A stretch of DNA of 64,000 nt from an uncultured Eubacteriales bacterium (GTDB taxonomy: Bacteria > Actinomycetota > Coriobacteriia > Anaerosomatales > PHET01). The notes under the pieces are model-generated. The model worked only from the letters and a program-made list of their open reading frames with translations, had not been told where the DNA came from and made no database searches. Numbering within the stretch: the first letter of the stretch is position 1; each line of letters opens with the position of its first letter. Where the stretch lies: contig CAZBLH010000003.1 of NCBI GenBank assembly GCA_964492775.1, forward strand, positions 28,572 to 92,571. The letters run 5' to 3'. Position numbers and translations under genes: made by a program. This document shows positions 1 through 64,000 of this stretch, piece by piece.

Positions 1-161
1 AGCTTGTCCTCGTGCCCGGAGAGCAGACGCGCCGTGTATGAGGACTCGGGATCGGCACTCCGGCGCGACTCGATAGTCTCCCACAGGGCGTCGAGCACCA
101 CACCGATGCCTCCGCGCGCTGCCCCGGACTCGCGACCCGTAATGGCAGGTCCGTCACTCAT
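1..161 (-). CDS. hisE: Phosphoribosyl-ATP pyrophosphatase HisE, N-terminal part (gene runs off window start)
   Basis: Not in the ORF track. My reverse-strand translation from ATG at 161..159 gives [54 protein letters not shown], which resembles a HisE N-terminus. The ATG overlaps the hisI stop (ATGAGTGA). It is the last gene of the his operon. Confidence 0.8.
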
Positions 162-573
162 CGCAACCGCCCTTCGCCAGCGACTCCGGGTTCGGATAGA
201 GACGGCGGTAGAAGCAGGAGCGCTCGTTGGTGTGGCAGGCGCCCGGGCCATGCTGGGTAACCTTCACAAGCAGGCAATCGGCATCGCAGTCGTAGAGGAT
301 CTCGTGCACGTCCTGCGTGTGGCCGCTGCTTTCGCCCTTCATCCAGTACTTCTGGCGGCTGCGGCTCCAGAACCAGGTCTTTCCGGTCGCAATCGTCTCA
401 GCGAGCGACTCGCGGTTCATGTACGCAACCATCAGCACCTCGCCGGTCGCATTGTCCTGCACGACGGCGGGAATCAGCCCAGCCGAGTCGTACGTGAACG
501 CGTCAATGCCGAGAAGGTCGTGCTCGCGGTCTACCATGATCGCTCCTGTATCCTCGTCGCTGCGTGGGACCAT
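154..573 (-). CDS. hisI: Phosphoribosyl-AMP cyclohydrolase HisI
   Basis: 139 aa ORF with typical HisI motifs ([29 protein letters not shown], DCDxD, ACHT). An alternative start is the Met at 537. Confidence 0.93.
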
Positions 574-621
574 TGTCGGCCTACCGGCCGACCGGTCACC
601 ACGTCGTGCCTGCCTTCCCAG

Positions 622-1389
622 TCAGAGGCGAACCGGCACCCCGTGGGCTGCCATGTGCTCTTTGACCTGCCGAACAGTGAACGTGCCGAAATGAAACACC
701 GAGGCTGCAAGCACCGCATCAGCATCGGCCTCGACCACGATCTCAGGAAAGTGGTCGAGCTCCCCCGCCCCCCCGCTCGCAATCACCGGGATGTTCACGG
801 CGCCGGTGATCGCGCGCGTCAGGTCGATGTCATAACCCTCTTGGGTCCCGTCGCAGTCCATACTCGTGAGCAGGATCTCCCCCGCACCGCGCCGCTCGGC
901 CTCGCGTGCCCACTCCACGGCGTCGAGCCCGGTGTTGATGCGCCCGCCCGACACGAAGACCTCCCAGCGACCGGGCGTGGAACCCGGCACGCGCCGAGCG
1001 TCGATCGCGACCACGATGCACTGCGATCCGAACGCACGGCTGACCTCGGTGACAAGCTCCGGGCTCTTGACCGCCGAGGAGTTCATCGAGATCTTGTCGC
1101 ATCCGGCAAGGAGCATCGCCCGGATATCGGCCGCGGTGCGCATCCCGCCGCCGACCGTGTAGGGAATGAAGCACTCCTCGGCGGTGCGCCTCGCGAGGTC
1201 CAGCATGTAAGGCCGCTCCTCGTGTGTGGCGGTGATATCGAGGAACACGAGCTCGTCGGCGCCCTCGCGGTCGTAGACGGCCGCCATCTCCACCGGGTCT
1301 CCGGCATCGCGCAGGTTCACGAAGTTGATGCCCTTGACCACTCGGCCTTCGTGGACATCGAGGCAGGGTATGACGCGTTTCATCAGCAT
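622..1389 (-). CDS. hisF: Imidazole glycerol phosphate synthase cyclase subunit HisF
   Basis: 255 aa. N-terminus [20 protein letters not shown] and the motifs FLDITAT and ASGGAG are canonical HisF. Confidence 0.96.
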
Positions 1390-1453
1390 GCGCAGTGTGT
1401 CCTCACGACTCTCGTCAGCGTCTCGCGGCAGGCTCGCCGGCGGTCACCAGTCT

Positions 1454-2188
1454 TCAGTACTCGCCCCGGACCGCGCGGATAGCGTGCTTGAGCTTGAACG
1501 CGCCCTCGTATAACGCGCGCCCGGTTATGGCTCCTTCGATGACATCGGGACCGAGAGCGCCCAGTTCCCGGAGATCGTCGAGCGTCGAAACGCCCCCGGA
1601 CGCGATCACCGGGAAGCCGGCGGCCTCGGCAACGGCCTCGTAGGCCTCGACGTCCACCCCGGTCCGCATCCCGTCGCGACTGATGTCGGTATAGACGAGG
1701 TGCCGGATGCTCAGCTCGGCCAACTCACCGATAAGGTCCGCAGCCGGCGTCGCGGTCCCCTCGCGCCATCCTTCGACTGCGACAAGCCCATCGCGCGCAT
1801 CAACGCCGGCTACGATTGCCTCGGGCCCGAAGCGCTGGACCGCCTCGCGAACGAACCCGGGGTCCGTCGCGAGCTTGGTGCCGACCACCATCCGGGTTAC
1901 GCCGCTGTCAGCGAGCCTGGCCATCGTGTCGAGCGTACGGATGCCGCCACCGGTCTGAACCGGGAGGCCCACCTCGGCAGCAATACGCGCCACCACCTCG
2001 AGGTTCCCGGGCACGCCGTCCCGGGCGCCGTCGAGGTCGACGACGTGCAGCCACTCGGCTCCCGCATCGGCGAACTCCCGTGCCTTGGCGACGGGGTCCT
2101 CCGCGTACACGGTAACCCGCTCGTAATCCCCTTGAGCTAGCCGAACCGCTCGGCCATCGAGGAGGTCGATCGCAGGGAAGACGATCAT
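1454..2188 (-). CDS. hisA: ProFAR isomerase HisA
   Basis: 244 aa. MIVFPAIDLLDGRAVRL, VQTGGGIR and ASGGVS are HisA hallmarks. The ATG overlaps the hisH stop (ATGA). Confidence 0.95.
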   Translation of the reverse strand: MIVFPAIDLLDGRAVRLAQGDYERVTVYAEDPVAKAREFADAGAEWLHVVDLDGARDGVPGNLEVVARIAAEVGLPVQTGGGIRTLDTMARLADSGVTRMVVGTKLATDPGFVREAVQRFGPEAIVAGVDARDGLVAVEGWREGTATPAADLIGELAELSIRHLVYTDISRDGMRTGVDVEAYEAVAEAAGFPVIASGGVSTLDDLRELGALGPDVIEGAITGRALYEGAFKLKHAIRAVRGEY

Positions 2189-2805
2189 CCGCGCGCTCCT
2201 TCCACGATCTGTCCGAAGTTCGACAGCAGCTTGAGCCCTGCCGCCGACGACTTCTCCGGGTGGAACTGCACCGCGAAGATGTTGCCCACGGTAAGCGCGG
2301 AGGCGAACCGGACACCGTACTCGGTAGTGCCCGACACGACGCTCTCGTCCTTGGGCACTATTCGGTAGCTATGCACGAAGTAGAACGCGGTCGACTCGGG
2401 GATGCCGTCGAACAGCCGGCTCGAACGCGGGTACTCGACGGTGTTCCAGCCGATGTGGGGCACCTTGACGCCCCCGGGCAATCGCTCGCAGTCGCCGGGG
2501 ACAAGGCCGAGTCCCGCCCACTCGCCGTCTTCATGGCTGATGTCGGCCAGAAGCTGAAGGCCGAGGCAGATGCCGAGAAACGGCGTGCCGTGAGCGACGC
2601 GATGCCTGAGGGCCTCCTCAATTCCGCTCGCGCGCAGCGCTGCCGCAGCATCTCGAAACGCTCCCACGCCAGGGAGCACGATGCCGTCTGCGCGCTCCAC
2701 CACCGACGGGTCGTCGGTCACGAGGACATCGGCAATGCCGGCGTGCTCGAAGCCCTTCTGAACGCTGCGCAGGTTGCCCATCCGGTAGTCGATGATCGCG
2801 ATCAC
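2185..2805 (-). CDS. hisH: Imidazole glycerol phosphate synthase glutaminase subunit HisH
   Basis: The track ORF (2185..3111) is over-extended. The HisH homology starts at VIAIIDYRMGNLRSV. That GTG at 2805 overlaps the hisB stop (GTGA). The GICLGLQ catalytic Cys motif and the HSY/FHPEKS motif are present. Confidence 0.93.
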   Translation of the reverse strand: MIAIIDYRMGNLRSVQKGFEHAGIADVLVTDDPSVVERADGIVLPGVGAFRDAAAALRASGIEEALRHRVAHGTPFLGICLGLQLLADISHEDGEWAGLGLVPGDCERLPGGVKVPHIGWNTVEYPRSSRLFDGIPESTAFYFVHSYRIVPKDESVVSGTTEYGVRFASALTVGNIFAVQFHPEKSSAAGLKLLSNFGQIVEGARG

Positions 2806-3389
2806 AGAGCGCCCTTCGTCGACGGCACACCGGATACGCGCGGGTCGAGCGAGACGGCGTCTTTGAGTGCACGCGCGACGGACTTGAAGACCGCTTCGAT
2901 GATGTGATGGCTGTTGTCGCCGGCCAGAGACCGTACGTGAAGCGTCATCCCCGCGCTCGTGGCCAGCGCCACGAAGAACTCCTTGGCCAGCGTCGTGTCG
3001 AAGGTGCCGATGATCTCGATCGGCAGGTCGACCGAGTAGTGAAGCTGCCCTCTGCCGGAGAGGTCGATTGCGGCGAGCACGATCGCCTCGTCCATCGGCA
3101 CCGCCGACCACCCGAAGCGCGTGATTCCAACCTTGTCGCCGAGGGCAGAGGCGAGCGCCTGGCCGATCACTATGCCGACGTCCTCGACGGTGTGGTGTGC
3201 ATCCACCTCAAGGTCGCCGGTCGCCTCGACGGTTAGGTCGATGAGCGCGTGGCGTCCGAGTGCTGTGAGCATGTGGTCGAAGAAGGGCACACCCGTCTCG
3301 GCACGCGTCGTACCGGTGCCGTCAAGATCGAGCGTGACCGCGATGTCGGTCTCGGCGGTCTTGCGCTGTATCGTCGCGTCTCTTGCCAC
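2802..3389 (-). CDS. hisB: Imidazoleglycerol-phosphate dehydratase HisB
   Basis: 195 aa. RKTAETDI, FFDHML, DxHHxxED and NSHHIIEAxFK motifs are present. GTG start. Confidence 0.95.
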   Translation of the reverse strand: MARDATIQRKTAETDIAVTLDLDGTGTTRAETGVPFFDHMLTALGRHALIDLTVEATGDLEVDAHHTVEDVGIVIGQALASALGDKVGITRFGWSAVPMDEAIVLAAIDLSGRGQLHYSVDLPIEIIGTFDTTLAKEFFVALATSAGMTLHVRSLAGDNSHHIIEAVFKSVARALKDAVSLDPRVSGVPSTKGAL

Positions 3390-3403
3390 GCCAGGTCCCC
3401 CTT

Positions 3404-4528
3404 CTAGTCCCGCGCTTGGAGTTCGGCGGCCGCGCGCTCGCCGAAGTGCTCGGCGGCTCGGCGAAGCGAAAGCACCTCGTCGGTCGCCTCAAGGAAGCGG
3501 CGGTTCTCCTCGTGCGTGCCGACCGTGACGCGCAAGCAGTCATCGAGTCCCGGGGTGCGCGAGAAGTCACGCACCAGCACCGAGTAGTTGCGCAGCAGGT
3601 CGCGCCAGAGCGCAGAGGCATGCGACACACGGAAGAGCACGAAGTTCGCCTCGGACTCGAAGACCTCGACCCCGTGCATGATGCGCAGCCCATGGATGAG
3701 CTGGTCGCGGCCACGGAGCGTCTCGGACACGCCCTGCTCGAACGCGACGCGCTCCCGGTAGACCATGGCAGCAACCATCTGGGAGAAGGCATCCACCGAG
3801 TACGGCTGGCGCACTTTCATCACCTCGCGCACCACCTCCGGGTGCGCGAGCATATAGCCGATGCGCAGACCCGCGAGCGAGAACGCTTTGGAGAAGGTGC
3901 GCAGGATGACGAGGTTGGCGTGACGCGACATGTGCGGCCGCATCGTGTGCCGGCTGAACTCGAAGTACGCCTCGTCCACAAGCACGAGCGCGTCGGTCGA
4001 CTCGAGCAACTCGATCAGGAACGACTCGTTTGCGAGCCCTCCGGTCGGGTTGTTCGGGTTAGATATGGCGATGATGTCGATGTCGCCCTCACGCACCCGC
4101 GCAAGGACGGCCTCCTCATCGATGGAGAAGTCCGCGCGACGCGGGATGCTCACGGCCTCGGTGCCCGTCGCCTGCGCGTCGATGCCGTACATCGAGAAGG
4201 TCGGCGGCATGTCGAGCAGCTTGCGTCCGGGCCCGCCCCATGCGAGCGCCAGGTTGAAGATGATCTCGTCTCCTCCGTTGCCGACAAGGACGTTCGCCGC
4301 ATCCAGCCCATTCGCCTCGGCAATCAGCTCGCACAGCTCCGTCGCAACCGGATCCGGGTAACGGTTGTAGGCGAAGCTCTCCATCCGGCTGGCGATCTTG
4401 GAGAGCAGCTCTTGGGGCAGGTTTGCAGGATGCTCGTTGGAGGCAAGCATCACGTCGGCCCGGATGTCTTTGGCGCTATAAGGAACGAGCTGCTCGAGAT
4501 CCTGCCGAGGGGCCCTCAGACGCTTCAT
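3404..4528 (-). CDS. hisC: Histidinol-phosphate aminotransferase HisC
   Basis: The track ORF extends to 4681, but homology begins at MKRLRAPRQDLEQLVPY (ATG at 4528). This is 1 nt after the hisD stop, with AGGAG upstream. It shows class II aminotransferase features, including NPNNPTG and RTFSKAFSLAGLRIGY (PLP lysine). Confidence 0.92.
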   Translation of the reverse strand: MKRLRAPRQDLEQLVPYSAKDIRADVMLASNEHPANLPQELLSKIASRMESFAYNRYPDPVATELCELIAEANGLDAANVLVGNGGDEIIFNLALAWGGPGRKLLDMPPTFSMYGIDAQATGTEAVSIPRRADFSIDEEAVLARVREGDIDIIAISNPNNPTGGLANESFLIELLESTDALVLVDEAYFEFSRHTMRPHMSRHANLVILRTFSKAFSLAGLRIGYMLAHPEVVREVMKVRQPYSVDAFSQMVAAMVYRERVAFEQGVSETLRGRDQLIHGLRIMHGVEVFESEANFVLFRVSHASALWRDLLRNYSVLVRDFSRTPGLDDCLRVTVGTHEENRRFLEATDEVLSLRRAAEHFGERAAAELQARD

Positions 4529-4529
4529 G

Positions 4530-5882
4530 TCACTCCTGCTCTTCGTAGTCTTCGGATTCGCCCAGGTCCTCGTCGAACAGGCCGAGGCGCATGTTCTCCG
4601 CCAGGTCGAGCCTGAGCGAAACGGCCCGGCCGTGGGCCCACAAGCCCTCGCGCTCGGCCAGCTCCAGCACAGAAGGCCCATCGATCTCGAGCGCTTCGAG
4701 ACTGTAGCCGAGAACCGAGGACTTCTTCACGAAGTCATCGACGGACAGCGGCGACGAGAACCTGGCCGTGCCGCCCGTAGGAAGCACATGGTTGGGACCG
4801 GCGATGTAATCCCCCACGCTCTCGGGAGTCCAGTTGCCGAGGAAGATCGCGCCTGCGTTCTTGATCGCGCCGATGAGCTCGTACGGCTCCGACATCTGCA
4901 CCTCCAGGTGCTCGGGCGCGATAAGGTCGACAGCGTCGAGCGCGGCGACTATGTCAGGGCACACCACCACGAGCCCGTTATCGATGAGCGAGCGCGACGT
5001 GATCTCGCCGCGAGGAGACTCGGCAATCAGAATCTCGAGCGCCTCCTCAACTAGGTCGGGGAGCTCTGGGTCCACCGTCACGAGGTACGTGGCGGCGCGC
5101 GGGTCGTGTTCGGCCTGCGCCATCAAGTCAATGGCCACGAGCCCGGCAACTGCCGTCTCGTCGGCAAGCACGAGGACCTCAGACGGGCCGGCGAGCATGT
5201 CGATACCCACGTCGCCCATCACGAGCTTCTTAGCGGCCGTGACATACGCGTTGCCGGGTCCGGTGACCTTGTCGACCCGAGGGATCGTATCGGTGCCGTA
5301 CGCGAGTGCGGCAATCGCCTGCGCACCCCCCACCTTGTAGATCTCGGTCACACCAACGTGCGCGGCCGCGGCCAGCGTATGCGGGTCCACGCTACCATCC
5401 GCCGCCGGCGGGACGACCATGGCGATCTCTTCGACCCCAGCCACAAGCGCGGGGATTCCGTTCATAAGAACACTGGAGGGGTAGCGTGCGCGCCCGCCCG
5501 GCACGTAGATTCCGACGCGCGCGATGGGCGTGATCTTCTGGCCAAGGAAGATGCCCTCCTGCGCGGTCGTGAACCAGCTCTGCGGAACCTGCCGCTCGTG
5601 GAAGTCCTCGATGGCCGCGGCGGCTGTCGCGATCGCGTCGAGGAATGCCTCGTCAACCTGGGACGTTGCCGCCGCGATCTCCGCCTCGCTGACCCGAAGC
5701 GCGCTCAGCTCGGCCTTGTCGAACTGCTGAGTGTACTCAAGAAGCGCTTCGTCGCCGCGCCTGCGGACGTCATCGATGATGCGCGCGGCAACGCCGAGGA
5801 CCTCGACATCGACACCCCCACTACGCGAAAGGTCGGCCTCGGTGAGCCTTTGTCCCGGTTCGAGCACGATCCGGCGCATCAT
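4530..5882 (-). CDS. hisD: Histidinol dehydrogenase HisD
   Basis: 450 aa with typical HisD blocks (YVPGGRA.YPSSVLM, GPGNAYV, AGPSEV, QAEHD, NHVLPT). Confidence 0.95.
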   Translation of the reverse strand: MMRRIVLEPGQRLTEADLSRSGGVDVEVLGVAARIIDDVRRRGDEALLEYTQQFDKAELSALRVSEAEIAAATSQVDEAFLDAIATAAAAIEDFHERQVPQSWFTTAQEGIFLGQKITPIARVGIYVPGGRARYPSSVLMNGIPALVAGVEEIAMVVPPAADGSVDPHTLAAAAHVGVTEIYKVGGAQAIAALAYGTDTIPRVDKVTGPGNAYVTAAKKLVMGDVGIDMLAGPSEVLVLADETAVAGLVAIDLMAQAEHDPRAATYLVTVDPELPDLVEEALEILIAESPRGEITSRSLIDNGLVVVCPDIVAALDAVDLIAPEHLEVQMSEPYELIGAIKNAGAIFLGNWTPESVGDYIAGPNHVLPTGGTARFSSPLSVDDFVKKSSVLGYSLEALEIDGPSVLELAEREGLWAHGRAVSLRLDLAENMRLGLFDEDLGESEDYEEQE

Positions 5883-5967
5883 CTCGATGGTCTCCTATCT
5901 CCACTACCGTCCGCTTTCGTGGCGTACTCCATGTCTGCAGTCTCACCGTCCTGAGCGCATCCTGCGG

Positions 5968-6651
5968 TCAGGGGCGCCAGGCCTCTCCCGATTCTACCGA
6001 CAGCGCCGATAGCGCATCGGCGAGTTCGACCACGCGCTTGTCAATGCGCGTAGCCACCGGGTTGCCCACGAACCGAGCCGTCGACGACCAGACGTCCTCC
6101 ACGACCCTGAGCCCGTTCTCACGAAGCGTCGTGCCCGTCGCGGTGATGTCGACGATCACGTCCGCCATCCCCGTGAGCGGCGCAAGCTCTATGTTCCCGT
6201 AGAGCTTCACGATCTCAACCTGGATGCCGCGCTCGTCAAAATGCGCCTGCGCGATGTTGGGGTACTTCGTGGCGACGCGAAGCACACCGAGCTGGCCGTA
6301 CCGCTCGTAGATCTCGTCGCAGCCGACCGGCGCCGCGACCACGAACTTGCACCCGCCGAAGCCGAGATCGACGAGCCCGGATACCTCCAGTCCGGCCTCT
6401 ACGAGCACGTCACGCCCGGCTATGCCGCAGTCAGCGCCACCGTAGGCGACGTAGATCGGGACATCCGAGGGCTTGGCGATCACCACCTCGGCCTGTGGGA
6501 TGTCGATGATCAGCTGCCGTCCGGGATTCTCAAGCGCCGAGGTGTCCCACCCCGCGCCGGCAAGCATCGTCAGGCTGCCCTCGTACAGGGCGCCCTTGGG
6601 AACGGCGATCCGCAACTTCCTGTCGAACGCTCCACGCGCCGTCGCGATCAT
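5968..6651 (-). CDS. hisG: ATP phosphoribosyltransferase, short form HisG
   Basis: 227 aa short-form HisG (LRIAVPKG, DVPIYV, GIAG.D, TGTTLREN). The ATG overlaps the hisZ stop (ATGA). Pairing with hisZ is expected for short-form enzymes. Confidence 0.93.
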   Translation of the reverse strand: MIATARGAFDRKLRIAVPKGALYEGSLTMLAGAGWDTSALENPGRQLIIDIPQAEVVIAKPSDVPIYVAYGGADCGIAGRDVLVEAGLEVSGLVDLGFGGCKFVVAAPVGCDEIYERYGQLGVLRVATKYPNIAQAHFDERGIQVEIVKLYGNIELAPLTGMADVIVDITATGTTLRENGLRVVEDVWSSTARFVGNPVATRIDKRVVELADALSALSVESGEAWRP

Positions 6652-7919
6652 CGCGCATCGCCCCCCGCAGGCAGCTGCACGCGCCCGGTAGGCTCGCCCG
6701 CGCCATCGAGGCGCTCGACAACCAACTCGCCGGCTTCGCCGCCACCGCTCGCCCAGAGCGCCTCGATGGCGCCGCTGCGCTCGGCCTCACGCGCGAGTTC
6801 GATCCCGCTTCGGCCCGAGAGGCGCACGCATAGCCCGGCCGAGCGCAGCGCGGCGGCGGCCGCGAAGGCGGCCTCCGCCGGCGAGCCCCCGACGACGGCG
6901 TCGAGCTGCGGGGCGGGCGGCTCGGCGTCCTGCTCGGCGAGCGCGATCAGAACCCGCTCGACGCCGAGCGCGAAACCCGCCGCCGGCGACGGCTGCCCCA
7001 GCCGTCCCAGCACGCCGTCGTAGCGCCCCCCGCCGCCGAGCGGCACGCCCACCCCCGGTGCGTACGCCTCGATGACGATTCCGGTGTAGTAGTCGAAGGA
7101 GCGCATGACCGAGAAGTCGGCGATCACCTCGCCCGCAATCCCGCCCGCCTCGAGCAGCGCGAACGTCTCCGCGAGCGCATCGAGCGCGTCTTGGCACCCG
7201 AACCCGGCAGTCAGCTCGCCGCAGGCGTCAACTGCGTCGGCAGTGCCCCGGAGACGCGGCACCGCGCGCAGCGCCTCTCCAGCCGCTGGCGCCACGCCCT
7301 CGGCGCGGGAAAGCCGGTCGATCCCTACCAGGTCGCGGCCATGCGCCGCTGCGACGACCGCCTCGCCCCATGCTGCGTCCATCCCGGCGGCCGCCACGAC
7401 AGCCGATAGCACCTCAACCGAGCCGACGGCCACGGTGAACCTGGGCAGCCCGGCGCTTCGCAGCGCCTCCACGAGCGCCGAGATCACCTCGGCGTCGGCG
7501 GCTGGCCCAGCAGTGCCGATCAGCTCGATGCCTGCCTGAGTGAACTGCCGCGCCTGGCCACGAAGCGATTCGTGCTCCCGAAACACGGATGCGAGATAGC
7601 GGAGCCGGTGCGGGCCCGGCTTGTCGGCAAGGCGGGCAGCGGCCATCCGCGCGATCGGGACAGTGAGATCGGGCCTAAGCGCGAGCAGCCGCCCGTCAGT
7701 GTCAGAAAGGGTGAATGCGGTACCGGAGAGCGGGCCTGCACCCGCCTCGAGCATGTCGAGGCGCTCGACCACAGGAGTCTCGACAAGCGAGTATCCCCAC
7801 GCGGACAGCGCCGCGCCTATGCGTGCCATCACGACCTCGCGCGAGGCCGCCTCATCCGGCATCACGTCGCGGAAGCCTCTCGCAGTAACAGGACGCACGA
7901 AGACCACACCTTCAATCAT
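6648..7919 (-). CDS. hisZ: ATP phosphoribosyltransferase regulatory subunit HisZ (HisRS paralog)
   Basis: 423 aa with a class II aaRS-like core (RGFRD, RLRY...VFR, GGGRYD). It sits directly upstream of, and overlaps, short-form hisG. Confidence 0.85.
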   Translation of the reverse strand: MIEGVVFVRPVTARGFRDVMPDEAASREVVMARIGAALSAWGYSLVETPVVERLDMLEAGAGPLSGTAFTLSDTDGRLLALRPDLTVPIARMAAARLADKPGPHRLRYLASVFREHESLRGQARQFTQAGIELIGTAGPAADAEVISALVEALRSAGLPRFTVAVGSVEVLSAVVAAAGMDAAWGEAVVAAAHGRDLVGIDRLSRAEGVAPAAGEALRAVPRLRGTADAVDACGELTAGFGCQDALDALAETFALLEAGGIAGEVIADFSVMRSFDYYTGIVIEAYAPGVGVPLGGGGRYDGVLGRLGQPSPAAGFALGVERVLIALAEQDAEPPAPQLDAVVGGSPAEAAFAAAAALRSAGLCVRLSGRSGIELAREAERSGAIEALWASGGGEAGELVVERLDGAGEPTGRVQLPAGGDAR

Positions 7920-8026
7920 TCACGGGAACGTGTGTGGGTTCGCCGCGCTCGGCTCGCCCTCATTCTGCCACTCTATCACAGTAGAGTGCTAAAGCACAAC
8001 CAAGCCCGTCCGCAGCATCATGCGCC

Positions 8027-11000
8027 TCAGGCCTCGATGGCGGCCGCTCCGAACAGCTCCATCAACTCGGCATGCAGGCCACCGGCGTCAGCGTCCACGC
8101 GCTCCTGCATCCTGCACGTGATTGTCTTGCCCGCGGCGGCATCCCAGACCTTCAGCTCGACGATGTCGCTACCAGGGTAGTGTCCGAGCGCGCGCTTGAG
8201 CTTCTCGGCGCGCCCGTTCACAAGCGCATCGCCGTCGGCGTTGACCACCAGTCGCTTCGGGGGACGGCCGAACTTGCTGCCGTCGAACTCCTCCGCGGCG
8301 AGCACCATGAGCTTCTTGCCGCGATCGTTGTCCTCGAGCTTCGCCCGCACGCGCAAGACCCGGTCGACCTCGAGTATCGCGCTGTACTGTTCGTACGTCT
8401 TCGGGAAGAAGACCGCCTCGATCGAGCCGTCCAGGTCCTCGATCTCGACCGTCGCCATCATGGCGCCCTTCTTGGTGGGTCGCCGGTCTACCGAGGCCAC
8501 GATGCCCGCGAACCAGCCGCTGGAGCCGTCGGGGAGCTCCTCGATGTCGCCGAGCGAGTGATCGGCGGCCGCTCTGACCTGGTCGGCGATCTCGCGGAGA
8601 GGGTGATCCGAGACGTAGATGCCGAGCATCTCTTTCTCGAACGCAAGCTTCATCTTCTTGTCCCACTCGTCATCGGTGGGCTCAGGCACGTCGACCGAGA
8701 ACCCGTTGTCCTCGGCGGCGAGCATGTCAAACATCGACACTTGGCCAGTCGCGCGATCGCGCTGGCGCTTCACGGCGGCGTCAACGCAGTTGTCCATCAT
8801 CGACATCAGGTGCTTGCGGGTGTAGCCGGTGGAGTCGAACGCGCCGGCCTTGATGAGCGCCTCGATCGTCCTCTTGTTCATGCTCGAGAGTTCCACTCGA
8901 TCGCAGAAGTCCTGGAGCGATGCGAACGGGCCCGACTCACGGGCTGCAATGATGCCCTCGACCACAGACTCCCCCACTCCGCGGATTCCCGCGAGGCCGA
9001 AACGGATGGCCCCGTCGACCACGGTGAAGTACGCTCCCGAGCTGTTCACATCGGGCGGCAGCACCGAGATGCCCGCGCGGTTGCAGGCGCCCAGGTAGTG
9101 GACGATCTTCTCGGTCTTGCCGGTATAGCTGGTGAGCACCGCTGCCATGAACTCGAGCGGGTAGTGCGCCTTGAGGTACGCGGTCTGGTACGAGAGGACG
9201 CCATAGGCGGCTGCGTGACTCTTGTTGAAGGCGTACTTCGCGAACTCGGCGATATCGCGCCAGAGCTCCTCGACGACCCGCGCGTCGTACCCGCGCTCTA
9301 CCGAGCCCTCGACAAACTGCGGTTTGAGTTCGTCCATGATGGCCTGGATCTTCTTGCCCATGCCCTTGCGCAGCTTGTCGGCTTTGGCAGCGGTGAACCC
9401 CGCCATCTCCATCGAGATCTGCATGACCTGCTCCTGGTAGACCATCAACCCGTAGGTCTCCTCCAGGATCGGCTTCAGACGGTCGTCGTAGTACTTAATA
9501 GGCGCCTTGCCGTGCTTGCGCTTGATGAAGTTCGGGATCGAGTCCATCGGACCCGGGCGGTAGAGCGCGACGACGGCGACGATATCGGCGAACTGGTTCG
9601 GCTTGAGCTGCTTCAGCACGTTGCGCATGCCCGGCGACTCGACCTGGAACACACCGTCGGTGTCGCCGCGCTGGAGCAGCTTGAAGGTGGCATCGTCGTC
9701 GAAGGGGATCTCGTCGATGTTGATGTCGACGCCGCGGTTCTCTCGGATCTGCCTCAGTGCGGTGGCAATCACAGTGAGGGTGCGCAGGCCGAGAAAGTCC
9801 ATCTTGAGCAGGCCCAGATCGGCGACGGTGGGACCGTCGTACTGGGTGATGACAGCGCCACCCTTGGTGTCACGCTTCACCGGAACGTGCATGTCCAGCG
9901 GATCGGGGCAGATGACCACGCCGGCGGCGTGCACGCCCTCGTTGCGAGTGATGCCCTCGATTGCGCGGGCCGCGTCAATGATGCGCTTCGTGTCCGGGTT
10001 GCTCTTGTAGTCGGCTACAAGCTCGGGGCTCGGCGGAATCCCCTCTTTCTTGTCGCCGTTCAGCGCCTGGTCGATGGTGATGTCCAGGGGCATCGCCGGG
10101 ATCATCTTCGAGATGCGGTCCGGCACACCGTACGGGAACCCGAGGACCCGGCCGGCATCGCGGACAGCCGCGCGCGCCTTCATGGTGCCGAAGGTGATGA
10201 TCTGCGCCACCTTCTCGTCACCGTACTTGCGTCTTACGTAGTCGATGACCTCGCCGCGGCGCTCGTCGTCGAAGTCCATATCGATATCGGGCATCTCGGT
10301 CCGCTCGGGGTTCAGGAACCGCTCGAACAGCAGGCCGTTCTCGATGGGGTCGAGCGCGGTGATGCCGAGCGTGTAGCTGATGATCGAACCGGCCGCCGAG
10401 CCGCGGCCCGGGCCCACGCCGATGTCGTTGTCCTTCGCCCACTGGGTGAAGTCGGCGACGATCAGGAAGTAGGCGGCAAGCCCCTTCCCGTTCACGACCT
10501 CGAGCTCGTACTCGAGGCGCTCCATGACCGTGTCAGGCAGCGGGTCGCCGTACCGGGCCTTCGCGCCCTCGATGCAGCGCGAGCGCAACAGCGACTCGGA
10601 CGTGTGCTCCTCCGGCAGCGGGAACGCCGGGAGGATGATCTTGCCGAACTCCATCGACAGCGAGCACTTCTCGGCGACATCGAGGGTGTTCGTGATCGCC
10701 TCGGGGTACTCCGAGAGCGACTCTGCCATCTCCTCGGGCGTCTTCATGTAGAACTGGTCGCAGGAGAACTTCATTCGCCCCGGCTGGTCGAGCGTCGAGC
10801 CGGTGCCGATGCACAGCAGCAGGTCCTGGGTCTCGGAGTCGCGCTTCTCCAGGTAGTGGATATCGTTCGTTCCCACAAGCCCGAGTCCGAGCTCTGAGGC
10901 TATCGAACTCAGCTCCCGGTTGATCTGGGCCTGGCTGATGCCGTTGTCGGCAACGATGCCCTGATCCTGCAGCTCGATGTAGAAGTCGCCGGGCGCGAAG

Positions 11001-11482
11001 ATCGAGGCGTACTTCTCGGCCCAGCGCCGCGCCTCCTCTGGCGTGCCCCGCTCCACGGACTTGCTGACGATGCCGCTCATACACGCCGAGGTGCCGATAA
11101 GCCCCTCGCTGTACCGCTCGAGAAGCTCGAGGTCCACCTGAGGCTTGTAGTAGAAGCCGGAGACCGCCGCATCGGAAACGAGCGCCATGAGGTTGCGGTA
11201 GCCCTCGTTGTTCTTGGCCAGCAGTAGCAGATGGTACAGGTCAGGCTTGCCGCCGGAGAGCTGGCGCTTGGGAGTGAAGTAGACCTCGCAGCCGATGATC
11301 GGCTTGACCCCGGCCTTGGTGGCGGCGCGATAGAAGTCGACGGCACCGTACATGTAGCCGTGGTCGGTGAGCGCGAGCGCGGGCATCTCGATGTCTCGCG
11401 CACGCGACACGAGCTTCTCTACGCGAGCGGCTCCGTCCAGCATCGAGTACTCGCTGTGGGTGTGCAGATGCACGAACGACAC
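8027..11482 (-). CDS. dnaE: DNA polymerase III alpha subunit DnaE
   Basis: 1151 aa. PHP domain N-terminus (FVHLHTHSEYSMLDGA), polymerase core (PDIDMDF) and a C-terminal OB fold. GTG start. Confidence 0.97.
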   Translation of the reverse strand: MSFVHLHTHSEYSMLDGAARVEKLVSRARDIEMPALALTDHGYMYGAVDFYRAATKAGVKPIIGCEVYFTPKRQLSGGKPDLYHLLLLAKNNEGYRNLMALVSDAAVSGFYYKPQVDLELLERYSEGLIGTSACMSGIVSKSVERGTPEEARRWAEKYASIFAPGDFYIELQDQGIVADNGISQAQINRELSSIASELGLGLVGTNDIHYLEKRDSETQDLLLCIGTGSTLDQPGRMKFSCDQFYMKTPEEMAESLSEYPEAITNTLDVAEKCSLSMEFGKIILPAFPLPEEHTSESLLRSRCIEGAKARYGDPLPDTVMERLEYELEVVNGKGLAAYFLIVADFTQWAKDNDIGVGPGRGSAAGSIISYTLGITALDPIENGLLFERFLNPERTEMPDIDMDFDDERRGEVIDYVRRKYGDEKVAQIITFGTMKARAAVRDAGRVLGFPYGVPDRISKMIPAMPLDITIDQALNGDKKEGIPPSPELVADYKSNPDTKRIIDAARAIEGITRNEGVHAAGVVICPDPLDMHVPVKRDTKGGAVITQYDGPTVADLGLLKMDFLGLRTLTVIATALRQIRENRGVDINIDEIPFDDDATFKLLQRGDTDGVFQVESPGMRNVLKQLKPNQFADIVAVVALYRPGPMDSIPNFIKRKHGKAPIKYYDDRLKPILEETYGLMVYQEQVMQISMEMAGFTAAKADKLRKGMGKKIQAIMDELKPQFVEGSVERGYDARVVEELWRDIAEFAKYAFNKSHAAAYGVLSYQTAYLKAHYPLEFMAAVLTSYTGKTEKIVHYLGACNRAGISVLPPDVNSSGAYFTVVDGAIRFGLAGIRGVGESVVEGIIAARESGPFASLQDFCDRVELSSMNKRTIEALIKAGAFDSTGYTRKHLMSMMDNCVDAAVKRQRDRATGQVSMFDMLAAEDNGFSVDVPEPTDDEWDKKMKLAFEKEMLGIYVSDHPLREIADQVRAAADHSLGDIEELPDGSSGWFAGIVASVDRRPTKKGAMMATVEIEDLDGSIEAVFFPKTYEQYSAILEVDRVLRVRAKLEDNDRGKKLMVLAAEEFDGSKFGRPPKRLVVNADGDALVNGRAEKLKRALGHYPGSDIVELKVWDAAAGKTITCRMQERVDADAGGLHAELMELFGAAAIEA

Positions 11483-11516
11483 GCCGAAGCGCCCCTTTCT
11501 TCGGGCGGGATGCGGT

Positions 11517-11810
11517 TCACTCCTCGCCGAGCTTGCTGATTACGCCGCGGTATCCCTCGGCACCGTAGTTGAGCGCTTTGCTCACACGCGAGATCGTGGT
11601 TGCTGAGGCTCCCGTCGCCTTCTGGATCTCAGCGTAGTGGTCCCCCGCGGCGAGCATGCGCGCGACCTCAAGGCGCTGCGCCATCTCCTGGATCTCGCGA
11701 ACGGTGCACAGATCGAGCAGGAACGCGTACGCCTCGTCGGTGGATTCGAGAGTCAGCAACGCGCGCAGCAACTCCTCCACCTCAGCTGTCCTGAGGCGAT
11801 CCTCGGCCAT
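11517..11810 (-). CDS. YerC/YecD-family TrpR-related small DNA-binding protein
   Basis: 97 aa. The sequence LCTVREIQEMAQRLEVARML...Y.EI...TGASATTISRV is characteristic of the YerC/YecD (TrpR-like) family. Confidence 0.8.
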   Translation of the reverse strand: MAEDRLRTAEVEELLRALLTLESTDEAYAFLLDLCTVREIQEMAQRLEVARMLAAGDHYAEIQKATGASATTISRVSKALNYGAEGYRGVISKLGEE

Positions 11811-11934
11811 TCGTTGTCTACTCCCTCAAGGCTGGGCTACCACAAGATATCGCGGTCAGGATACCACTCGACGACGACATACTGGGTCCGAGCGTGCCGA
11901 GCGGCGCGCCTGTTGCGATAAGCGGCTTGCAGCC

Positions 11935-12669
11935 TCAGACGAGCCCGAGGCTGCGCCACACGCCTGCCGCGATACCGAATGACGGGAGGTACCAGGTCAG
12001 CGCACCGGCGAGGTAGATGATGACGTCCTTGCGCGCAAGGTCGTAGATGTTGAGACCCGGAATGAAGCTCAGCACGATGCCCGCGACCACAAGCACGAAG
12101 GCGACTGCGATTACGACGATCTGCACGACATCGGCGGCCTGCTTCGGCGCGCGAAGTCGGCGCACCAAGCTCACCGCGAGCGGCGCAGCCACGGCCACCA
12201 GGCCCGGCCAGAAGGCGACGGCAAGCCCTTGTCCGGCTATGCCGAGCAACTTGCTCAACGGCACCATGAAGAGCGAGGCGGTGAACATGATCGTCACCCC
12301 GCTCACGACGATGATGGGAGTGAGCACGGCGATTCGGACAAGTCGCTTGCGCAGACTCTCCTCGTGCGCGCTGTCGAGCAGGAACGTAGCGATCAGACCG
12401 AGCAAGAACGGCACCGTCACATAAGAGACGTAGGCGAACGTGTAGGTGGTGGAGCGGTCGTCTCCGAACGGCAGACGGCTCATCAACGCGACGCCCGGAA
12501 TGAGGAACATCAGGATGAACGCGTAGACGGCGGCGTAGGTGTCAAGCAGCCTGGGGACGTGATGGTCGTCGGACTCGTGGGCCTGAGGCACGTCACCGCG
12601 ATACTCGGTGGCGACGGGTGAACCGGCGATATGTGGCGTTGTAGCGGCCATCTGTGTACTCCTCGGCAA
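11935..12669 (-). CDS. Polytopic membrane protein, function unknown
   Basis: 244 aa with about 6 hydrophobic helices and good GC3 coding bias. I recognise no family. Confidence 0.6.
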   Translation of the reverse strand: MPRSTQMAATTPHIAGSPVATEYRGDVPQAHESDDHHVPRLLDTYAAVYAFILMFLIPGVALMSRLPFGDDRSTTYTFAYVSYVTVPFLLGLIATFLLDSAHEESLRKRLVRIAVLTPIIVVSGVTIMFTASLFMVPLSKLLGIAGQGLAVAFWPGLVAVAAPLAVSLVRRLRAPKQAADVVQIVVIAVAFVLVVAGIVLSFIPGLNIYDLARKDVIIYLAGALTWYLPSFGIAAGVWRSLGLV

Positions 12670-12719
12670 AGGGCGATCGAATGCCTGTCGATCAGATAAT
12701 GCCCGCCGGGAGCACGTAG

Positions 12720-13568
12720 CTATATGACTTCAGTCAAGTCTGCCGTCTGACATTGCTCCGGCCCTGCTTCGGCGACCGGGTTGATGAGCGAGCCGATGCC
12801 CGAGATACGCACCTCGACGACGTCGCCGGCCGACAGCGCACTGACCCCTGCCGGCGTGCCGGTAAGCACCACGTCACCAGCCACGAGCGTCATAACGTGG
12901 CTGACAAAGCTCACGAGCTCGAAGGGGTCGAACAGCATGTCGCTTGTGTGTACCGACTGGCGCTGCTCGCCGTTGACGTAGCACTCCAGCGTGAGGTCTC
13001 GCGGATCGGCGAGGTCGGTCTCAACCCAGGGCCCGAGCGGACAGAAGGTATCGAAGCCTTTCGCGCGCGCCCACTGCCCGTCCTTGCCCTGCAGCTCCCG
13101 CGCGGTCACGTCGTTGGCACACGTGAAGCCGAGCGTGTTGGCGCGTGCCTCCCCGGGCGAACAGCGGTGCGTCCGCCGGCCGATGACGACACCCAGCTCG
13201 GCCTCGTGGTCGACTCGGCCCACGCCAGGTGGCAGCAGTATCGGCTCTCCCGGCCCGATCACCGCGGTCGAGGGCTTGATGAAGATCAGGGGCTCGACCG
13301 GCGTGTCGTGGCCCATCTCGGCGATGTGCGCCTTGTAGTTCAATCCCACGCACACGACCTTGGTCGGCGTGACCGGAGCGAGGAACTTGGCTGCCGAGAG
13401 AGGCAGCGACTCCTCAGGCTCCCATGCGGCGAAGGGCTCGTCACTGATGAGCGTGATTGTGTCGTCATCGGCAAGACCGTATCGGCAGTCGTCGCCGTGC
13501 AGGACGCGAACCAGACGCAACCCCGGCACCTCCCCTGAACGCGTAATCGCAACCCTCAAGGAATGCAA
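12720..13568 (-). CDS. Fumarylacetoacetate hydrolase (FAH) family protein
   Basis: 282 aa. VVCVGLNYKAH, DHEAELGVVIG, GFD.FCP.GP and TGTPAGV are typical FAH/HpcE-family blocks. The start is uncertain. Confidence 0.85.
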   Translation of the reverse strand: MHSLRVAITRSGEVPGLRLVRVLHGDDCRYGLADDDTITLISDEPFAAWEPEESLPLSAAKFLAPVTPTKVVCVGLNYKAHIAEMGHDTPVEPLIFIKPSTAVIGPGEPILLPPGVGRVDHEAELGVVIGRRTHRCSPGEARANTLGFTCANDVTARELQGKDGQWARAKGFDTFCPLGPWVETDLADPRDLTLECYVNGEQRQSVHTSDMLFDPFELVSFVSHVMTLVAGDVVLTGTPAGVSALSAGDVVEVRISGIGSLINPVAEAGPEQCQTADLTEVI

Positions 13569-13652
13569 TACGGTGCGCGGCGGGCCATCCCTGCGAGAAC
13601 CGGCTGAGAGTTCGGTGAACGGACAGTCGAGCTGGCGAACGGCGTGCAGGCC

Positions 13653-15212
13653 CTAGGTGGAATCGCCTCGCGACAGCCCGTACTCGATGGAGTCGACGAG
13701 CGCCTCCCAAGATGCCTCGATGACGTTCTCGGAGACACCAACGGTGCCCCAGCTTGTCTCGTGGTCCGTCGTCTCGATGAGAACGCGTGTGACCGCGCCG
13801 GTGCCCTTCTTCTCGTCGAGGACGCGCACCTTGAAGTCGGCGAGCTCGATCTCGGCGAGTCTCGGGTAGAAGCTCGAGATCGCAAGCCTGAGCGCCTTGT
13901 CGAGCGCGTTGACGGGACCGTTGCCCTCGGCGGTGGCGATGAAGCGCTGTCCCTGGCAGTGCACCTTGAGCGTGGCCTCGGTCATCACGCGACCGTCCTC
14001 GCGCTTCTCGGCGATCACCCGGAAGCTCTCGAGCCGGAAGAACGGCACGAACGTCCCAAGCCGCTTCTTGAGCATGATCTCGAGCGAGCCGTCGGCAGCC
14101 TCGAAGCTGTAACCCTGGTACTCGAGCTCCTTGATCGAGTCGAGCACCTCCGTGGCCGTCTCTCCGGTGAGCTCGATCCCCATCTCCTGGGCCTTCATCA
14201 TCAGCGAGGTGCGTCCGGCGAGCTCACTGACGATCACGCGTGCCATGTTGCCCACCGCCGAGGCGTCAACGTGCTCGTACGCCTCGGGCAGCCGCGCTGC
14301 AGCAGACGCATGCACACCGCCCTTGTGCGCGAACGCGCTCGTGCCCACGTAGGGCTGGTGCGGGTTGGGCGCGATGTTGGCGATCTCTGCCACGAAGTGG
14401 CTGACCTCGGTGAGCAGCCGCAAGCGTTCGCGACCAATGGCGTGGCGTCCCATCTTGAGCTCGAGAGCGGGGATGATCGACATGAGATTGGCGTTGCCGG
14501 CCCGCTCACCATACCCGTTGGCTGTGCCTTGCACCTGGACGCAACCCGCCTCGACAGCCACGAGCGAGTTGGCGACCGCACACCCCGAGTCGTCGTGCGC
14601 ATGGATGCCGAGCCGGACACTCGGCAGGGCCGCCGCCGTCTCGGCCACGATGCGCATCACGTCCTGCGGAAGCGTGCCGCCGTTGGTGTCGCACAGCACG
14701 ACGGTGTCGGCGCCGGCCTCGGCAGCGGCGCGGCACACCGCGATGGCGTACTCGGGGTCCGCGACGTAGCCGTCAAAGTAATGCTCGGCATCGAAGAAGA
14801 CGGTGCGCCCAGCCGACACAAGGAAGGTCACCGAGTCACGCACCATCGCGATGTTGGTCTCAAGCGTGGTCCGAAGCGTCTCGGTGACATGCACCGTCCA
14901 CGCTTTACCGAAGATGCACAGCGCCTCGCAGCCTGTCTCGAGCAGGGCCGCCAGCCCCGGGTCCTCGTCGGCGGGAAGGTCCTTGTGTCGCGTTGAGCCG
15001 AAGGCCGAGATGATCGCGTTCTCCAGGCGCAGCTCACCCGCGCGCTCGAAGAACTCGGCGTCCTTGGGGTTCGAGCCGGGAAACCCGCCCTCAATGTAGC
15101 GCACGCCGAGAAGGTCGAGCTTGGCCGCGATCCGCAGCTTGTCGTCGACCGATAGTGACATTCCTTCGCGCTGCGTGCCGTCGCGCAGCGTGGTGTCGTA
15201 GATCGCGATCAT
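13653..15212 (-). CDS. cimA: (R)-citramalate synthase CimA (LeuA-family)
   Basis: 519 aa. IYDTTLRDGTQ and HAHDD.G.AVAN form the HMGL-like domain, followed by a C-terminal LeuA-dimer regulatory domain. The length and N-terminus fit the CimA subgroup better than LeuA. The subgroup assignment is from memory of family signatures. Confidence 0.8.
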   Translation of the reverse strand: MIAIYDTTLRDGTQREGMSLSVDDKLRIAAKLDLLGVRYIEGGFPGSNPKDAEFFERAGELRLENAIISAFGSTRHKDLPADEDPGLAALLETGCEALCIFGKAWTVHVTETLRTTLETNIAMVRDSVTFLVSAGRTVFFDAEHYFDGYVADPEYAIAVCRAAAEAGADTVVLCDTNGGTLPQDVMRIVAETAAALPSVRLGIHAHDDSGCAVANSLVAVEAGCVQVQGTANGYGERAGNANLMSIIPALELKMGRHAIGRERLRLLTEVSHFVAEIANIAPNPHQPYVGTSAFAHKGGVHASAAARLPEAYEHVDASAVGNMARVIVSELAGRTSLMMKAQEMGIELTGETATEVLDSIKELEYQGYSFEAADGSLEIMLKKRLGTFVPFFRLESFRVIAEKREDGRVMTEATLKVHCQGQRFIATAEGNGPVNALDKALRLAISSFYPRLAEIELADFKVRVLDEKKGTGAVTRVLIETTDHETSWGTVGVSENVIEASWEALVDSIEYGLSRGDST

Positions 15213-15248
15213 GCTGTCCGTCTCCCCCGTCGCCGGCAGGCCCGGCGG

Positions 15249-16163
15249 CTACAACCGGTCGAGCCACACCTCATACGCAGGATCCTCGCCGCGCACGGCC
15301 TTGAAGAACGTCTCCTGCAGCTCCTTGGTAACGGGGCCCGGCTCGCCAAGCACGTGCCCGTCCACCGAGCGCACCGGAACGACCTCTGCTGCCGAGCCGG
15401 TCATGAAGAACTCCTCGGCGGTGTAGAGGTCCGTGCGGATGAGCGACTCCTCGAGCACCACGTAGCCGAGGTCGTCGGCGATGAGCATGATCGAGTCGCG
15501 AGTGATGCCCTCGAGAATACCGTCGGAGACCGGCGGGGTCGAGATGACACTGTCGCGGACGATGAATAGGTTCTCGCCTGTGCCCTCGCAGACCTTGCCC
15601 TCCTCGTTGAGGAGGATCGCCTCGTTGTAGCCGTGGCGGTTTGCCTCAATCCGCGCGAACGACGAGTTCAGGTACTGGCCGGTCGCCTTGACCGCGGGCG
15701 GCATAGAGTTGATGCCGCGCTGGCGCCACGAGCTCACGCCGACGTCTACACCTGCGGAGAGCGACTCTTCGCCAAGATAGGAGTCCCAGGGCCATGCGGC
15801 GATCGAAACCACGACCGGAGCCGGCATCGGGTCCAGCCCCATGATGCCGTAGCCGCGGAATGCGAGCGGCCGGATGTAGCAGCTCTTGAGGCCGTTCGCA
15901 GCGATGGTGTCTTTGACGGCCTGCACCATCTCATCCACCGAGTAGGGCAGGTCCATGTAGAGCATCTTGGCCGAGCGCTCGAACCGCTCCATGTGCTCAC
16001 GCAGACGGAAGACGGCGGGACCGTCAGCGGTCTCGTAGCACCGGATGCCTTCGAATACCCCGGACCCGTAGTGCAGCGCATGCGTGAGTACGTGTACCTG
16101 AGCCTTGTCCCAGTCGACGAGCTCGCCATCCATCCAGATCTTGTCCACCGCTGGAAGCGACAT
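15249..16163 (-). CDS. ilvE: Branched-chain amino acid aminotransferase IlvE
   Basis: 304 aa. Class IV aminotransferase blocks are present (HYGSGVFEGIRCY, EGTGEN.F, TGSAAEV.PV). Confidence 0.93.
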   Translation of the reverse strand: MSLPAVDKIWMDGELVDWDKAQVHVLTHALHYGSGVFEGIRCYETADGPAVFRLREHMERFERSAKMLYMDLPYSVDEMVQAVKDTIAANGLKSCYIRPLAFRGYGIMGLDPMPAPVVVSIAAWPWDSYLGEESLSAGVDVGVSSWRQRGINSMPPAVKATGQYLNSSFARIEANRHGYNEAILLNEEGKVCEGTGENLFIVRDSVISTPPVSDGILEGITRDSIMLIADDLGYVVLEESLIRTDLYTAEEFFMTGSAAEVVPVRSVDGHVLGEPGPVTKELQETFFKAVRGEDPAYEVWLDRL

Positions 16164-16220
16164 TGCGAACGCACCTCTCTTCTCACGCTGCAGGGTAATC
16201 CGATTAGTTTACTGCAAGTC

Positions 16221-16246
16221 GCGCCGAGAAAGCAGAGACTCGGCGC
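16221..16246 (-). terminator. GC-rich hairpin downstream of the UPF0104 gene
   Basis: GCGCCGAG-N10-CTCGGCGC is an 8-bp perfect stem, about 20 nt after the stop at 16265. No U-tract follows. Confidence 0.3.
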
Positions 16247-16264
16247 ATAAAGCAGGCGTGGATG

Positions 16265-17227
16265 CTACTCAATCTTCGATGCGAACACCCGACGCAGGAC
16301 ACCCGGGCGTGACGCGAGCACGACCCAGCCGAGAGCTATTCCCAGCCAGAGCGTAGAGGTCCTGACGATCAGGGTCGCCGCCGAAGCACCGGCAGTACTC
16401 ATTCCCAAAGCCACCAAGATGCCGACCATCGAGGCCTCGGTGAGCCCGATGCCACCGGGGAGCATCGTCGCAGCCCCGATAATCGCTGATATCGCGTAGA
16501 TCGAGATGAGCACCAGCGCACTCACGGCATCGAAGCCGAGTTCCCTCACGAACAACACGAACGCGGCGCCCTCCAGCCCCCAAGCGACGAACGCGAGTCC
16601 GGACGACCAGACCAGCACTCGCCACCGGAGAGCCGAGTGAACGGTCTCGGCGATCGAAGAGATCGCCTCCTCGTGCTTTCGCGCCCACGACGTCCTGCAC
16701 GCGAGCTTGGAGGCCAGATCGAGGAACCAGCGGGAACTCAGGACGCGTGTGCCGATAACGAGCAGCGCCAGCCCAGCGGCGAGCCACCACCTACCCGCTC
16801 CGAGCACGGAGAGCCCGCCGAGCGAGAGCAGGCACACCGCAAGCAGATCGGCGACGCGCTCAGAGACGACAAGGGCAAGTCCACGACCCATCGGCATGCC
16901 CGCGAGTTCCCGAGCAAGCCAGGGCTTCAAGGCCTCGCCTACCCTGCCAGGAGTGACCCCCATCGAGTAGCCGGAGGTCTGCAGATACCAGGCATCACGA
17001 ATGCTCACTGGGTAACCGACCAAGCGCATGAGAAGACGCCACCTCACGCTGCGCAAGAAGAACCCCACGACGACCATGGCGATCACAGCAAGCACCGTCG
17101 TCAGCCGATAACTGGCGAGAGCTTTGGTGACCGCACGCCAGTCGCTTACCACGACGAGCACGGTGTAGACGAACGCCGCGAGGATCATCACCAGGATCAT
17201 CGCTCTGAGCGTCTTGCGCAGGGTCAC
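16265..17227 (-). CDS. UPF0104 / lysylphosphatidylglycerol-synthase-TM-like (flippase-like) membrane protein
   Basis: 320 aa, about 8 TM helices. Overall similarity to the LPG_synthase_TM/UPF0104 family (WR...R.LL, GGIG..E motif). Confidence 0.7.
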   Translation of the reverse strand: MTLRKTLRAMILVMILAAFVYTVLVVVSDWRAVTKALASYRLTTVLAVIAMVVVGFFLRSVRWRLLMRLVGYPVSIRDAWYLQTSGYSMGVTPGRVGEALKPWLARELAGMPMGRGLALVVSERVADLLAVCLLSLGGLSVLGAGRWWLAAGLALLVIGTRVLSSRWFLDLASKLACRTSWARKHEEAISSIAETVHSALRWRVLVWSSGLAFVAWGLEGAAFVLFVRELGFDAVSALVLISIYAISAIIGAATMLPGGIGLTEASMVGILVALGMSTAGASAATLIVRTSTLWLGIALGWVVLASRPGVLRRVFASKIE

Positions 17228-17260
17228 AGCTCGCCGCCTGTCAGTGTGTGGCGTTCAGGA

Positions 17261-18370
17261 TCAGAGTGCCCGGACTACGAGATCCCCCATGGCCTCGGTG
17301 CCCACGAGCTTCTCGGCAGGCGTTGAGGCGTCGGCGATGTCGCGCGTCCGCCATCCCTCGGCGAGCACGCACTCGATCGCCGCGGCGAGCCGGTCGGCCT
17401 CGGCGTTCATTTCGAAGCTGTGGCGCAGCATAAGCTCGACCGAGAGCAGCATCGCCAGCGGGTTCGCGACTCCCTGCCCGGCGATGTCGGGAGCGGAGCC
17501 GTGACTCGGTTCGTAGAGCGCGGTCCCGTCACCAAGCGAGGCGCTCGCGAGCATGCCGAGCGACCCGGTGAGCATCGACGCTTCGTCCGAAAGGATGTCG
17601 CCGAACATGTTCTCGGTGACCATCACGTCGAACTGGCCGGGAGCGCGCACGAGCTGCATCGCCGAGTTGTCGACGAGCTGGTCGGCGAGTTCGACGTCGG
17701 TGTACTCCGTCTCGTGCAGGCGGTGTACGACCTCACGCCAGAGCCTCGAGGTCTCCAGCACGTTCGCCTTATCCACGCTGGTGACATGGTTGCGCCGGTT
17801 GCGCGCCGCCTCGAAGGCGACCCGCGCGATGCGCTCGATCTCGAACTCTCGGTAGTCGAGCGTGTCGTACGCGCGCATGCCGGGCGCGCCATCGGTGCCC
17901 GCGCCTTCAACACCGAGCTCGCGAGCACGCGCGCCAAAGTACAGCCCGCCGGTGAGTTCGCGCACGATGAGCATGTCCACGCCCTCGAGGAACTCGGGCT
18001 TCAGGCTCGAGGCGTCACGTAGCGCGTCGAAGATCTTGACCGGCCGCAGGTTCGCGTAGAGCCCCAGCGCTTTCCGGATGCCGAGAAGCCCCTGCTCGGG
18101 CCGTGGCTTGTCCGGGTCGGTCGTGTCCCACTTCGGCCCGCCGATGGCGGCGAGCAGCACCGCATCGGCAGCGTGTGCTGCCGCGAGCGTCTCCTCAGGC
18201 AGCGGGTTACTGGTCGCGTCGATGGCGGCCCCGCCGAGCAAGGCCTCGGTGAACTCGAACTTCGCGTCGGCCATCTCGCCGATCGCGCCGAGGACCTTCA
18301 CCGCCTCGGCGGTGATCTCGGGACCGATCCCGTCGCCGGGAAGCAGGCAGATCGAGTACGTGCGGCTCAT
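17261..18370 (-). CDS. leuB: 3-isopropylmalate dehydrogenase LeuB
   Basis: 369 aa. [25 protein letters not shown] and NMFGDILSD are present. The ATG overlaps the leuD stop (ATGA). Confidence 0.95.
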
Positions 18371-18861
18371 CCGTTGACCTTCTCGCGCACGGAGGCAATC
18401 AGCCCGCCGCGCTCGATGATCTCGCGCACGAACGGCGGGAACGGCTGCGCTTGGAACGACTGACCCGTCGTCTCGTTCACGATCATACCGGTGTCGGCGT
18501 CCACGCTCACGCGGTCGCCGGCGGAGATGCCGTCAACTGCGTCGGGCGCCTCCATGATCGGCAGGCCGGTGTTGATGGCGTTGCGATAGAAGATGCGCGC
18601 GAAGCTCTTGGCGATCACAACCGAGACTCCAGCCGCCTTGATCGAGATCGGCGCGTGCTCGCGTGAAGATCCGCAGCCGAAGTTCTCGCCGGCAACGAGG
18701 ATGTCGCCGGACTCGACCTTGGCGACGAACCCCGCGTCGAGGTCCTCCATGCAGTGCTTCGCCAGCTCGGCGGGATCGCTCGTGTTCAGATAGCGGGCCG
18801 GGATGATGACGTCGGTGTCGATGTCACGACCGTACTTGTGCGCGGTACCGGTGAAATTCAC
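18367..18861 (-). CDS. leuD: 3-isopropylmalate/citramalate isomerase small subunit LeuD (short type)
   Basis: Homology starts at [28 protein letters not shown] at 18861 has GGAGCAGGAG 8-10 nt upstream. GCGSSREHA is present. The track ORF (to 19026) is over-extended. Confidence 0.88.
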
Positions 18862-18951
18862 GGTGGGCTCCTGCTCCGAAGGCGCGGTCGGGTTCGCAGG
18901 ATTGTAGCAGTTCAGAACACGCATAGCAGAAGGTCGCGTTAAGATACAGTC

Positions 18952-20115
18952 ATGAGCCCCTCTGCGCTGTTCGTCACGACCGTCCCCATAACGCTTGAAG
19001 CGTTCTTGCTGCCGTTCGCGGACCACTTCCGAACAGCCGGATGGCGCGTCGACGCGCTAGCGACCGCAGCCACCGAGAACCCGCATGTCGCCGGCCACTT
19101 TGACGAAGTATTCGACGCCACCTGGCGCCGCAACCCTCTGGCTCCCGGCAACTTCCTCGGCGCCGGGCCGCTCGTGCGACGAATCGTTCGTGACGGACAG
19201 TACGACATCGTCCACGTGCACACGCCGGTAGCAGCATTCGTCACCAGGCGTGCGTTGCGCAGCCTTCGGCGGGAGCGCTCGGCAAGCGACCGACCGGCGA
19301 TCATCTACACGGCTCACGGCTTCCACTTCTACGAGGGCCAGTCCGCGGCACCGCACGCGCTCTACCGGACGATGGAGCGAACGGCCGCACGCTGGACGGA
19401 CTTCCTCGTCACTATCAACGCCGAGGACTACGCGGCCGCACGCGCGTTCGGGACCATCGATCCCGCCAGGGTGCGTCTCATTCCGGGCATCGGGGTGGAT
19501 CCGGACGTCTACCACCCGGTGCCGCGCGAATCCACCGAGTCCGAGCGAATCCGACGCGAGCTTGGCTTGGCGCCCGAGGCGTTCATGCTCACGATGGTCG
19601 CCGAGATGGCGCCAGTGAAACGTCACGCTCACCTTTTCCGGGCTATCGCACAGGTGCGCGATCCCGGCGTTACGCTCGTCCTCGTCGGCGAGGGGCCGCT
19701 CGAGGTCGAGCTGAAGTCGCTCGCCGAGTCGCTCGGCATAGCTCCAAAGCTCAGATGGGCGGGCTATCGGAGGGACGTGCCGCTCGTGCTCGGCGCGAGC
19801 GATGCGGCGGTGCTCGTCAGCGAACGCGAAGGCCTGCCACGCTTTGTGCTGGAGGCCATGTCTTGCGCGAGGCCGGTCATCGGGACGGACACTCGGGGAA
19901 TTCGCGACGCGATCGGGTCCGATGCCGGATGGGTAGTCCCAAAGCATGACGTCCTGGCGCTAGCTCGAGCGATCGACGAGGCGGCAGGCGCACGCGAAGC
20001 GCGCCGGCGTCGGGGTGGACTCGCCCGCGAGCGGGTCCTCGCGGAGTTCTCCCTCGGCAGGGTGATCGGCGATTACGAGGAGCTATACGATGAAGCGCTC
20101 GCATCGCGCATTTGA
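18952..20115 (+). CDS. Glycosyltransferase family 4 (GT-B, group 1)
   Basis: 387 aa. C-terminal EGLPRFVLEAMSCARPVIGTD is the E-x7-E GT4 signature. This is the first gene of the island, divergent from leuD. Confidence 0.85.
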   Translation: MSPSALFVTTVPITLEAFLLPFADHFRTAGWRVDALATAATENPHVAGHFDEVFDATWRRNPLAPGNFLGAGPLVRRIVRDGQYDIVHVHTPVAAFVTRRALRSLRRERSASDRPAIIYTAHGFHFYEGQSAAPHALYRTMERTAARWTDFLVTINAEDYAAARAFGTIDPARVRLIPGIGVDPDVYHPVPRESTESERIRRELGLAPEAFMLTMVAEMAPVKRHAHLFRAIAQVRDPGVTLVLVGEGPLEVELKSLAESLGIAPKLRWAGYRRDVPLVLGASDAAVLVSEREGLPRFVLEAMSCARPVIGTDTRGIRDAIGSDAGWVVPKHDVLALARAIDEAAGAREARRRRGGLARERVLAEFSLGRVIGDYEELYDEALASRI

Positions 20116-20749
20116 TGTCGTCAAGCGCGTGGGTGACATCGTGGTCTCGGCGCTGGCTCTCGTGCTACTGAGTCCGCTGCTCGCCCTGATCGCCATCGGC
20201 GTCCTCATCACGATCGGAAGTCCTGTGCTCTTCCGGCAGGAGCGGCCCGGCAAGGGCGGACGCATCTTCACCATCTACAAGTTCCGGACGATGCGCGATG
20301 CGCAGGGCGCCACCGGTGCCGCAGCCGTCGACACCGACGCCGAGCGTCTCACGGCCTTCGGCAGACTCTTGCGCGCGAGCTCCCTCGACGAACTGCCGGA
20401 GCTGGTGAACGTGCTCAAGGGAGACATGAGCATCGTCGGCCCTCGGCCACTGCTGCCGGAGTACTTGCCGCGATACAATGAGAGGCAGGCCAGACGACAT
20501 GAGGTTCGGCCGGGAATCACCGGATGGGCGCAGGTCCATGGCAGGAACGCCCTGTCGTGGGAGGAGCGCTTCGAGATGGACGTCGAGTACGTGGACAACC
20601 GCTCGCTCGGGCTGGATCTGCGCATTCTCGCGATGACCGTCAGCACCGTGTTCTCCCGCAAGGGTGTCTCTGCCGAAGGACACGCGACGATGCCGCCGTT
20701 CGATCCCGAGGGCACCTCGACCGCCGATAAGGACGTGAACGCACGATGA
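20090..20749 (+). CDS. Small monotopic phosphoglycosyl transferase (PglC/WecP-like sugar transferase, initiating enzyme)
   Basis: 219 aa. KR..D, SP(L/V)LF.Q.R.G..G..F...KFRTM, DELP and GPRP motifs are typical of the bacterial sugar transferase family. Confidence 0.9.
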   Translation: MKRSHRAFDVVKRVGDIVVSALALVLLSPLLALIAIGVLITIGSPVLFRQERPGKGGRIFTIYKFRTMRDAQGATGAAAVDTDAERLTAFGRLLRASSLDELPELVNVLKGDMSIVGPRPLLPEYLPRYNERQARRHEVRPGITGWAQVHGRNALSWEERFEMDVEYVDNRSLGLDLRILAMTVSTVFSRKGVSAEGHATMPPFDPEGTSTADKDVNAR

Positions 20750-21363
20750 GACTGCTAGTAGTGGGAGCTGGCGGCCATGCGAAGGTCGTGATCGACGCCG
20801 CACGCCTCTGCGGATATGAGATCGCAGGTGTCATCGGCAGTGCAGATGGAACGCCTGAGGTCCTCGGAGCGCCGGTCACGACAGATCCGGCTGGCCTCAA
20901 CGCTTCTGGCTTCATCGTCGCCGTCGGCGACAACCACGAGCGCGCGCGCCTGTTCGCCGAGCACCAGAAGCTGGGACTAGAGCCTGCGAACGTGATTCAT
21001 CCGTCTGCGGTCATCGCTCAGGACGCCGAGCTCGGACCCGGCACGTTCGTGGCGGCCAACGTCACTGTGAACCCGGGAGCTCGCATCGGCAGCAATACGA
21101 TTCTCAACACCGGCTGCACCGTGGACCATGACTGCGAGATCGGCGTGCACGTGCACATCGGCCCCGGTGCCAACCTGTGCGGTGGCGTCGTCGTTGGTGA
21201 GGGAACCCTCCTTGGCGTGGGGTCGTGCGCGGTCCCACGGTCGCGTATCGGCGAGTGGGCCGTCGTCGGCGCAGGCGCCGCAGTGACGCAGAACATCCCC
21301 GACCGCGCCGTCGCGGTGGGCGTGCCCGCACGCGTGACGAGACTCGCGGGGGCGGACCAGTGA
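20746..21363 (+). CDS. NeuD/PglD-family sugar N-acetyltransferase (left-handed beta-helix)
   Basis: 205 aa. N-terminal Rossmann-like LLVVGAGGHAKVV is followed by hexapeptide repeats. The start overlaps the upstream stop. Confidence 0.88.
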   Translation: MRLLVVGAGGHAKVVIDAARLCGYEIAGVIGSADGTPEVLGAPVTTDPAGLNASGFIVAVGDNHERARLFAEHQKLGLEPANVIHPSAVIAQDAELGPGTFVAANVTVNPGARIGSNTILNTGCTVDHDCEIGVHVHIGPGANLCGGVVVGEGTLLGVGSCAVPRSRIGEWAVVGAGAAVTQNIPDRAVAVGVPARVTRLAGADQ

Positions 21364-22580
21364 CTACGGCACTCGCGATTGACGGTGGGGCGCCGGTCAG
21401 GACCACTCCCATGCCGAGGTGGCCGTCGCTCGGCGAGTCCGCTGCCGAGGCGGCTGCGGCGGTAGTCCGTTCGGGGCGCCTCAACTATTGGACCGGCGAT
21501 CGCGGCCGCGAGCTGGAGCGTGAGTACGCGAGCTCGCTCGGGCGGAAGCACGCGGTGGCCGTCGCCAACGGTACCGTGGCACTCGAGCTTGCGCTGCGCG
21601 CATTCGGGATCGGACCCGGTGACGAAGTCATCGTGCCAGCACGCACCTTCATCGCGACAGCCGGCGCCGTCGTAGCAGTCGGCGCTGCTCCCGCGATCGC
21701 CGACATCGACACCACGAGCAACAACCTGACCGCCAACACGGTCTCAGCCGTACTCACCGACCGGACGCGCGCCGTCATCCCGGTCCACCTCGGCGGATGG
21801 CCGGTTGACATGGACCCCATCATCGCGCTCGCCGATGAGCGCGGCCTCATCGTGATCGAGGACTGCGCGCAGGCCCACGGTGGCACGTATCGAGGCCGCC
21901 CCATCGGTTCGCTCGGCAGCCATGCTGCCGCGTTCTCGTTCTGCCAGGACAAGATCCTGCCGGTCGGCGACGGTGGCCTGCTGGTGCTCGACGACGATCT
22001 CGCATTCGATCGCGCTTGGAGCTACAAGGATCAGGGCAAGTCGTTCGCGAAGGTGGAGGCGCTCGACTCGGCTCGGCCGGGTGCAAGCTTTCAGTGGCTT
22101 GTCGACAGCTTCGGCTCCAACCTGCGCTTGGACGAGATCTCGGCCGCGCTCGCGCTTGACAGCCTTGCGCACCTGGACGAATGGCACGCGGCTCGAACCC
22201 GGAACGCCACGCGTGTTGCCGAGGGGCTGCGAGGTGTAGCCGGCATCAGCGTGCCCCTGCCCGAGCCCGGCAGCGAGCACGCGTTCTACCGACTCTACGG
22301 CTCAATCGACCCCGAGGCGCTCGCGGACGGATGGGACCGCGACCGGGTGCTTCAGGCAATCATCGCCGAGGGCGTCCCGGTTCAGTACGGCGCCTGCGCC
22401 GAGATCTACCGCGAGGAGGCGTTCGCACGCGCCGGGCTCGCTCCCGCCGAGCGGCTGCCGGGCGCTGCACGCGCACACGAGACCTCGATCGCGTTCTTCG
22501 TGCATCCGACGCTCGGCGATTCGGACATTGACGACACGGTCGCGGCCGTACGCAAGGTCATGGAGGCTGCGACGCGATGA
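21360..22580 (+). CDS. DegT/DnrJ/EryC1 (PglE-like) sugar aminotransferase
   Basis: Homology starts at VTTALAIDGGAPV. GTG at 21360 overlaps the upstream TGA (GTGA). The track ORF from 21225 is over-extended. AHGG.Y.G...GS and SF...K (PLP Lys) are present. Confidence 0.9.
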   Translation: MTTALAIDGGAPVRTTPMPRWPSLGESAAEAAAAVVRSGRLNYWTGDRGRELEREYASSLGRKHAVAVANGTVALELALRAFGIGPGDEVIVPARTFIATAGAVVAVGAAPAIADIDTTSNNLTANTVSAVLTDRTRAVIPVHLGGWPVDMDPIIALADERGLIVIEDCAQAHGGTYRGRPIGSLGSHAAAFSFCQDKILPVGDGGLLVLDDDLAFDRAWSYKDQGKSFAKVEALDSARPGASFQWLVDSFGSNLRLDEISAALALDSLAHLDEWHAARTRNATRVAEGLRGVAGISVPLPEPGSEHAFYRLYGSIDPEALADGWDRDRVLQAIIAEGVPVQYGACAEIYREEAFARAGLAPAERLPGAARAHETSIAFFVHPTLGDSDIDDTVAAVRKVMEAATR

Positions 22581-24445
22581 GCGTACGGGGACTCTTCGAT
22601 CGCGTCCGCGCAACTGGCCGCCTCTGGAACTCGGCGTTGATCGCGCTCGACCTGGCGGTCGTGGCGCTGGCGACCACCATCGCCTACTACGCACGTTTCG
22701 AGGGCCAAGTACCCGCGGAGTACGCGCGCTTCACGACCGATCTCATCGTAATCTCGTGTGTCTTGTACGTGGCCCTGTTCGCCTTGGTCGGCCTGTACCG
22801 TCTCGTGCTGCGCTACGTCGGCGTCGACACCCTGCTCAAGCTTCTCGGCGCGGTCTTCTTGGGTGCCGTCACGATCCTTGCCGCCAATGTCACCGCCTCG
22901 GATGCCCAAGGACTGCGCCCCGTACCTATCGGCGTCATCTTCATACAGGCAGTGCTGGTCTTCCTCGGCGCTGCAGGCACCCGGCTGGCCGCACGCGTAC
23001 TGCGATACCTGCAGGCTACGCGAGCCGGGTTCGGGCATCGCGTGCTGATCATCGGCGCTGGCAGCGCGGGCTCGCTGCTGCTGCGCGAAATCCAGGAGCA
23101 CCCGTCGCTCGAGCTGTTCGTCGTAGGCTTCCTCGACGACGACCGACGACTCATCGGTCAGACGATCAATGGCGTCCCAGTGATTGGGACCACCAGCGAG
23201 CTCAGGGAGATCGCCGAGCGCTCGCGCATCGAGGAGATCCTCGTCGCGCTACCCTCTGCGCCGAAAGAGACTGTGCGCCGCATCCTCAACACAGCCGCAG
23301 ACATCGGCATACAGACGCGCGTCATGCCGCAAATCGTGATTGCTAAGGGCTCGGTGAGCCTGCGCGACCTGCGAAACGTCGACGTGGAGGACCTGCTCGG
23401 CAGGAAGCCGACGCCCATTGATGTGGACCAGGTGCGCAACACGATCGCCGGCCGCGTGGTTGCCGTGACTGGCGCGGCGGGCTCAATCGGCTCAGAGTTG
23501 TGTCGGCAGATCGTGCGGCTCGACCCCGCCAAGCTCCTGCTTCTGGAGATCGATGAGACGCGCCTCTACGAGCTGTGGCTCGAACTCGAGGGCATGGCCC
23601 CCGGGACGAGCGAGATGCGCGTGTGCGACATCAGAGACACCCGGGCGCTTGACGTCGTATTCGCTGATGACGCGCCCTCGGTCGTTCTGCATGCGGCGGC
23701 ATACAAGCACGTCCCCGTCATGGAGCTCGCGCCCGCCGAGGCGATCAAGACCAACGTCGGCGGCACCCGCAACGTAATCGAGGCCTGCGAGCGGTTTGGG
23801 ACCGAGCGCTTCGTGCTCATCTCCACCGACAAGGCGGTTGCGCCCGTCAACATCATGGGGCTGACCAAGTCCCTTGCCGAGCGGATCATGCTGGATGCGA
23901 CGCGGCGCGGTGGACTGAACGCCGTCGCGGTGCGGTTCGGCAACGTGTTGGCCAGCCGTGGCTCGGTCGTGCCGATCTTTGAGGAGCAGCTGCGCCGCGG
24001 GGGGCCGCTCACCGTCACGCATCCTGAGGTCACGCGGTACTTCATGACGATCCCCGAGGCCGCGCGTCTCGTGCTACAAGCCCAGGCCATCGGCTCCAGC
24101 GGAGACATTTTCGTGCTCGAGATGGGCGAGCCGGTCAAGATCGTCGACCTCGCCAGGAAGATGATCGCGCTGTCAGGCGTGCCGGCCGACATCGCGTTCA
24201 TCGGACTGCGCCCGGGAGAGAAGCTGCACGAGGAGCTCGTCAACGAGTGCGAAGAGCTGCTCCCGACCGAGCGGGAGAAGATTCTGCGGGTCAGACACGT
24301 CGACGTTCTCGGCACCGACCTTGGCAGCCGCATCGATGCGCTCGTCGTGGCCGCCGAGCAAGGCAAGGCCATCGAACTGACACCGCTGATCGATCAGCTC
24401 GAACCAGGATTCTACGATCGGGAGGGCGCGGCGTGCCGAGTGTGA
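22577..24445 (+). CDS. Membrane-bound CapD/PglF-like UDP-GlcNAc 4,6-dehydratase
   Basis: 622 aa. N-terminal TM helices are followed by two Rossmann domains (GAGSAG and VTGAAGSIGSEL). YKH..ME and STDKAV are typical of the Polysacc_synt_2 family. Confidence 0.9.
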   Translation: MSVRGLFDRVRATGRLWNSALIALDLAVVALATTIAYYARFEGQVPAEYARFTTDLIVISCVLYVALFALVGLYRLVLRYVGVDTLLKLLGAVFLGAVTILAANVTASDAQGLRPVPIGVIFIQAVLVFLGAAGTRLAARVLRYLQATRAGFGHRVLIIGAGSAGSLLLREIQEHPSLELFVVGFLDDDRRLIGQTINGVPVIGTTSELREIAERSRIEEILVALPSAPKETVRRILNTAADIGIQTRVMPQIVIAKGSVSLRDLRNVDVEDLLGRKPTPIDVDQVRNTIAGRVVAVTGAAGSIGSELCRQIVRLDPAKLLLLEIDETRLYELWLELEGMAPGTSEMRVCDIRDTRALDVVFADDAPSVVLHAAAYKHVPVMELAPAEAIKTNVGGTRNVIEACERFGTERFVLISTDKAVAPVNIMGLTKSLAERIMLDATRRGGLNAVAVRFGNVLASRGSVVPIFEEQLRRGGPLTVTHPEVTRYFMTIPEAARLVLQAQAIGSSGDIFVLEMGEPVKIVDLARKMIALSGVPADIAFIGLRPGEKLHEELVNECEELLPTEREKILRVRHVDVLGTDLGSRIDALVVAAEQGKAIELTPLIDQLEPGFYDREGAACRV

Positions 24446-26274
24446 CGGAGAGCCGGTCAGCCGCATGGGAACGGGCCTCGTGGCTCGCGTTCCTTGCACT
24501 GTTCGCGGTCACGACCTTGGCCGTCGCCAAGGTTCCCTTCCTGCCGGACACGAACCCGGTCGTCGAGCGCTTCACTGGCCCCGAGTTTTCGGCGCTCACC
24601 GTCTTCACGATCATCGCCGCTATGGCATGGTTCATCAGCTGGATTCTCGGCGAGAGAGCCGCGAGGGTCACCCGAGCGCACCTCGCACTTGCCGCCACGT
24701 GTGTGGTCGGCGTCGCCTCGACGGTCATCGCAGACGTACGACCCCTCGCGCTCGTCGGCGAGAGTGGTCGCTACATGGGCCTTGTGACGTGGTTATGCCT
24801 CGCGGTAACGCTCTTACTCGCCACTCAGCTCGTGCGAACGCCGTCGCGTCTTGGGACTCTCAGCCGAGTGGTCATCATCGTCGGCGTGATCCAGGCGGTC
24901 ATCGGCCTCTCGCAGGTTCTCGGCATCGATATCTTGCGCTTCGACTTCCCTGAGCAGTACCGCTGGATGCTCGCACAGGGCGTGGGCACCGTGGGAAACC
25001 CCAACCAGTACTCCACCACACTCATCGTCCCGTTCATCCTGGCTTGTGCCGAGGCACTGTCGGCAGAATCCCGCCGGTGGCGGTACTTGGCCGTGACGGC
25101 CATGGTCGTCACCGGCATCGCTATCGTCGCTTCGGCCACCCGCGGCACATGGATCGGTGCACTGGTCGGGGCAGTCATCGTCGCGATACTCGCAGTGCGA
25201 TGCCGTCTCGCCCGCGGCAGGGCCATCTGGATCGGGGCAGCCGTTCTGGTAGGCACCGTCGCGCTCGGCTCGCTCCTCGCCGACCCCGCCATCCTCGGCA
25301 CGCGCTTCGATCAGGGCGACGCCAACGGAGGCGCAGCCGTCGAGCAACTGTCGAGTGGCAGACTTGCCCTCTGGCGCCAGGGCGTGGATGTCTTCGGCAG
25401 CCATCCAGTGCTCGGAGTCGGACCCGACTCGATTCGCAACGCCTACAAGGCGGCCGGCCATTCCACTGGAATCAGAGGAGTCTTTACTGACGACCCTCAC
25501 AGCCTGCCGCTACTCGTCGCAGTGTCGTTCGGTGCGGTCGGACTTGGGGCTGCCGCTTGGCTCCTCTGGGCCCTCTTGAGCCAGCCGATGATGCGGGTGA
25601 TCCGCGACCCCAGATCCGCGAAGGGCGAGACTTTCGCGCGCATGAACGCGTGGTTTGCCGGCTCTCTCGCCCTGCTCGTCACGTCTCTCGTGTCCGTGAT
25701 CTCGATTCCGATGATGGTCGCGGTCGCGGTTGCCGTTGGCACCGCTTACGCACCGTTCCTGGCGCGCACCGCCGAGCGAAGGGCGCCCGCATGGAGCACT
25801 GTCGTCGCAGGTGTGCTGCTCATTGGCTTCGCGGGACTCTCCATCTGGGCCTCCCTCGTGCCGCTCTACCACAACGCTCGAATCACGGCCGTGCCGCTTG
25901 AAGTGCCTCTCTCGGAAAACGATCTCGCCGTCCTCCACGCAGCTGACAGCGCGCTGCCGTGGCGCTACGAGATGCTTTCGAGGCGCACGAACAAGATCAT
26001 CGAGCAGGCGTCGTTCGAGTACTCGCAAGGGAGTTCCTCGGCTGCCGAAGCGCGTCTCGCACAGCTGCGAGAGCAGTTGGACCAGCGTGTCCAAGTGTAC
26101 CCTGCCGAGTACTTCGCCTGGTACAACCGTGCGAAAGCATGGGCCGACTCGGCAGCAATCACAGGCGACAGGGAGCTCGGCGCGCAGGCCCGCGATATCA
26201 TCGCCGAAGCGCTAGAGCGCTTCCCTGACGACCTCGAGCTCATGGCCTTGTCGATCACCGCGCGCGGGCTATGA
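24433..26274 (+). CDS. Wzy_C (O-antigen ligase-like) polytopic membrane protein with C-terminal helical-repeat (TPR-like) domain
   Basis: In-frame GTG at 24433 (or 24442) overlaps the PglF-like stop. The Wzy_C core is SATRGTWIGALVG...GRLALWRQG...HPVLGVGPDS...DPHSLPLL. The last 150 aa or so are soluble and helical. Confidence 0.8.
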   Translation: MPSVTESRSAAWERASWLAFLALFAVTTLAVAKVPFLPDTNPVVERFTGPEFSALTVFTIIAAMAWFISWILGERAARVTRAHLALAATCVVGVASTVIADVRPLALVGESGRYMGLVTWLCLAVTLLLATQLVRTPSRLGTLSRVVIIVGVIQAVIGLSQVLGIDILRFDFPEQYRWMLAQGVGTVGNPNQYSTTLIVPFILACAEALSAESRRWRYLAVTAMVVTGIAIVASATRGTWIGALVGAVIVAILAVRCRLARGRAIWIGAAVLVGTVALGSLLADPAILGTRFDQGDANGGAAVEQLSSGRLALWRQGVDVFGSHPVLGVGPDSIRNAYKAAGHSTGIRGVFTDDPHSLPLLVAVSFGAVGLGAAAWLLWALLSQPMMRVIRDPRSAKGETFARMNAWFAGSLALLVTSLVSVISIPMMVAVAVAVGTAYAPFLARTAERRAPAWSTVVAGVLLIGFAGLSIWASLVPLYHNARITAVPLEVPLSENDLAVLHAADSALPWRYEMLSRRTNKIIEQASFEYSQGSSSAAEARLAQLREQLDQRVQVYPAEYFAWYNRAKAWADSAAITGDRELGAQARDIIAEALERFPDDLELMALSITARGL

Positions 26275-27382
26275 TCCTCGCAGTGTCTTCGCTGCGCGCG
26301 TACCAGCTGCACTCGGCTTCGGCATAGCGCCGACCGTTCGCCCCCAACTCGGCGGCGAGACCCGGAGAGCCTGCCAGCTGCGCGACCGCCCTGGCGAGCG
26401 CCTCAGGGTCACGCTGGGGCACGATCAGCCCTGCTCGGTTGTCGCGGACGACCTCGGTGAGTCCGGGCATCCCGTCTGTGGCGATCACGGGAGTACCCGA
26501 AGCCATCGATTCGTAGAGCTTGAGTGGCGAGATGCCCGCCTCGGAGAACTCATCGGCTTCTTTGTTCACGAGCGAGACGAGCGCGTGCGCGACAACGCCG
26601 GCGATCTGGTCATAGGGCAGCGTGCCGAGGTAGACGACGCGCGAATCGGTCCGAGCAGCCTCCTCGACCTCGGCCCGCTTCGTTCCCTGCCCCACGATCA
26701 AGAGTGAGACGTCCTGGGGCCACTCAGGCCTCCGAACAGCCTCCAAACTGGTGGATATTCCCTGCCACGGCGCGAACGAGCCAAAGAACACGGCGTAGCG
26801 CCCTGGAACGACGATTCCTTCCGGTATCTCCTCGTCGGGGTTGAAGATCTCCGTGTTCGCGCCGTTGGGGACGATGTCTGCGACGACTCCAGTCTCACGC
26901 AACAGCCACTCGGCAAGCCCGCTCGACCCGGCGATCACGGCGTCCGCTCGGCGGAACTGGGTATAGGTGAGCCACCTGATGAGCGGAGCGAACAGGCGCG
27001 CCGACGGCCACGCGATGAAGAAGTCGTCCACGATACCGTTGCACTCCTGGACGACCGTGACGCCTCTGCGACGAGCGCCCTCCGAAGCCCACCAGGCGAG
27101 CGCATGACCGCGCACGTAGAGCACATCGTACCGGTCCATCGCATCGAGTACCCTGCGCTGGACTCGGGCGAACTCGAGAACCCGCCCGATTGCCCCCGGC
27201 GCCTCCTTGCCCGCGTATGAAGGCTCGAAGAGATCGACTGCTGCGCCCTGTTTTCGAAGGCCGCTGATGATCTCGTGAACGTGTGCGTACGATGCCTGAC
27301 CCGGTGTGGTCGCCTGCAGGCAGAGGTAGGCGATCCTGATTCCTGCGACCGGGGAGGCGTCGATCGGCGCCGGACCAACCAT
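26255..27382 (-). CDS. Glycosyltransferase family 4
   Basis: Starts at MVGPAPIDA (ATG 27382, TGATG junction with the upstream gene). The track ORF is over-extended to 27664. The GT4 E-x7-E region is SPLKLYESMASGTPVIATD. It is a paralog of 44137..45261. Confidence 0.85.
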   Translation of the reverse strand: MVGPAPIDASPVAGIRIAYLCLQATTPGQASYAHVHEIISGLRKQGAAVDLFEPSYAGKEAPGAIGRVLEFARVQRRVLDAMDRYDVLYVRGHALAWWASEGARRRGVTVVQECNGIVDDFFIAWPSARLFAPLIRWLTYTQFRRADAVIAGSSGLAEWLLRETGVVADIVPNGANTEIFNPDEEIPEGIVVPGRYAVFFGSFAPWQGISTSLEAVRRPEWPQDVSLLIVGQGTKRAEVEEAARTDSRVVYLGTLPYDQIAGVVAHALVSLVNKEADEFSEAGISPLKLYESMASGTPVIATDGMPGLTEVVRDNRAGLIVPQRDPEALARAVAQLAGSPGLAAELGANGRRYAEAECSWYARSEDTARIIARAR

Positions 27383-28227
27383 CACACCCTCCCCGTCTGC
27401 GCCATGCGCCGCCTGATCGGGATGCCCCAGCGGTGCCAGCGAAGCGCGAGCTTCAGCCGATACCTGCGAATCGCCTTGCGGGCGAGATCGGTCTCCCGCT
27501 GGTCTAGCATACCCTCGGCGATCAGGTACTCGATGATCTCGATGTGTGAGCGCCAGACCGCTGCGACATCGTCGCTCACCCGGTTGGGCGCGTCTTGGTA
27601 GTAGAGAAAAACAGGCTCCGGCAGGTGATGGTGAGTCGCACCCATCGCCACAGCGCGCATCCACAGATCGATGTCTTCCGAGCGCGATTCCGGTCTTGGG
27701 CCTCCGGTCATCTCAAACACTCCGCGCGTCATCACCGCACTCGTACCGATGAGCAGCCCCGAGAGCATGTCGCCGATGGAGAGTGACGACTCCTCTTGGA
27801 ACACCGGCGCGGTGTAGTAGTAGACACGGCGCCCGTCAGCGAACACCTGGTAGCCGTTGGTGCTCACGATCTCGGCGTCAGGGTGCTTGCCGAAGAACGC
27901 CTCGACCTTCTCGAGGTACTCAGGCGTGAACGCATCATCAGCATCGAGCCGCGCGAAGAGCTCGCCTCGCGCCTGCTGCATCGCCTCGATGCGCGAAGCC
28001 GTCACCCCGCGGTGCGCACACGCGTACACCCGGATGCGTACATCCTGCTCGGCGTAGGAACGCGCCAGCGCGAGCGTGCCGTCGGTGGAGCCGTCGTCGA
28101 TGATGATGTGCTCCCAGTCGTCGAACGCCTGAGCAAGCACGGACTCGATGGCGCGCGAGAGGGTGCGCTCGGCGTTGTACGCCGGCGTGAGGACCGAGAA
28201 ACGTGGTGCCTTCTCCCGCTCGGCCAC
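27382..28227 (-). CDS. Glycosyltransferase family 2
   Basis: FSVLTPAYNAERTL...IIDDGSTDGT...DADD is a GT2 signature. GTG at 28227 is preferred (GGAGGAAGGAG 5 nt upstream, no overlap with the upstream gene). The ORF extends to 28377. Confidence 0.82.
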   Translation of the reverse strand: MAEREKAPRFSVLTPAYNAERTLSRAIESVLAQAFDDWEHIIIDDGSTDGTLALARSYAEQDVRIRVYACAHRGVTASRIEAMQQARGELFARLDADDAFTPEYLEKVEAFFGKHPDAEIVSTNGYQVFADGRRVYYYTAPVFQEESSLSIGDMLSGLLIGTSAVMTRGVFEMTGGPRPESRSEDIDLWMRAVAMGATHHHLPEPVFLYYQDAPNRVSDDVAAVWRSHIEIIEYLIAEGMLDQRETDLARKAIRRYRLKLALRWHRWGIPIRRRMAQTGRV

Positions 28228-28264
28228 CGATGCTCCTTCCTCCGGTTGCTGGCTACGCGCTTCC

Positions 28265-30235
28265 TCACCGGAAGACTCGGGCGAGACGCCGAGCCGCACT
28301 CGTGGCATATCGCCTGAGAACACGGGCAGCTGCGCGCACATCTCTCGCCTTAGGCACCAGGATGTCAGCATATCCAAAACCGCTTTCGCGTTTCATCAGG
28401 TACACGATGACCGCCGAATAGATGCAGTACGTCGTGCTCGACGCCAGTGCAGCACCCATGATGCCGAATCGCGGGATCACTATGAGGTTCGCTACGGCGT
28501 TCAGCACGACCATCACCGCCGAGGTGCGCCAGTAGATCACCTCACGCGAGAACAGGTAGGAGCTCGGCACCTCGGAGATGCTCATCGCGGCCACTCCGGG
28601 CAGGAGCGCCAGAAGGACCGGACCCGCCTCAGCGAACGTCGGTCCGAACACGACAGGCACGAGCATGGGCCCGAAAAGCGCAAAGACCGCGACGATGCCG
28701 AGCACGAGCAGCACCGTGAGTCTCGAGACGCCCGCCGACAGCGCCGAGCCCTCGTCGCGACCCACCTGCGATGCGCGCGCGAAGAGTGCCGAGCCCAGAA
28801 CGACAGGAATGTAGCGCGCCACCTCGGCAAGGCTCGTCGAGACCGAGTACACGCCCACGGCGGCCTGCCCGGCAAGCCACCCGAGGATCAGCATGTCCTG
28901 GCGAAGGTGCAGGTAGCCCACGAGCGACACGAAATACGACTTCGCTGAGTAGCCCACCATCGCGCGCATCGCGCCGAGGTCGAGCCGCCAGCCGGTCATC
29001 ATCCGACCGCGCTCAAGCAAGAGAAGGACGGCCGATGCAACCGCCTGCCCGAGCACGCCGAGCGAAACCATGAACAGCGCCGAAAGCAACCCGGCTTGCC
29101 ACAGGACGAACGCGCCCATGAGCACGAGAGTGACCGAGCTGATGCCCGCTATCGCCTGCGGACGCAGGCCCGAGAGTCCGATCGCAATGGCACCGAGCCA
29201 GGCGAAGAGCGTTGTCGTCACGAACAGCACCGCAGCCACGAGCGCCATGGCCAGCGAGTACGGCGGATCGGGCGCAAGAGGTCCGGTGATGACGAGCAGG
29301 CAGGCGATGGTTGCCGCGAGGCCCGTGACGCCGGTGAGCAGGACGCTGTTCGCCACAGCAGAGCCCGGGGTGACCTCTCTGCGCGCCACGAAGTAGACGT
29401 TCGATGTGGACAGCCCGAGCCCGAGCACGACGACGAGCACGCCCACGATCTGCTGAACGAGCGCGTACCCACCCTTGCCGACCGGCCCCAGCGCCCGTGC
29501 GAGAATGACGCCGATGAGGAAGTTCACGGCTACTGTGACGAACTTTGCGGCCAGGCCCCACGCAGTGGAAGCACCGAGTCGATGTCGACGAGGGCGCGCC
29601 GTCTGAGCGAGCGCCGCCACAGGAATCTCCGCCGGATCGAGCTCGTCCATGGTGACGAACGCCGCGCCTTGCGCAATGAGCTCGTCCAGGATTCCCGGCA
29701 GTGCCTCCGCTGTGACCTCAGGCCAACTGTGCAGCAGCACGATCAGGCTACCGCTGCCCGCGGCAGCGCGTTCGGAGTGCGCCGCGACCACGCGGCTGGC
29801 GAGCTGATCGGCCGTCGAACCCTGCTCCCAGTCGAGGCTGTCGAGGTGCCAGCCGATCTGCCGGTAGCCTGCTGCCTCGATGTGCGACAGTACCTGCGAA
29901 TCGAATGCTCCCGAGTTCTGCGGGCAGCGGAAGTACGGGCGCGGCGACTGGCCCGTTGCGCGCTCAATCGCCTCCTCGGCGCGTTTGACCTCGCTCCGAA
30001 GCTCCGCTTCTGTGATCTGGCCGGGAAGCGCGTGCGAGTAGGTGTGATTGCCGACGCGATGGCCATCGCGCGTCAGTCGCGCTGCAAGCTCGGGGTTCGC
30101 CTCGGCCCACTCGCCCTGGAGGAAGAAGGTGGCCACGACGCCACGCTCGGCGAGTACCTCGATGATCCGCTCCGCCACCGCAGGGTCATGCCCGTGCGGT
30201 GCAGGCTCGACATCGAAGGTGAGCGCTACCTTCAT
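28265..30235 (-). CDS. Fusion protein: N-terminal polysaccharide deacetylase (NodB/CE4) + C-terminal Wzx-type (MOP) flippase
   Basis: 656 aa. Residues 1 to about 200 are ALTFDVEP...GNHTYSH...LLHSW (CE4 motifs), with no signal peptide. Residues from about 215 to the end have about 12 TM helices with polysaccharide-biosynthesis-protein (Wzx) similarity. This part is clearly paralogous to 47962..49347. Confidence 0.85.
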   Translation of the reverse strand: MKVALTFDVEPAPHGHDPAVAERIIEVLAERGVVATFFLQGEWAEANPELAARLTRDGHRVGNHTYSHALPGQITEAELRSEVKRAEEAIERATGQSPRPYFRCPQNSGAFDSQVLSHIEAAGYRQIGWHLDSLDWEQGSTADQLASRVVAAHSERAAAGSGSLIVLLHSWPEVTAEALPGILDELIAQGAAFVTMDELDPAEIPVAALAQTARPRRHRLGASTAWGLAAKFVTVAVNFLIGVILARALGPVGKGGYALVQQIVGVLVVVLGLGLSTSNVYFVARREVTPGSAVANSVLLTGVTGLAATIACLLVITGPLAPDPPYSLAMALVAAVLFVTTTLFAWLGAIAIGLSGLRPQAIAGISSVTLVLMGAFVLWQAGLLSALFMVSLGVLGQAVASAVLLLLERGRMMTGWRLDLGAMRAMVGYSAKSYFVSLVGYLHLRQDMLILGWLAGQAAVGVYSVSTSLAEVARYIPVVLGSALFARASQVGRDEGSALSAGVSRLTVLLVLGIVAVFALFGPMLVPVVFGPTFAEAGPVLLALLPGVAAMSISEVPSSYLFSREVIYWRTSAVMVVLNAVANLIVIPRFGIMGAALASSTTYCIYSAVIVYLMKRESGFGYADILVPKARDVRAAARVLRRYATSAARRLARVFR

Positions 30236-31158
30236 GACCGGCCGCCTCTGCGCATGGTGAGCGACGCAACCCGAGCGGCGACCGGCCGCAAGGCATTTGA
30301 GCTCACATGCATGGCTTCAGAAACCCACTCGCCGGCTCGCTCGCCAAGTACCCGGGCCACGGCGTTCTTGACCGCGGTGCGCCGCAGGTAGATCCACTCG
30401 TCCTGCCGAGCGCGCGCGATCGCCGCGCGCGCCGCCACTGCCTGTTCCGGCGAGAAGGTCCCGTCGTCGATCAGGCGCTGGTAGATGGCGAGCCGCGACT
30501 CGAACAGCTTCACGACATCGGCCGTCATCTGACACTCGCTCGCGTAGAACACCGCAAGCATCTGCGGCGTGTAGCGGTGCCGAGCGCCGGACGCGAGCGC
30601 CCGCAACCAGAAATCGACGTCCTCACAGTAGACGTCGGGCCGGATGCCGCCGACCCGCTCGAACAGCTCCCGCGAGAAGACGGCGATCGTGAAGATGTGC
30701 GTGGCCTGAAGCATCTCCTCGAGCGTGAACGAGCGCTCGACCTGGTAGAACGCGCCAGGCCTCGCGAGCCGGCGCGTGCCATCAGGGTTAACGTGCCATC
30801 CGTTGCAGCTGTAGATGTCGTAACCCGGCCTCGCCCGGATGAACTCGTCCATCCGGGCGAGGTATTCGGGCAGCAGTTCGTCGTCGGCGTCGAACCGGAC
30901 GACGTACTCGCCGCTGGACACGCGCACGGCGGTGTCCCGGGCGGCTCCGCACCCGGCGTTTTCCTGGCGCACGAGCCGGATGCGGCCGTCACGCTCGGCG
31001 TACGCCGACACAACCTCGGCGGTAGCGTCGACCGAGCCGTCGTCGGTGACGACGAGCTCCCAGTCCTCGAAGGTCTGCGCGAGGACGCTGTCGAGCGCAC
31101 GCGGGAGCGTCGCGGCCGCATTGAATGCGGGCATCGCTATCGAGAAGCGCGGGCTCAC
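30232..31158 (-). CDS. Glycosyltransferase family 2
   Basis: 308 aa. FSIAMPAFNAA...VVTDDGSVD...FDADD. 4-nt overlaps at both ends. Confidence 0.85.
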   Translation of the reverse strand: MSPRFSIAMPAFNAAATLPRALDSVLAQTFEDWELVVTDDGSVDATAEVVSAYAERDGRIRLVRQENAGCGAARDTAVRVSSGEYVVRFDADDELLPEYLARMDEFIRARPGYDIYSCNGWHVNPDGTRRLARPGAFYQVERSFTLEEMLQATHIFTIAVFSRELFERVGGIRPDVYCEDVDFWLRALASGARHRYTPQMLAVFYASECQMTADVVKLFESRLAIYQRLIDDGTFSPEQAVAARAAIARARQDEWIYLRRTAVKNAVARVLGERAGEWVSEAMHVSSNALRPVAARVASLTMRRGGRS

Positions 31159-32144
31159 GGGCGCCGCCCTTTGCGGCGAGCTCGCTCGGCAAGCGCGATC
31201 CTAAGCGGTTGCACGATGCCTTTGACCCGGTTCGCAGCCCGGATCACCGAATCCCCGGCGCGCCTGCCGAACACGCGGTAGACGCCGGCCTTGAAACGCC
31301 TGGCCTGGGCATCCGTGTACTCGGCGACGGTCGTGCCGTCCTCCTCGAGCTGACGAATGCGCTCACGGAACCGCTCGATCGACTTGGTGGCAAGCGCCTT
31401 CTCGCGCTCGCCGAACGTCCCGTCGGCAGAGAGTTCCTCGAGAATGTCGATGTAGGACAGGAACGACGGAATCGGGTCCTCATTCATCCGGCCGGACAGC
31501 TCCATCGTGTACAGGTAGATGTGCTCGGGCACGTAGCGGTGCCTCGCGCCAGCCGCGAGCGCGCGCAGCCACAGGTCGTAGTCCTCGCAGCGCACGTGAG
31601 GCCGAAAGCCACCCAGGCGCTCGAGAGTGCTACGACGGATCGTGGCCGCGCCACCAAAGATCCAGCAGTCCTCGATGAGATCGTCGACCGTGAGTGAGAG
31701 CGAGCGCAGATACTTCGGGTCGTTCAGAGCCTCTCGCCGGGTGCCGTCTGGGTAGACCTTGTAGCCCGTCGCCGAGTAGATGTCGTAGCCCGGCTCCGCA
31801 TCGATTGCGCTCGAGAGCACCGAGAGCGCGTCAGGAGTCAGGGCGTCGTCAGCGTCAATCTTCGTGACGAACTCCCCGCAGGCGACGGCCGCTCCCGCCT
31901 GGCGCGCTCCCGCACATCCGGCGTTTCGCTGCGTGAGCACGCTCACTCGCTGGTCGGTGCGCTCCCACCCGCGCGCGATCGACAACGTGTCGTCCGCCGA
32001 GCCGTCGTCGACCACGATGAGCTCGAAGTCCCGGCAGCTCTGCGACAACACGCTTTCGACTGCCCGCGCAAGCGTCCCTGCGGCGTTGTACGCGGGCATT
32101 ACCAGCGAGAAGCGCGGCGAGGAGCCGTGGTCGGATGCGGTCAC
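31155..32144 (-). CDS. Glycosyltransferase family 2
   Basis: 329 aa. FSLVMPAYNAAGTL...IVVDDGSADDT...IDADD. It is a paralog of the neighbouring GT2. Confidence 0.85.
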   Translation of the reverse strand: MTASDHGSSPRFSLVMPAYNAAGTLARAVESVLSQSCRDFELIVVDDGSADDTLSIARGWERTDQRVSVLTQRNAGCAGARQAGAAVACGEFVTKIDADDALTPDALSVLSSAIDAEPGYDIYSATGYKVYPDGTRREALNDPKYLRSLSLTVDDLIEDCWIFGGAATIRRSTLERLGGFRPHVRCEDYDLWLRALAAGARHRYVPEHIYLYTMELSGRMNEDPIPSFLSYIDILEELSADGTFGEREKALATKSIERFRERIRQLEEDGTTVAEYTDAQARRFKAGVYRVFGRRAGDSVIRAANRVKGIVQPLRIALAERARRKGRRP

Positions 32145-33991
32145 TGCGCCAGCATCTCCTCGGCACGCGTGATGTACGCCTCGGTGGCCGGATACGTGGC
32201 GCCAAGAGCCCGAGCACGAGCGATGCGCTCCGGCAGCGAGGCCGTATCACCCGTCACAATTGCGAGGTGCAGCTGCTCGGCGGCGAGGGAGGGCAAATCC
32301 GGGACAGCCTCCTCGGCGCGCTCGAGCAGGCCGCGCTCCCACGAGAAGTCGGTCTCGCCGAGCGACTCACCCTGACCCATGCCGAACGCCGCGAACTGCA
32401 CCAGGTTAGGCGCGAAGCCGGTGATGTATCCGGGAGCCGCATCCACGGAGGCACGCGCGGCGGCGAGTTCGTCCGAGGTCGCGGCGCCAATGAGCGCGAG
32501 ATCGATCCGGCGGCGCTCGTTCAGCGGCTCACCGGGGATGATACGAGCCGCACGCTCGACGCGCGCGACGTCGTCGGCAAGGCTTCCCTGGCCGGCGATC
32601 TGGCCGGCATCAAGCCCGAAGCCGCGCCACACGCCGTAGCCCCCGAGTGCGACCGCTAACACGAGCGCCACCCAGCGAAGCGCTCCAGATGCACCGAGCT
32701 CACGCTCACCCGCCGAAGAATGCGCTGGAGCAGCGATGGCAAACCCGCCGACGACGACGCCCAGCAGCCCTGAGGCAAAATGCACCGGTGTGACCATGAG
32801 CGAGAACAGGTACGCGGCGAAGCCGACCGCGAGACCGAGCCGCACGGTGTTCGCAGGTGAGTGAGGCGCCGGCGCAACCAACTCAGCCACTCGGCGAGTC
32901 CAGATCACGAGCAGTGCGACGAGAGCGGCCATGCCGAGCAACCCGAGGCGCGTGAGCGCCTCCCAGAGCAGCGAGTGCGGCGAGGGGGCGCTGAAGGCGG
33001 TCGGATCGCTACCGGCCCCCGCGATGTAGGCGAACACGCCGGGGTCGTACCGGTCGACCGCGAAGAACCGGTACCCTGCCGGGCCGAACCCGAGCACAGG
33101 CCGCTCGGCGACCATGCGCTGTGCGCCCTCCCAAAGGTACAGGCGCGTAGCCACTGTCTGCTCGGCGCCCGCGCCCTTCTCGGCATCGATGAGCCACGAC
33201 CCCAGGGCCGGGACCTGCACCAGCACGATCACCACGCACGCGAGTGCCAGGACCGCCGCCGCTGAGACGCGTAGCGCGCGGTGCCACGAAGTCGGCACGG
33301 GCAGCAGCTGCGGCCCCGCGACGCACGTGAGAAGCAACCCCATGCCGAGCATGAAGATCGCCGAGAGCCCCGCCGCCGCGTAGGCGAGGCCGAGCGCCAT
33401 GCCGAGTGCCAGGAGGTCGTAGGCGAGCGGGCGCTCCGAGGTCCTCGCCAGGCCGAGCGACACGAAGATGAGCGGCGCGAGGGCGGGTACCGAGTAGGCC
33501 GGGCTGCCGAAGGTGGTCACGAAGCCCTGGGTCCAGCGCCAGACGACCATCACCGCGATCAGCGCCGCGCCGGCGTACACGGTCCAGCGCATCGCTTCGC
33601 GCGTGTGCTCGCCCAGCGGGAAGCATGCAGCTACGAGAAAGACCGCCGGGTACGCGAGCCATAGCACGCCCGGCATCTCCCCGTAGAGATCGAACAGCGC
33701 CTGCTGCACAGGAAAGACGTTGCTCGCGAGCGAGAAGGCAGCCACCGCGAGCAGCCCTGCGATCCCAGCAAGCACGGAGCGCCTCGGCAGGCGCAGACGC
33801 GGTGCGAGCCACGCGGCAGCCGCGATCCACACCCCTGCTGTCACGAGATGCAGCGCCTGGGCGGCAGGCTGCGCCGGCAGGGTCACGACAAGCCATGCGC
33901 CAGGCGACAGGAACGCCGCGAGGACGAGCAGGGTGACGAGCCGGGGATCGAGACGCGGGCCGGAGTTGGACGGAGCTTTAGCCATGTTCAC
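32141..33991 (-). CDS. Wzy_C (O-antigen ligase-like) polytopic membrane protein with soluble C-terminal domain
   Basis: 616 aa. The Wzy_C core is RLYLWEGAQRMVAERPVLGFGPAGY...PSPHSLLWEALTRLGLLG. It has more than 10 TM helices. Confidence 0.78.
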   Translation of the reverse strand: MNMAKAPSNSGPRLDPRLVTLLVLAAFLSPGAWLVVTLPAQPAAQALHLVTAGVWIAAAAWLAPRLRLPRRSVLAGIAGLLAVAAFSLASNVFPVQQALFDLYGEMPGVLWLAYPAVFLVAACFPLGEHTREAMRWTVYAGAALIAVMVVWRWTQGFVTTFGSPAYSVPALAPLIFVSLGLARTSERPLAYDLLALGMALGLAYAAAGLSAIFMLGMGLLLTCVAGPQLLPVPTSWHRALRVSAAAVLALACVVIVLVQVPALGSWLIDAEKGAGAEQTVATRLYLWEGAQRMVAERPVLGFGPAGYRFFAVDRYDPGVFAYIAGAGSDPTAFSAPSPHSLLWEALTRLGLLGMAALVALLVIWTRRVAELVAPAPHSPANTVRLGLAVGFAAYLFSLMVTPVHFASGLLGVVVGGFAIAAPAHSSAGERELGASGALRWVALVLAVALGGYGVWRGFGLDAGQIAGQGSLADDVARVERAARIIPGEPLNERRRIDLALIGAATSDELAAARASVDAAPGYITGFAPNLVQFAAFGMGQGESLGETDFSWERGLLERAEEAVPDLPSLAAEQLHLAIVTGDTASLPERIARARALGATYPATEAYITRAEEMLAQ

Positions 33992-34069
33992 ATTCTACCG
34001 CACGAACAGGCGTTTTCGGGTATCGAGTGGTAACATGAGAAGGTTAGACTGGCCGGCTAGGAGTCGCCC

Positions 34070-35977
34070 GTGTCCGCTGCCCATAAGACGTCCTGGATCG
34101 CGCTCCTGTGTGTGATGGTCGCCGTCCCCACTGTCGTAGGCACTCTGCCGTTCGGGTACCAGTTCATGCTAAGCCCGTTCTCTTCCCCTGCAGTGCTTAT
34201 CCTCGGAGTTGGAGCCGCAGTATCCGTCATCGCCTGGGCCGTCGCGTGCCTTCGCGGAGAACTCGGATACCGACACCACTCGCTTATGCCCGTGGTGGGC
34301 ATCTTCGCCCTGATGGCGGGCCTCTCCACCCTCTTCTCGCTGGACCGCGACTACGCGTTCTTCGGCGACGGCGACGATCTGAACGGCCTCGCCGTGTACG
34401 TGCTCTGTGCTCTGCTTGTGCCCGTCACGGCCAGCCTCTGTTCGGGCTCACGGAGGATCCGGTCGCTCACGACCGCGGTGATCGCTTCGGGTGTAGTGGT
34501 GGGAGCTATCGCACTTCTCCAGCAGCTGTTCGGCGCTGACATCTTCCGCGAGATAGCCGCGGATCAAGTCGCCGAACTCGGCTGGCTGATATCGCAGGGC
34601 GCCTCGACTCTCGGCAACCCCGACTTCACCGGCACCTTCCTCGTGGCGCCGGCAGTGCTCGCGATCGCCCGCGCAATCGCATCCGATACGCGCGATCCGG
34701 CCGCCGCAGCCGTCGAGATCGCCCCTGCCGCCGTCATCTCGGGGGCGCTCGTCCTGACGCTGACCCGCGGGGCATGGCTCGGCCTCGCAGCGGGCGTTGG
34801 AGTGCTGCTCGCGATCACCATCGTCCGCAGCGGCAAGTCGGCTGCGCACCTGCGGCGCGTGGCCATCGCCGGCGCCATCACCCTTGCTGCGGTACTCGCC
34901 CTCGGGGGCTCCGAGATCCTCCGGCGCTTCCGAGAGCTCGCCGAGGGCGGTCTCGCAGGGCTCGCCGGACGCACGATCATCTGGTCCGAGACGCTGCGCA
35001 TGATCGCCGAGCGTCCCCTTTTGGGCACCGGCCCTGCTGCGTTCAGGCTCGGCTGGTACCAGGCACGCGAGGTTGCGGGCCTGATCGTCTCGGCTGACGC
35101 CTTCGCCACCGACGCGCACAACTACCCGCTCATGCTCGCGGCGACCATGGGCATCCCCGCCGCCGTCGCGCTCCTGTACGTGTGGATCCACGCGCTGGTG
35201 GACTCGAGGCGCCTCGTTTGGGGCGGCGAGGCCAAGGGGTCGATCGACTATCAGGGCTGGTGGGCCGCATCGCTCGCGCTTGCGGTCGCGCTTCTGACCG
35301 GCGTCGCCACCACGCCGGTGGTGCTACTGGTTTTCGTGGGGATTGGCGTGCTCCTGTCGCCTCTCGCGTCGCCTCCGGCCTCCTCCCCCGGCAGGCAAGC
35401 CGCGATTTCGTACCCGGCGGCCGCGATCGCGCTCGCGGCGCTTGTCGCGACCGGCGCGCAGGGGTGGGCGCATGTCGCCGCGCGCTCGGCGCTGAACGAG
35501 TCTCCGCAGGCGCTGTCCCAAGTGGCCGCATCGGTTCCGTGGAACGGCCACCTCGGGCTTCTCGCCGCGCAGCTGGAGGCCGCCGCGGCGCAGCAGGCCT
35601 TCGTCACCTCCGAAGACGGGCGCGACACCCTCGCGCGAGTCTTCGGACCACCCGCCGAGCGGCATCCGAACGATCCCGAGTTCGCGGCCTCATGGGCTGT
35701 CCAGCTTTTCATCGCCGGGGAAACGTTGGGCGATCGGGACTTGTTCACTGAGGGCCTCGAGGTCTCCGAGCGGGCGGTGAGGCTCTACCCGAACTCGCTC
35801 CGGCTGCGTACCGACCGCGCGCGGGCGTTGATCGCGTCTGGGCAGCCCGAGAAGGCGCTTGAGGAACTCCAGCGGTTCAGGGAGCTTGACGCTAGCGCGC
35901 CCGATGTCGGTGTGGTGCGCGGTTTGATCGACGATGCTGAGGCGGCCGCCTCCGGGGAGACGACCACGACGCCCTAG
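34070..35977 (+). CDS. Wzy_C (O-antigen ligase-like) polytopic membrane protein with C-terminal TPR-like domain
   Basis: 635 aa. LTRGAWLGL...GRTIIWSETLRMIAERPLLGTGPAAF...DAHNYPLML. The C-terminal 170 aa or so are helical repeats. It is divergent from 32141..33991 across a 78-bp spacer. Confidence 0.78.
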   Translation: MSAAHKTSWIALLCVMVAVPTVVGTLPFGYQFMLSPFSSPAVLILGVGAAVSVIAWAVACLRGELGYRHHSLMPVVGIFALMAGLSTLFSLDRDYAFFGDGDDLNGLAVYVLCALLVPVTASLCSGSRRIRSLTTAVIASGVVVGAIALLQQLFGADIFREIAADQVAELGWLISQGASTLGNPDFTGTFLVAPAVLAIARAIASDTRDPAAAAVEIAPAAVISGALVLTLTRGAWLGLAAGVGVLLAITIVRSGKSAAHLRRVAIAGAITLAAVLALGGSEILRRFRELAEGGLAGLAGRTIIWSETLRMIAERPLLGTGPAAFRLGWYQAREVAGLIVSADAFATDAHNYPLMLAATMGIPAAVALLYVWIHALVDSRRLVWGGEAKGSIDYQGWWAASLALAVALLTGVATTPVVLLVFVGIGVLLSPLASPPASSPGRQAAISYPAAAIALAALVATGAQGWAHVAARSALNESPQALSQVAASVPWNGHLGLLAAQLEAAAAQQAFVTSEDGRDTLARVFGPPAERHPNDPEFAASWAVQLFIAGETLGDRDLFTEGLEVSERAVRLYPNSLRLRTDRARALIASGQPEKALEELQRFRELDASAPDVGVVRGLIDDAEAAASGETTTTP

Positions 35978-35980
35978 CTG

Positions 35981-37252
35981 CTACCGCCTGTCAGGGTGGC
36001 ACATCGCGCAGGTGTTCGGGAACCACTTCTGCTTGTTGTGGCAGTCCTCGCAGCTGTTCACCGGCTGCCGCTGATGCTCTTCGCGCCAGCTACCGTCCTC
36101 GGAGTGCAGCGGCATGTCGAACTCGTGGCATCCGGCCCGGTAGCAGGAGCGTCGCTGCTCGGTGTGGCACTTGAAGCAGGTCTGTCCGCCGTTGTCCCAC
36201 AGGTCGACGGCAGCATCACGCATGTGACTGGTCACGTACTCGGCGGCATGTGGGAGCCTGACACCATGGCAGCTGTCACACGGGGCGGGATCATGGCAGC
36301 TGTAGCAGTCGGGGTTGAGCACGAGCTGGCGCGGCTCGGGATTCTGCTCGCTCCGGCGCCCCACGGCGGCCCGGCTCACATCGCCCGTATGGCACGTCTC
36401 GCAGCCTCCGGGAGCCTGATCGCCATCGTGGCAACGCAGACACGGGCCCATGCCCTCGATGACGCCGGTGACGTGCTGGTTGGAGTCGAGCAGGTGGCAG
36501 TCTTGGCAGGTCGCCCCCGCCTCAAGCGGCTCGCGATGCGACATCTGCAACGCGCGTTCCGGGTTCTCGGTGATACCCGTCAGGACCGCCGAATGGCACC
36601 GGGTGCAACCGCGCGACGTGCTCGCCCCGTAGCTGCCTGAGGGGTTCTCGGCGAACATCGCGCTCGTGATGTGGACCACACGGGGCGCCACCGAGATGGT
36701 GACGGCGGCCACGGGGTTGCCGGCTTCATGGCACCGGACGCAGGTCACGGAGGCGTGAGGGTCGGCGTCGGCCGCTGTCACGTGATCCGTGTCGTTGTGG
36801 CACGAGGTGCACACTGAGCGGCTCTGGGTGGTGACGCCGGTGGCGATGATGAGGAAGGCAGCCACGAACGCGGCCCACAGGAACCTCTTGTGGAAGCGCA
36901 GGGGGTCCTTCACCCGCTCGGCGGCGCGCACGGTCGACGGCGCGACCACGGCGCCCTCGCCCGCCCCCTGCAGCTCCTCGGATACCAGCACACGGGTGCC
37001 GTCTTCCCGAATGAGTACCTGGACCTCTTCTTCTTCCCTGACTCGCATCAGGAGCGCGACAACGCTCATGATCACCATCAGCAGGACCACGACGACGATC
37101 ACGGCCATGACGATAGCGGCCGGCTTGTTGCTGGCCGGGTCCCTCACGATTCCGAGGATTGTCGGCCAGAGGTTTTCGAAGAACTCCCGGTCAGGCACGC
37201 GGATCTCTGCAGTCGACAGAAGCTCAAACAGCTCCCTGAGACCGTCCATCAC
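35981..37252 (-). CDS. Membrane-anchored multiheme cytochrome c, 12 heme-binding motifs
   Basis: 423 aa with two hydrophobic helices (about aa 44-68 and 125-140). It has 11 CXXCH motifs plus one CX4CH (CYRAGCH). The start is GTG 37252 (GTGA overlap) or ATG 37249 (TGATG). Confidence 0.88.
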   Translation of the reverse strand: MMDGLRELFELLSTAEIRVPDREFFENLWPTILGIVRDPASNKPAAIVMAVIVVVVLLMVIMSVVALLMRVREEEEVQVLIREDGTRVLVSEELQGAGEGAVVAPSTVRAAERVKDPLRFHKRFLWAAFVAAFLIIATGVTTQSRSVCTSCHNDTDHVTAADADPHASVTCVRCHEAGNPVAAVTISVAPRVVHITSAMFAENPSGSYGASTSRGCTRCHSAVLTGITENPERALQMSHREPLEAGATCQDCHLLDSNQHVTGVIEGMGPCLRCHDGDQAPGGCETCHTGDVSRAAVGRRSEQNPEPRQLVLNPDCYSCHDPAPCDSCHGVRLPHAAEYVTSHMRDAAVDLWDNGGQTCFKCHTEQRRSCYRAGCHEFDMPLHSEDGSWREEHQRQPVNSCEDCHNKQKWFPNTCAMCHPDRR

Positions 37253-38205
37253 TGGGCATCACCCCCAAGCGAGACGGCGCCGCCCGGGTGCACGTGCTTC
37301 TCGTGGCAGGTAGTGCAGTCCTGCTCGGCATGGCAGCGCGAGCAAGACTCGTCGCCCTGTTCGCGCACGAGAGCGCTGTGTTCCTGGACGAACGCATTGG
37401 GGTGCGGCATCTCAAGGGTGTGACAGTCGTTGCAGAACTTCTGCTCGTGGCAGTCGCCACACTGGGCGCCGTTCGTCTGCGAGGTGGGGCCATGCAGTTC
37501 GAAGAACTTACTGTCGTGCGGTACCCCGGCACCGTGGCAGCGCGTGCAGTAGTCCTGCGGGTGACAGGCGCCGCACGTGGACATCGCGCCCATACCGTGA
37601 GTCGTTTCCCAGTTCGGGCCATGGGTGATCGCCCAGGGGCCGGTCGTGGGACGACGGCGGGAGTCGGCCGCCTGCGTATGGCAGGTCTCACACGAGGTAG
37701 AAACCTGCTTGACCTCGTGGCAGCGCAGGCACATGTCCATATGATAGGTGGTCGGCCACTTGATCGACTCGGCATGCGCGACGGTCGAGTGGCAGTCGGT
37801 GCACGCCGAGCCTTCTGCGCAAGACTCGTGCCGGATCCGAAGGCCGCGGGCATCGATAACGCCGGGCAGCTTCTCGTGACAGCTCCTGCAGGCAGCGTCG
37901 TCGACTCCGGCAACCGAGCTTCCCTGGGTATGGAGCACCGGAAGGGTCATGGCGTACGCCTGATAGAAGCCGAACTGCAGTCGCTCAGAGAGGCCCCTGC
38001 CGATGTGGCAGTCCTGGCAAGACGCCTCAGTGCCCGCGTGCGCGGCGACGTCAACCTCGGCGACCAGCCCCCTGCCTTCGTGGCATGAGACGCATCCCAC
38101 CGGAGCCGCGGCAAAGACGACGGGAAGCCCGGCGAACAGCACGAACGCGGCGACGAGCGCCCAAGGCGCCCACCGGACTATGCGTCGCGTAATCTCGGGA
38201 TTCAC
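37249..38205 (-). CDS. Membrane-anchored NapC/NirT/NrfH-like multiheme cytochrome c, 12 CXXCH motifs
   Basis: 318 aa. An N-terminal TM helix is immediately followed by CVSCHE, and there are 12 CXXCH in total (about one per 26 aa). GTG start with AGGAG 5 nt upstream. Confidence 0.88.
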   Translation of the reverse strand: MNPEITRRIVRWAPWALVAAFVLFAGLPVVFAAAPVGCVSCHEGRGLVAEVDVAAHAGTEASCQDCHIGRGLSERLQFGFYQAYAMTLPVLHTQGSSVAGVDDAACRSCHEKLPGVIDARGLRIRHESCAEGSACTDCHSTVAHAESIKWPTTYHMDMCLRCHEVKQVSTSCETCHTQAADSRRRPTTGPWAITHGPNWETTHGMGAMSTCGACHPQDYCTRCHGAGVPHDSKFFELHGPTSQTNGAQCGDCHEQKFCNDCHTLEMPHPNAFVQEHSALVREQGDESCSRCHAEQDCTTCHEKHVHPGGAVSLGGDAQ

Positions 38206-38314
38206 TCGTCTCCTAAGAAGACTGCTCAGACTTCGTAAGAATCAACAGAAGTATAGCAAACAACATGCCCTGAAAGAGCAGCTCGATATCTGCTGCCCGA
38301 CGACCCGGAACGCA

Positions 38315-38345
38315 GAACGGGCCGACCCGAAGGGCCGACCCGTTC
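38315..38345 (-). terminator. GC-rich hairpin after the 7-heme cytochrome gene
   Basis: GAACGGGCCGACCC-GAA-GGGCCGACCCGTTC is an imperfect 14-bp stem with 2 mismatches. It lies about 40 nt downstream of the stop at 38386. There is no U-tract. Confidence 0.45.
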
Positions 38346-38385
38346 TCACAGGCACCGATCGGTACCTGGGCCTTACTGGTTGACG

Positions 38386-39645
38386 CTACTTCGTGGCGAA
38401 GTTGAGCGCCGCGGACCCACCGTGCGATCCGGTATCCTGCAGGCCGTGCCTGGGCCAGTACTTGTAGCCGTGGCACTTCAGGCAGGTACCGTCGTTGATG
38501 TTGCCGGCGTGACCATCGTGGAAGCCAGCGGCGTCGTCGATGACCTTGCGGCTCGGGTTGGTGGTACCGGTGGCAGACGGAGCGCCAGCGGTGTCACGCA
38601 TGGTCGCGTCGCCCGCATACATCCAGAGGTTGCCGCTTTCAACGGTCCTCTCGCTCGGCGAGCCGTCGGCCTCGGTCTCCAGGACGACGATGTTGCGGTT
38701 GGCGTGCGGGAAAGCACTCGAGTTGGTGGCCTTGCCCTTCATGTCGTGGCACGCGGCGCACTTGTTGTCGTTGGTCACGTGGCACGGACCGCAGCCGGAA
38801 GGCATGTTGGTGATGTGGCCGGTCATGACCTGGTCGAGCGTGGTGCTCGCCGCAGGCTTCGAAGCGCGAAGCTCGCCGTAGCCATGCTTGTTGACCGCGA
38901 ACTGCGAGGAGCTGTGGCAGCCGGCGGCGCCACACGTGTAGCCGGTGGCCATGGCCTTGGCAGTCGCGATGTCCTGAGGGGCGGTGCCGAGACCGTTGAA
39001 GAAGGTCGTGCCGTTGATCGCGGCGTAGGTCGCGTGCTTGTTCGAACCACCAGCGCCCGCGCCGGTGCTCTCGCTGACGTTACCAGCGCCGAACGCCTCC
39101 AAGATCGCGAGGTCGTTGCGGTTGGTCAGGTTCAGGGCATTGATCGCGCCGAACAGGGACGTGGTTCCGCCGTGAACGCCAGCGTGGCAGGCGCCCAGGC
39201 ACTGGAAGCTCGAGTGCGGGCCACTACCGGTCGGCGCCCACTCGACGAGAGCGGTCGACACGGGGTTGGAGCCCGACGGGGTGTGGCATGCGACGCATGC
39301 CTGGGCACCCGGGGTGAGCTTCCAGTACGTACCGACACCAGCGGCGGTCAGGTCGGACTGCGCGCGGTGGGCCGAGTGACACACGGCACACTTGGTGGTG
39401 TTGACGGCGTAGCCGCCGTGCGGGGTGTCGCCGTTGACGCTCGTGCCGCCGTTGTAGTTGGCCGAAATCGCGTTGGCGCCCTGCCAGGACAGATAGCCCG
39501 GTGCCGCGTTAACGGTGGAGGTCGCCGGGTCGCCGGCGAGGACGGGGTTGTTGTAGGCGTATCCAGCGTACTTCGCGAACGCGACCGTGCTGAAGGAAAG
39601 GACGAAGACGGCAGCGAGGGCGAAGACGAAGAGAGTCTTCTTCAT
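38386..39645 (-). CDS. Secreted multiheme cytochrome c, 7 heme motifs (paralog 1)
   Basis: ATG 39645 has AAGGAG upstream. An alternative ATG at 39693 has AAAGGAGG upstream. Sec signal peptide MKKTLFVFALAAVFVLSFSTVAFA|KYAGY. Motifs are CAVCH, CVACH, CLGACH (CX3CH), CGAAGCH (CX4CH), CGPCH, CAACH and CLKCH. The first pair resembles the doubled-CXXCH domain. Confidence 0.88.
   Translation of the reverse strand: MKKTLFVFALAAVFVLSFSTVAFAKYAGYAYNNPVLAGDPATSTVNAAPGYLSWQGANAISANYNGGTSVNGDTPHGGYAVNTTKCAVCHSAHRAQSDLTAAGVGTYWKLTPGAQACVACHTPSGSNPVSTALVEWAPTGSGPHSSFQCLGACHAGVHGGTTSLFGAINALNLTNRNDLAILEAFGAGNVSESTGAGAGGSNKHATYAAINGTTFFNGLGTAPQDIATAKAMATGYTCGAAGCHSSSQFAVNKHGYGELRASKPAASTTLDQVMTGHITNMPSGCGPCHVTNDNKCAACHDMKGKATNSSAFPHANRNIVVLETEADGSPSERTVESGNLWMYAGDATMRDTAGAPSATGTTNPSRKVIDDAAGFHDGHAGNINDGTCLKCHGYKYWPRHGLQDTGSHGGSAALNFATK
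38471..38764 (-). repeat. Near-identical nucleotide block shared by cytochrome paralogs 1 and 2 (C-terminal coding part)
   Basis: 38471..38764 aligns without gaps to 40052..40345. By eye, roughly nine of ten positions are identical. Weaker similarity continues to about 38950/40530. Confidence 0.85.
39169..39439 (-). repeat. Second near-identical block shared by cytochrome paralogs 1 and 2 (doubled-CXXCH region)
   Basis: 39169..39439 aligns to 40789..41066 with one 6-nt indel. A more diverged copy lies at about 55400..55700 in paralog 3. Confidence 0.85.
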
Positions 39646-39755
39646 GCTTGTTACTCCTTGTAGAGTCGAAGTAGAGATAGAAGTCTTTTGCATTCTTGCA
39701 CCTCCTTTCCAGACATGAATTTCTGACGGAACACACACAATTTCCATCACGGTAG

Positions 39756-39784
39756 ATACTACAGGCTCAAACGGCCGGGTGCAA
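39756..39784 (-). promoter_or_regulatory. Candidate sigma70-type promoter for cytochrome paralog 1 inside an AT-richer 336-bp spacer
   Basis: The minus strand reads TTGCAC-17 nt-TAGTAT, about 100 nt upstream of the start codon. The spacer 39646..39981 is visibly less GC-rich than its surroundings. Confidence 0.3.
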
Positions 39785-39936
39785 TGCTTTCTTTAACTAA
39801 TCTTAGCTTCGTTCATGACGGTAGCCGATGCGTCCCGATTGGTGGCAAGTCATCCTTATCGCTTCTGAACCTGCGACACCGTACCGGTCGTTTCTTGCGG
39901 ATCCACACCGCTCCCCTGGGCAGGCTCGGAGAATGA

Positions 39937-39966
39937 GGCGGGGTCGACCCTCAGGCCGACCCCGCC
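39937..39966 (-). terminator. Perfect 10-bp GC hairpin after the 14-heme cytochrome gene
   Basis: GGCGGGGTCG-N10-CGACCCCGCC starts 16 nt after the stop at 39982. There is no U-tract. Confidence 0.5.
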
Positions 39967-39981
39967 AGAGACACCAGACCC

Positions 39982-41733
39982 CTACCTGCGGGTGAAGTCC
40001 GTGACCGAACCGGCCGAGTGGTAGGCGTTCGGGCCGAAGTAGCCCATGCCATGGCACTTCAGGCAGGTACCGTCGTTGATGTTGCCGGCGTTACCATCGT
40101 GGAAGCCAGCGGCGTCGTCGATGACCTTGCGGCTCGGGTTGGTGGTACCGGTTTCAGACGGAGCGCCAGCCGTGTCACGCATGGTCGCGTCGCCCGCGTA
40201 CATCCAGAGGTTGCCGCTTGCAACGGTCGTCTCGGTCGTCGAGCCGTCGGCCTCGGTCTCCAGGACGACGATGTTGCGGTTGGCGTGCGGGAAGGCGCTC
40301 GAGTTGGTGGCCTTGCCCTTCATGTCGTGGCACGCGGCGCACTTGCTGTCTCGGCTTGCGTGACACGGCTCGCACCCGCGGATCATATTGGTGCTGTGGC
40401 CGGTCATGGCCTGGTCGAGCGTGCTGCTCGCTGCGGGATTCGATGCGCGAAGCTCGGCGTAGCCGTTCTGATTGACCGCAAACTGCGAGGAGCTGTGGCA
40501 GCCGGCGGCGCCACACGTGTAGCCGGTCACCATAGCGCGCATCACCGCCAGCCCCTGGTTTCCGCCGTACGAGTCGTTGGGCCCGAAGTCGTTGTCGCGG
40601 AACTCGTCCTCGTCGAACGATGCATAGTAGTCGTCCCCGTGTGACCCGCCGTTAGAGGCCACCGAGTCGGAGTTGGGCTGATTGTCGATGCTCGGAGCGT
40701 TGCCTGCGGCGAAGGCCGCTGCGAGTGCCGCATCATTGCGGGAGGTGAGGTTCCAAGCACGCACCGCTCCGTACTCGGAGGCCATCCCACCGTGAACGCC
40801 AGCGTGGCAGGCGCCCAGGCACTGGAAGCTCGAGTGCGGGCCACCCTGGCTATAGGTCGACGACCACTCGACGAGAGCGGTCGACACGGGATTCGCACCC
40901 GACGGGGTGTGGCATGCGACGCATGCCTGGGCACCCGGCGTGAGCTTCCAGTACGAACCGACACCAGCGGCGGCCAGATCGGACTGCGCGCGGTGGGCCG
41001 AGTGACACACAGCACACTTGGTGGTGTTGACGGCGTAGCCACCGTGCGGGGTGCTGCCGTTGACGGCTCCCGCGATCATGTTTGCCTCGGCCCATGTCAG
41101 ATACGGGTCCAATGAAGCGCCAGCGTAGTGTGCTCCAGGGTGACAGCTGTCACACCGCAGGTCGTCGGCGGCAATCGCAGCGATCACCTTCGGGTCCGTA
41201 CTGCTATGGCAAGCCCAGCAGTCGCCACCGTGCTCCGACAGGACGTCGGTCGTGTGGCAGTCGCCGCATGCGGCGTCGGGCAGGGCTCCCGTGTGAGGAG
41301 GGAACTCCCCGTGAGCCGGAGGAACCGAAGGACGAGAAGGATTGTGGCAGTCCTGACACTCGTACGTGCGGCTGGTGGTGGTGACGCCATCGGCGTTAAC
41401 CGTGCCGGGGATGAATGGATCCGAGTAGTGCCCCATCTGACCGGCGACTTCGGGCTCGTGGCAGTCCAGACACTCGTCATCCGACTGGACTTGACGGTGA
41501 TCGTCATAGTACGACGGACGTCGATTGAGCGGTTCGGTGCCGTATGGGTGACACGTCACGCAGTCGTTCCCGGCAGGGTGCGCGACCACGGTGTGACACC
41601 CGGCGCACTCCAACGCGAGCGCCGGAGCCGCATCAGCGATCAGCATGGTCACCGCGACTAGGAACAGTACGGCTACCACGACCGCCGTTCGAACGAACGC
41701 CCCTCGTTTGAGAGCTAGTGGCATCGTCATCAC
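39982..41733 (-). CDS. Secreted/anchored multiheme cytochrome c, 14 heme motifs (paralog 2 = 7-heme N-terminal module fused to the paralog core)
   Basis: 583 aa with an N-terminal hydrophobic signal/anchor (AVVVAVLFLVAVTMLIADAAPALA). Seven CXXCH lie in aa 40-200. From aa 201 or so (HYAGASLDPY..PHGGYAVNTTKCAVCHSAH) it is collinear with paralogs 1 and 3, including CLGACH and CGAAGCH. Confidence 0.88.
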   Translation of the reverse strand: MMTMPLALKRGAFVRTAVVVAVLFLVAVTMLIADAAPALALECAGCHTVVAHPAGNDCVTCHPYGTEPLNRRPSYYDDHRQVQSDDECLDCHEPEVAGQMGHYSDPFIPGTVNADGVTTTSRTYECQDCHNPSRPSVPPAHGEFPPHTGALPDAACGDCHTTDVLSEHGGDCWACHSSTDPKVIAAIAADDLRCDSCHPGAHYAGASLDPYLTWAEANMIAGAVNGSTPHGGYAVNTTKCAVCHSAHRAQSDLAAAGVGSYWKLTPGAQACVACHTPSGANPVSTALVEWSSTYSQGGPHSSFQCLGACHAGVHGGMASEYGAVRAWNLTSRNDAALAAAFAAGNAPSIDNQPNSDSVASNGGSHGDDYYASFDEDEFRDNDFGPNDSYGGNQGLAVMRAMVTGYTCGAAGCHSSSQFAVNQNGYAELRASNPAASSTLDQAMTGHSTNMIRGCEPCHASRDSKCAACHDMKGKATNSSAFPHANRNIVVLETEADGSTTETTVASGNLWMYAGDATMRDTAGAPSETGTTNPSRKVIDDAAGFHDGNAGNINDGTCLKCHGMGYFGPNAYHSAGSVTDFTRR

Positions 41734-41801
41734 GCACCCCCCGCTTCGGTACAGTCACCGCTGACGTGCCTGTCTGGCGAGCAGCAACCGTCTGATTAAC
41801 C

Positions 41802-41831
41802 ATTATTGCACGCCTCTGTGATTGTTGTGAA
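41802..41831 (-). promoter_or_regulatory. Candidate promoter for the 14-heme cytochrome gene
   Basis: The minus strand reads TTCACA-18 nt-AATAAT, about 70 nt upstream of the start at 41733 and just downstream of the terminator hairpin. Confidence 0.25.
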
Positions 41832-41866
41832 GAAGTATTGCCGTTCGGCACGGTTTGCAGCACAAA

Positions 41867-41902
41867 GATGAAGGAGCGGCACTGAGGCGCCACTCCTTCA
41901 TC
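41867..41902 (-). terminator. Rho-independent-like terminator after the NHL gene
   Basis: GATGAAGGAG-N16-CTCCTTCATC is a 10-bp perfect stem. On the transcribed strand it is followed by TTTGTG. It lies about 37 nt after the stop at 41939. Confidence 0.55.
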
Positions 41903-41938
41903 TTGACTCACCGCATTTCCCGGGCTGCGAGCGGCCCG

Positions 41939-43210
41939 TTATGAATCCGACAGGCTGTCCGCGAATGCCTGATTCTCGGCGAGCTCGGCCTGCCGCTGTG
42001 CACTTCTCTTGCGCAGCGCGCGCACGACGGCGACGACAGCCAGCACGAGCAGCAGCAACAGCAGCGGGATCAAGCAGGCCTTCAGCGGGCCGGACAGCAG
42101 GCGCCTAGCAGCGGCCGCGGCGGAGTCGCCCGAGTCCGGAACTCGGATGATCTGCGCACGCTGGTTGCCCGAGTCCGAGACCACGAACCAGTCATGGACA
42201 GCATCGTAGTCGATGTCGGCGGGGTACATGAACTTGCCGTCCTCGCGCCCGAACGTGCCCCACTTGCCCAGCACCGAACCGTCTTCCGTGTCGAATGCGG
42301 CGATGGAGAAGTCGAGCAGGTCGACGACGACCAGGCGCCCTGCCCCATCAATCGTGGCGCCCATGGGGGCCTGCATCATGGCCGGATACTCCTCTGCGAG
42401 CTTCTCTGCGTCGCCGGGGTCCATGTTGGAGCCCGCTCGGTTCGCCGGACGCCCGGTCTCGACGATCCAGACCCGCTCTCCTTCAGCGTCGTACTTGCTG
42501 ATCCGGTTGTTGAACGTGTCGACGATGTAGGCGTTGTTCTCATCGTCGAGCGCCACGCCATTGACGGTGTCGAACTGGTCGTCTTCAATGCCGCGAACGC
42601 CGATGATGCCGATGAGCTGTCCCTCGCGGTCGTACGCGGCGAACCCTGACTGGGCGCCGATGACAACCATCTCATCATTGGCCGCGACCGACATCGGACT
42701 CGGGATGTTGAGTGTCTGACGCAGAGTGCCGTTCTCGTCGTACGCCTTCACGGTGTTGTACGTCGACTGCACGACGTAGAGCCAGCCGTCAGGCGCGAGC
42801 GCGATGCGCGACGGGTAGTCGAACTTGTCCCCGTTGGCGGTGTCGCCCTCGAACACGCCGAGGTAGCGACCGTTCGCGTCGTACTTCACGATGCGGAAGC
42901 GTCCCTGGTCGGCAACCCAGATGGTTCCGCCTTCCGAAGGAATCGCGGCCGAGGCAGGCTCGGTCATCTGACTGATATCAGGCCCGTACCCGTAGATCGA
43001 ACGGATCCATGTCACGCCGCCGATCTCGTCGGCCTCGGGACCGTCGTTGTTCCCGAGAAGCTGGGTCAGCAGTCCGAAGGCGACGAGCAGGATGATGATG
43101 AGCAACGCCAGCAGAGCCGTCAGGATACGGCGACCTCGGCGCGACACGTACGCCTTGTTGTCCTGCGGCGGCTCAAGCACTACCGCCTGTTCGGAGATAA
43201 CAGGATCCAT
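41939..43210 (-). CDS. NHL-repeat beta-propeller protein with N- and C-terminal TM helices
   Basis: 423 aa. TM helices are at about aa 28-50 and 385-407. The region between has about 6 NHL-like blades (F.YP..IA...DG.LYV.D...N.V..YD..G). The ATG abuts the upstream TAG (TAGATG). Confidence 0.82.
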   Translation of the reverse strand: MDPVISEQAVVLEPPQDNKAYVSRRGRRILTALLALLIIILLVAFGLLTQLLGNNDGPEADEIGGVTWIRSIYGYGPDISQMTEPASAAIPSEGGTIWVADQGRFRIVKYDANGRYLGVFEGDTANGDKFDYPSRIALAPDGWLYVVQSTYNTVKAYDENGTLRQTLNIPSPMSVAANDEMVVIGAQSGFAAYDREGQLIGIIGVRGIEDDQFDTVNGVALDDENNAYIVDTFNNRISKYDAEGERVWIVETGRPANRAGSNMDPGDAEKLAEEYPAMMQAPMGATIDGAGRLVVVDLLDFSIAAFDTEDGSVLGKWGTFGREDGKFMYPADIDYDAVHDWFVVSDSGNQRAQIIRVPDSGDSAAAAARRLLSGPLKACLIPLLLLLLVLAVVAVVRALRKRSAQRQAELAENQAFADSLSDS

Positions 43211-44101
43211 CTACTTCTCAACTCCGATCTTCTTCAGGCCAGCGAGCGCTTCCTCGTAGTCAGGGATGAACCGGAGGGCTTCTCGGAAGTCCTTCTCGGC
43301 ACCCTCGGTGTCACCGAGTTCGGCCTTGGCGTTACCGCGCTCAACCAGAACCCCCGCCTCGCGAGGATGGTTGGCCAGGTACGTGTCGAACATCTCTACC
43401 GCCTGCTCCCACTTGCCGGTCTCGGCGTAGATGCCTGCCCGGCTGAGCGCGCTGAGATAGTAGTTCTGATGCCGGCCGTAGGCGACGGCCCAGTTCTGGA
43501 ACTCGCCGCCCTCCTTGTACTCCTTCTCGTAGGCCTCGTCCGTCTTCTTCATGACCTGCTCGAAGATCTTCGCGGCCTCGTTTAGCTCGCCCTGGGCCTT
43601 CTTGAGTTCAGCCTCGACGAACAGCATCTGGGATCCCTGAGACTGGTCGATTTTGTCATTGGAGTTGACTTCGTCGATCACGTCCTGCGCGCGCGAGAAC
43701 TCCTCGGCGGTGATCAGGGCCAGAACGTACGACTGGTACTGGTCGGCGTTGGCGTCCTCCTGCTTGACGGAGGACTCCCACCCCGCGAGATCGCGCTCGG
43801 CCTGGGTGCGCGGCGCCTGGTCAGGTCCGATGAAGCCGAAGAACAGCGCGGCGGCGACGGTCATCAGCGCGCCGACGACGATGAGAGCCGCCGCCCACCC
43901 CATGACTCGAACGACCGGGTCCTCCCAGATTGAACGCCGTCGTCTGACCGTGACGATCTGGCCGGTACCGGTAGCGCGCTCCGGGGCGGCCTGCCCGGCC
44001 TGCCCAGCGTCCACCGGCCCGAGATCCTCAGACCTCTGTGCCTCGTCCACCATCGAATACCTCCGCCTTCGAGTCTCACCCGTGCTCGCCTGAGCGCGCA
44101 T
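43211..44101 (-). CDS. Membrane-anchored TPR-repeat protein
   Basis: 296 aa. One TM helix (VMGWAAALIVVGALMTVAAALFFGFI) is followed by TPR-like helical repeats (AYGRHQNYYLSALSRAGIYAETGKWEQAVEMFDTYL..). Confidence 0.75.
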   Translation of the reverse strand: MRAQASTGETRRRRYSMVDEAQRSEDLGPVDAGQAGQAAPERATGTGQIVTVRRRRSIWEDPVVRVMGWAAALIVVGALMTVAAALFFGFIGPDQAPRTQAERDLAGWESSVKQEDANADQYQSYVLALITAEEFSRAQDVIDEVNSNDKIDQSQGSQMLFVEAELKKAQGELNEAAKIFEQVMKKTDEAYEKEYKEGGEFQNWAVAYGRHQNYYLSALSRAGIYAETGKWEQAVEMFDTYLANHPREAGVLVERGNAKAELGDTEGAEKDFREALRFIPDYEEALAGLKKIGVEK

Positions 44102-44136
44102 GCATTGCCTCGTGTCCGCGCGTGTTCATGCGGGTG

Positions 44137-45261
44137 TCAGCTTCCTGCTCGGCCCGAAACCACATCGCGCAGCACGTCCGCTCTCGCCGCAGCGCGCGCC
44201 GTCCAGGAGCACTCCTCCAGTGCCGCCCGTCTGCCGCTGCGACCGGCCAAAACCAGTTCGTGCGCCGCAGCAGTGAGCTCGGTGACGCGGCGAGCGAGAT
44301 CGTCCGCATCGCCAACAGCGAAAGATGCGCCACATTCATATTGCTTCACGATTTCTTCAAGACCGCCGGTGTCAGCGACCACGACAGGCGTTGCGCAAGC
44401 CATCGACTCGTAGAGCTTCAGCGGCGAGAATCCCGTCTCCGCGCGCTCCGGGGCGTTGATAGGAATCACCGACACGACTGCGTTGGCGACGACGGATCCC
44501 AGCTTGGCGTAGGGGACGTGCCCGAGGTAGATGAGCGAATCGGGGTGGCGTTTGCTCGCCGCCTCGATCTCGGGTGTCAGGACCCCGTCGCCCGCCACCA
44601 CCAGAGGAAGATCGGCAGGCCACGTCTCACTCTCGAACGCGCGCACCAGCACCTCGATGCCCTGCCACGGTGCGAAGTTGCCGAAGAACACGGCGTAACG
44701 CTCGGGCAGCCCAGGGTAGCGTGGCGAGGTATCGCAGAAGACCTCCAGGTTCACGCCATTGGGGATCACCACCGTCGCCGCTCCGGGCGCCTGCGTGCGG
44801 ACCCATTCGGCAAGTCCCTGGGTCACGCAGACCACGCGCGCCGACATCGCGTACTGCGAGCGCTGCATGGCATCAAAGACCCAGCGCAGCGCCCGTGCCT
44901 GGGGCCAGGCAAGATAGAGATCGGCGTACGTCCCGTTGCACTCCTGCACGACGGGGATACCGCGACGGGAGGCTGCGCGCGAACACAGCCACGCGAGCGG
45001 ATGGCCGCGAACGTAGAGCGCGTCGTACTCGGCGAGATGCGCGATCAGCGTGCGCTGAAGCCGGAGCATCTCGGCGATTCGGCCAAGCGGCCCGGGAGCT
45101 CCGCCAGGGCCGTACTCGGGAAACCAGCGATCAACGACGATACCGGTCTCCTCGAGACCGGTGATGACCTCGTTGACCGCGGCCCAGCTGTCGAGGCCCT
45201 CCGCGACCTGCTGCAGGCTCAGGTATGCGATTCTGAGGGATTGACCCATTTCCTGCCCCAC
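44137..45261 (-). CDS. Glycosyltransferase family 4 (paralog of 26255..27382)
   Basis: 374 aa. LRIAYLSLQ...VVQECNG...SPLKLYESMACATPVVVAD is collinear with the module-A GT4. Confidence 0.85.
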   Translation of the reverse strand: MGQEMGQSLRIAYLSLQQVAEGLDSWAAVNEVITGLEETGIVVDRWFPEYGPGGAPGPLGRIAEMLRLQRTLIAHLAEYDALYVRGHPLAWLCSRAASRRGIPVVQECNGTYADLYLAWPQARALRWVFDAMQRSQYAMSARVVCVTQGLAEWVRTQAPGAATVVIPNGVNLEVFCDTSPRYPGLPERYAVFFGNFAPWQGIEVLVRAFESETWPADLPLVVAGDGVLTPEIEAASKRHPDSLIYLGHVPYAKLGSVVANAVVSVIPINAPERAETGFSPLKLYESMACATPVVVADTGGLEEIVKQYECGASFAVGDADDLARRVTELTAAAHELVLAGRSGRRAALEECSWTARAAARADVLRDVVSGRAGS

Positions 45262-45310
45262 GCGTCAGGGATTTCGGCCTGCACGATGGTATCACCCCTC
45301 GTGGGCTCGC

Positions 45311-46651
45311 TCACGCCGAGTCCGGCATCGCGCGGCGGCGGATGCCCTCGTCCGCGCCGGCTGCAAGGCCCAGGGTGAACAGGGTCGTGCAAGCGAACGC
45401 CGGCATGCTCGAAGCCGGCAGGGCCATCCCCGTCACCAGCCAGGCTACGGCGGTGAGCGGGCCGAGTAGAGGCGCGGAAGCGTACCTGCGCAAGCCAGTC
45501 CAGGCCAGTGCGAGCACGGCGACTCCAAGCAACAGAGGCCCGCCCCAGACAAGGCGCTCGAGAAAGTCGTTGTGGAGGGAGACGCCTGCGGCCCACTCCG
45601 GAGGCTGGAGCAAGCCGAACGGGTGCTCCCGCCACAGAGCAATGCCGATGCGCCACCGCGCGAGTCTGCCGGCGGTCAGTTCGTCTGCGGCAGTGATTCC
45701 CTGCTCGGCCGTCCCCGCCTGGACGACTGCCTCCACCGACCGATGCAGGGTCTCAATGCGCGGCATCACGACCACCGTGCCGAGAATGACGGTCACCAGG
45801 AGGAGGACCAGGAACGCCAGACGGTACCAGCTCCGTCCCTTGCCCCTCGCGAAGCTGCGGCGCCGGATCCAGTGCACCCCCGCGATCATGACGCAGACAA
45901 CCGACGCGATCAGCGCCGTCCTTGAGGCCGACAGCAGCACGATGCCGAGGCCGGTGAGCACAGCGGTCCCGCGGGTTCTCGGCTGTCTGCCGCGCCAGGT
46001 CACGCCCCAAATCAGCAGTACGACGCCGAGCGCACCGGTGAAGTTCGGATCGATGTCGAGCGCGGCCGTCCTGAAGGACTCGGTGGGGTCTCGTGTCCAT
46101 ACCTGAATCGCCGAGGGCAGGGCACCGTTCCATGCGGCGAGTCCCGAAGCGAGCGGATTGCCCAATCCGAGGAAGTCCAGACCCTCGGCCCCAGCGACGA
46201 TGAGCGTGACGATGCCCACGACCGCATACATCGGCCCCGGGTACCGGGGATTCGTGACACCTGCCGAGAAGCCGATGTAGATGCTCGCCGCAAGCGCCAC
46301 TGGGAGCAGGCCCGACTCCACGGAGTAGAGCAATGCACCAGCCGGACTGGACGCGTGTATCGCGCCCGTGAGCGCGCGGACTCCCACGTCTAACGCGACC
46401 AGAACCACCCACGGCCACAGAGCACGCGTTGACGCGAACGCGTGGGCGGCGCCTCCCGGAGCGAGCGATAGCAGGAACGCGGCGGCGATCACCAGCAGGG
46501 TCGTGACCCTGACGCTTCCATCGAGAAGCCACAGCCGGTTGGCAAAGAGTGCGTTCAGTCCTATGGCGGCGATACCGCCCACCTGCAGCACGTCCACCAT
46601 GCTCGGGCGTTGCGAACCGTTCATCCACGGCCTCGCGGGATTGGTTGACAT
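45311..46651 (-). CDS. Wzy_C-family membrane protein (O-antigen polymerase/ligase-like)
   Basis: 446 aa, about 11 TM helices. SASRTALIA...GRLARWRIGIALWREHPFG...SLHNDFLERLVWGG. It has no C-terminal soluble domain. Confidence 0.78.
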   Translation of the reverse strand: MSTNPARPWMNGSQRPSMVDVLQVGGIAAIGLNALFANRLWLLDGSVRVTTLLVIAAAFLLSLAPGGAAHAFASTRALWPWVVLVALDVGVRALTGAIHASSPAGALLYSVESGLLPVALAASIYIGFSAGVTNPRYPGPMYAVVGIVTLIVAGAEGLDFLGLGNPLASGLAAWNGALPSAIQVWTRDPTESFRTAALDIDPNFTGALGVVLLIWGVTWRGRQPRTRGTAVLTGLGIVLLSASRTALIASVVCVMIAGVHWIRRRSFARGKGRSWYRLAFLVLLLVTVILGTVVVMPRIETLHRSVEAVVQAGTAEQGITAADELTAGRLARWRIGIALWREHPFGLLQPPEWAAGVSLHNDFLERLVWGGPLLLGVAVLALAWTGLRRYASAPLLGPLTAVAWLVTGMALPASSMPAFACTTLFTLGLAAGADEGIRRRAMPDSA

Positions 46652-46795
46652 CGATTGTGAGTCCTTCGTTGCGAGTTTGCGGCCTCAGGCTGCGCCGCCT
46701 CAGGGACTGTTGTCAAGGTCACCCGCGGAGCAGGCCGGCCACGGAGCACGCGGGTGATACGATGCACGGCAGACTATGAGCGACCGAACGGGACC

Positions 46796-47920
46796 ATGAG
46801 CCGACTCCACATCACCCTGTGCACGCACCTTTTTCCCTCCGAGGTGACGGAGCTGTCCGGGCCGTGGCTCGCAGAGCAGGCGGACGCTCTCGCAGCTCGC
46901 GCCGATGTCTCCGTGCTCGCATGTCTTCGCCGCTGCCGAAACCGGGACGAGACGCGCGCCAGCGGCGTACGCGTGTTGTATCGGCAGACAGCCCTGGTGC
47001 CGGGTACTGGCCGGATTGCGCTGCTGGCTGCCGCGGTCCGGTACCGGGCGATCGCAGGTCGGCTCCTGGAGCGGCTCGATCCGCCGCCCCATGTGCTCCA
47101 TGCGCACTTCGGGTTCCCCGACGCCGTCGTGGTGGCAAGCGTCGCCCGACGGCTGGGGCGGCCCTGGGTCGCCACTCTGCACGGCGATGACGCGTTCTTC
47201 CTGTTACGGCGCCGTGATCCGCTCGGAGCGCTGATCCGACGGGCGCTCCATCAGGCTTCGGCGGTCGTATGTGTGAGCCCTGCGATGGGCGAAGCAGTAC
47301 GTGAGGTCCTCGGCGCGAACACCCAAGTGGAGATCATCGAGAACGGCTTCGACGACGCGCTGTTCGCACCCGGCGAGGGACCGGTCTCGGCGCGCCCGGG
47401 CGGCGTGCTGTTCGCCGGCACGCTCACGCCGGTCAAGAACGTCGACGTGCTCCTCCATGCCTACGCGTCCCTCGTGGACCCTCCCCCGCTCACGATCGTG
47501 GGAGACGGGCCTCTTCGCACGGCTCTCGAGCACCTTGCAGCTCAACTAGAGGTTGATGCTCGAGTCCTCTTTCTCGGAGTGCAGGGGCGCGAAGAGGTGG
47601 CGCGCCTGATGAGGGAGGCACGCGTACTCGTCATCCCGAGCGCCAGCGAGGGCTATGGGATGGTGGCGGCCGAGGCGCTTGCGTGCGGAACGCCCGTCGT
47701 AGCGAGCGATGTGGGCGGCCTGCCACGTATCGTGACCTCCGCTGAGGCGGGGGCACTGGTAGCGCCGGGCGACAGCGAGGCGCTTCGGGACGCGATCGAG
47801 TGCGTTCTCACGGCCGAGTGGGAGCCGAAGGCCGTCGCTGCGGCCTCGGGCGCGCGGCCCTGGCGCGAGCCTGCGCGGGAGCTGCAGGCGCTCTACGAGG
47901 ATGTTCTCAACGGGAGATGA
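46796..47920 (+). CDS. Glycosyltransferase family 4
   Basis: ATG 46796 (MSRLHITLCTHLFP). E-x7-E region is SEGYGMVAAEALACGTPVVASD. The track ORF begins at an upstream GTG (46754). Confidence 0.85.
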   Translation: MSRLHITLCTHLFPSEVTELSGPWLAEQADALAARADVSVLACLRRCRNRDETRASGVRVLYRQTALVPGTGRIALLAAAVRYRAIAGRLLERLDPPPHVLHAHFGFPDAVVVASVARRLGRPWVATLHGDDAFFLLRRRDPLGALIRRALHQASAVVCVSPAMGEAVREVLGANTQVEIIENGFDDALFAPGEGPVSARPGGVLFAGTLTPVKNVDVLLHAYASLVDPPPLTIVGDGPLRTALEHLAAQLEVDARVLFLGVQGREEVARLMREARVLVIPSASEGYGMVAAEALACGTPVVASDVGGLPRIVTSAEAGALVAPGDSEALRDAIECVLTAEWEPKAVAAASGARPWREPARELQALYEDVLNGR

Positions 47921-47961
47921 GCCGCCGGTGACGAGCAGCGCGGCATGCGCTCTCGCTGCCT

Positions 47962-49347
47962 CTACGACGCTTCGCGCTTGAAGTATCCGGAAGCCACACG
48001 AGCGAGTAGCCGCACGTCGTCGGGGGTCGGCACGAGGAGCCTGCGCAACGGCACCCCGGTGTCTCTGACCATCGTGTACAGGATGGCAACGAAGTACGTG
48101 GCGTACGAGACTGACGAGGCTACGGCTGCGCCCGCCGCCCCCACTCTCGGCACAAGCACGAAGTTTCCGAGTGCGTTCAGCACCGCGACCGCGACCGATA
48201 CCTTCCAATACACGATGCCACGCGCGACCTGATAGTAGAGGATCAGCGAGGTCAGGCCGTACAGCATCGTCCCGGGCAGGAGCAGGTAGAAGATCCTGAC
48301 GGACGGTGCGAACGTGCTTCCGAAGATGAGCGGGAGCGCGACTGGGACCACGACCACCAGGGCTGCCGCCACGACGACCGTGATCAGTATCGAAAGCCGG
48401 AGGCTACGTGCGCTGAAGTCAAGCGCGCTTTCGTGACTCACCCGCGCCGCTTGAGCCTGAATCGCCTGCCCCACGGCGTTGGGGATGTACCAGGCCAGCT
48501 CGGCGAAGCTCACGCCCACCGAGTAGAAGCCGACTGCAGCGGACCCGGAGAGCCAGCCGAGCAACAGTATGTCCTGCCGCATGTGCGTGAAGTCCGCCAA
48601 CCCGGACAGATGTGCCCTGATCGAGTGGCCCGCGCCCCTTCGCATCGCCCGGAGATCAACCCGGATCCGGCCGATACGCCCACGCCCCCAGTACGTCATG
48701 CTGGCGAGCCCGGCGAGTGATCCCGCAATCGTCGCGATGAGTACGCCGGCAACTGACAGACGCCCCGCCCACGCCAGAATCAGCGACAGCATTAGCGTCA
48801 CTGCGGTGCTGACGATCCCGGTAGCCGCCTGAGGCCCGAGTCCGCGCAACCCCACCACTACGGAACCGAACCAGGCAAGGATCAGCCCCACCGCGAATGT
48901 GGCGACCGCGAGGAGCGCGATGCGCAGTGGCATGTCGGGCACCACGGCAAGCGGCCCGAACAGCAGGAAGATGATGGGCACCGCCGTGATGGCGGTCATA
49001 ACCGATGCAAGCGCAAGGGTGTTGCCCGTCGCCACTCCTGGCGTGATCTCCTTACGCGACAGGTAGTAGAGATTCGACGTGGAGATGCCGAGATTGCCGA
49101 AGACCAGAGCGATCGCGACCGTCTGTTGCACGACCGAGAGCGCTCCTTTGCCGGCTGGGCCGAGGGACCGGGCGATGAGCGCACTCACGACGACGCTCGA
49201 CACGAGCGCGACAGCCTGTGAGATCAGCGCGACGGCAGTCCCCGACCCAAGGCGGATCTCATCCGCCTTTTCGTCTGGGCCGACATGGGGCTCCGAGGAG
49301 GTCGAAGCCGGCGGACGCGGCACATCCGAATCCTGCACCGCCGCCAT
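47962..49347 (-). CDS. Wzx-type (MOP superfamily) oligosaccharide flippase
   Basis: 461 aa, about 12-14 TM helices. It is collinear with the C-terminal part of 28265..30235 (GKGALSVVQQTVAI...STSNLYYLSRKEITPG). Confidence 0.82.
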   Translation of the reverse strand: MAAVQDSDVPRPPASTSSEPHVGPDEKADEIRLGSGTAVALISQAVALVSSVVVSALIARSLGPAGKGALSVVQQTVAIALVFGNLGISTSNLYYLSRKEITPGVATGNTLALASVMTAITAVPIIFLLFGPLAVVPDMPLRIALLAVATFAVGLILAWFGSVVVGLRGLGPQAATGIVSTAVTLMLSLILAWAGRLSVAGVLIATIAGSLAGLASMTYWGRGRIGRIRVDLRAMRRGAGHSIRAHLSGLADFTHMRQDILLLGWLSGSAAVGFYSVGVSFAELAWYIPNAVGQAIQAQAARVSHESALDFSARSLRLSILITVVVAAALVVVVPVALPLIFGSTFAPSVRIFYLLLPGTMLYGLTSLILYYQVARGIVYWKVSVAVAVLNALGNFVLVPRVGAAGAAVASSVSYATYFVAILYTMVRDTGVPLRRLLVPTPDDVRLLARVASGYFKREAS

Positions 49348-50246
49348 CAGACCATGCCTTCGGCTGTGCCGTCGTCAGAAGCGGGGGGTGTCGAGGAAGG
49401 GCCGGCATTGACCCATTCCTCAAGCGACCGCGAAGACCTCCCCCAGGGGACGAACGACAGCCTGCCTGAGTCACAATGTGCGCACCAAGGCACCGGTCGA
49501 AGCAGGAAGTCCATGATCTTCCAGCCGTCAGACGCAGACATGATGTCGCTCGAGCTCTGACCCTCATCACGCAGTCCCTGGAGGCCGAAGCGTTCCTCCA
49601 GCACATCGGAGAACGCGACGTACGCACATGGGTACAGCCGACCGTTTCTGACGATGGGACAGTTGTTGTAGCCCTGGCAGTGCCAGAAGGACTCAACCGG
49701 GTCGTGGCGTAGATCGAGATCGACCGGCAAGCGGAAGAACTCCTCCCGGAACACGGTCCACTCGACTACCGCTCCGTGCTTCCTGCCAAGCTCGTTGATC
49801 TCATCGACCGGCAGGCCGATCGGATAGTTGTCGCACAGCAGGACGATTCCCGTCTCGGCGAGGGCTCGCCACGCGAGCTCGCTCATGCGAGTGACCAGGA
49901 CGCCATTGGTCATGAGATACATCTTGAGATCGGGGAACGCGTCCTTGGGAAACGCCTTCCTTGCTGAGTACAGGAATCTCGGGAGATCAGGATGCAGGAG
50001 CGGCTCCCCTCCCAGCAGGTAGATCTGGTCAACCGCTCGGAACAACCGGGCCACGGCCCGCATCTCTGATTCGAACACGTCAGGGTCGGCGAACCACGGC
50101 CGGGCGATATTGCTGAAGTGGGCACAACCCCTGCAGTTGAGGTTGCAGTGATCGGTGATGTGGATCTCGAAGTGATGCAGGCGCGGTTTGCGTCTCAGGA
50201 TGTAGCGATCCACCCAGCGTCGAACGCGCGACTCCGTGGAGCTCAT
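49347..50246 (-). CDS. Radical SAM enzyme with C-terminal Cys-rich (SPASM/twitch-like) region
   Basis: CNLNCRGC is a CX3CX2C cluster motif, and GGEPLL is present. C-terminal cysteines are CQGYNNCP...YPC and CAHC. I prefer ATG 50246 (33 aa before the cluster) because it leaves a divergent promoter gap. The ORF is open to 50474. TGATG junction with the flippase gene. Confidence 0.75.
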   Translation of the reverse strand: MSSTESRVRRWVDRYILRRKPRLHHFEIHITDHCNLNCRGCAHFSNIARPWFADPDVFESEMRAVARLFRAVDQIYLLGGEPLLHPDLPRFLYSARKAFPKDAFPDLKMYLMTNGVLVTRMSELAWRALAETGIVLLCDNYPIGLPVDEINELGRKHGAVVEWTVFREEFFRLPVDLDLRHDPVESFWHCQGYNNCPIVRNGRLYPCAYVAFSDVLEERFGLQGLRDEGQSSSDIMSASDGWKIMDFLLRPVPWCAHCDSGRLSFVPWGRSSRSLEEWVNAGPSSTPPASDDGTAEGMV

Positions 50247-50397
50247 CACGGACTTCGGGAACGCGCGGATGTAGGCGCGACGGGCAACCGCGAACCAACG
50301 CTCGGGCACTGCCTTCCTGATCAGACCCTGAACTCGAACAAGCACGTCCGCGATCCGCTCCCGAGACTCAACGAACCGCAGGCTGCGGCCCTTCAGC

Positions 50398-51750
50398 ATG
50401 CTAGACTTCAAGGCCATGGACAGCAACGCTCGGACCACACCCGCGCGGTTGACCGACATTCTGCAGGTCAACACCTCCGATCTCAGCGGAGGCGCCGAGA
50501 AGGTATCGCTCGGCTTGCACCGCTACTACCTCCAGCGAGGCCTTCGCTCGACCCTCGCCGTGGGCTGGAAGCGCACGCTCGAGCCCGGTGTCGTGGAGAT
50601 TCCGCAGCTACCGTTCCGCAGTGCCTGGGCACGAATGTTCGGCGAGAATCGCCGAGCTGGCCTGCTGGGAACGGCAGGCCGCGCGGCCGCAGAACCACTG
50701 CGCTACCTTTCGCGGCTGGCGGGACACGAGGATTTCGGCTTTCCCGGGACGCTGCATGTCGATGAGCTCGCTCCCCGGGCTCCTCAAGTACTGCATCTGC
50801 ACAACCTGCACGGTGGCTACTTCGACATCCGGGCCTTGCCAGAACTCACAGCACGCTACCCAACCATCTACTCGCCCCACGACCCCTGGGCGCTCAGCGG
50901 GCACTGCGCGCATCCGATGGATTGCCCGAGATGGCGCACGGGATGCGATACCTGCCCGGACCTGCAGCGCTATGTTCCCATCGCGCGCGACTCGAGTGGA
51001 GCGAACTGGGCCACCAAGCGCGAGGCGTTGGAACGCAGCCGCTTCTACCTGGCATCACCGTCCAGGTGGATGCTGGACATGTTCCTCGATGCCAGGCTGG
51101 AGTCCTCCATCATCGATGCTCGGGTGATCCGCAACGGCATCGACTCGGCGGTCTTCTCGCCCGGCGACAGGGGTTCGGAGCGAAGGACGCTCGGCATCGC
51201 GGAGGACGCGACGGTCATCGTCACCTCGGCCCGAGCCGGCGTCGCCGGCGACTTCAAAGGCGCCGACATCCTCGAGGACGCATTCGAGATCGCCTCCCAA
51301 AGCGGCATCGATCGTCAGGGCATCATCGTGCTTACCCTGGGCGACACGGCGCCACCGAGAAGGGTCGGCTGCTTCCGCATCGAGTCGGTGCCGTACACGG
51401 CCGACCCGACTCGCGTGGCCAGCTACCTGCGTTCGGCCGACCTTTACGTCCACCCCTCAAGAGCCGAGAACTACTCGCTCTCGATCCTCGAGGCGCTCGC
51501 GTGTGGCACGCCGGTGGTGGCAAGCGACACTGGCGGCACCCCCGAGGTCGTAGAGGATCGCAGGGCTGCCCTGCTGTTCCCGAGTGAGGACAGCGCCGCG
51601 CTCGCCCAGGTGCTCGTCTGGCTTCTGCAGGCGGATCACCGGCTCGACGATCTTGCCGAGAAGGCTCGTGATGACGCCGCCCGCTGCTACACTCTCGAAC
51701 AGCAGGCAGAAGCGTATCTGGACTGGTACGGCCAGATAATCGGCGCGTGA
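50398..51750 (+). CDS. Glycosyltransferase family 4
   Basis: 450 aa (alternative ATG at 50416). HLHNLHGGYF, C..W..GC..CP, and PSRAENYSLSILEALACGTPVVASD (E-x7-E). Confidence 0.85.
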   Translation: MLDFKAMDSNARTTPARLTDILQVNTSDLSGGAEKVSLGLHRYYLQRGLRSTLAVGWKRTLEPGVVEIPQLPFRSAWARMFGENRRAGLLGTAGRAAAEPLRYLSRLAGHEDFGFPGTLHVDELAPRAPQVLHLHNLHGGYFDIRALPELTARYPTIYSPHDPWALSGHCAHPMDCPRWRTGCDTCPDLQRYVPIARDSSGANWATKREALERSRFYLASPSRWMLDMFLDARLESSIIDARVIRNGIDSAVFSPGDRGSERRTLGIAEDATVIVTSARAGVAGDFKGADILEDAFEIASQSGIDRQGIIVLTLGDTAPPRRVGCFRIESVPYTADPTRVASYLRSADLYVHPSRAENYSLSILEALACGTPVVASDTGGTPEVVEDRRAALLFPSEDSAALAQVLVWLLQADHRLDDLAEKARDDAARCYTLEQQAEAYLDWYGQIIGA

Positions 51751-51811
51751 CTCCGCTGCGCGCATATCGGCACGTGTCTGCCGCGCGGACGCGAAGGAGG
51801 ACAGGGCGGTC

Positions 51812-52573
51812 TTGAGGCAGGGTCGCTTCGGGATACTGATGGGCCTCGGCCCGCGGGGACTGCTTCGGGCCCTCAGGCGCAGGCTGCTCAATCCACGCTC
51901 CGGTGAGGTCGACTTCGGTGACCTGCGCTCGCTGGAGCCGGTGAGCCGGCTGTTCGGCATGGACCGAGGCACACCCATCGACCGCCACTACATCGCCGTG
52001 TTCATCGAGTCCAACAAGGACGCTGTCCGGGGCCGATGTCTCGAAGTCGCAGACCGCGCATACACGATCGAGTACGGTGGCGACTCCGTCACTCAGAGCG
52101 ATGTCCTGTACGCGGAAGGCTTCGACGACGCTCATTCTGAGCAGGCCACGGTCGTGGGAGACCTGACCGACCTGGCCTGCGTCGGCGACGGGACCTACGA
52201 CTGTGTGATCGTCACCCAGACTCTCCAGTTCATCTACGACTTCCGACAGGCGGTTCGGGAAATCGAGCGCGTCCTGAAGCCGGGCGGAACCTGCCTCTGC
52301 ACGATCTCGGCGATCAGCCAGATCAGCCGCTACGACATGGATCGTTGGGGCGAGTACTGGCGAATGACGTCGCTGGCTGCCGATCGTGTCTTCTCTGATG
52401 CCTTCGCTGGAGGCACAGTCGACGTCCGCTCCTTCGGCAACGCCCTGAGCGCCGTCGCGGGGTTGCAAGGTCTCTCGGCCGAGGAGCTGTCCGCAAGAGA
52501 GCTCGAATACCACGATCCCGACTACGAGATGCTCGTGTGCATCCGCGCGACCAAGGGTTCCCCACTGTGCTGA
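51812..52573 (+). CDS. Class I SAM-dependent methyltransferase
   Basis: 253 aa. CLEVAD...YDCVIVTQTLQFIYD...LKPGGT is typical of Methyltransf_11/23-type enzymes in glycan loci. Confidence 0.78.
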   Translation: MRQGRFGILMGLGPRGLLRALRRRLLNPRSGEVDFGDLRSLEPVSRLFGMDRGTPIDRHYIAVFIESNKDAVRGRCLEVADRAYTIEYGGDSVTQSDVLYAEGFDDAHSEQATVVGDLTDLACVGDGTYDCVIVTQTLQFIYDFRQAVREIERVLKPGGTCLCTISAISQISRYDMDRWGEYWRMTSLAADRVFSDAFAGGTVDVRSFGNALSAVAGLQGLSAEELSARELEYHDPDYEMLVCIRATKGSPLC

Positions 52574-53604
52574 GCCCAACCGCCCTCCGCGTATTGTCAC
52601 GCACGCGCAGACGCGTGCTCGGCCTGCTCGGCGGATCTGCGGTAGTGCTGATCTACCACCGGGTGGCCACCCTTGAGCGGGACCCACAGGGGCTCTCCGT
52701 CCCGCCCGCCGTCTTTCGGGAACAGATCGCGACGATCACGGAGCGGTACCCGGTCGTACCTCTGGGACACCTGGTGCGGCTGCTGGCGAGAGGTCAGCGC
52801 ATGCCCCGACGGTGCGTCTACATAACCTTCGACGACGGCTACGCCGACAACCTCATTCACGCGAAGCCTGTGCTCGAAGCTGCGGGGGCATCGGCCACGT
52901 TCTTCGTGACGACCGACCGCTTGAGCGATCCCGCGGAGCAGTGGTGGGACGAGCTCGATCGGCTGCTTCTGTCCCCTTGCAGCCTTCCCGAGAAGCTCAT
53001 TCTTCCCATCGGAGACGCGCTCGACTGCTCATCCTGCCGAGATTGGGACGCCAGCCCGGCGCGCGCCTCGGCAGGATGGACGGTGCGCGATAGCACCCGT
53101 ACGCCGAGACAAGCGCTGTACGCCGAGCTCTGCGACCGGGTGAGCCAGCAAACCCCGGCCGAGCGAAGCAGAACGCTCGAGTGCCTACGCGAGCAGATCG
53201 GCGCGACCGATGGCCCTCGAGCCGAGAACCGGCACCTCACCGCAGGCGAGATCGGCGAACTCGACACCGGCGTGACCTCTGTCGGTGTCCACACCGCGTC
53301 GCACCCGAGGTTGGCGACACTCAGCGCTTCCCAGCAGCTCGGACAGATCGCTGACAGCAAGCGGCTGCTCGAAGAGATCTGCGGAAGGACGATGGATCTG
53401 TTCTCGTACCCGTACGGCGACCCTGATTCGTACACGCCTGAGACGGTGCAGATGGTGAGACGTCTCGGTTTCGCCGGCGCGGTGGCGACCCATCATGGCA
53501 TCACCCACCGCCTCACTGACCCCTATCTCATTCCGCGGTACCCGGCTGCGGGGCTGAGCGCCCCGGAGCTGGCGGACTCGCTCGCCACGTGGTTCGGCGC
53601 GTAG
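52567..53604 (+). CDS. Polysaccharide deacetylase (NodB/CE4 family)
   Basis: GTG 52567 overlaps the upstream stop. ITFDDGYADN, HTASHPRL and FSYPYG are CE4 motifs. Confidence 0.82.
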   Translation: MLSPTALRVLSRTRRRVLGLLGGSAVVLIYHRVATLERDPQGLSVPPAVFREQIATITERYPVVPLGHLVRLLARGQRMPRRCVYITFDDGYADNLIHAKPVLEAAGASATFFVTTDRLSDPAEQWWDELDRLLLSPCSLPEKLILPIGDALDCSSCRDWDASPARASAGWTVRDSTRTPRQALYAELCDRVSQQTPAERSRTLECLREQIGATDGPRAENRHLTAGEIGELDTGVTSVGVHTASHPRLATLSASQQLGQIADSKRLLEEICGRTMDLFSYPYGDPDSYTPETVQMVRRLGFAGAVATHHGITHRLTDPYLIPRYPAAGLSAPELADSLATWFGA

Positions 53605-53610
53605 GCCCGC

Positions 53611-54417
53611 CTAAGTCCGATTGCGGTGAACGACGCCGTAAGCCCAGATGTTCAGGCGATGCCGCAGATAGCGTAACCGCTCCCAAACCGGGTTCGCCCC
53701 GTACGCTACCCTGATGCGCTCCCTCTCCCGGTTCGCGGCCGCGGTGTCGGTATTGCACACCCCGCCGAGCCGGAACTGCGCTATGACAGCCGCCACCCGG
53801 ATCGCGCGCACACCCGCCGAAAGAGCGCGCAGCACGAAATCGTAGTCGGCGAGGATCCGGTACCGCAGGTCGTAGCCGCCAAGCTCACGGTACACGCTCG
53901 CCCGGACAAGAAGCGACTGGTGGCACATGGGCAACCAGTCCGGACGGCCGCCAGGCTCCACCTCGGCAGCTCGGTCGATGCGGAGGGGCTCCCCCTCCTC
54001 CGAGATGATCTCGACATCCCCGTAGACCAGGCCCGCGTCCGGATGCGTGGTCGCCGCCTCGACGATGAGCTCGATCGCTCGGGGCATGTACCGGTCGTCG
54101 CTGTTGAGCAGCCCGATCAGCTCGCCGGAGCACAGCGCGATGCCCTTGTTCATGGCGTCGTAGATGCCCGTGTCGGGCTCGGAGATCCAACGCAGACGAC
54201 CGGCAAATCGTGGCTCGAAGGAGCGGATGACGTCCAGCGTACCGTCGGTCGAGCCACCGTCGACGATGATGTACTCGATCTCGGGATAGGTCTGGCCGAG
54301 CACCGATTCCATGGCCTCAGCCAGATACCGATCGGAGTTGAAGCAGACGGTCACCACCGAAACAAGCGGCTTCTTGACGGTGTGCTCAGTTCCGTTGTCA
54401 CGTGTCGAGCTTCTCAT
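53611..54417 (-). CDS. Glycosyltransferase family 2
   Basis: ATG 54417 (MRSSTRDNG..). VSVVTVCFNSDRYL...IIVDGGSTDGT...SDD. The track ORF extends to 54495. Confidence 0.85.
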   Translation of the reverse strand: MRSSTRDNGTEHTVKKPLVSVVTVCFNSDRYLAEAMESVLGQTYPEIEYIIVDGGSTDGTLDVIRSFEPRFAGRLRWISEPDTGIYDAMNKGIALCSGELIGLLNSDDRYMPRAIELIVEAATTHPDAGLVYGDVEIISEEGEPLRIDRAAEVEPGGRPDWLPMCHQSLLVRASVYRELGGYDLRYRILADYDFVLRALSAGVRAIRVAAVIAQFRLGGVCNTDTAAANRERERIRVAYGANPVWERLRYLRHRLNIWAYGVVHRNRT

Positions 54418-54528
54418 AGCACCTGGCAGGTCGCCTGTCTTCGCGAGCATCAACCATGATTCTACTCGCGCGCGCGCCCGTTGCCGAACTATCAACCCAG
54501 ACAGCCCATTCTAAGGGACCGAATGCGT

Positions 54529-54559
54529 CGGAGGCCGGCCCCGACGGAACCGGCCTCCG
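54529..54559 (-). terminator. Perfect 10-bp GC hairpin after cytochrome paralog 3
   Basis: CGGAGGCCGG-N11-CCGGCCTCCG lies about 30 nt after the stop at 54590. There is no U-tract. Confidence 0.5.
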
Positions 54560-54589
54560 ATGCGCTATTCGAACTTGGTCCGATCGAGA

Positions 54590-55885
54590 CTAGTAGTTCG
54601 CAAAGGATCTGTCGTCGTCATGGGTGGTGTCCCACAGCGGCCAGTATCCGAACCCGTGGCACTTGAGGCACACACCGTCATTGATGTTGCCGGCGTGACC
54701 ATCGTGGAAGCCAGCGGCGTCCTCGATCACTGTTCGGGTGTTGATGCGGTTGGGCGCGAGGCCTCCAACCGCCGTCCCATGAGTGATTCCGAGCCCGGTC
54801 TGCCCGTTCCACATCTCGGTCGGCGTGGGCTTGCCAGCAGCGTCACGGTACGTCACGTCACCGCCGTACATCCAGAGGTTGCCGGACTCGACATCTTTCT
54901 CGGTCTGCACGAGCGTACCGGCCGGGCGTGTCCACTCCCAGACGGTAATGCCGCGGTTGGCATGCGGAAACGCACTCGAGTTGGTTGCCTTACCCACCAT
55001 GTCGTGGCATGACGCGCACTTGCTGTCGCTGGTGTCACCGATTGCCTGGTGGCACCCTCCTGTGCTGCAGTGAGTCGAAGAGCCCGACGTACTGTGACCA
55101 GTCATGACCTGGTCCAGGCTGGTGGATTGAGCGGGGTCAGATGCGCGAAGCTCACCGTAGCCGTCGGCATTGACCGCGAACTGCGAGGAGCTGTGGCACC
55201 CAGAAGCGCCGCAGGTGTAACCAGTGACCATCGCTCGGTTAGAGGCCTTCTGCGACGCGGTCAGCAGACTGAAGTCGCCCCCGAGTGTCGTGGCATCGAC
55301 GATCGCGGGCCTGACGTTGCCTGCGGCAACCGCGGCTGAGATCGCAGCGTCATTGCCGGACGTCAGGTTGAACGCGGAAACAGCCCCGTACCCGGAGCTC
55401 ACTCCGCCGTGGACACCCGCATGGCAGGCGCCCAGACAGTTGAAGCTCCTGTGCGGGCCGCCTTCCGTGTAAGTCGAGGGCCACTCGACCAAAGCCGTCG
55501 AAACGGGATTGGCTCCATTCGGCGTGTGGCAGGCGACGCACGCCTGAGCGCCCGGCGTGAGCTTCCAGTAACTGCCGACACCGGCTGTGGTCCGATCTGA
55601 TTGTGCGCGGTGTGCGGAGTGGCAGACGGCGCACTTGGTAGTGTTGACCGCATAGCCGCCATGGGCCGTGCTCCCATTCGTGCTCGTACCGCCGTTGTAG
55701 TTGGCCGAGATCGCATTGGCGCCCTGCCATGACAAGTAGCCTGGCGCAGTATTCGTCTGAGTTGTTTCGGCACTCACGCGCACTGGGTTGTTGTACGCAT
55801 AACCCGCGTATTTGGCCGACGCCACCCCGCTGAATGCAAGCACGAGGGCGATGGCGATGGCCATTGTGAACAGGATCTTTTTCAT
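54590..55885 (-). CDS. Secreted multiheme cytochrome c, 7 heme motifs (paralog 3)
   Basis: 431 aa. Signal peptide MKKILFTMAIAIALVLAFSGVASA|KYAGYAYNNPV, with GGAGGAGG before the ATG. Motifs are CAVCH, CVACH, CLGACH, CGASGCH, CSTGGCH, CASCH and CLKCH. It is collinear with paralogs 1 and 2. Confidence 0.88.
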   Translation of the reverse strand: MKKILFTMAIAIALVLAFSGVASAKYAGYAYNNPVRVSAETTQTNTAPGYLSWQGANAISANYNGGTSTNGSTAHGGYAVNTTKCAVCHSAHRAQSDRTTAGVGSYWKLTPGAQACVACHTPNGANPVSTALVEWPSTYTEGGPHRSFNCLGACHAGVHGGVSSGYGAVSAFNLTSGNDAAISAAVAAGNVRPAIVDATTLGGDFSLLTASQKASNRAMVTGYTCGASGCHSSSQFAVNADGYGELRASDPAQSTSLDQVMTGHSTSGSSTHCSTGGCHQAIGDTSDSKCASCHDMVGKATNSSAFPHANRGITVWEWTRPAGTLVQTEKDVESGNLWMYGGDVTYRDAAGKPTPTEMWNGQTGLGITHGTAVGGLAPNRINTRTVIEDAAGFHDGHAGNINDGVCLKCHGFGYWPLWDTTHDDDRSFANY

Positions 55886-55948
55886 ACCTCCTCCAAATGC
55901 CGGAAGGTGTTCAGCCGTGAGACTCCCGTCTCACATTCGCCGATATCG

Positions 55949-56902
55949 CTACTTGTGGCATACCCAGCAGTTCTCCTTGCCGACCACAGTCGTGGCACCG
56001 GTGCCGCCATTGTGGCATCCCGCAGTGGCACAATCCGCCCTAGCTGTGGAGAGTGCCGGCGTTGCATAGCCTTCCGTGCCGTTGAACTGCTTGTCGAGGA
56101 CCTTGATCAGTATGTAGGCGAGGTCCGCGCACAGGCGCGCGCATCCGTCTGATCGGGTGTAACCAGGAATGTCCTTGACGGCCTTCGTGAACTTCTCCAG
56201 CGAGTTGTGGCACTGGAGGCTCCCCAGTTTGCTCGGGGGTACCACCACATTCGGCTTCGGCATGTTGGCAGCCACGCGCTCCCGCAGCCACTCCGAGTTG
56301 CCGACCTCGGGCATGGGGTGGGGAATCTGACCGTACGCCGAAAAGACATCGTCAATCTGGGCGCGCTTGTTGACCATCTGGCAGACACCAGCGACCGCAA
56401 GCGCGACGCCACATGTCTGACCCCAAGAATTCATGCCCGCAGCGCCGTAGGAAACGGGCGTGACGCCCACGGCTACGTAGTTGCGATCGGCGCCATTCTG
56501 CGTAAACGGCCCGTACTCGCCACCGATGTAGTCCCACTTGTAGAACTTGGTATCGTCCTGGGCGTGCAGTGCTTCTTGTAGGACCGAAACTGGTCCCATC
56601 CAAGTACCGCAGCCTCAACCGCCGCCGGCCTTGTACCGCTCGTAGGAGCGTGTCGCAGCCTCGCGAGCAGCCTCCTCCAAAGAGCCGAACGCAGCGACCC
56701 AGCCAGCAGTCGTCGGCCACTCGCAGGCACCGTCCACCTGCGACGGCACAAGTGCAGCATCTGCCCCGGGAGCGCCGAATACCACGCTGGATCCGTGGGC
56801 CAGCTGCCCCACGGTGTAGCCGGCCGCGATGCTGCCGACGCCCAGCAACCACTGCCTTCTGGAAAGGCCTCGCTCATCAACCTCGGACTTGCTCATTGAC
56901 AT
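55949..56902 (-). CDS. TAT-signal C_GCAxxG_C_C / split-Soret-cytochrome-like redox heme protein, single reading frame interrupted by one in-frame TGA (56617..56615): selenocysteine candidate or pseudogene
   Basis: Track ORFs 56615..56902 and 55949..56599 are in the same frame (303 nt apart), separated only by TGA plus 5 sense codons. The upstream part carries a twin-arginine signal (SRRQWLLGVGSIAAG). The downstream part has the family block GMNSWGQTCGVALAVAGVC and the C-terminal heme motifs CATAGCH and CWVCH. Confidence 0.6.
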
Positions 56903-57007
56903 ACCTCCTTCTTGTGTCTCAGTTAATAACAGCGCGAGGCGTCGTCACCTCCCTCTCCTCCGCTCTCCCCGTTCTTGCTTGAGCTCTGTTTCGGTCCATC
57001 CCGAACA

Positions 57008-57718
57008 TCACTCCTGCGGTGTTAATTCCTTCTCGAAGTCGATCCCTTGTGGACCCAAATCGGGGTCAAGCTGTCGTGCGGTCCTAAAGTCCGCGGATGC
57101 GCTGATGTCCGCACCCCGTTCCAGATAGGCGCGACCCCGGTTGAAGTAGGCCATCGCAAAGCCTGGGTGCAGCTTTATTGCTTTCGAGAAGTCCTGGATG
57201 GATTGATCCTTAATCCTGTCTGCCTTGAGCCGCCAAGCATATCCACGGTTGTTGTAGGCGACGGGATCGTCGGGATTGAGCGCGATGGCGGCGGTGTAGT
57301 CCTCAATGGCTCTGTCGAGCTCGCCCTTCTCCTGCCAAGCGAGGCCTCGGTTGTTAAGGGCGATCGAGTCCAAAGGGTCGAGTTCGGCGGCGCGTGTGTG
57401 GTCCTCGATCGCTCGGTCGAAATCCCCCTCGTGCTGCCTTATGACTCCGCGGTTGTTGAGCGCTCTGGCATTCGCAGGGTCAAGTTCGATGGCCTTCGTG
57501 TAGTCATCCACCGCCGGGCCCAAGGCACCGCTCTCCTGATGTGCGACACCGCGCTTGTACCAGTACTCCGCATTCTCCGAATCCAGTTCGATCGCTCGGG
57601 AGTACTCCGACACTGCACGTTCCGGGTTGTCCTTCTCCATCCAGTCGAGCCCACGCTGAAAGAAGGTTGCGGCATCGTTCAGATCTACTGCGCTATCTCC
57701 CGGCACTCTCAGTCCCAT
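57008..57718 (-). CDS. Cytoplasmic TPR-repeat protein
   Basis: 236 aa with about six 34-aa TPR units (A(I/V)ExY(S/T)xAIELDP.N..A.NNRG). No signal peptide. Confidence 0.85.
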   Translation of the reverse strand: MGLRVPGDSAVDLNDAATFFQRGLDWMEKDNPERAVSEYSRAIELDSENAEYWYKRGVAHQESGALGPAVDDYTKAIELDPANARALNNRGVIRQHEGDFDRAIEDHTRAAELDPLDSIALNNRGLAWQEKGELDRAIEDYTAAIALNPDDPVAYNNRGYAWRLKADRIKDQSIQDFSKAIKLHPGFAMAYFNRGRAYLERGADISASADFRTARQLDPDLGPQGIDFEKELTPQE

Positions 57719-57780
57719 CCCTATCCGTCCTCACGTGAGCCCTTCCGGGCAACCTTGCATCGAAGAAATGTGGCGTTTCG

Positions 57781-60411
57781 CTACTCGACCAGTCCCTTGA
57801 GCGCCTGCGCGACCGGTTCCGAGACGGCACCTGTACCGCCGACGATCCTGATTGCGGAAACGGAGCTCTTTCGCGTGGACAAGAAGCCCGCCACGGGACC
57901 CGGAATCGTGTTGGGAGAAACCAGAAGCAGAACGTGTCTGGACGAGGCCGTCGCTGAACCTACCGCCAGGGCGTCGGGGTAGTTCATGCCCGTGGAAACG
58001 TAGACGCCCGAGTCGCTGAGGATGTGCTCCCGTATCGCGTACTCGGCTACACGCACGCCCGTCGAGTACCTGTCGGTTCCGGCGATTCGGTCCGGGCTCG
58101 GCAGTTGCCTCTCCACAACGCCCGACACTGCGGACGACCCGCCCAGCACGACAGTTCGGCTCACCGATAGAGACGAAAGCGCGTTCTTGGTGATGGGCGG
58201 AAGGGAGGCGCCCCTGACAAGCAGGATCGGCGAACCTTCTGCGGCCGCGACTCCGGCTGCAGACAGCGCGTCCGAGAAGCCCTCGCCGGTTGCCACGTAC
58301 GCCTTCTCGAATCCGCTCACGCCTCGAACGATCTTGAGCTCGTTCGCGATGGCGACGGCGGTGCCGTAACGATCGCTGCCGGCTACTCGCTTGACCGACA
58401 ACCCCATCGTCCGCAGACCATTCTCGACCGACACCGAGACAGCCGGCGGGCCTCCGATGATGAGCGCCTGCTTAGCTCCCACCCTGGTTATCTCAGCGCT
58501 GACCGCGGCAGGGACCCCGCCGGATGGTACGAGCAGTATGGGTGCCTGAAGCGCGTGAGCGAGCGGTGCTGCAGCCAGCGCGTCAGGGTAGTTCATTGCG
58601 GTCGCCACAATAACCGTGTTCGCTTCGGCGAATGTGTCTTTGGAGATCTCGACGGCGGTCTTGATCCTGTCAGCGCCGGCGATCCTTCGCGCCAGGACCC
58701 CGGTCGTGAAGCTGACACTCGTCCCTGCGAACTGGTTGCCGCGCGCGTCCTGTAGGGCGTTCGCAGGAATAGCCAGCGTGTAGGAGTCCCGAAGCTGCAG
58801 GGGCTTCTCGGGCATCACGTGCAGGGTCCGATCGCCAGAACTGCCGATGACAACGGAGCAGGGGACCTGAGCACCCTGCCCATCGACCAGCCCGATGCTC
58901 CCGAAGGCCGATCCCGCCTTGAGCGCTTCATCGAATGTGACGAACAACGCCTGATCAACCGACACGCCCCGCGCGTCGTTCGGCGGGTTCGCCGAGACGA
59001 CGACCGGTGGAAGCGTGTCAGGGGTGGACAACTCGAATTGGACGGCTCTGGAGGCGTTCCCCCACGCGTCTTTCACCGCTGAAGCGGGAACGAGGACCGT
59101 GTAACGCCTATTGTTGCTGAGCGGGCCTCTCGACCTGATCTCGAGCAGGGGCCCGACTATAGACGTGTCGATGGCAACCTGTTTACCTGCGGAGTCCTTG
59201 ACGGTGATCTGATCGTAGGTCGATCCGGCCTGCACGGGTGCACTGTGGCTGATCGTGAGCGTGAGGTTGACAGGGATCTCCGTGGACCAAGGCGCAGGAT
59301 TCACGGAGGTGATTCCGAGCGTCTGACCTGTCGCATTGTTGCCCCAGCCAGCGAATGAGCCGTCCGGAAGCACGGCAAGGGAGTGCTGTCCTCCCGCACT
59401 GATCGCGGTCGCGTCAGTCAAGGCAGCGGGGACCACAACGGACGGGTCGGTGAAGAGCTCAAGGACGCCGCCCCAGGCGACTACGCTGCCGTCGGACTTG
59501 AGCGCCAAGGAGTGCCGAAGCCCCGCTGCGACCTGGATTACGTCCGCCAGCGTGGCTGGAACGCTGCACTGCTCCTCGGCGTCCCTGCCCCAAGCGACGA
59601 CGGTGCCGTCGGACTTGAGAGCGAGCGAGTGCAGTCCCCCCGCTGCGATCGCCACTACATTCTCGAGTCCGCTCGGCACGGCGCACTGACCCGAGGCATT
59701 GCTGCCCCAAGCGACGACGGTGCCGTCGGACTTGAGAGCGAGCGAGTGGTCAAAACCGGCCGACACCGCGATGACGTCACTCAGGCCCGGCGGTACCTCG
59801 CACTTCGCAGCGTTGTTGCTCCCTGCCGCAGTGACAGTCCCTCCCGCGTTGAGGACCAGCGTGTGGTCGTAGCCCGCTGCTATGGCGATGGCCTCATCGG
59901 TATCTGGCGGGACATACGACAACTCGCCCTCGCCGCCCCATGCCACTAGCGTCCCGTCGGAGCGCAGGGCCACCGAGTGGGTGTAACCGGCCGCAACAGC
60001 CACGACATCATCGAGTCCAACAGGGACGTCACATTGGCCGTAGAAGTCGTCCCCCCACGCCACGACACCGCCGTCCGGCCCTATTGCCAGGGAGTGCATG
60101 TCTCCCGCCGAGACCCTCTCACCGGCTGACCGGGCATCCTGAACCGTCAACGCGTGGACTCGCGCGGGTACTGCAAAGACGCTCATCGACAGCAGCGCTG
60201 CGCTCAGAGTCACCGAAACCATCCGGCTCCACGCGCGACCGCTACGCTTCGCCGAAGAGCCCTCTCTCAGTCGAGGCATCAACCTCGCGCCAGCCCTCTG
60301 CATCTTCTGGAGCTCCTGTCCCGTTCCTCGGTCACCCGGCACAAGCGCGCGCCGAGCAAATCGCCTCAGCAGCATCAGGGGTTTGCCGAATCGGCCGGGG
60401 ACCGAGGGCAC
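57781..60411 (-). CDS. Surface protein: signal peptide + 7-bladed RCC1-like propeller + 2 SbsA-type Ig-like domains + 3 CWB2 cell-wall-binding repeats
   Basis: 876 aa ORF. The likely true start is Met at 60303 or 60222 (signal MVSVTLSAALLSMSVFAVPARVHA). RCC1 blades are G..HSLALKSDGTVVAWG.N..GQC.VP. The Ig-like part is PPVVVSANP.... Three R(I/V)AG.DRY.TAV modules are typical of CWB2 (PF04122-like). Confidence 0.85.
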   Translation of the reverse strand: MPSVPGRFGKPLMLLRRFARRALVPGDRGTGQELQKMQRAGARLMPRLREGSSAKRSGRAWSRMVSVTLSAALLSMSVFAVPARVHALTVQDARSAGERVSAGDMHSLAIGPDGGVVAWGDDFYGQCDVPVGLDDVVAVAAGYTHSVALRSDGTLVAWGGEGELSYVPPDTDEAIAIAAGYDHTLVLNAGGTVTAAGSNNAAKCEVPPGLSDVIAVSAGFDHSLALKSDGTVVAWGSNASGQCAVPSGLENVVAIAAGGLHSLALKSDGTVVAWGRDAEEQCSVPATLADVIQVAAGLRHSLALKSDGSVVAWGGVLELFTDPSVVVPAALTDATAISAGGQHSLAVLPDGSFAGWGNNATGQTLGITSVNPAPWSTEIPVNLTLTISHSAPVQAGSTYDQITVKDSAGKQVAIDTSIVGPLLEIRSRGPLSNNRRYTVLVPASAVKDAWGNASRAVQFELSTPDTLPPVVVSANPPNDARGVSVDQALFVTFDEALKAGSAFGSIGLVDGQGAQVPCSVVIGSSGDRTLHVMPEKPLQLRDSYTLAIPANALQDARGNQFAGTSVSFTTGVLARRIAGADRIKTAVEISKDTFAEANTVIVATAMNYPDALAAAPLAHALQAPILLVPSGGVPAAVSAEITRVGAKQALIIGGPPAVSVSVENGLRTMGLSVKRVAGSDRYGTAVAIANELKIVRGVSGFEKAYVATGEGFSDALSAAGVAAAEGSPILLVRGASLPPITKNALSSLSVSRTVVLGGSSAVSGVVERQLPSPDRIAGTDRYSTGVRVAEYAIREHILSDSGVYVSTGMNYPDALAVGSATASSRHVLLLVSPNTIPGPVAGFLSTRKSSVSAIRIVGGTGAVSEPVAQALKGLVE
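59286..60126 (-). repeat. Tandem 117-nt (39-aa) coding repeats = RCC1 blades
   Basis: The string CCCCAAGCGACGACGGTGCCGTCGGACTTGAGAGCGAGCGAGTG occurs at about 59588 and 59705, with a diverged copy at about 59471. The period is 117 nt. Confidence 0.8.
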
Positions 60412-60824
60412 TTGCTATCCGTGTCACTCGCGGGATGCCACGGTGGCTTGGCCATCGAGCCGCCGGTGCCGCTACCATCAGCCGTCGATCCGCCTGCGGG
60501 TGTGTCTGCTTCCGGATCGCCACCGCCGGATCCGGAGAGCTCGCGAACGGGTGAATGGGCGGAGTCGTCAGTCATCCCGGTCAGTCCCGTTGGAGCCTGT
60601 TGCCCCTGTGCGTAGCAGTCAGAGCTGTCCAGGACAGCTGTGCCCGAATCCCCAACACTGGAGTGAACGGGGTGAGACACGAGCGACGGATCCGCTTCAC
60701 GCGGGGGAACGCCTGCATCCCCCTGGCCACCTATGAGGGCCGCAATGCCGAATCCCGCGAGAAAGAGCACGGGAATCGCAAGCAGCCGGAGTCTCCTGTC
60801 CACCACACTCCCCCGTTCGGCCAC
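60375..60824 (-). CDS. Hypothetical small membrane-anchored protein with G/S/T/D-rich tail
   Basis: 149 aa. One TM helix (LRLLAIPVLFLAGFGIAALIGG) is followed by low-complexity sequence. Coding status rests only on ORF length, orientation and GC3 bias. Confidence 0.4.
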   Translation of the reverse strand: MAERGSVVDRRLRLLAIPVLFLAGFGIAALIGGQGDAGVPPREADPSLVSHPVHSSVGDSGTAVLDSSDCYAQGQQAPTGLTGMTDDSAHSPVRELSGSGGGDPEADTPAGGSTADGSGTGGSMAKPPWHPASDTDSKCPRSPADSANP

Positions 60825-60949
60825 CGAAGGGAATCATGTCCGCTTATTCCGGGCTGAGCGTTCATTAAGCCATCTGAACTGCCATTCCCCAGCGCCAGGC
60901 ATCGAACAGGGGACGGATTGCGGCCCCAGGAGGATGAAATGCGGATGGT

Positions 60950-60983
60950 GAGCAAGCGCAGTCGATATCGGCTGCGCTTGCTC
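60950..60983 (-). terminator. Perfect 12-bp hairpin after the response-regulator gene
   Basis: GAGCAAGCGCAG-N10-CTGCGCTTGCTC lies about 22 nt after the stop at 61005. Confidence 0.5.
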
Positions 60984-61004
60984 AGAAGGTGACCGCGCGT
61001 GCAG

Positions 61005-61760
61005 CTAGGGCTTCAGCCCCAGCTCTCTCTGAATCTCGGGTATCATCGCCCGACTGACAGGAATCTCAGTGTCCGCCGCATCAGCTAGTCGCAGTCTGTA
61101 CGAGGACTTGCCTGCCCAGCCACACCCTCTGACATGATTCATGTTCACGATGTAGGAGCGATGGACGCGGCGGAACTCAGCGATCCCCTTCTGCTCAAGT
61201 GCTCCGAGTGTGAGTCTGCTCAGGAAACGGCTATCGGCAGTGTGGACGTAGCTGTAGTTGCGAATCCCTTCCACGTAGAAGATGTCGCGCGCCCTCAACA
61301 GTCCGATACCCGAGCCTTGGACAACGGGGACCGTGTCTGACTGCTCGAACGGTTCAGAACTCGCCCTGCGAAGCACGGCTGCAATGCGACATCTTAGCTC
61401 ACGGACACTGAACGGCTTGGTGAGGTAGTCGTCCGCACCCAACTCGAAACCCCGGATCTTCGACGTGCTCGAGTCATCGGCAGTGAGCATGATGACCGGC
61501 ACGCTGCTACCAGAATCCTGGGACCGCAGACGTTCGAGTACTTGCCACCCGTCGACGGCAGGCATCATGACATCGAGTACGACAAGATCGGGTTGGAACA
61601 CGGTGTGCGAAGCAAGCCCCTGCTCCCCATCAGAGCACGTCATCACCGTGTAGCCCTGGTTTCTGAGGGCGTGCTCGAGACCCGACAGCAGACTCGTGTC
61701 ATCGTCGATGATCAGAATTCGTCGCGCACCCGCCAGGTTCCTGATCTTCGATTCACTCAC
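61005..61760 (-). CDS. Two-component response regulator, REC + LytTR DNA-binding domain
   Basis: GTG 61760 overlaps the kinase stop (GTGAGTGA). The track ORF to 62012 is over-extended. REC: ILIIDDD...DLVVLDVMMP..DG...LTA...K. LytTR: FYVEGIRNYSYVHT...F.RVHRSYIVN. Confidence 0.88.
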   Translation of the reverse strand: MSESKIRNLAGARRILIIDDDTSLLSGLEHALRNQGYTVMTCSDGEQGLASHTVFQPDLVVLDVMMPAVDGWQVLERLRSQDSGSSVPVIMLTADDSSTSKIRGFELGADDYLTKPFSVRELRCRIAAVLRRASSEPFEQSDTVPVVQGSGIGLLRARDIFYVEGIRNYSYVHTADSRFLSRLTLGALEQKGIAEFRRVHRSYIVNMNHVRGCGWAGKSSYRLRLADAADTEIPVSRAMIPEIQRELGLKP

Positions 61761-63291
61761 GTCGGGTCTCACCCCCAGAAACCCTGATTGTCGTGTTCTC
61801 TCGGTCCGCCTCGTCACCACAGGGAAGCTCGATGCGGAACACGCTTCCGACACCGTTCTCGTTGGCGCGATGTGTAAGGCGGCCACCGTGCGCTTCGACG
61901 ATGCGAGCGCTGATCGCAAGACCGAGTCCCAGCCCAGCCGTATCGCGACTATCACCAACATCAACACGGCCGAAGAGCGTGAACAGGACTCCCTGGTCTT
62001 CTGAGGCGACACCGCGTCCCCAGTCTGCTACCTCAACAGCGACCGTGTCGCTGTCAGCGGTGACAGAGACCACCACCCTGCCCCCTGGCGGAGAATACTT
62101 GAACGCGTTGGACAGTATGTTGTCCAGAACCTGCCTCAGGCGACCGCCGTCCCCTTTGATGGAGAGATCAGGAATCGGGCCCTGCAGTCCGATGGAGACC
62201 TCGTGCTGTCGTGCCAGAGGTTGCGCATCGCGCACCGCACCCTCCACGAGAGATGCCACCTGCACATCACCGAACGTGATCGGCAGAAGTCCTCTTTCGA
62301 GCAGGGCGGAGTCCATCAAGTCCGAAACGATAGACTTGAGCCTCCAGGCAGCAGACGAGATCGCCCCGAGCGCTTCCTGGGCCGCAGGATCCAGCTCCCC
62401 AAGCTCGCCAGCCTCAAGGAGCTCTGCGTACAGGCTTATGGTGGACAATGGCCCGCGAATCTCGTGAGCAGCGACCGCCACGAAGTTCGACTTCACTGAA
62501 GACAGCTGCTCGATCTCAGCATTCCGTCTCTCAAGCTCACGATAGGCCTCCTCAAGTTCCCCGTAGAAATCCCGAAGTCGTTCGTCACGGTCTCGCAGCT
62601 GCTGCGCCATTTCACGCAGACCTTGGTGGAACTCGGCGATCTCCGCACTCATGCCAGCAGGCGCCGGGATGTCGACCTCTCCGTCTGATGCCAGCCGTTC
62701 CGCATAGCGCCCGAGATCGTCCAGGGGTTCTACGACATCCACCATCAGCCGCCACGCGGCCCACGGGATGGATACGACCATGATTATCGCGAGAACGATC
62801 AGCGATGCCAGCATCGGGGCACCGAGTGGAGAGAACCCCGGTGGGGCGAAGCGCACCGCGATCGATGCCACCTCGAGGCCATCGACGATAACGGGTTCCA
62901 CGACGACCTGCTCCTCTGTCAGCACTGACCACGGTGCTCGGTTCTCGGGTTGTTCGCGCACCGCCACCCCGAACATGCTCTGGCAGGCGATCTCGTTACC
63001 CGCCGAGTCCCTGATGCAGACTCCGATCACATCGTGAATCTCGGCGGTATCGAGAACGCTGGCCAGCTGGGCCTCTACGTGCGTCAACTGCTGATCCGCA
63101 ATCATCGGCATGAGGCCCGCGGCCAGCGAGGAGCTGATCTGCCGAATGGATTCCTGTCGTTGCCGCACGTCGGACAGCAGGCCGAAGACGCCGATCGTCA
63201 CGCCCATTACGGCGGCAAATGCCACCTCGGCAGCGACTATCGCAACGAACACGCGCCGGCCCACAGAGCCCTTTCTCAACAGCTGTCTCAT
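61753..63291 (-). CDS. Sensor histidine kinase (2 TM, extracytoplasmic loop, HisKA + HATPase_c)
   Basis: 512 aa. H-box is FVAVAAHEIRGPL. N/G boxes are NILSNAFKY, DWGRG and GLGLGLAI. Confidence 0.9.
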   Translation of the reverse strand: MRQLLRKGSVGRRVFVAIVAAEVAFAAVMGVTIGVFGLLSDVRQRQESIRQISSSLAAGLMPMIADQQLTHVEAQLASVLDTAEIHDVIGVCIRDSAGNEIACQSMFGVAVREQPENRAPWSVLTEEQVVVEPVIVDGLEVASIAVRFAPPGFSPLGAPMLASLIVLAIIMVVSIPWAAWRLMVDVVEPLDDLGRYAERLASDGEVDIPAPAGMSAEIAEFHQGLREMAQQLRDRDERLRDFYGELEEAYRELERRNAEIEQLSSVKSNFVAVAAHEIRGPLSTISLYAELLEAGELGELDPAAQEALGAISSAAWRLKSIVSDLMDSALLERGLLPITFGDVQVASLVEGAVRDAQPLARQHEVSIGLQGPIPDLSIKGDGGRLRQVLDNILSNAFKYSPPGGRVVVSVTADSDTVAVEVADWGRGVASEDQGVLFTLFGRVDVGDSRDTAGLGLGLAISARIVEAHGGRLTHRANENGVGSVFRIELPCGDEADRENTTIRVSGGETRRE

Positions 63292-64000
63292 TGATGAGCA
63301 CTCCCAAACGCCTCGATTTCGAGGTGACGCTGGATGCCGTCAAGCTCTCGCGCAAAATCGTAGTCAGTGTCGGCGGGGGACCGAAAACCGGTGATGACGC
63401 TGTTTGCGGGAAGGATCCTGTCTTCCTGAGCGTCCAGCAAGCTGCGCCTCACCAACTCTATCGTCTCATCGTCCAGGGATGTGCTCACGACGATCGGAGG
63501 CATGCCGAGGTCGGGCGACCGCTCGATGATCCTGAACGTGCGCTCGGGCCAGTGAGACAGTGCCGAGGCTCTGACGCTCGTGGCATCCGCTCGGCCGTTC
63601 TCTACTCTTGTGAGATTCTCGTCCTGGACTCCGCTCATCGTCTCCGAGAAGAACCCCCTCGGGTCCTCACCCGCTTGCTCAAGCAACCAGTAGGCATACG
63701 CAGAACCGGCAAGGTCCGGAGATACGGCGAAGCGGCCCCCTCGAAGATCCAGGATGTCTTCGGCGGCGCTGTCGTACGGGACGACAACAACGGCGGCGTC
63801 CAGGGGTTGGTCTCCGATGATCGCCGTGGCGACGGCCTCGATCTCGCCGGTGTTCTCCATGTCGAGATAGGCGAGTGTGGACATGAGCGCGACGTCGAGT
63901 TCGCCGCGTCGCAGCATTGTGATCTGGTCCTCACTGGACAGGCCGTAGTTGACAACAATCCTCCGGTCGAGATTCCGCTGCATTTGCGCAAAGACCTTCG
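63288..64000 (-). CDS. PhnD-like (phosphonate/phosphate ABC-type) periplasmic binding-domain protein, 5' end outside window
   Basis: The frame stays open upstream of the track Met (…KVFAQMQRNLDRRIVVNYG) to the window edge. GELDVALMS and GSAYAYWLL are typical of the PhnD/SBP_bac_3-like fold. The stop overlaps the kinase start by 4 nt. Confidence 0.7.
   Translation of the reverse strand, partial: KVFAQMQRNLDRRIVVNYGLSSEDQITMLRRGELDVALMSTLAYLDMENTGEIEAVATAIIGDQPLDAAVVVVPYDSAAEDILDLRGGRFAVSPDLAGSAYAYWLLEQAGEDPRGFFSETMSGVQDENLTRVENGRADATSVRASALSHWPERTFRIIERSPDLGMPPIVVSTSLDDETIELVRRSLLDAQEDRILPANSVITGFRSPADTDYDFARELDGIQRHLEIEAFGSAHQ

Follow-up and report, generated by a model that had tools for sequence, protein, structure and literature searches.

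Multiheme cytochromes with an NHL propeller and a TPR protein in a conserved gene module of Coriobacteriia: a candidate extracellular electron-transfer system of monoderm bacteria

Closest described systems

The Thermincola chain ImdcA-PdcA-CwcA-OcwA belongs to a monoderm host, as does the locus described here. ImdcA and PdcA have been studied biochemically, and for the hexaheme CwcA an OmcS-like stacking across the peptidoglycan has been suggested; NHL proteins are not mentioned in that work (PMC7911101). The proposed menaquinol oxidiser in Thermincola is a multiheme protein which retains an uncleaved N-terminal anchor and to which, as judged by profile scores, the two membrane cytochromes of our locus, cyt12a and cyt12b, are homologous. 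Each of these has 12 hemes compared to 10 in Thermincola, and here two membrane paralogs are coupled. A nonaheme terminal reductase like OcwA is present in Thermincola but not here (no match to 6I5B). CwcA, which was compared by description only, is reported to be similar to OmcS, whereas the secreted cytochromes of the locus show no such similarity.

Multiheme clusters have also been described in Anaerosomatales, which like the present genome belong to the class Coriobacteriia and can be likened to the module by description. Isolates of this order include an obligate Fe(III) reducer. The clusters described (MCK8115470-72 in Anaerosoma tenue, MCL4078710-12 and MCL4079323-32 in Parvivirga hydrogeniphila) comprise two putative 'quinol-oxidising' multihemes and a third cytochrome called an MtrA homolog, or cytochrome biogenesis genes together with Rex, and neither NHL proteins nor nanowires are mentioned (PMC9686372). 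Anaerosoma tenue has multiheme clusters yet shows no Fe(III) reduction (PMC9686372), so carriage of such clusters does not predict the phenotype.

In diderm bacteria the clusters to be compared are those of OmcE and OmcS (osc) in Geobacter and Desulfuromonas, uetA-J of 'Ca. Tenderia', and DFE_0448-0465 of Desulfovibrio ferrophilus. They share with the present locus two larger multihemes, NHL or other beta-propellers, and TPR proteins. Their small secreted bis-His cytochrome with 4-6 hemes, often accompanied by paralogs, has a counterpart in our DNA, and all elements of their trailing block of GT2/GT4, methyltransferase and flippase genes are present as well. Glycosylation genes (GT2/GT4/TPR) frequently come after OmcE clusters (bioRxiv 10.1101/2025.10.22.684050). 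In contrast to these diderm clusters, the locus resides in a monoderm, has no beta-barrel and no PPIase in the module, and encodes one propeller tethered by two transmembrane helices instead of two lipoprotein propellers. Its secreted subunit has no detectable sequence homology to OmcS or to any solved nanowire subunit. By analogy, the layout can be said to parallel Gram-negative cytochrome nanowire clusters minus the beta-barrel. A sequence-only reading of this DNA had held that its gene composition matches no named system. This claim is not supported, as the architecture fits published OmcE/OmcS-type clusters (bioRxiv 10.1101/2025.10.22.684050) and such clusters have already been reported for Anaerosomatales (PMC9686372).

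The gene module and its surroundings

The window, meaning the whole stretch of 64,000 nucleotides analysed here, contains the six genes of the module and the further features listed in Table 1. All six open reading frames are borne out by their coordinates as co-directional genes. A recount of heme motifs gave the expected 45 for the module, with 12 CXXCH, one CX3CH and one CX4CH in cyt14, five, one and one of these, respectively, in cyt7, 12 CXXCH in cyt12a, and 11 CXXCH plus one CX4CH in cyt12b. Adding the third paralog cyt7c (seven) and the split-Soret-like gene (two) brings the window to 54, where about 54 had been estimated; apart from these two, 28 other window proteins have no heme motif. 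CXXCK was not found in the module cytochromes by motif count, and a Pfam scan of the window ORFs (except a few short ones, first 4.7 kb) yielded no molybdopterin or Fe-S subunit and no beta-barrel, in agreement with the sequence-only reading, which had seen neither a catalytic partner nor a barrel. Cytochrome-maturation and menaquinone genes were likewise absent from the window ORFs scanned with Pfam. A neighbouring CWB2 protein had been taken to argue for a monoderm envelope. This protein was confirmed; with it present, and with no beta-barrel in the scanned ORFs of the window, the organism is a monoderm.

Table 1. Features of the module and its neighbourhood (positions within the window)
Feature	Position	Strand	Description
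TPR protein	43211-44101	minus	296 aa; membrane-anchored
NHL protein	41939-43210	minus	423 aa; TM helix at either end
Perfect 18-bp hairpin	41863-41904	minus	35 nt past NHL stop codon
Promoter-like site TTCACA-18-AATAAT, with TG	41802-41831	minus	upstream of cyt14; consensus scan 10/12
cyt14	39982-41733	minus	583 aa; 14-heme fusion
cyt7	38386-39645 (ORF up to 39750)	minus	454 aa ORF; secreted 7-heme
Terminator-like hairpin	38266-38280	minus	3' of cyt7; consensus scan only
cyt12a	37249-38205	minus	318 aa; 12-heme, N-terminal anchor
cyt12b	35981-37252	minus	423 aa; 12-heme, two TM helices
Wzy_C (O-antigen-ligase/PglL-type) polytopic protein, C-terminal TPR	34070-35977	plus	Pfam Wzy_C and TPR_9
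Second Wzy_C membrane protein	32141-33991	minus	downstream of module; Pfam Wzy_C
cyt7c	54590-55885	minus	third paralog; 7 heme motifs; 72% identity to cyt7
Split-Soret-cytochrome-like protein	55949-56599	minus	two C-terminal heme motifs; no signal peptide
CWB2 protein	57781-60411		Pfam

The order TPR-NHL-[secreted 6/7-heme]-cyt12a-cyt12b does recur in relatives, in about 30 Coriobacteriia/Actinomycetota loci. Exactly this order is seen in 25 loci, in another four the secreted gene is located upstream instead, and contig look-ups supplied further examples. The stop-start abutment TAGATG between the TPR and NHL genes and the overlap of cyt12a with cyt12b (4 bp) were both found as described before; either pair overlaps or abuts in every case read and, judged by this arrangement, is translationally coupled. 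The contexts of the module are unrelated among the loci (in one case it lies between leuC and leuD), and a catalytic reductase was never attached to it in those read, so that constant linkage of the orthologs to a known reductase, named beforehand as a finding that would refute electron export, was not encountered. By their recurrent order and coupled pairs, the genes make up a genuine functional module which is conserved across Coriobacteriia, and the earlier view of them as one module can be upheld. It was also found in Coriobacteriaceae bacterium EMTCatB1 (L059), whose genome was presumably reconstructed from a thermophilic electromethanogenic biocathode, and many carriers are gut MAGs, which we take to be from higher-termite guts. 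At one locus (L071) a related cluster adjoins ResB and Rex, which is exactly the arrangement described for the Anaerosomatales cluster.

Pfam confirmed both the TPR (TPR_14/16/2/1) and the NHL domains (NHL/SGL), and PDB NHL propellers matched the NHL protein at E 1e-19. Hydropathy agrees with the membrane topology claimed beforehand, i.e., a single transmembrane segment in the TPR protein, two in the NHL protein (N- and C-terminal), and anchors on cyt12a and cyt12b. For the TPR protein, hydropathy and the positive-inside rule place the Arg-rich N-terminus in the cytoplasm and the TPR domain on the extracytoplasmic side, with the transmembrane segment spanning approximately residues 67-92; in the Logan call the gene begins 16 codons further downstream. 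The segments of the NHL protein (29-50 and 378-400 by hydropathy) are flanked by Arg/Lys, and the propeller is outward-facing with both tails cytoplasmic. Among 106 NHL homologs listed, all taxon-named ones are from Coriobacteriia or Actinomycetes. Wherever both genes are resolved in related loci the TPR gene lies upstream of the NHL gene, overlapping or abutting it. The pair adjoins a member of the secreted cytochrome family in nearly every locus examined, so its dedication to this cytochrome is shown by co-inheritance only. Between the TPR-NHL unit and the cytochrome unit lies the perfect hairpin (-31.8 kcal/mol, z = -9.0; equalled by none of 200 shuffles), which is probably a terminator or RNA-stabilising element. 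Terminator-like sites across the region are no more numerous than in its shuffles, and the promoter-like site, from a consensus scan by itself, weakly suggests a cyt14 promoter.

The module is flanked by glycan genes, of which there are about 40 kb around it in the window. This island encodes a PglF-like dehydratase, a DegT aminotransferase, a Bac_transf initiating transferase, GT4s, Wzx flippases, a NeuD/PglB/VioB acetyltransferase above cutoff, and four Wzy_C proteins of 446-675 aa, none of which reaches any NCBIfam cutoff. Bacillosamine pathway genes and PglL-type Wzy_C are reminiscent of the pgl systems of Neisseria and Campylobacter. While pgl glycosylates protein, the acceptor here may equally be wall polymers, and unlike in pgl one Wzy_C protein has TPR repeats. 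The sequence-only reading had missed that the module has further conserved neighbours, the Wzy_C(+TPR) membrane proteins. The gene of the TPR-containing one is convergent with cyt12b, with 4 bp between their ends. In about 22 loci a homolog of either of the two nearest Wzy_C proteins occurs no more than a few kb from the module, frequently directly 3' of cyt12b, and the ortholog of the second one follows cyt12b directly in L005, L023, and L027. In two loci (L069 and L072) the module is present without any glycan genes. Around cyt7c, a unit of a CWB2/RCC1 protein, two or three small ORFs and cyt7c is conserved in L075; in the window the small ORFs are a TPR protein and the split-Soret-like protein. 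The latter, a peripheral cyt7c neighbour whose gene is kept upstream of the cyt7c ortholog in L002, matches PDB 1H21 (phmmer, E 5e-4) and weakly Pfam C_GCAxxG_C_C.

Membrane-anchored and secreted cytochromes

Both membrane cytochromes start like NrfH, NapC and CymA with an N-terminal transmembrane segment immediately followed by the first CXXCH. cyt12a passes the threshold of Pfam Cytochrom_NNT (30.4 bits, cutoff 24.1) with its N-terminal part only, and cyt12b, with transmembrane segments at 45-68 and 121-143 by hydropathy, matches NrfH (2J7A) weakly. A further likeness is that one cyt12 heme is probably not bis-His. With 22 His for its 12 hemes, cyt12b must have two or more hemes that are not bis-His. 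In both families the His tend to number less than two per heme, and typically one or more hemes in each protein would be unable to be bis-His. In contrast, NrfH, NapC and CymA have 4-5 hemes compared to 12 here, the profile match extends over about 40 residues only, and unlike in NrfH/NapC systems an NrfA- or NapAB-type partner is not found. Scores against the NrfH/NapC NCBIfam equivalogs were far below their cutoffs (30.5 versus 134 and 16.9 versus 311). The NrfH-like start agrees with the earlier suggestion that quinol passes electrons to the two 12-heme anchors. From this N-terminal resemblance only, we infer that cyt12a and cyt12b may oxidise quinol.

The statement that the locus does not match the Thermincola TherJR set was wrong for these two proteins. 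With the cyt12a-family profile, ImdcA reaches 70.4 bits and PdcA 66.4 bits, compared to 22 +/- 7 bits (maximum 43) for motif-preserving shuffles, and BLASTP against ImdcA gave E values of 9e-11 for cyt12a and 5e-7 for cyt12b. By these scores both are homologs of ImdcA/PdcA. The same profile gives 110 bits on cyt12b, which is a paralog of cyt12a. Homologs of cyt12a form 219 clusters.

The secreted cytochromes cyt7, cyt14 and cyt7c are, by sequence comparison, an uncharacterised actinobacterial family with 656 cluster representatives among 1.84 billion proteins; the 93 homolog clusters of cyt7 are all hypothetical proteins of Coriobacteriia/Actinomycetes MAGs. The true start of cyt7 is most likely M36 and not the ORF start. 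The database gene call has 419 aa, and M36 gives a signal peptide MKKTLFV...AFA/KY. Cleavable signal peptides were found by hydropathy in cyt7 and cyt7c, and cyt14 carries an N-terminal hydrophobic segment. cyt14 is a fusion of a c7/c3-like 7-heme segment (residues ~40-200; Pfam Cytochrome_C7, c3_2) to a cyt7 module (residues 211-576, 75% identical to cyt7 over 351 aligned residues), and comparable N-terminally extended fusions are present at other loci. In long proteins with BspA-LRR, Listeria-Bacteroides repeat, Big_13 and PKD domains the family module stays C-terminal and the N-terminus varies; fusion to such surface domains points to a location at the cell surface. The family has a conserved C-terminal tail (G-V/L-G-x-x-F/Y), and no LPXTG, SLH or CWB2 wall anchor was seen on the cytochromes themselves.

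Judged by its members, the family is ancestrally hexaheme and all bis-His. Hexaheme members have 12 Cys and exactly 12 invariant His, which implies that they only transfer electrons and have no heme open for catalysis. An invariant His stands three residues past the first motif (KCAVCHSxH). Many hexaheme members lack CX3CH/CX4CH and retain the TPR-NHL pair. The composition (52% GASTN, 12% charged) is close to that of OmcS (49% and 14%). cyt7 had no match in the PDB by sequence, profile or Foldseek, and OmcS, OmcE, OmcZ, OcwA, OmhA, MtrC and archaeal nanowire subunits were absent from the PDB hits of the family at E <= 10. Alignment to OmcS gave an hhalign score of 34, which was reached or exceeded by 34 of 150 motif-preserving shuffles, and a structure model of the hexaheme was unusable (mean pLDDT 44).

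A candidate route for electrons and its alternatives

The most likely function of the module is to conduct respiratory electrons outward from the membrane through the cell wall. This electron-export role is the most economical reading. That it constitutes a lineage-wide extracellular electron-transfer module of Coriobacteriia and related monoderm Actinomycetota we consider reasonably probable. From the original proposal of an extracellular electron-transfer conduit of a monoderm, the module, the lack of a reductase, the monoderm envelope and the NrfH-like start have been retained, while the absence of a match to named systems is not supported. On the outer side of the membrane, cyt12a and cyt12b would be reduced by the menaquinol pool. 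The electrons would then pass to the secreted Gly/Ala/Ser/Thr/Asn-rich all-bis-His cytochromes, represented here by the 7-heme form in three paralogs, one with an extra 7-heme rod. These may conduct electrons into and across the wall, either outward to an external acceptor or inward from an external donor. Co-inheritance and analogy suggest that the membrane-anchored TPR/NHL pair might be a platform receiving, docking or assembling the secreted cytochrome, the TPR domain perhaps recognising its C-terminal tail, and that the Wzy_C/TPR proteins and bacillosamine-type glycan genes might glycosylate or tether exported components.

A more specific form of this reading, which we regard as rather unlikely, is that the secreted hexa/heptaheme forms a head-to-tail polymer, either a stack that spans the wall or a nanowire outside the cell. 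One heme would be ligated by a His of the next subunit, the TPR-NHL pair would be an assembly and anchoring machine, and cyt14 and the adhesin-fused relatives would be base or tip subunits sharing the polymerisation module. The ancestral hexaheme with its 12 invariant His would suit this, including the one in KCAVCHSxH, whose position we take to be that of OmcS His16, a ligand of the neighbouring subunit's heme; however, CXXCHXXH is a common motif, inter-subunit ligation is invisible in sequence, and all-bis-His multihemes are also typical of non-polymeric relays. The cluster logic of OmcE/OmcS (two multihemes, propellers, small secreted cytochrome, tandem paralogs, glycosylation island), the OmcS-like composition and the C-terminal module of the fusions with their variable N-termini are consistent with a polymer, and the genes of the subunits are possibly served by a promoter-like site of their own, with hairpins flanking them. 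Stacking through the wall like OmcS has already been proposed for the hexaheme CwcA (PMC7911101). Against it stand the comparison with OmcS, the empty PDB and Foldseek searches and the poor hexaheme model.

It is improbable that the cytochromes act in a periplasm-like inner wall zone, linking the quinone pool to a reductase or oxidase of soluble substrates whose genes lie elsewhere, or storing electrons as a capacitor, with the TPR and NHL proteins as maturation or chaperone factors like the TPR protein NrfG in special heme attachment. A helper might be required for the conserved unusual motifs CX3CH and CX4CH, and the TPR protein matches secretion-chaperone TPR families weakly, but many hexahemes without these motifs still have the TPR-NHL pair. 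The cytochromes' lack of wall anchors and the related clusters of A. tenue, which does not reduce Fe(III) (PMC9686372), would agree with an inner location, whereas the fusions to adhesin-type domains place the family module at or beyond the wall, and a reductase is linked in none of the contexts read. That the cytochromes serve the surface-glycan island, e.g., as redox supply for glycan or wall modification, and not respiration, is very improbable in spite of the surrounding glycan genes and the wide co-occurrence of Wzy_C proteins, because in L069 and L072 the module does without glycan genes, 45 low-spin hemes are disproportionate to any known glycan chemistry, and the reverse dependency, with glycan genes serving exported proteins as proposed for OmcE, is more plausible (bioRxiv 10.1101/2025.10.22.684050).

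If the module indeed serves extracellular electron transfer, it would be a Gram-positive counterpart of the diderm nanowire-type cluster layout, equipped with an uncharacterised family of secreted cytochromes.

The six-gene module in the window

An ORF call returned the six minus-strand reading frames at the coordinates which the sequence-only reading had assigned to them. They encode a TPR protein and an NHL propeller protein, two multiheme cytochromes of a secreted family (cyt14 and cyt7), and a membrane pair of 12-heme cytochromes (cyt12a and cyt12b), in a window of approximately 65% G+C. A scripted motif count reproduced the 45 heme motifs claimed for the four cytochromes and agreed that a CXXCK heme is absent from the module. 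Among the other proteins of the window tested, heme motifs occur only in cyt7c, the third paralog of the secreted family, and in a split-Soret-like protein, giving the window total of 54 that had been counted before. The TPR and NHL domains were both upheld by Pfam, which for the cytochromes yielded generic c7/c3 matches only. The stop codon of the TPR gene abuts the start codon of the NHL gene in a TAGATG, and cyt12a and cyt12b overlap by 4 bp, both as described earlier.

Topology was assigned by hydropathy and the positive-inside rule. The TPR protein is predicted to have one transmembrane helix with the N-terminus inside, the NHL protein a transmembrane helix at each end with the propeller facing outward, cyt12a an N-terminal anchor, and cyt12b two transmembrane helices, in line with the membrane anchoring proposed in the sequence-only reading. 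Cleavable signal peptides were found in cyt7 and cyt7c. Altogether the feature is real and had been accurately described, with two corrections to be made. The database gene call for cyt7 starts at 39645 and yields 419 amino acids, and cyt14 is a fusion of a c7/c3-like 7-heme segment with a second part, residues 211–576, which is 75% identical to cyt7.

Coordinates and main characteristics of the features in the window
Feature	Position	Strand	Description
leuD, leuB, LPG-synthase-like gene, ilvE, leuA	13653-19026		leucine-biosynthesis slot (13.6-19.0 kb)
Glycan island	~19-54 kb		GT2, GT4, Wzx-type flippases, deacetylases, methyltransferase, radical-SAM protein, four Wzy_C
Bacillosamine-type set	20090-24445	+	Bac_transf initiating transferase, NeuD/PglB/VioB acetyltransferase, DegT aminotransferase, PglF-like membrane dehydratase
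Wzy_C protein	24247-26274	+	O-antigen-ligase/PglL-type
Wzy_C protein	32141-33991	-	O-antigen-ligase/PglL-type
Wzy_C protein	34070-35977	+	O-antigen-ligase/PglL-type; C-terminal TPR domain
cyt12b	35981-37252	-	11 CXXCH + CYRAGCH = 12 heme motifs
cyt12a	37249-38205	-	12 CXXCH = 12 heme motifs
cyt7	38386-39750 (ORF)	-	5 CXXCH + CLGACH + CGAAGCH = 7 heme motifs
cyt14	39982-41733	-	12 CXXCH + CLGACH + CGAAGCH = 14 heme motifs
Stem-loop	41863-41904	-	between NHL gene and cyt14; perfect 18-bp stem, 4-nt loop; -31.8 kcal/mol, z = -9
NHL protein	41939-43210	-	propeller
TPR protein	43211-44101	-	
Wzy_C protein	45311-46651	-	O-antigen-ligase/PglL-type
Second conserved unit	54590-60411	-	RCC1-propeller/Big_5/CWB2 protein, 2-3 small ORFs, cyt7c
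cyt7c	54590-55885	-	7 heme motifs
Split-Soret-like protein	55949-56599	-	2 heme motifs
RCC1/Big_5/CWB2 protein	57781-60411	-	wall-binding protein (Pfam)
LytTR-type response regulator, histidine kinase, phosphonate-binding-like periplasmic protein	61005-63983	-	

A promoter-like site lies before cyt14 and a terminator-like hairpin after cyt7. With the strong stem-loop upstream of cyt14, these signals would be loosely compatible with the secreted subunits being expressed separately and perhaps more strongly. The stem-loop was not among the hits of a repeat search, and Rfam and tRNA scans detected no RNA genes in the window.

Recurrence of the module and its surroundings

With the cyt7 alignment as query, a scan restricted to a single genome for each species gave 67 loci, all in Coriobacteriia/Actinomycetota MAGs save three, namely two contigs labelled Eubacteriales (65–67% G+C) and one labelled metagenome assembly only. 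Gene order was then read by tblastn with the six proteins and by contig look-ups with pre-computed Pfam annotation. The recurrence in related genomes, which had been proposed as a check, was found: the order TPR-NHL-(multiheme)-cyt12a-cyt12b is kept on one strand in 25 tblastn loci, while in four termite-type loci the secreted gene lies upstream. The TPR and NHL genes, and likewise cyt12a and cyt12b, overlap or abut in all loci read, which suggests two stoichiometric pairs. A constant link of such clusters to a known reductase, which had been named as an argument against electron transfer to the outside, was not seen, as a catalytic reductase is attached in none of the contexts read. Scan, tblastn, and contig look-ups agree that this is a module, five core genes of which are inherited together across the relatives.

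The contexts of the module vary considerably. At one distant locus (L069) it sits between leuC and leuD and glycan genes are wholly absent, at a second (L070) it occupies the same position and is followed by several Wzy_C genes, and at a third (L072) it is duplicated around leuB. A fourth locus (L071) has two TPR-NHL-cytochrome triads beside Rex, a 1548-amino acid multiheme protein, and ResB. These last genes (L071:5192-5827 and 15196-21224) agree with a cluster as described for Parvivirga hydrogeniphila, an obligate Fe(III) reducer (PMC9686372).

A leucine-biosynthesis slot is common to the window and to L069, L070, and L072: in L069 and L070 it lies between leuC and leuD, and in L072 and the window the module is near leuB, an LPG-synthase-like gene, ilvE, and leuA. 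In the window, with leuC lying outside, this slot has grown into a glycan island exceeding 40 kb. The regulatory and phosphonate-binding-like genes at the island's upstream end could regulate it. The acetyltransferase of the bacillosamine-type set scored 212 bits against a cutoff of 161, and this set, when the GT4s, flippases, and Wzy_C proteins are added to it, is reminiscent of protein glycosylation of the pgl type.

Large Wzy_C membrane proteins are found near the module in about 22 related loci (e.g. L070:14817-20591, L005, L023, L027, L033, L042, L054), often directly after cyt12b. Some of these relatives (L070, L071) share the C-terminal TPR domain of one window copy, and in L070 Wzy_C persists without other glycan genes. 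The Wzy_C neighbour is absent at L069 and L072. Wzy_C may count as the sixth or seventh component of the module and could, for instance, act as an O-oligosaccharyltransferase on exported proteins. Where the Wzy_C neighbour is absent, spermine-synthase-like membrane proteins of 504–566 amino acids directly follow cyt12b (L069:15723-19118, L072:12247-13761).

The small reading frames of the second conserved unit encode, in the window, a cytoplasmic TPR protein and the split-Soret-like diheme protein, which lacks a signal peptide and matches PDB 1H21 with an E value of 5e-4. The order of this unit is kept in a relative of 56% identity (L075:5583-11266), and a further locus (L002) is also cited for it. 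The TPR protein TPR236 and the RCC1/CWB2 propeller beside cyt7c were considered as a second, wall-level TPR-propeller platform. The parallel is at best partial, as TPR236 and the split-Soret-like protein have no signal peptides.

The carriers of the module include subsurface and biofilm MAGs and the complete genomes OY968780.1 and OW818687.1. Coriobacteriaceae bacterium EMTCatB1, a biocathode genome with a hexaheme member at L059:9905-11092, is among the 67 loci, and many of the other MAG loci presumably stem from Coriobacteriia of the higher-termite gut. These habitats suggest extracellular electron transfer (EET) where it has been little considered.

Affinities of the membrane pair and the secreted family

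Both membrane cytochromes display the trait of the NapC/NirT/NrfH family, an N-terminal transmembrane helix with the first heme motif directly behind it: in cyt12a the helix spans approximately residues 12–33 with CVSCH at 38, and in cyt12b the second helix spans 121–143 with CTSCH at 148. The likeness to NrfH and NapC is confined to this region. Against PF03264 cyt12a reached 30.4 bits (cutoff 24.1), but only across profile positions 38–78 of 174, and cyt12b stayed under the cutoff with 18.7 bits. The curated thresholds for NrfH (TIGR03153, 30.5 versus 134.2) and NapC (TIGR02161, 16.9 versus 310.6) were not reached, and in contrast to the tetra- and pentahemes of that family the two proteins have 12 heme motifs each.

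A closer relation was found to the decahemes ImdcA and PdcA of Thermincola ferriacetica, whose sequences were taken from an OCR-processed paper supplement. BLASTP against ImdcA yielded an E value of 9e-11 over nearly the full length of cyt12a and 5e-7 for cyt12b. A profile of 119 cyt12a homologs, from a family of 219 homolog clusters of very uniform length, scored 70.4 bits on ImdcA and 66.4 bits on PdcA, as compared to means of 22–24 (SD 7, maximum 43) for 200 shuffles of each sequence which kept all CXXCH motifs in place. By these scores the pair belongs with the membrane/periplasmic decahemes of Thermincola, which have been studied experimentally, so that the earlier statement of no match to the Thermincola TherJR set was wrong for cyt12a and cyt12b. 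They differ from the ten-heme ImdcA and PdcA in their 12 motifs, a number also found in 34 of 38 cyt12a orthologs. Relative to the need for bis-histidine ligation, cyt12a orthologs are usually short of one histidine and cyt12b orthologs of one to four. This shortfall would fit a heme at a quinol site, such as has been proposed in ImdcA, and is no proof of one.

The secreted family appears, by its sequences, to be novel and uncharacterised. The 93 homolog clusters of cyt7 all consist of unnamed Coriobacteriia/Actinomycetes MAG proteins, and the family profile recovered 656 cluster representatives among 1.84 billion proteins. An exact copy of the cyt7 product was not found in the databases, and the NHL product led only to a 10.7-kb Logan contig from the same organism. 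Sequence and profile searches of the PDB gave no meaningful match for cyt7, the family profile, or a hexaheme relative. A structure model of cyt7 of only moderate quality (pLDDT 65, pTM 0.68) retrieved nothing from the PDB with Foldseek at E ≤ 0.001, the best hit having an E value of 1.5; heme-free models of such loop-rich cytochromes are probably unsuited to this kind of search. A model of a hexaheme member from a 29-sequence alignment was unusable (pLDDT 44, pTM 0.36).

In most related loci the slot of the secreted gene is filled by a protein of 325–400 amino acids with six heme motifs. This hexaheme form has exactly 12 cysteines and 12 invariant histidines, six in the motifs and six distal (alignment A2; the distal ones are H60, H77, H129, H143, H230, and H283 in the member P0083), and several members have no histidine beyond these 12. 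By this pattern the ancestral form is an all-bis-histidine hexaheme electron transfer protein with no open heme, and the copies in the window are 7-heme derivatives. At their very C-terminus hexaheme members share a conserved G-V/L-G-x-x-F/Y (L025, L029, L037, L042, L054, L059, L070–L072; relatives P0073–P0093), and the 7-heme subgroup of the window has F-A-x-K/Y-type tails instead. The conserved hexaheme tail might serve in recognition, with the TPR partner as one candidate reader.

Long relatives carry the family module at the C-terminal end, behind extra multiheme segments or surface domains. Five of these, P0369, P0345, P0433, P0406, and P0415 (900–1400 amino acids), carry BspA-type LRR, Listeria-Bacteroides repeat, Big_13, and PKD domains; Big_5 is also among the domains preceding the family module. 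These fusions point to a cell-surface location of the secreted family. They look like adhesin-cytochrome chimeras, and two of them, both MAG proteins, are named InlB B-repeat protein by NCBI.

Relation to known electron transfer systems and proposed function

Among multiheme EET clusters the module represents the form of a monoderm actinobacterial lineage, with a sequence-novel secreted family and a dedicated TPR/NHL pair. The interpretation offered in the sequence-only reading was right in outline and failed where it saw no relation to named systems, given the homology to ImdcA and PdcA and an architecture like that of the OmcE/OmcS clusters of diderm nanowire cytochromes. Unlike the porin-cytochrome conduits MtrCAB, PccABC, and ExtABCD the module has no porin. 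Matches to MtrC/MtrF domains II/IV all remained under the cutoff (17.7–28.5 bits versus 30), and the OcwA/OmhA-type terminal reductases 6I5B and 6QVM were unmatched at E ≤ 10 by cyt7 and the family profile. A search of the metagenome collection with ImdcA for the Thermincola ImdcA-CwcA locus returned only an unrelated multiheme contig (L074).

A minimal OmcE cluster comprises two multihemes, two beta-propeller lipoproteins, OmcE, and a beta-barrel, and is commonly followed by 15–70 genes for GT2/4/39, sugar modification, methyltransferases, exporters, and TPR proteins (bioRxiv 10.1101/2025.10.22.684050). The osc block, the companion cluster of OmcS, contains OmcS paralogs and is tied to the folding and secretion of the nanowires and to their morphology (Shen et al. 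2025 via PMC12977616, PMC13194489). NHL or other beta-propellers also stand beside EET cytochromes in D. ferrophilus, 'Ca. Tenderia' (uetA-J), and the Geoalkalibacter OmcE locus. In the window, too, two multihemes, a beta-propeller, and a small secreted cytochrome form one conserved cluster, set among GT2/GT4, sugar-modification, flippase, and TPR genes. The grammar of the OmcE cluster is thus complete here save for the beta-barrel, tandem paralogs and glycosylation island included. There is one doubly membrane-anchored NHL propeller in place of two lipoproteins, and no beta-barrel family among the window ORFs scanned with Pfam, as expected for a monoderm host in which a beta-barrel would be meaningless. 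Molybdopterin, Fe-S, and cytochrome-maturation genes were likewise absent from the scanned ORFs, which cover the window except for a few short ones in the first 4.7 kb.

Like OmcS, the hexaheme members have six hemes, all bis-histidine, and twice as many histidines as hemes, and with 52% Gly/Ala/Ser/Thr/Asn and 12% charged residues the family resembles OmcS (49% and 14%) in composition. Homology to OmcS was considered and rejected. OmcS (PDB 6EF8) was unmatched at E ≤ 10 by phmmer or hmmsearch; hhalign aligned the first two heme motifs locally (E 9e-4, probability 23%), a result no better than that of motif-preserving shuffles, the hexaheme profile scoring 34.0 on the verified 6EF8 sequence and the shuffles 30.1 ± 5.9, 34 of 150 being at least equal. 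The nanowire parallel is therefore architectural and not genealogical.

EET is the probable function of the module in general terms. Parts of this reading which the sequences establish are the co-inheritance of the five core genes, the predicted extracytoplasmic topology, the all-bis-histidine secreted family, the homology of the anchors to ImdcA and PdcA, and the surface-domain fusions. Electrons would pass from menaquinol to cyt12a/cyt12b, then to the secreted 6/7-heme proteins, and on to the outside; docking or assembly would take place on the TPR-NHL pair, which may read the C-terminal tail, and Wzy_C with the glycan genes would modify the exported parts. A caveat comes from A. tenue, which has such cytochromes yet does not reduce Fe(III) (PMC9686372).

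That the secreted subunits form a polymer is a more specific version of this scheme and rather unlikely, as homology to OmcS is lacking. For CwcA (TherJR_1122 / Tfer_0075), the hexaheme of Thermincola, an OmcS-like stacking across the wall has been proposed (PMC7911101). From an extracytoplasmic TPR-NHL platform anchored in the single membrane, the hexa/heptaheme subunit would be polymerised across the peptidoglycan and past it, with one heme ligated by a histidine of the adjacent subunit as in OmcS-type cytochromes; fused paralogs with extra heme rods or LRR/Ig adhesin heads would be base or tip subunits, and a PglL-like Wzy_C would glycosylate the fibre. It would be the first monoderm cytochrome nanowire or wall-wire system. 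A nanowire review of February 2026 mentions no Gram-positive or monoderm example, and a paper on Anaerosomatales lists multiheme clusters and leaves NHL proteins and nanowires unmentioned (PMC9686372). If true, the assembly logic of a propeller plus two multihemes, as in OmcE/OmcS, is older than the outer membrane or does not depend on it. Less probable still is a relay restricted to the inner wall zone or a maturation factor, as the surface-domain fusions argue for a location at the cell surface. A role in glycan chemistry, to which the island would lend itself, is very improbable, the module occurring at L069 with no glycan genes at all.

To our knowledge, the mechanism of Gram-positive EET is known from very few Firmicutes (Thermincola, Carboxydothermus), and for Actinomycetota there is essentially a gene inventory only. 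The module, comprising two ImdcA-like anchors, one bis-histidine secreted family, a TPR/NHL pair, and a Wzy_C partner, is compact, widely conserved, and clearly delimited, and it makes the passage of electrons through a thick wall without a porin testable in Actinomycetota. Through it, EET in monoderms is also connected with the way in which diderms assemble cytochrome nanowires. As cytochrome sequence by itself is uninformative in Actinomycetota metagenomes, the synteny of the TPR-NHL-hexaheme triad could be used there as a marker of EET potential.

Follow-up and report, generated by a model that had tools for sequence, protein, structure and literature searches.

Genes and features of the locus

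The analyzed window, a 64,000-nucleotide stretch of a metagenome-assembled genome, carries three collinear open reading frames on the minus strand, P1, P2 and P3, which were confirmed at the coordinates given in Table 1. The start of P1 was the ATG at 39645, with an AAGGAG ribosome-binding site upstream, and P0001, from a 105,709-bp NCBI contig, was identical to P1. Sec-type signal peptides were found in P1 and P3, ending in AFA/K and ASA/K, respectively. The number of CXnCH motifs was 7 in P1, 7 in P3 and 14 in P2; multiple motifs of this kind plus an export signal define c-type multihaem cytochromes in general. The motifs and the signal peptides thus bore out the original prediction that the three genes encode secreted multihaem cytochrome paralogues. 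The seven extra CXXCH motifs of P2, which lie in the roughly 199 aa that extend its N-terminus, had not been mentioned there. Similar extensions were present in L007, L008 and L035, and extra N-terminal haem motifs in P0013 and P0033.

The seven sites of the shared core were CXXCH, CXXCH, CLGACH (CX3CH), CGA[AS]GCH (CX4CH), CXXCH, CXXCH and CXXCH, except that site 5 of P3 was CX4CH (CSTGGCH); P3 also had an insertion of about 21 aa in its C-terminal block. The cysteines and histidines of the motifs were invariant among 79-150 homologues. The non-canonical CX3CH and CX4CH sites had been predicted to keep fixed positions, which held, with the CX4CH at site 4 being nearly universal in the family. 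Furthermore, six histidines outside the motifs were invariant, matching the six universally conserved haems, and these fit bis-His electron-transfer haems over a catalytic site. The haem density of the core was 56-58 residues per haem in mature P1 and mature P3.

The neighbouring genes form a cluster with a conserved order: a TPR protein, an NHL propeller (41.8 bits against PF01436 for the protein at 41939-43210), one to three family cytochromes, and two membrane-anchored 12-haem cytochromes. Of the 49 genome loci, over 25 had this cluster, either complete or cut by a contig end, as did L001, and the NHL protein adjoining a family cytochrome was conserved in more than 25 loci. P1 and P2 fill the variable slot of the cluster.

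Table 1. Features of the cytochrome loci in the window.
Feature	Position	Strand	Description
P1	38386..39645	-	Predicted secreted heptahaem cytochrome, 419 aa, type 1; promoter-like site of its own and SD sequence
P2	39982..41733	-	14-haem cytochrome, 583 aa, type 2; seven-CXXCH N-terminal extension, then seven-haem core
P2 N-terminal extension (~aa 1-199)	41137..41733	-	Signal/anchor segment and seven CXXCH, c7/c3-like
P3	54590..55885	-	Predicted secreted heptahaem cytochrome, 431 aa, type 3; orthologues P0008/11/12/14/15
Membrane-anchored 12-haem cytochrome, 318 aa	37249..38205	-	Distant NapC/NirT/NrfH similarity; conserved cluster partner
Membrane-anchored 12-haem cytochrome, 423 aa	35981..37252	-	Conserved cluster partner
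NHL-repeat beta-propeller, 423 aa	41939..43210	-	TM-like segment at both ends, propeller predicted extracellular; conserved cluster partner
Membrane-anchored TPR protein, 296 aa	43211..44101	-	Conserved cluster partner
P3 conserved neighbourhood	55949..60411	-	Split-Soret-like dihaem protein (216 aa); 95-aa ORF with Tat-like signal; TPR protein (236 aa); RCC1/Big_5/CWB2 cell-wall protein (876 aa)
P1 type-specific loop	38959..39078	-	aa 190-229, 40 aa, 19 of them G/S/T/N
P2 type-specific loop	40540..40698	-	aa 346-398, 53 aa, 11 D/E, pI 4.05; conserved in P0013
P3 type-specific short loop	55238..55315	-	aa 191-216, 26 aa
Converted tract 1, P1	38467..38955	-	Haems 6-7 and beta-rich C-terminal block (block D); partner 40048-40536; 90.8% nt identity
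Converted tract 1, P2	40048..40536	-	Partner of P1 38467..38955
Converted tract 2, P1	39113..39439	-	Haems 1-3 (block A); partner 40733-41065; 87% nt identity
Converted tract 2, P2	40733..41065	-	Partner of P1 39113..39439

Mosaic identity between P1 and P2

Two coding blocks of P1 and P2 had been predicted to be almost identical within an otherwise mosaic alignment. Both points were verified. The repeat search aligned 38467-38766 with 40048-40347 at 96% and 39224-39439 with 40850-41065 at 93%, and the tracts were longer in blastn (489 nt for tract 1 and 333 nt for tract 2). Overall, the nucleotide identity of the two blocks was 91-96%. The identity at third codon positions fell from 0.85-1.0 in the tracts to 0.35-0.55 in the centre. 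A Sawyer-type permutation test on P1-P2 (longest concordant run 18, 440 polymorphic sites) placed this uneven profile far beyond chance (p < 1e-4), whereas the profiles of P1-P3 and P2-P3 were flat.

The dS values of P1-P2 were 0.157, 1.45, 0.43 and 0.092 in blocks A, B, C and D, respectively, and 1.17 in the N-terminal region; that is, dS was saturated (1.2-1.5) in the loop, N-terminal region and tail and 0.09-0.16 in the tracts. For P1-P3 and P2-P3, dS was 0.8-1.6 over all blocks. The nearest neighbours also changed by block. In blocks A and D, P1 and P2 were mutual nearest neighbours (380-500 of 500 column bootstraps), whereas in blocks B, C and E the nearest to P1 were P0002/3/4 and the nearest to P2 was P0013, with P2 joining P0013 in 498/500 bootstraps when the three blocks were combined.

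Tandem copies elsewhere behaved similarly in blastn, with 93.4% identity over 1059 nt at L008 and 99.7% over 909 nt at L019. At L004, P0002 and P0009 were nucleotide-identical over 134 codons and divergent beyond. The 100% identical block of this locus could itself be an artefact of assembly.

The loop between haems 3 and 4

The segment between haems 3 and 4 was the least conserved and most length-variable of the family (mean pairwise identity 0.09-0.23, length SD 13.8 residues), and the loops of P1 and P2 (40 and 53 residues) could not be aligned. Residue counts agreed with the predicted compositions, namely rich in G/S/T/N in P1, acidic in P2 and different again in P3. The segment had been described as a hypervariable central insert. 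Its unalignable and length-variable nature stood, but its hypervariability did not, for each loop type has counterparts in other genomes. The P2 loop was 66% identical to the P0013 loop of another metagenome-assembled genome (pN 0.23, pS 0.72), the P1 loop 55-57% identical to the loops of P0002/3/4 (pN/pS = 0.30/0.44 for P0002), and the P3 loop 60-72% identical to those of P0008/11/12/14/15. Between paralogues, the loop dN/dS was 0.35-0.43 on saturated dS, with no excess of replacements, and no sign of positive selection on the loop was found, either as dN/dS > 1 or as non-conservation among orthologues. Judged by these comparisons, the loop is under constraint and specific to its type rather than hypervariable. 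Purifying selection holds for every loop type besides. In the predicted model, the pLDDT dipped at the loop centre, and this dip and the hydrophilic composition are consistent with an exposed loop.

Origin of the mosaic

The uneven dS, the clustered shared sites and the blockwise phylogenetic incongruence with orthologues are the marks of gene conversion or concerted evolution, and they give strong support to conversion between P1 and P2. The loop dS is saturated and the tract dS is 0.09-0.16; therefore, the loop is old and not fast-evolving. This contrast, together with the match of the P2 loop in another genome, indicates old types partly homogenized by conversion. The best explanation, to which we give a probability of about 0.8, is that each of P1, P2 and P3 represents an old paralogue type, with conversion between P1 and P2 and the cluster role described below. 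The mosaic looks as if adjacent copies overwrote parts of each other, not as if one loop evolved fast. Non-reciprocal recombination between the adjacent P1 and P2 homogenized the haem 1-3 and haem 6-7 blocks, while the N-termini, the haem 3-4 loop and the C-terminal tails kept the ancestral type-specific sequence. In the haem 6-7 block, the sequence was probably donated by P1; for block A the direction is ambiguous. The haem 4-5 block may reflect an older event. The simplest reason for the tracts to stop at the loop is that its indels and identity below 50% block heteroduplex extension.

Of the two origins offered in the original prediction, gene conversion was therefore corroborated by the dS values, the permutation test and the blockwise neighbours. 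The other, a recent duplication of the scaffold with one loop diversifying, was contradicted by the saturated loop dS of about 1.45. A tandem duplication of recent date, after which one surface loop came under rapid diversifying selection, that is, a young scaffold and a fast loop, would explain why no other part is as poorly conserved or as variable in length as the loop and why the tracts are 91-96% identical. It predicts low dS everywhere, however, whereas the loop, N-terminal region and tail are at 1.2-1.5. Moreover, recognizable loop orthologues exist in other genomes, dN/dS is about 0.3-0.4 with replacements not in excess, and the 199-aa extension of P2 is common to other type-2 proteins, so that this history is very improbable. 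An artefact of metagenome assembly, with a chimeric join or partial collapse of the reads of two paralogues or strains, is hardly credible either. It is suggested by the metagenomic source of the window and by L004, whose tandem copies carry a perfectly identical 400-nt block such as short-read assemblers can make. The tracts of the window are nevertheless 87-96% and not 100% identical, and a divergence of 4-13% means that both copies were resolved independently. In addition, the P1 and P2 frames are intact with every haem motif present, the pattern recurs with other boundaries in several independent assemblies, and the intermediate dS of block C (0.43) suggests conversion events of different ages.

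Concerted evolution of tandem bacterial surface-protein paralogues is similar in its near-identical tracts beside divergent type-specific segments, in a dS that varies more than 10-fold along the gene, and in a phylogeny that differs by block. It is different in that there was no evidence of silent cassettes or phase variation here, P1 and P2 both being full-length and probably expressed, and in that the divergent segment was conserved among orthologues, not diversified.

Relationship to known cytochromes

Sequence and profile searches found no Pfam, NCBIfam or PDB relative of the family, which occurs mainly in uncultured Coriobacteriia and other Actinomycetota. Its core has six or seven haems, with six in distant members. 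In larger members, the core stands at the C-terminus after BspA-LRR, Listeria-Bacteroides repeat, Big_13 and PKD domains and c7-type arrays, a domain order that is a surface-display architecture. Compared with cytochrome c7/c3 arrays, P2 scored 44.1 bits against PF14522 (Cytochrome_C7) and 41.9 bits against PF14537 (Cytochrom_c3_2). Both were above the cut-off, with the best stretches at aa 120-177 and 167-275, mostly within the N-terminal extension, and the N-terminal arrays of larger members also scored above the cut-offs. The shared seven-haem core, by contrast, was under every Pfam cut-off: the P1 core reached 16.9 bits against PF14522 (cut-off 24.8), P3 had no match to PF14522 or PF14537, and only P2 could be assigned to c7/c3. 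Likewise, P1 reached 17.9 bits against PF22113, the MtrC/OmcA decahaem family (cut-off 30).

The low haem density had been likened to that of filament-forming cytochromes such as OmcS. The figure was correct and the NHL neighbour is a real parallel, but no relationship in sequence or fold was found. A profile of 79 members gave only insignificant haem-motif matches against all PDB chains, among which OmcS, OmcE and OmcZ should be present, the best being a glucose dehydrogenase cytochrome (E = 0.004). Foldseek with a model of pLDDT 80 did not link the fold to any solved subunit of a cytochrome filament, and an OmcS sequence gave 11 bits against the family, from haem motifs only. Membership in the OmcS family was rejected on both sequence homology and fold similarity. 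Non-filament cytochromes have similar haem densities, and therefore the density is not diagnostic. OmcS has six CXXCH, whereas P-family members have seven haems (six in distant members), fixed CX3CH/CX4CH sites and a different spacing. The host here is a monoderm actinobacterium with no outer membrane, in which a TPR protein and two membrane-anchored dodecahaem cytochromes accompany the family cytochrome. On the other hand, OmcS of Geobacter sulfurreducens is likewise a secreted multihaem cytochrome, about 400 aa long and comparable in haem density, that is likely abundant relative to its partner proteins. The neighbourhoods also agree in an adjacent NHL-repeat protein and tandem paralogous cytochromes: GSU2505, an NHL-repeat protein, adjoins omcS, and OmcS assembly or expression has been suggested to depend on it (PMC9070056), and omcS, omcT and oscC are paralogues of one osc operon (PMC13194489).

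P1 and P2 might be subunits of an OmcS-like filament in Actinomycetota, in which P1 polymerizes head to tail, perhaps on a P2 base, the NHL and TPR proteins are assembly machinery, and conversion keeps the head and tail interfaces matched with the loop on the filament surface. We regard this as unlikely. To our knowledge, no cytochrome nanowire is known so far in Actinomycetota. Besides the two neighbourhood parallels, the filament would agree with the missing cell-wall anchor, the promoter-like site of P1, a slot cytochrome expressed 40-100 times above its partners in EMTCatB1, and converted blocks that are exactly the N-terminal and C-terminal haem blocks. It would also agree with the invariant CXXCHxxH at haem 1, the kind of motif in which the subunit-bridging histidine of OmcS presumably sits. 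Pili-like appendages were moreover reported in Parvivirga, only in ferrihydrite-grown cells (PMC9686372). Against it stand the lack of sequence or fold similarity to OmcS, OmcE, OmcZ or archaeal filaments, and the many members that carry the core after 400-1000 aa of Ig-like, LRR and haem-array domains, an arrangement easier to reconcile with a terminal module than with a subunit of a helical polymer. In Desulfovibrio ferrophilus, NHL propellers are also found alongside outer-membrane cytochromes of the non-filament kind (PMC5815863). If the filament existed, the extra seven-haem wire of P2 would cross the cell wall as the base for an abundant P1-type polymer, and the membrane-anchored NHL and TPR proteins would be an assembly platform, a functional parallel of the NHL protein beside omcS. 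Repeated conversion of the haem end blocks would then keep the interfaces of co-assembling paralogues compatible, with the loop facing solvent or mineral.

Proposed role and expression

Under the preferred reading of three old paralogue types, the family cytochrome most likely acts as the outermost carrier when a Gram-positive cell transfers electrons along an extracellular chain, and the family probably passes respiratory electrons to the cell exterior. We infer localization, haem occupancy and electron-transfer role alike. The two dodecahaem cytochromes would carry electrons out of the cytoplasmic membrane and hand them to the secreted cytochromes, to which P2 would add a seven-haem c7-like wire and P1 a promoter of its own. 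From there the electrons would arrive at an acceptor or donor outside the cell, for instance an Fe(III) mineral, an electrode or a partner cell, with the extracytoplasmic NHL and TPR proteins holding or assembling the secreted cytochrome at the Gram-positive surface. Two observations count against parts of this scheme: none of the anchors sought (LPXTG, CWB2 or SLH) was found in P1, P2 or P3, which bears on how they would be retained at the surface, and Anaerosomatales isolates reportedly have no detectable quinones, which bears on where electrons would enter the membrane cytochromes (PMC9686372).

OcwA of Thermincola potens and the cytochromes of Carboxydothermus ferrireducens are comparable in their proposed terminal electron transfer at a monoderm surface and in working alongside membrane-anchored multihaem cytochromes. 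No match to OcwA was obtained in PDB sequence and profile searches, with a PDB copy that should include it, or with Foldseek, and the family is different in occurring mainly in Coriobacteriia and other Actinomycetota and in its conserved NHL and TPR partners. A Gram-positive surface-cytochrome model has also been invoked in publications on Anaerosomatales and EMTCatB1 (PMC9686372, PMC7943316).

The orthologous cluster of EMTCatB1 was 1d0123-1d0127, matched via the gene order of L044 including leuD, and its slot protein scored 77.8 bits against the family profile. The slot cytochrome was among the top-expressed genes of a methane-producing biocathode (PMC7943316), with about 10,900 TPM for 1d0125 compared with 270 and 152 TPM for the membrane cytochromes, 100 for the TPR protein and 86 for the NHL protein (PMC7943316 supplement). 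Furthermore, one of the cultured relatives (Anaerosomatales, G+C 66-68%) is an obligate Fe(III) reducer that has 17 multihaem cytochromes (PMC9686372).

Haem Sites and Signals of P1, P2 and P3

The coordinates of the three secreted multihaem cytochrome genes P1, P2 and P3 are listed in the table together with the other features, and tblastn of the window revealed no family member beyond them. Their common core carried seven haem-attachment sites in identical order, namely CXXCH, CXXCH, CX3CH (CLGACH), CX4CH (CGA[AS]GCH), CXXCH, CXXCH and CXXCH, except that the fifth site of P3 was CX4CH. P2 was extended N-terminally by about 199 residues, which carried seven additional CXXCH motifs; its scores exceeded the Pfam cut-offs of cytochrome c7 and c3, and the matched stretches lay mostly within this extension. 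P1 and P3 began with a typical Sec signal peptide (MKK...AFA/KYAGY). An AAGGAG and a promoter-like TTGCAC-17-TAGTAT were found upstream of the P1 start codon (ATG at 39645), and a G+C-rich hairpin followed the stop codon of P2.

Features of the window, blocks of the P1-P2 comparison and paralogue pairs of other loci (positions refer to the window unless stated otherwise)
Feature	Position	Strand	Remarks
P1	38386-39645	-	419 aa, collinear c-type cytochrome
P2	39982-41733	-	583 aa, collinear c-type cytochrome
P3	54590-55885	-	431 aa, collinear c-type cytochrome
TPR protein	43211-44101		conserved module member
NHL propeller	41939-43210		conserved module member
Family cytochrome(s), one to three			slot of conserved module
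12-haem membrane cytochrome	37249-38205		conserved module member
Second 12-haem membrane cytochrome	35981-37252		conserved module member
Wzy_C proteins (O-antigen-ligase/PglL-like), n = 4	24247-26274, 32141-33991, 34070-35977 (+ TPR domain), 45311-46651		
N-terminal region	P1 residues 25-62		P1-P2 dS 1.17
Block A, haems 1-3	P1 residues 63-160		P1-P2 dS 0.157
Block B, loop	P1 residues 161-227		P1-P2 dS 1.45
Block C	P1 residues 228-300		P1-P2 dS 0.43
Block D, haems 6-7	P1 residues 301-392		P1-P2 dS 0.092
L004 paralogues	1331-2345 vs 3003-3981 of L004		86% nt identity overall, including 100% identical block
L008 paralogues	4404-5462 vs 6791-7846 of L008		93.4% over 1059 nt
L019 paralogues	3405-4313 vs 8314-9222 of L019		99.7% over 909 nt, copies 5 kb apart

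Gene Conversion and Loop Types

The original prediction described P1 and P2 as a mosaic of near-identical scaffolds around a central insert, and this mosaic was confirmed as real. The repeat search gave 96% identity between 38467-38766 and 40048-40347 and 93% between 39224-39439 and 40850-41065, and blastn lengthened the tracts to 489 nt (90.8%) and 333 nt (87%), set against a divergent centre. In 20-codon windows, the third-position identity of P1 and P2 was 0.85-1.0 within the tracts and dropped to 0.35-0.55 centrally and at either end, while that of P1-P3 and P2-P3 was mostly 0.4-0.65 along the entire length. The Nei-Gojobori dS of P1 and P2 varied by block as tabulated, and dS versus P3 was 0.8-1.6 in every block. 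Chance was excluded by a Sawyer-type permutation on 440 polymorphic sites, in which the longest concordant P1-P2 run was 18 (p < 1e-4).

The blocks were compared in an alignment of P1, P2 and P3 with their 18 closest homologues, using nearest-neighbour counts in 500 column bootstraps. In block A, P1 and P2 chose each other in 475 and 380 of the replicates, and in block D in all 500. For blocks B, C and E, the choice fell on their orthologues, and P2 chose the homologue P0013 in 498 of 500 replicates when the three blocks were combined. The nearest homologues of P1 were P0002, P0003 and P0004 (55-57% in the loop between haems 3 and 4, 86-92% in block C), and its tail was 81-89% identical to P0003, P0004 and P0006. 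P3 was nearest P0008, P0011, P0012, P0014 and P0015 in the loop and surrounding blocks (60-72%).

The insert had also been called hypervariable, which did not hold, as the loops matched those of orthologues (66% for P2 and P0013). Furthermore, pN was 0.23 and pS 0.72 for the loop codons of this pair, which points to purifying selection on the P2-type loop. The haem 3-4 stretch was the main indel region family-wide (length SD 13.8) and the least conserved, and further variable stretches exist. These alignments show the loop to be type-specific rather than hypervariable. P1, P2 and P3 therefore represent old paralogue types. The comparison showed that the adjacent P1 and P2 have been partly homogenised via gene conversion. 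This had been one of two explanations offered; the other, recent duplication of the scaffold with diversification of one fast-evolving loop, was ruled out by the saturated dS of the loop and the orthologues of each loop type. In block D, both copies were nearer type 1 (76-77% to P0004) than type 2 (63-64% to P0013), which suggests P1 as the probable donor there.

An assembly chimera was rejected, because the tracts are non-identical and other, independently assembled loci show the pattern too. In the genome locus L004 (MAG BF4_114), the homologues P0002 and P0009 were nucleotide-identical across 134 codons and divergent thereafter (pS 0.36-0.71). Given the nucleotide identities of the paralogues in L004, L008 and L019 (86%, 93.4% and 99.7%), homogenisation of local copies is a recurrent property of this family. 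The P1-P2 mosaic is ordinary concerted evolution. It provides a clean, recurrent case among respiratory surface proteins and a warning for phylogenies and orthologue assignment of multihaem cytochromes.

In addition, P1 (38453-38544) and P3 (54639-54730), which lie 16 kb apart and are 68% identical overall, were 87% identical across 92 nt surrounding the last haem motif (AAGFHDGHAGNINDG.CLKCH). Either a short tract of conversion or strong constraint could explain this.

Family Size, Haem Ligands and Architecture

The core of P1, P2 and P3 reached no threshold in Pfam and NCBIfam scans. A PDB sequence search with a single protein and with a 79-sequence profile gave only chance or haem-motif matches and no solved structure. 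Two AlphaFold2 models were obtained (pLDDT 66; and, from 150 sequences, pLDDT 80 with pTM 0.79), and Foldseek found no PDB match for either at E <= 0.001. The family profile retrieved 933 representatives (50% identity) at E <= 1e-3 and 173 at E <= 1e-30. Named members and genome loci came almost all from uncultured Coriobacteriia or other Actinomycetota. The family is sizeable and carries neither a structural nor a functional annotation; it represents a hitherto uncharacterised form of a familiar type of protein, the extracellular multihaem cytochrome.

Distant members carried six haems. The non-motif histidines 76, 93, 144, 158, 277 and 314 were invariant or nearly so, and M342 and H400 were kept only where the seventh haem was present. 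The match of six such histidines to six universal haems argues for putative bis-His electron-transfer haems. A catalytic haem enzyme was rejected, since a sixth-ligand histidine is conserved for each of the universal haems. In many larger members, the core formed the C-terminal domain and was preceded by BspA-type LRR, Listeria-Bacteroides repeats, Big_13, Big_7 or PKD domains and by c7-type haem arrays, which is a surface-display architecture.

Conserved Gene Module and Expression

Gram-positive extracellular electron transfer is much less understood than that of Geobacter or Shewanella, and uncultured Coriobacteriia (OPB41/Anaerosomatales and relatives) have a wide distribution that includes the subsurface, termite guts and biocathodes. 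The window's proteins were compared by tblastn with 49 genome loci and L001-L003. This comparison showed a conserved five-gene module, which was present in full or truncated at a contig end in more than 25 loci. One of these loci belonged to a 2.67-Mb Coriobacteriia chromosome, and the slot protein there (the cytochrome at the variable position) was only about 30% identical to P1. The NHL propeller and TPR domain were predicted by hydrophobicity scans to lie outside the membrane.

By gene order, the cluster of Coriobacteriaceae sp. EMTCatB1 (L044) corresponded to genes 1d0123-1d0127, followed by leuD (1d0128). Its slot protein (L044 9905-11092) was 1d0125 and aligned over its full length with the family profile (77.8 bits). 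In the biocathode transcriptome, 1d0125 reached about 10,900 TPM and was ranked by the study in the top 10% of closed-circuit transcripts, and the membrane cytochromes had 270 and 152 TPM and the TPR and NHL genes 100 and 86 TPM (PMC7943316). The value of 1d0125 was 40-100 times that of these neighbours; expression of this family member on an electrode is very high. That study draws no connection between 1d0125 and a conserved module (PMC7943316); the family is now linked to published expression data, in which its member ranks with the most strongly expressed genes of an actinobacterium grown on an electrode. The G+C content of cultured Anaerosomatales is 66-68%, and they have 17-18 multihaem cytochromes; Parvivirga, an obligate Fe(III) reducer, shows pili-like appendages only with ferrihydrite, and both isolates share a cytochrome cluster described as two "quinol-oxidising" multihaems and an "MtrA homologue" (PMC9686372). 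The cluster so described may be the module found here.

The two dodecahaem membrane cytochromes would feed a Gram-positive extracellular electron-transfer chain, of which the secreted cytochromes may be the outermost carriers. The NHL and TPR proteins would act as extracytoplasmic scaffold or assembly factors, and the c7-like extension of P2 might add reach across the cell wall. For uncultured Coriobacteriia, the slot cytochrome is now a concrete candidate as outermost electron carrier, and the family and module are a worthwhile lead on electron transfer in Actinomycetota.

The haem density of the family had been likened to that of the filament-forming Geobacter cytochrome OmcS. An OmcS-like filament would be in accordance with the expression stoichiometry, the absence of a wall anchor and the confinement of conversion to two terminal haem blocks, all of which are suggestive. 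So is the genomic analogy: an NHL-repeat protein adjoins the cytochrome gene in both systems, GSU2505 beside omcS being suggested as necessary for OmcS assembly or expression (PMC9070056), and omcS, omcT and oscC are paralogues inside one operon (PMC13194489). However, similarity to GSU2505 would be non-diagnostic because NHL repeats are too widespread; NHL propellers also occur alongside outer-membrane cytochromes in Desulfovibrio ferrophilus (PMC5815863). Several reviews made no mention of NHL or TPR partners. Homology gave no support; an OmcS sequence scored 11 bits against the family profile through haem motifs only, which is no sign of common descent. Moreover, the core is often fused behind large surface domains, which argues for a terminal module. 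An OmcS-like filament is unlikely. The slot cytochrome offers a candidate monoderm cytochrome filament that can be tested.

Genomic Surroundings

The membrane cytochromes at 35981-38205 were paralogues of one another with 12 haem motifs apiece. One of these two membrane-anchored cytochromes, MHC423, had one CX4CH site, and P1, P2 and the two membrane-anchored cytochromes brought 45 haem sites to the cluster.

The neighbourhood of P3 differed and was also conserved, with an RCC1/Big_5/CWB2 wall protein, a TPR protein, a small ORF and a split-Soret-like dihaem protein. The 876-aa surface protein (57781-60411) joined an RCC1-like propeller to two Big_5 domains and three CWB2 cell-wall-binding repeats, and may tether P3 to the wall. 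Its gene accompanied TPR and split-Soret-like genes beside P3-type cytochromes in L002 and L003; only the RCC1/CWB2 gene was near the cytochrome of L006. The 216-aa dihaem protein (CX4CH and CXXCH) gave 49 bits with NF047622, far under the cut-off. Within 55949-56902, it was preceded by a separate 95-aa ORF with a Tat-like SRRQWL signal, an arrangement that L002 and L003 repeat upstream of their P3 orthologue; the pair may represent one naturally split gene, or the ORF may encode a small Tat-targeted partner.

The cytochrome cluster was surrounded by a large envelope-glycan region (21225-35977 and 44137-54495), which contained, besides the Wzy_C proteins, GT2 and GT4 glycosyltransferases, a flippase, and PglF-like and DegT-like sugar-modifying enzymes. 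In L001, too, the membrane cytochromes were followed by two Wzy_C genes. This context might mean that the S/T/N-rich cytochromes are glycosylated, or might be plain synteny.

Follow-up and report, generated by a model that had tools for sequence, protein, structure and literature searches.

The split-Soret cytochrome c (Ssc) of Desulfovibrio desulfuricans ATCC 27774 has a solved structure (PDB 1H21), in which, as Abreu et al. reportedly described in 2003, four Cys residues hold a non-haem iron centre. We take this centre to be of the [2Fe-2S] type. Selenocysteine (Sec) is found at the cofactor site of the periplasmic formate dehydrogenase FdhA and of [NiFeSe] hydrogenase, which are exported by the twin-arginine (Tat) pathway after folding in the cytoplasm. 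The C-GCAxxG-C-C family, which is listed among the selenoproteins, consists of small proteins of about 140 aa with neither haem sites nor an export signal. With WP_012158890.1 as representative, the family is entered as a predicted selenoprotein family in Table 1 of PMC9312934, the most complete published list of prokaryotic selenoprotein families, and the same table holds a Cytochrome_C554-type cytochrome and no split-Soret cytochrome. Our literature search found no report of a split-Soret protein together with selenocysteine, and no text giving the position of Sec in the listed C-GCAxxG-C-C selenoprotein. Tat export has been predicted for split-Soret cytochromes, which have been proposed to gain their cofactor before export (PMC4429474, PMC3623810). 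Bacterial selenoproteins are predicted from a SECIS element immediately 3' of the UGA and from a Cys/Sec pair; the standard bacterial mechanism of Sec insertion is summarised in the same source (PMC9312934).

Here, we analysed an in-frame TGA in a stretch of 64,000 nucleotides (hereafter the window). We are highly confident that this TGA is a selenocysteine codon and that the gene carrying it encodes a previously unannotated selenoprotein of the split-Soret type. The gene and the codon are as follows.

55949..56902, minus strand: complete gene read through the TGA, 317 codons plus a TAG stop, predicted Tat-exported split-Soret-type cytochrome
56615..56617, minus strand: in-frame TGA, proposed selenocysteine codon (residue 96), based on TGA conservation in orthologs and Cys in homologs

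The sequence-only reading had described one frame of 317 codons broken only by this TGA, and translation bore this out: the minus strand from 56902 to 55949 is open with a single internal stop at 56617..56615, in the context RSYERYKAGGG-TGA-GCGTWMGPVSVLQEAL. The combination of a TGA with the core motif occurred once in the window, while 0.01 occurrences were expected. In the open reading frame listing, the gene was split into 56902..56615 (95 aa) and 56599..55949 (216 aa). The downstream piece had been correctly described as carrying the family core (GQTCGVALAVAG) and the haem sites CATAGCH and CWVCH. The upstream piece had been taken for a signal and a linker only, which was wrong, as the block ACEWPTTAGW...AAREAATRSYERYKAGGG in it is conserved too, and the core domain has its first conserved helix in this piece.

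A frame split in two by gene callers is what would be expected of a broken gene seen in a single sequence, and a nonsense mutation (for example of TGC or TGG into TGA) or an error of sequencing or assembly confined to one genome would produce it. Ortholog DNA was obtained by exact-protein look-ups, and two far more distant relatives from the profile search (P0016 and P0018) were added. The distinct loci that could be fetched numbered 13 and came from independent JGI, ENA, Logan and NCBI assemblies (metagenomes). Scans of public contigs gave one partial locus among genome contigs, in a Coriobacteriia metagenome-assembled genome (MAG), and one locus among metagenome contigs. In each of these 13 orthologous loci, whose proteins were 35–86% identical, the TGA occupied the same codon; no clade ortholog had a sense codon there, and down to 35% identity the orthologs included none with Cys. 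The hairpin described below was kept as well. Each of the 13 loci also had a conserved upstream open reading frame of 87–99 aa with a twin-arginine motif. The junction consensus of the orthologs was RY[KR][AS][GA]GG-TGA-G[CN][GA][TA]W[MFY]GPV[ST]VL, and in the most divergent locus (L023, 35% identical) the junction was FVAGGG-TGA-ANAAYHALVSVI, beginning FVAGGG-TGA-ANAAY.

When the read-through protein was searched with Sec written as Cys, 15 relatives of 63–86% identity were found, all of them fragments of 189–227 aa that span only the downstream two thirds. Since every database homolog of the clade is such a downstream fragment, the break is found throughout the clade and is no peculiarity of the window. 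Pairwise differences at codon positions 1, 2 and 3 were 0.17, 0.14 and 0.40 upstream and 0.21, 0.15 and 0.40 downstream of the TGA, respectively. The pattern is alike on both flanks, so both sides evolve as coding sequence in one frame, and such purifying selection on either side of the TGA does not fit a pseudogene. A systematic error common to all the assemblies is implausible given the divergence of the sequences. The earlier alternatives of a nonsense mutation or a base-call error are thus excluded by conservation across independent assemblies, and we assign this explanation a practically negligible probability. Sec appears to be fixed at this position in the clade as a whole.

The features of the translated product are as follows.

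56846..56863, minus strand: Tat motif S-R-R-Q-W-L, residues 14–19; SRRQ[WM][LF] in all orthologs and also present in remote homologs
56411..56413, minus strand: Cys164 in GQTCG, second signature Cys; invariant in orthologs, Cys in 73 of 74 remote homologs
56210..56212, minus strand: Cys231 in LQCHN, third signature Cys; invariant in orthologs, Cys in 74 of 74 remote homologs
56141..56143, minus strand: Cys254 in SDGCARL, fourth signature Cys; invariant in orthologs, Cys in 74 of 74 remote homologs
56012..56032, minus strand: first haem motif CATAGCH (CX4CH), residues 291–297; aligns with SCGECH of 1H21
55955..55969, minus strand: second haem motif CWVCH (CXXCH), residues 312–316; aligns with CTPCH of 1H21

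A profile of nine full-length orthologs matched PDB 1H21 with E = 2.5e-10 (residues 153–318 to 75–233), and a weak N-terminal stretch of this match set the U on a Cys. Profile and single-sequence alignments both placed the Sec column on the Cys of GFGCGFGAF (KGFGCGFGAF) in 1H21. The profile search of 1.84 billion representatives gave 124 relatives, of which 74 include the N-terminal region, and in 72 of these 74 remote full-length homologs the Sec column is Cys. Five further proteins (P0019, P0020, P0024, P0025 and P0027) also appear to lack their N-terminal part. The four-Cys order C ... CGxxxG ... C ... C is present as U96, C164 (TCGVALA), C231 and C254, all invariant in the orthologs. The predicted Tat signal consists of the motif followed by a hydrophobic stretch, SRRQWLLGVGSIAAG, and was kept in orthologs and remote homologs. 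The haem motifs are conserved overall in most of the 74 remote homologs, CWVCH in 73 of them; CATAGCH has a non-canonical spacing, and its Cys and His residues are invariant in the orthologs.

The match to NCBIfam NF047622 reached 52.6 bits (E = 4e-14), far below the equivalog cut-off of 400 bits, and that to Pfam PF09719 (C_GCAxxG_C_C) reached 23.7 bits (E = 5.5e-5) over residues 154–265 only, missing the gathering threshold of 27. Since both curated thresholds were missed, the protein is described, as judged from these matches, as a distant split-Soret-type homolog that is a member of neither NF047622 nor PF09719. The AlphaFold model of the downstream part alone had a mean pLDDT of 46, i.e. 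low confidence. The sequence-only reading had proposed a Tat-exported haem protein of the split-Soret / C_GCAxxG_C_C type, and the homology to 1H21 and the Tat motif support this prediction. It had also put the family's first conserved Cys two residues past the TGA, whereas the TGA sits on that Cys in the alignments with 1H21 and with the 72 homologs. A U-x-C redox pair was considered and rejected: the Cys of the suggested U-G-C pair, at +2, is not conserved, 6 of the 13 lineages having Asn there.

The alignment also bears on the possibility that the TGA is a real stop and that two products are made, a 95-aa peptide with the Tat signal and a cytochrome of 216 aa with its own start, with the hairpin serving translational coupling or mRNA stability. 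The window and most orthologs do have an ATG 15 nt past the TGA. Yet this residue, Met102, the called start of the downstream frame, is F, Y or H in four loci (L011, L016, L020 and L023), no ribosome-binding site is visible in the sequence between TGA and ATG, and the five codons between them are conserved in frame. The downstream part carries no export signal of any kind, though haem c sites need export, and in the homologs a single polypeptide spans the site, aligning without a break and having Cys where the TGA stands. We consider two separate products very improbable.

Under the Sec reading, a SECIS element is expected in the mRNA immediately after the UGA, and a stem-loop was found there.

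56561..56614, minus strand: SECIS-like stem-loop, full predicted hairpin from the minimum-energy fold; the lower stem varies among orthologs
56579..56598, minus strand: apical hairpin U-GGGACC / AGUUUC / GGUCCU-A, with the loop at 56591..56586

All the elements described for this hairpin by the sequence-only reading were present, and the stem was longer than described, pairing 56614 through to 56561. The apical stem UGGGACC/GGUCCUA pairs 56598..56592 with 56585..56579. Folding of 56620..56560 gave -26.3 kcal/mol, compared with -18.2 ± 2.9 kcal/mol for dinucleotide shuffles (z = -2.8), and only 1 of 200 shuffles was as stable. The apical hairpin was part of the minimum-energy fold in 7 of 7 orthologs folded, and its core, GGACCAGTTTCGGTCC, was identical across 19 fetched loci.

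The hairpin core is written with the codons GGA, CCA, GTT, TCG and GTC, of which GGA, CCA and GTT are rare in these genes (9%, 10% and 13% of their codon families, respectively) yet invariant in the hairpin. Among 11 sequences compared, 73 columns had an invariant residue with at least four-fold codon degeneracy; 11 of these used a single codon throughout, and 6 of the 11 fell within Sec-1 to Sec+11. Third-position identity at codons for the same residue was 93% in Sec-1 to Sec+11 versus 66% in the rest of the gene. In L023 the peptide is altered (GPVSVL to ALVSVI), while the hairpin is retained as CACUG-GUUU-CAGUG by two compensatory pairs, G-C to C-G and C-G to U-A. Across the hairpin structure, 88.6% of cells were paired, versus 29–48% when the 3' partners were slid. 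The covariation comes from this one divergent lineage and from the variable lower stem, the apical stem being identical in 12 of 13 sequences. Judging from these codon and pairing patterns, the hairpin is under selection at the RNA level.

A scan of 55000..58000 against Rfam (E <= 10) returned three chance matches, none of them at the hairpin; we know of no general bacterial SECIS family in Rfam. The distance from the UGA to the loop is 23 nt, and the second base of the loop is G. Zhang and Gladyshev reportedly defined in 2005 a bacterial SECIS consensus by the UGA-loop distance and a G within the first two positions of the loop, and the present spacing and loop G appear to match this consensus.

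Decoding of the UGA in some other way was also weighed, either as near-cognate read-through stimulated by the hairpin (Trp, Cys or Arg) or as a reassignment specific to the lineage. It would agree with the Sec machinery not being found in the window and the fetched loci: selA, selB and selD were absent from the approximately 40 open reading frames of the window (Pfam and NCBIfam) and from the fetched loci, and ARAGORN found no tRNA-Sec, the window having no tRNA and 14 loci only one tRNA-Ser. However, in the same window TGA ends hisD, hisZ, dnaE, leuB and the adjacent TPR gene in the normal way, so UGA is not globally reassigned. A near-invariant Cys in homologs is a hallmark of Sec sites, a wanted Cys could come directly from a Cys codon, and the spacing and loop G discussed above speak for SECIS-directed decoding. 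Recoding to an amino acid other than Sec is accordingly unlikely in our view, with a small share of the probability left to it. Selenocysteine remains the preferred reading of the codon. The earlier proposal of a Sec-coding TGA with a SECIS-like hairpin thus gains support from sequence comparison, namely the TGA in 13 of 13 loci, the conservation of the hairpin and the Cys in 72 of 74 homologs.

A search of the window and the loci for further selenoprotein genes (in-frame TGA flanked by gene-like sequence, or having at SECIS distance a hairpin with a GUU loop) gave none that was credible. Another in-frame TGA at 37261 on the minus strand was set aside, having only 50 open codons upstream and being located at the start of a gene.

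The neighbouring genes were compared among the loci.

54590..55885, minus strand: secreted multihaem cytochrome of 431 aa, downstream neighbour; 4 CXXCH, 1 CX3CH and 2 CX4CH motifs
57008..57718, minus strand: TPR-repeat protein of 236 aa, upstream neighbour; Pfam TPR_1 E = 4e-42, own stop TGA
57781..60411, minus strand: protein of 876 aa with an RCC1-like propeller, Big_5 and three CW_binding_2 domains, from domain matches

The multihaem cytochrome begins 63 nt downstream and probably shares an operon with the Sec gene. In all loci that reach far enough, the next gene after the Sec gene is a cytochrome homolog of 414–432 aa, L023 having instead a multihaem gene of 483 aa just upstream. A gene of 237–251 aa stands at the TPR position in 11 of the 13 orthologous loci, the exceptions being L022 and L023. 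The 876-aa protein is, by its domain matches, predicted to be cell-wall-anchored and S-layer-like; its gene is syntenic in L001, L002, L005, L006, L008–L012 and L020, and adjacent also in the divergent L022. Apart from these genes, the window (Pfam and NCBIfam, about 40 open reading frames) holds his, leu and dnaE genes, a large polysaccharide cluster, cytochromes and a two-component system. Its G+C content is 65%, and a second cluster contains cytochromes with 11 and 12 haems. The window protein is 91% identical to a fragment from a Coriobacteriia MAG, and a 78-aa NCBI protein in its 90%-identity cluster bears the name "hypothetical protein [Coriobacteriia bacterium]"; on these grounds the host belongs to the Coriobacteriia. 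From the G+C content and the cytochromes of the window, the host appears to resemble the OPB41/Anaerosomatales lineage, which is known for Fe(III) reduction (PMC9686372).

A working model can be put forward on this basis. The UGA at 56617..56615 would be decoded as selenocysteine-96 and not as a stop, the hairpin at 56614..56561 with its AGUUUC loop acting as a putative SECIS element that recruits SelB and Sec-tRNA(Sec). The predicted product would carry the SRRQWL signal, four conserved thiol-type positions (U96, C164, C231 and C254), with Sec in place of the first Cys, and two haem c sites near the C-terminus. A non-haem cofactor may be loaded in the cytoplasm, after which the folded protein would be exported by the Tat pathway. 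At the cell envelope, the exported protein might exchange electrons with the multihaem cytochrome encoded next to it, within an electron-transfer chain outside the cytoplasm of monoderm Coriobacteriia rich in multihaem cytochromes. If the four Cys do hold the iron centre in this way, selenium would be a ligand or a redox tuner of the non-haem iron centre beside the stacked haems. Only tentatively do we suggest the full form of this model, in which Sec96 directly ligates the non-haem iron centre, presumably [2Fe-2S], in a Tat-exported protein that serves envelope (possibly extracellular) electron transfer in subsurface Coriobacteriia. If true, this would be a naturally occurring iron-sulfur site with a selenium ligand, connected to stacked c-type haems.

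In the public copies checked, the clade is split, truncated or unnamed, and the 90%-identity cluster of the window protein returned only the name "hypothetical protein" (a partial Coriobacteriia protein of 78 aa and a JGI fragment of 61 aa). Reading the Sec codon restores the annotation of a complete exported cytochrome and would add a selenoprotein family to the Actinomycetota (Coriobacteriia). The clade would also be a natural system for the effect of selenium on a site reported to hold non-haem iron in the solved homolog. The tight linkage to multihaem cytochromes and to a wall-anchored protein points to a selenium-dependent component in the electron transfer of the Gram-positive envelope. 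As far as sequence comparison can tell, what is new is a Sec-containing subfamily of the split-Soret type, while the decoding mechanism is conventional and Sec forms of the superfamily are already known.

Like the bacterial SECIS elements in general, including the E. coli fdhF type, the present hairpin is a stem-loop immediately 3' of the UGA and within the coding sequence, with an apical loop approximately 20–25 nt from the UGA and G/U in the first loop positions, whereas its sequence is unrelated to that of the E. coli element. FdhA and [NiFeSe] hydrogenase share with the proposed protein a Sec at the cofactor position of a Tat-exported redox protein. They differ in their folds, and in them Sec ligates Mo/W or Ni, while a non-haem iron and c-type haems are proposed here. 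The C-GCAxxG-C-C family (PF09719 / TIGR01909) belongs to the same four-Cys signature superfamily, and some of its members are predicted to contain Sec; this family is small, haem-less and not exported, in contrast to the present protein with its predicted export and two haem sites. The split-Soret cytochrome c is homologous to the present protein (1H21 profile and NF047622), and the two share the order of twin-arginine signal, G-x-C, WG..CG, CH, R..C and two C-terminal haem c sites. The present protein differs from it in having a proposed Sec for the first conserved Cys, a first haem site of the CX4CH type in place of CXXCH, an added conserved segment of about 40 residues between signal and core, and insertions around residues 115–150. 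The hosts differ as well, the split-Soret cytochrome coming from a sulfate-reducing Desulfovibrio and the present protein from a monoderm actinobacterium (Coriobacteriia).

The Sec-containing clade of Tat-exported split-Soret-type cytochromes may, judging from sequence, be wider than the 13 orthologous loci examined, because five more distant database relatives (P0019, P0020, P0024, P0025 and P0027; E = 1e-19 to 1e-10) were called as similar fragments of about 200-216 aa, which start just past the first conserved Cys position. Outside the SECIS region, the hairpin directly 3' of the proposed Sec codon, very few sites were fully codon-invariant in the codon alignment of 11 orthologs, comprising the window and 10 loci and leaving out L020 and L023. 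Among these were the twin-arginine codons of the Sec gene, AGA AGG (56854..56859, minus strand), which were identical in 11 of 11 orthologs. Both AGA and AGG should be uncommon in a genome of 65% G+C, and a translational pause or an RNA signal at the Tat motif might explain why they do not vary.

In two of the orthologous loci, the conserved block was preceded, a few kb upstream, by genes for methionine sulfoxide reductase A (MsrA, PMSR) and a Zn-peptidase, located as follows.

L006, 138..668: MsrA gene, with the Zn-peptidase gene
L011, 117..647: MsrA gene, with the Zn-peptidase gene

MsrA is a known Sec/Cys family, but in both loci its gene was called at full length, ending in TGA as a normal stop codon.

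The window also contains a very large cell-surface polysaccharide region, into which a second cytochrome cluster breaks.

18952..53604: polysaccharide region, with at least four Wzy_C (O-antigen ligase-like) genes, several GT2 and GT4 glycosyltransferases, flippases, polysaccharide deacetylases and a radical-SAM gene
35981..44101, minus strand: second cytochrome cluster, encoding the following
423-aa protein with 11 CXXCH
318-aa protein with 12 CXXCH and weak NrfH similarity
454-aa paralog of the 431-aa cytochrome beside the Sec gene, with an N-terminus common to both, ...AKYAGYAYNNPV
583-aa protein with 12 CXXCH
NHL-repeat protein and TPR protein

In its pairing of a TPR gene with a cytochrome, this cluster mirrors the Sec locus. 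At the start of the ORF for the 423-aa, 11-haem cytochrome, the hairpin GGGAGCU-GUUUG-AGCUUCU lies downstream of a TGA (37259..37261, minus strand), at a distance like that of a SECIS element. This candidate was judged to be due to chance, since the frame is open for only 50 codons before the TGA, and that stretch overlaps the end of the preceding gene, which is read in a different frame.

The first haem site of the Sec gene (56012..56032, minus strand) has CX4CH spacing, CATAGCH, and orthologs carry CAVSGCH, CAVSACH or CKTAGCH at the same site. Motifs of the CX3CH and CX4CH types are also mixed with CXXCH in the neighbouring 431-aa cytochrome. In contrast to the window protein, canonical CXXCH occupies the first haem site both in the divergent ortholog L023 (CGACH) and in 1H21, the solved split-Soret cytochrome c of Desulfovibrio desulfuricans ATCC 27774 (CGECH).
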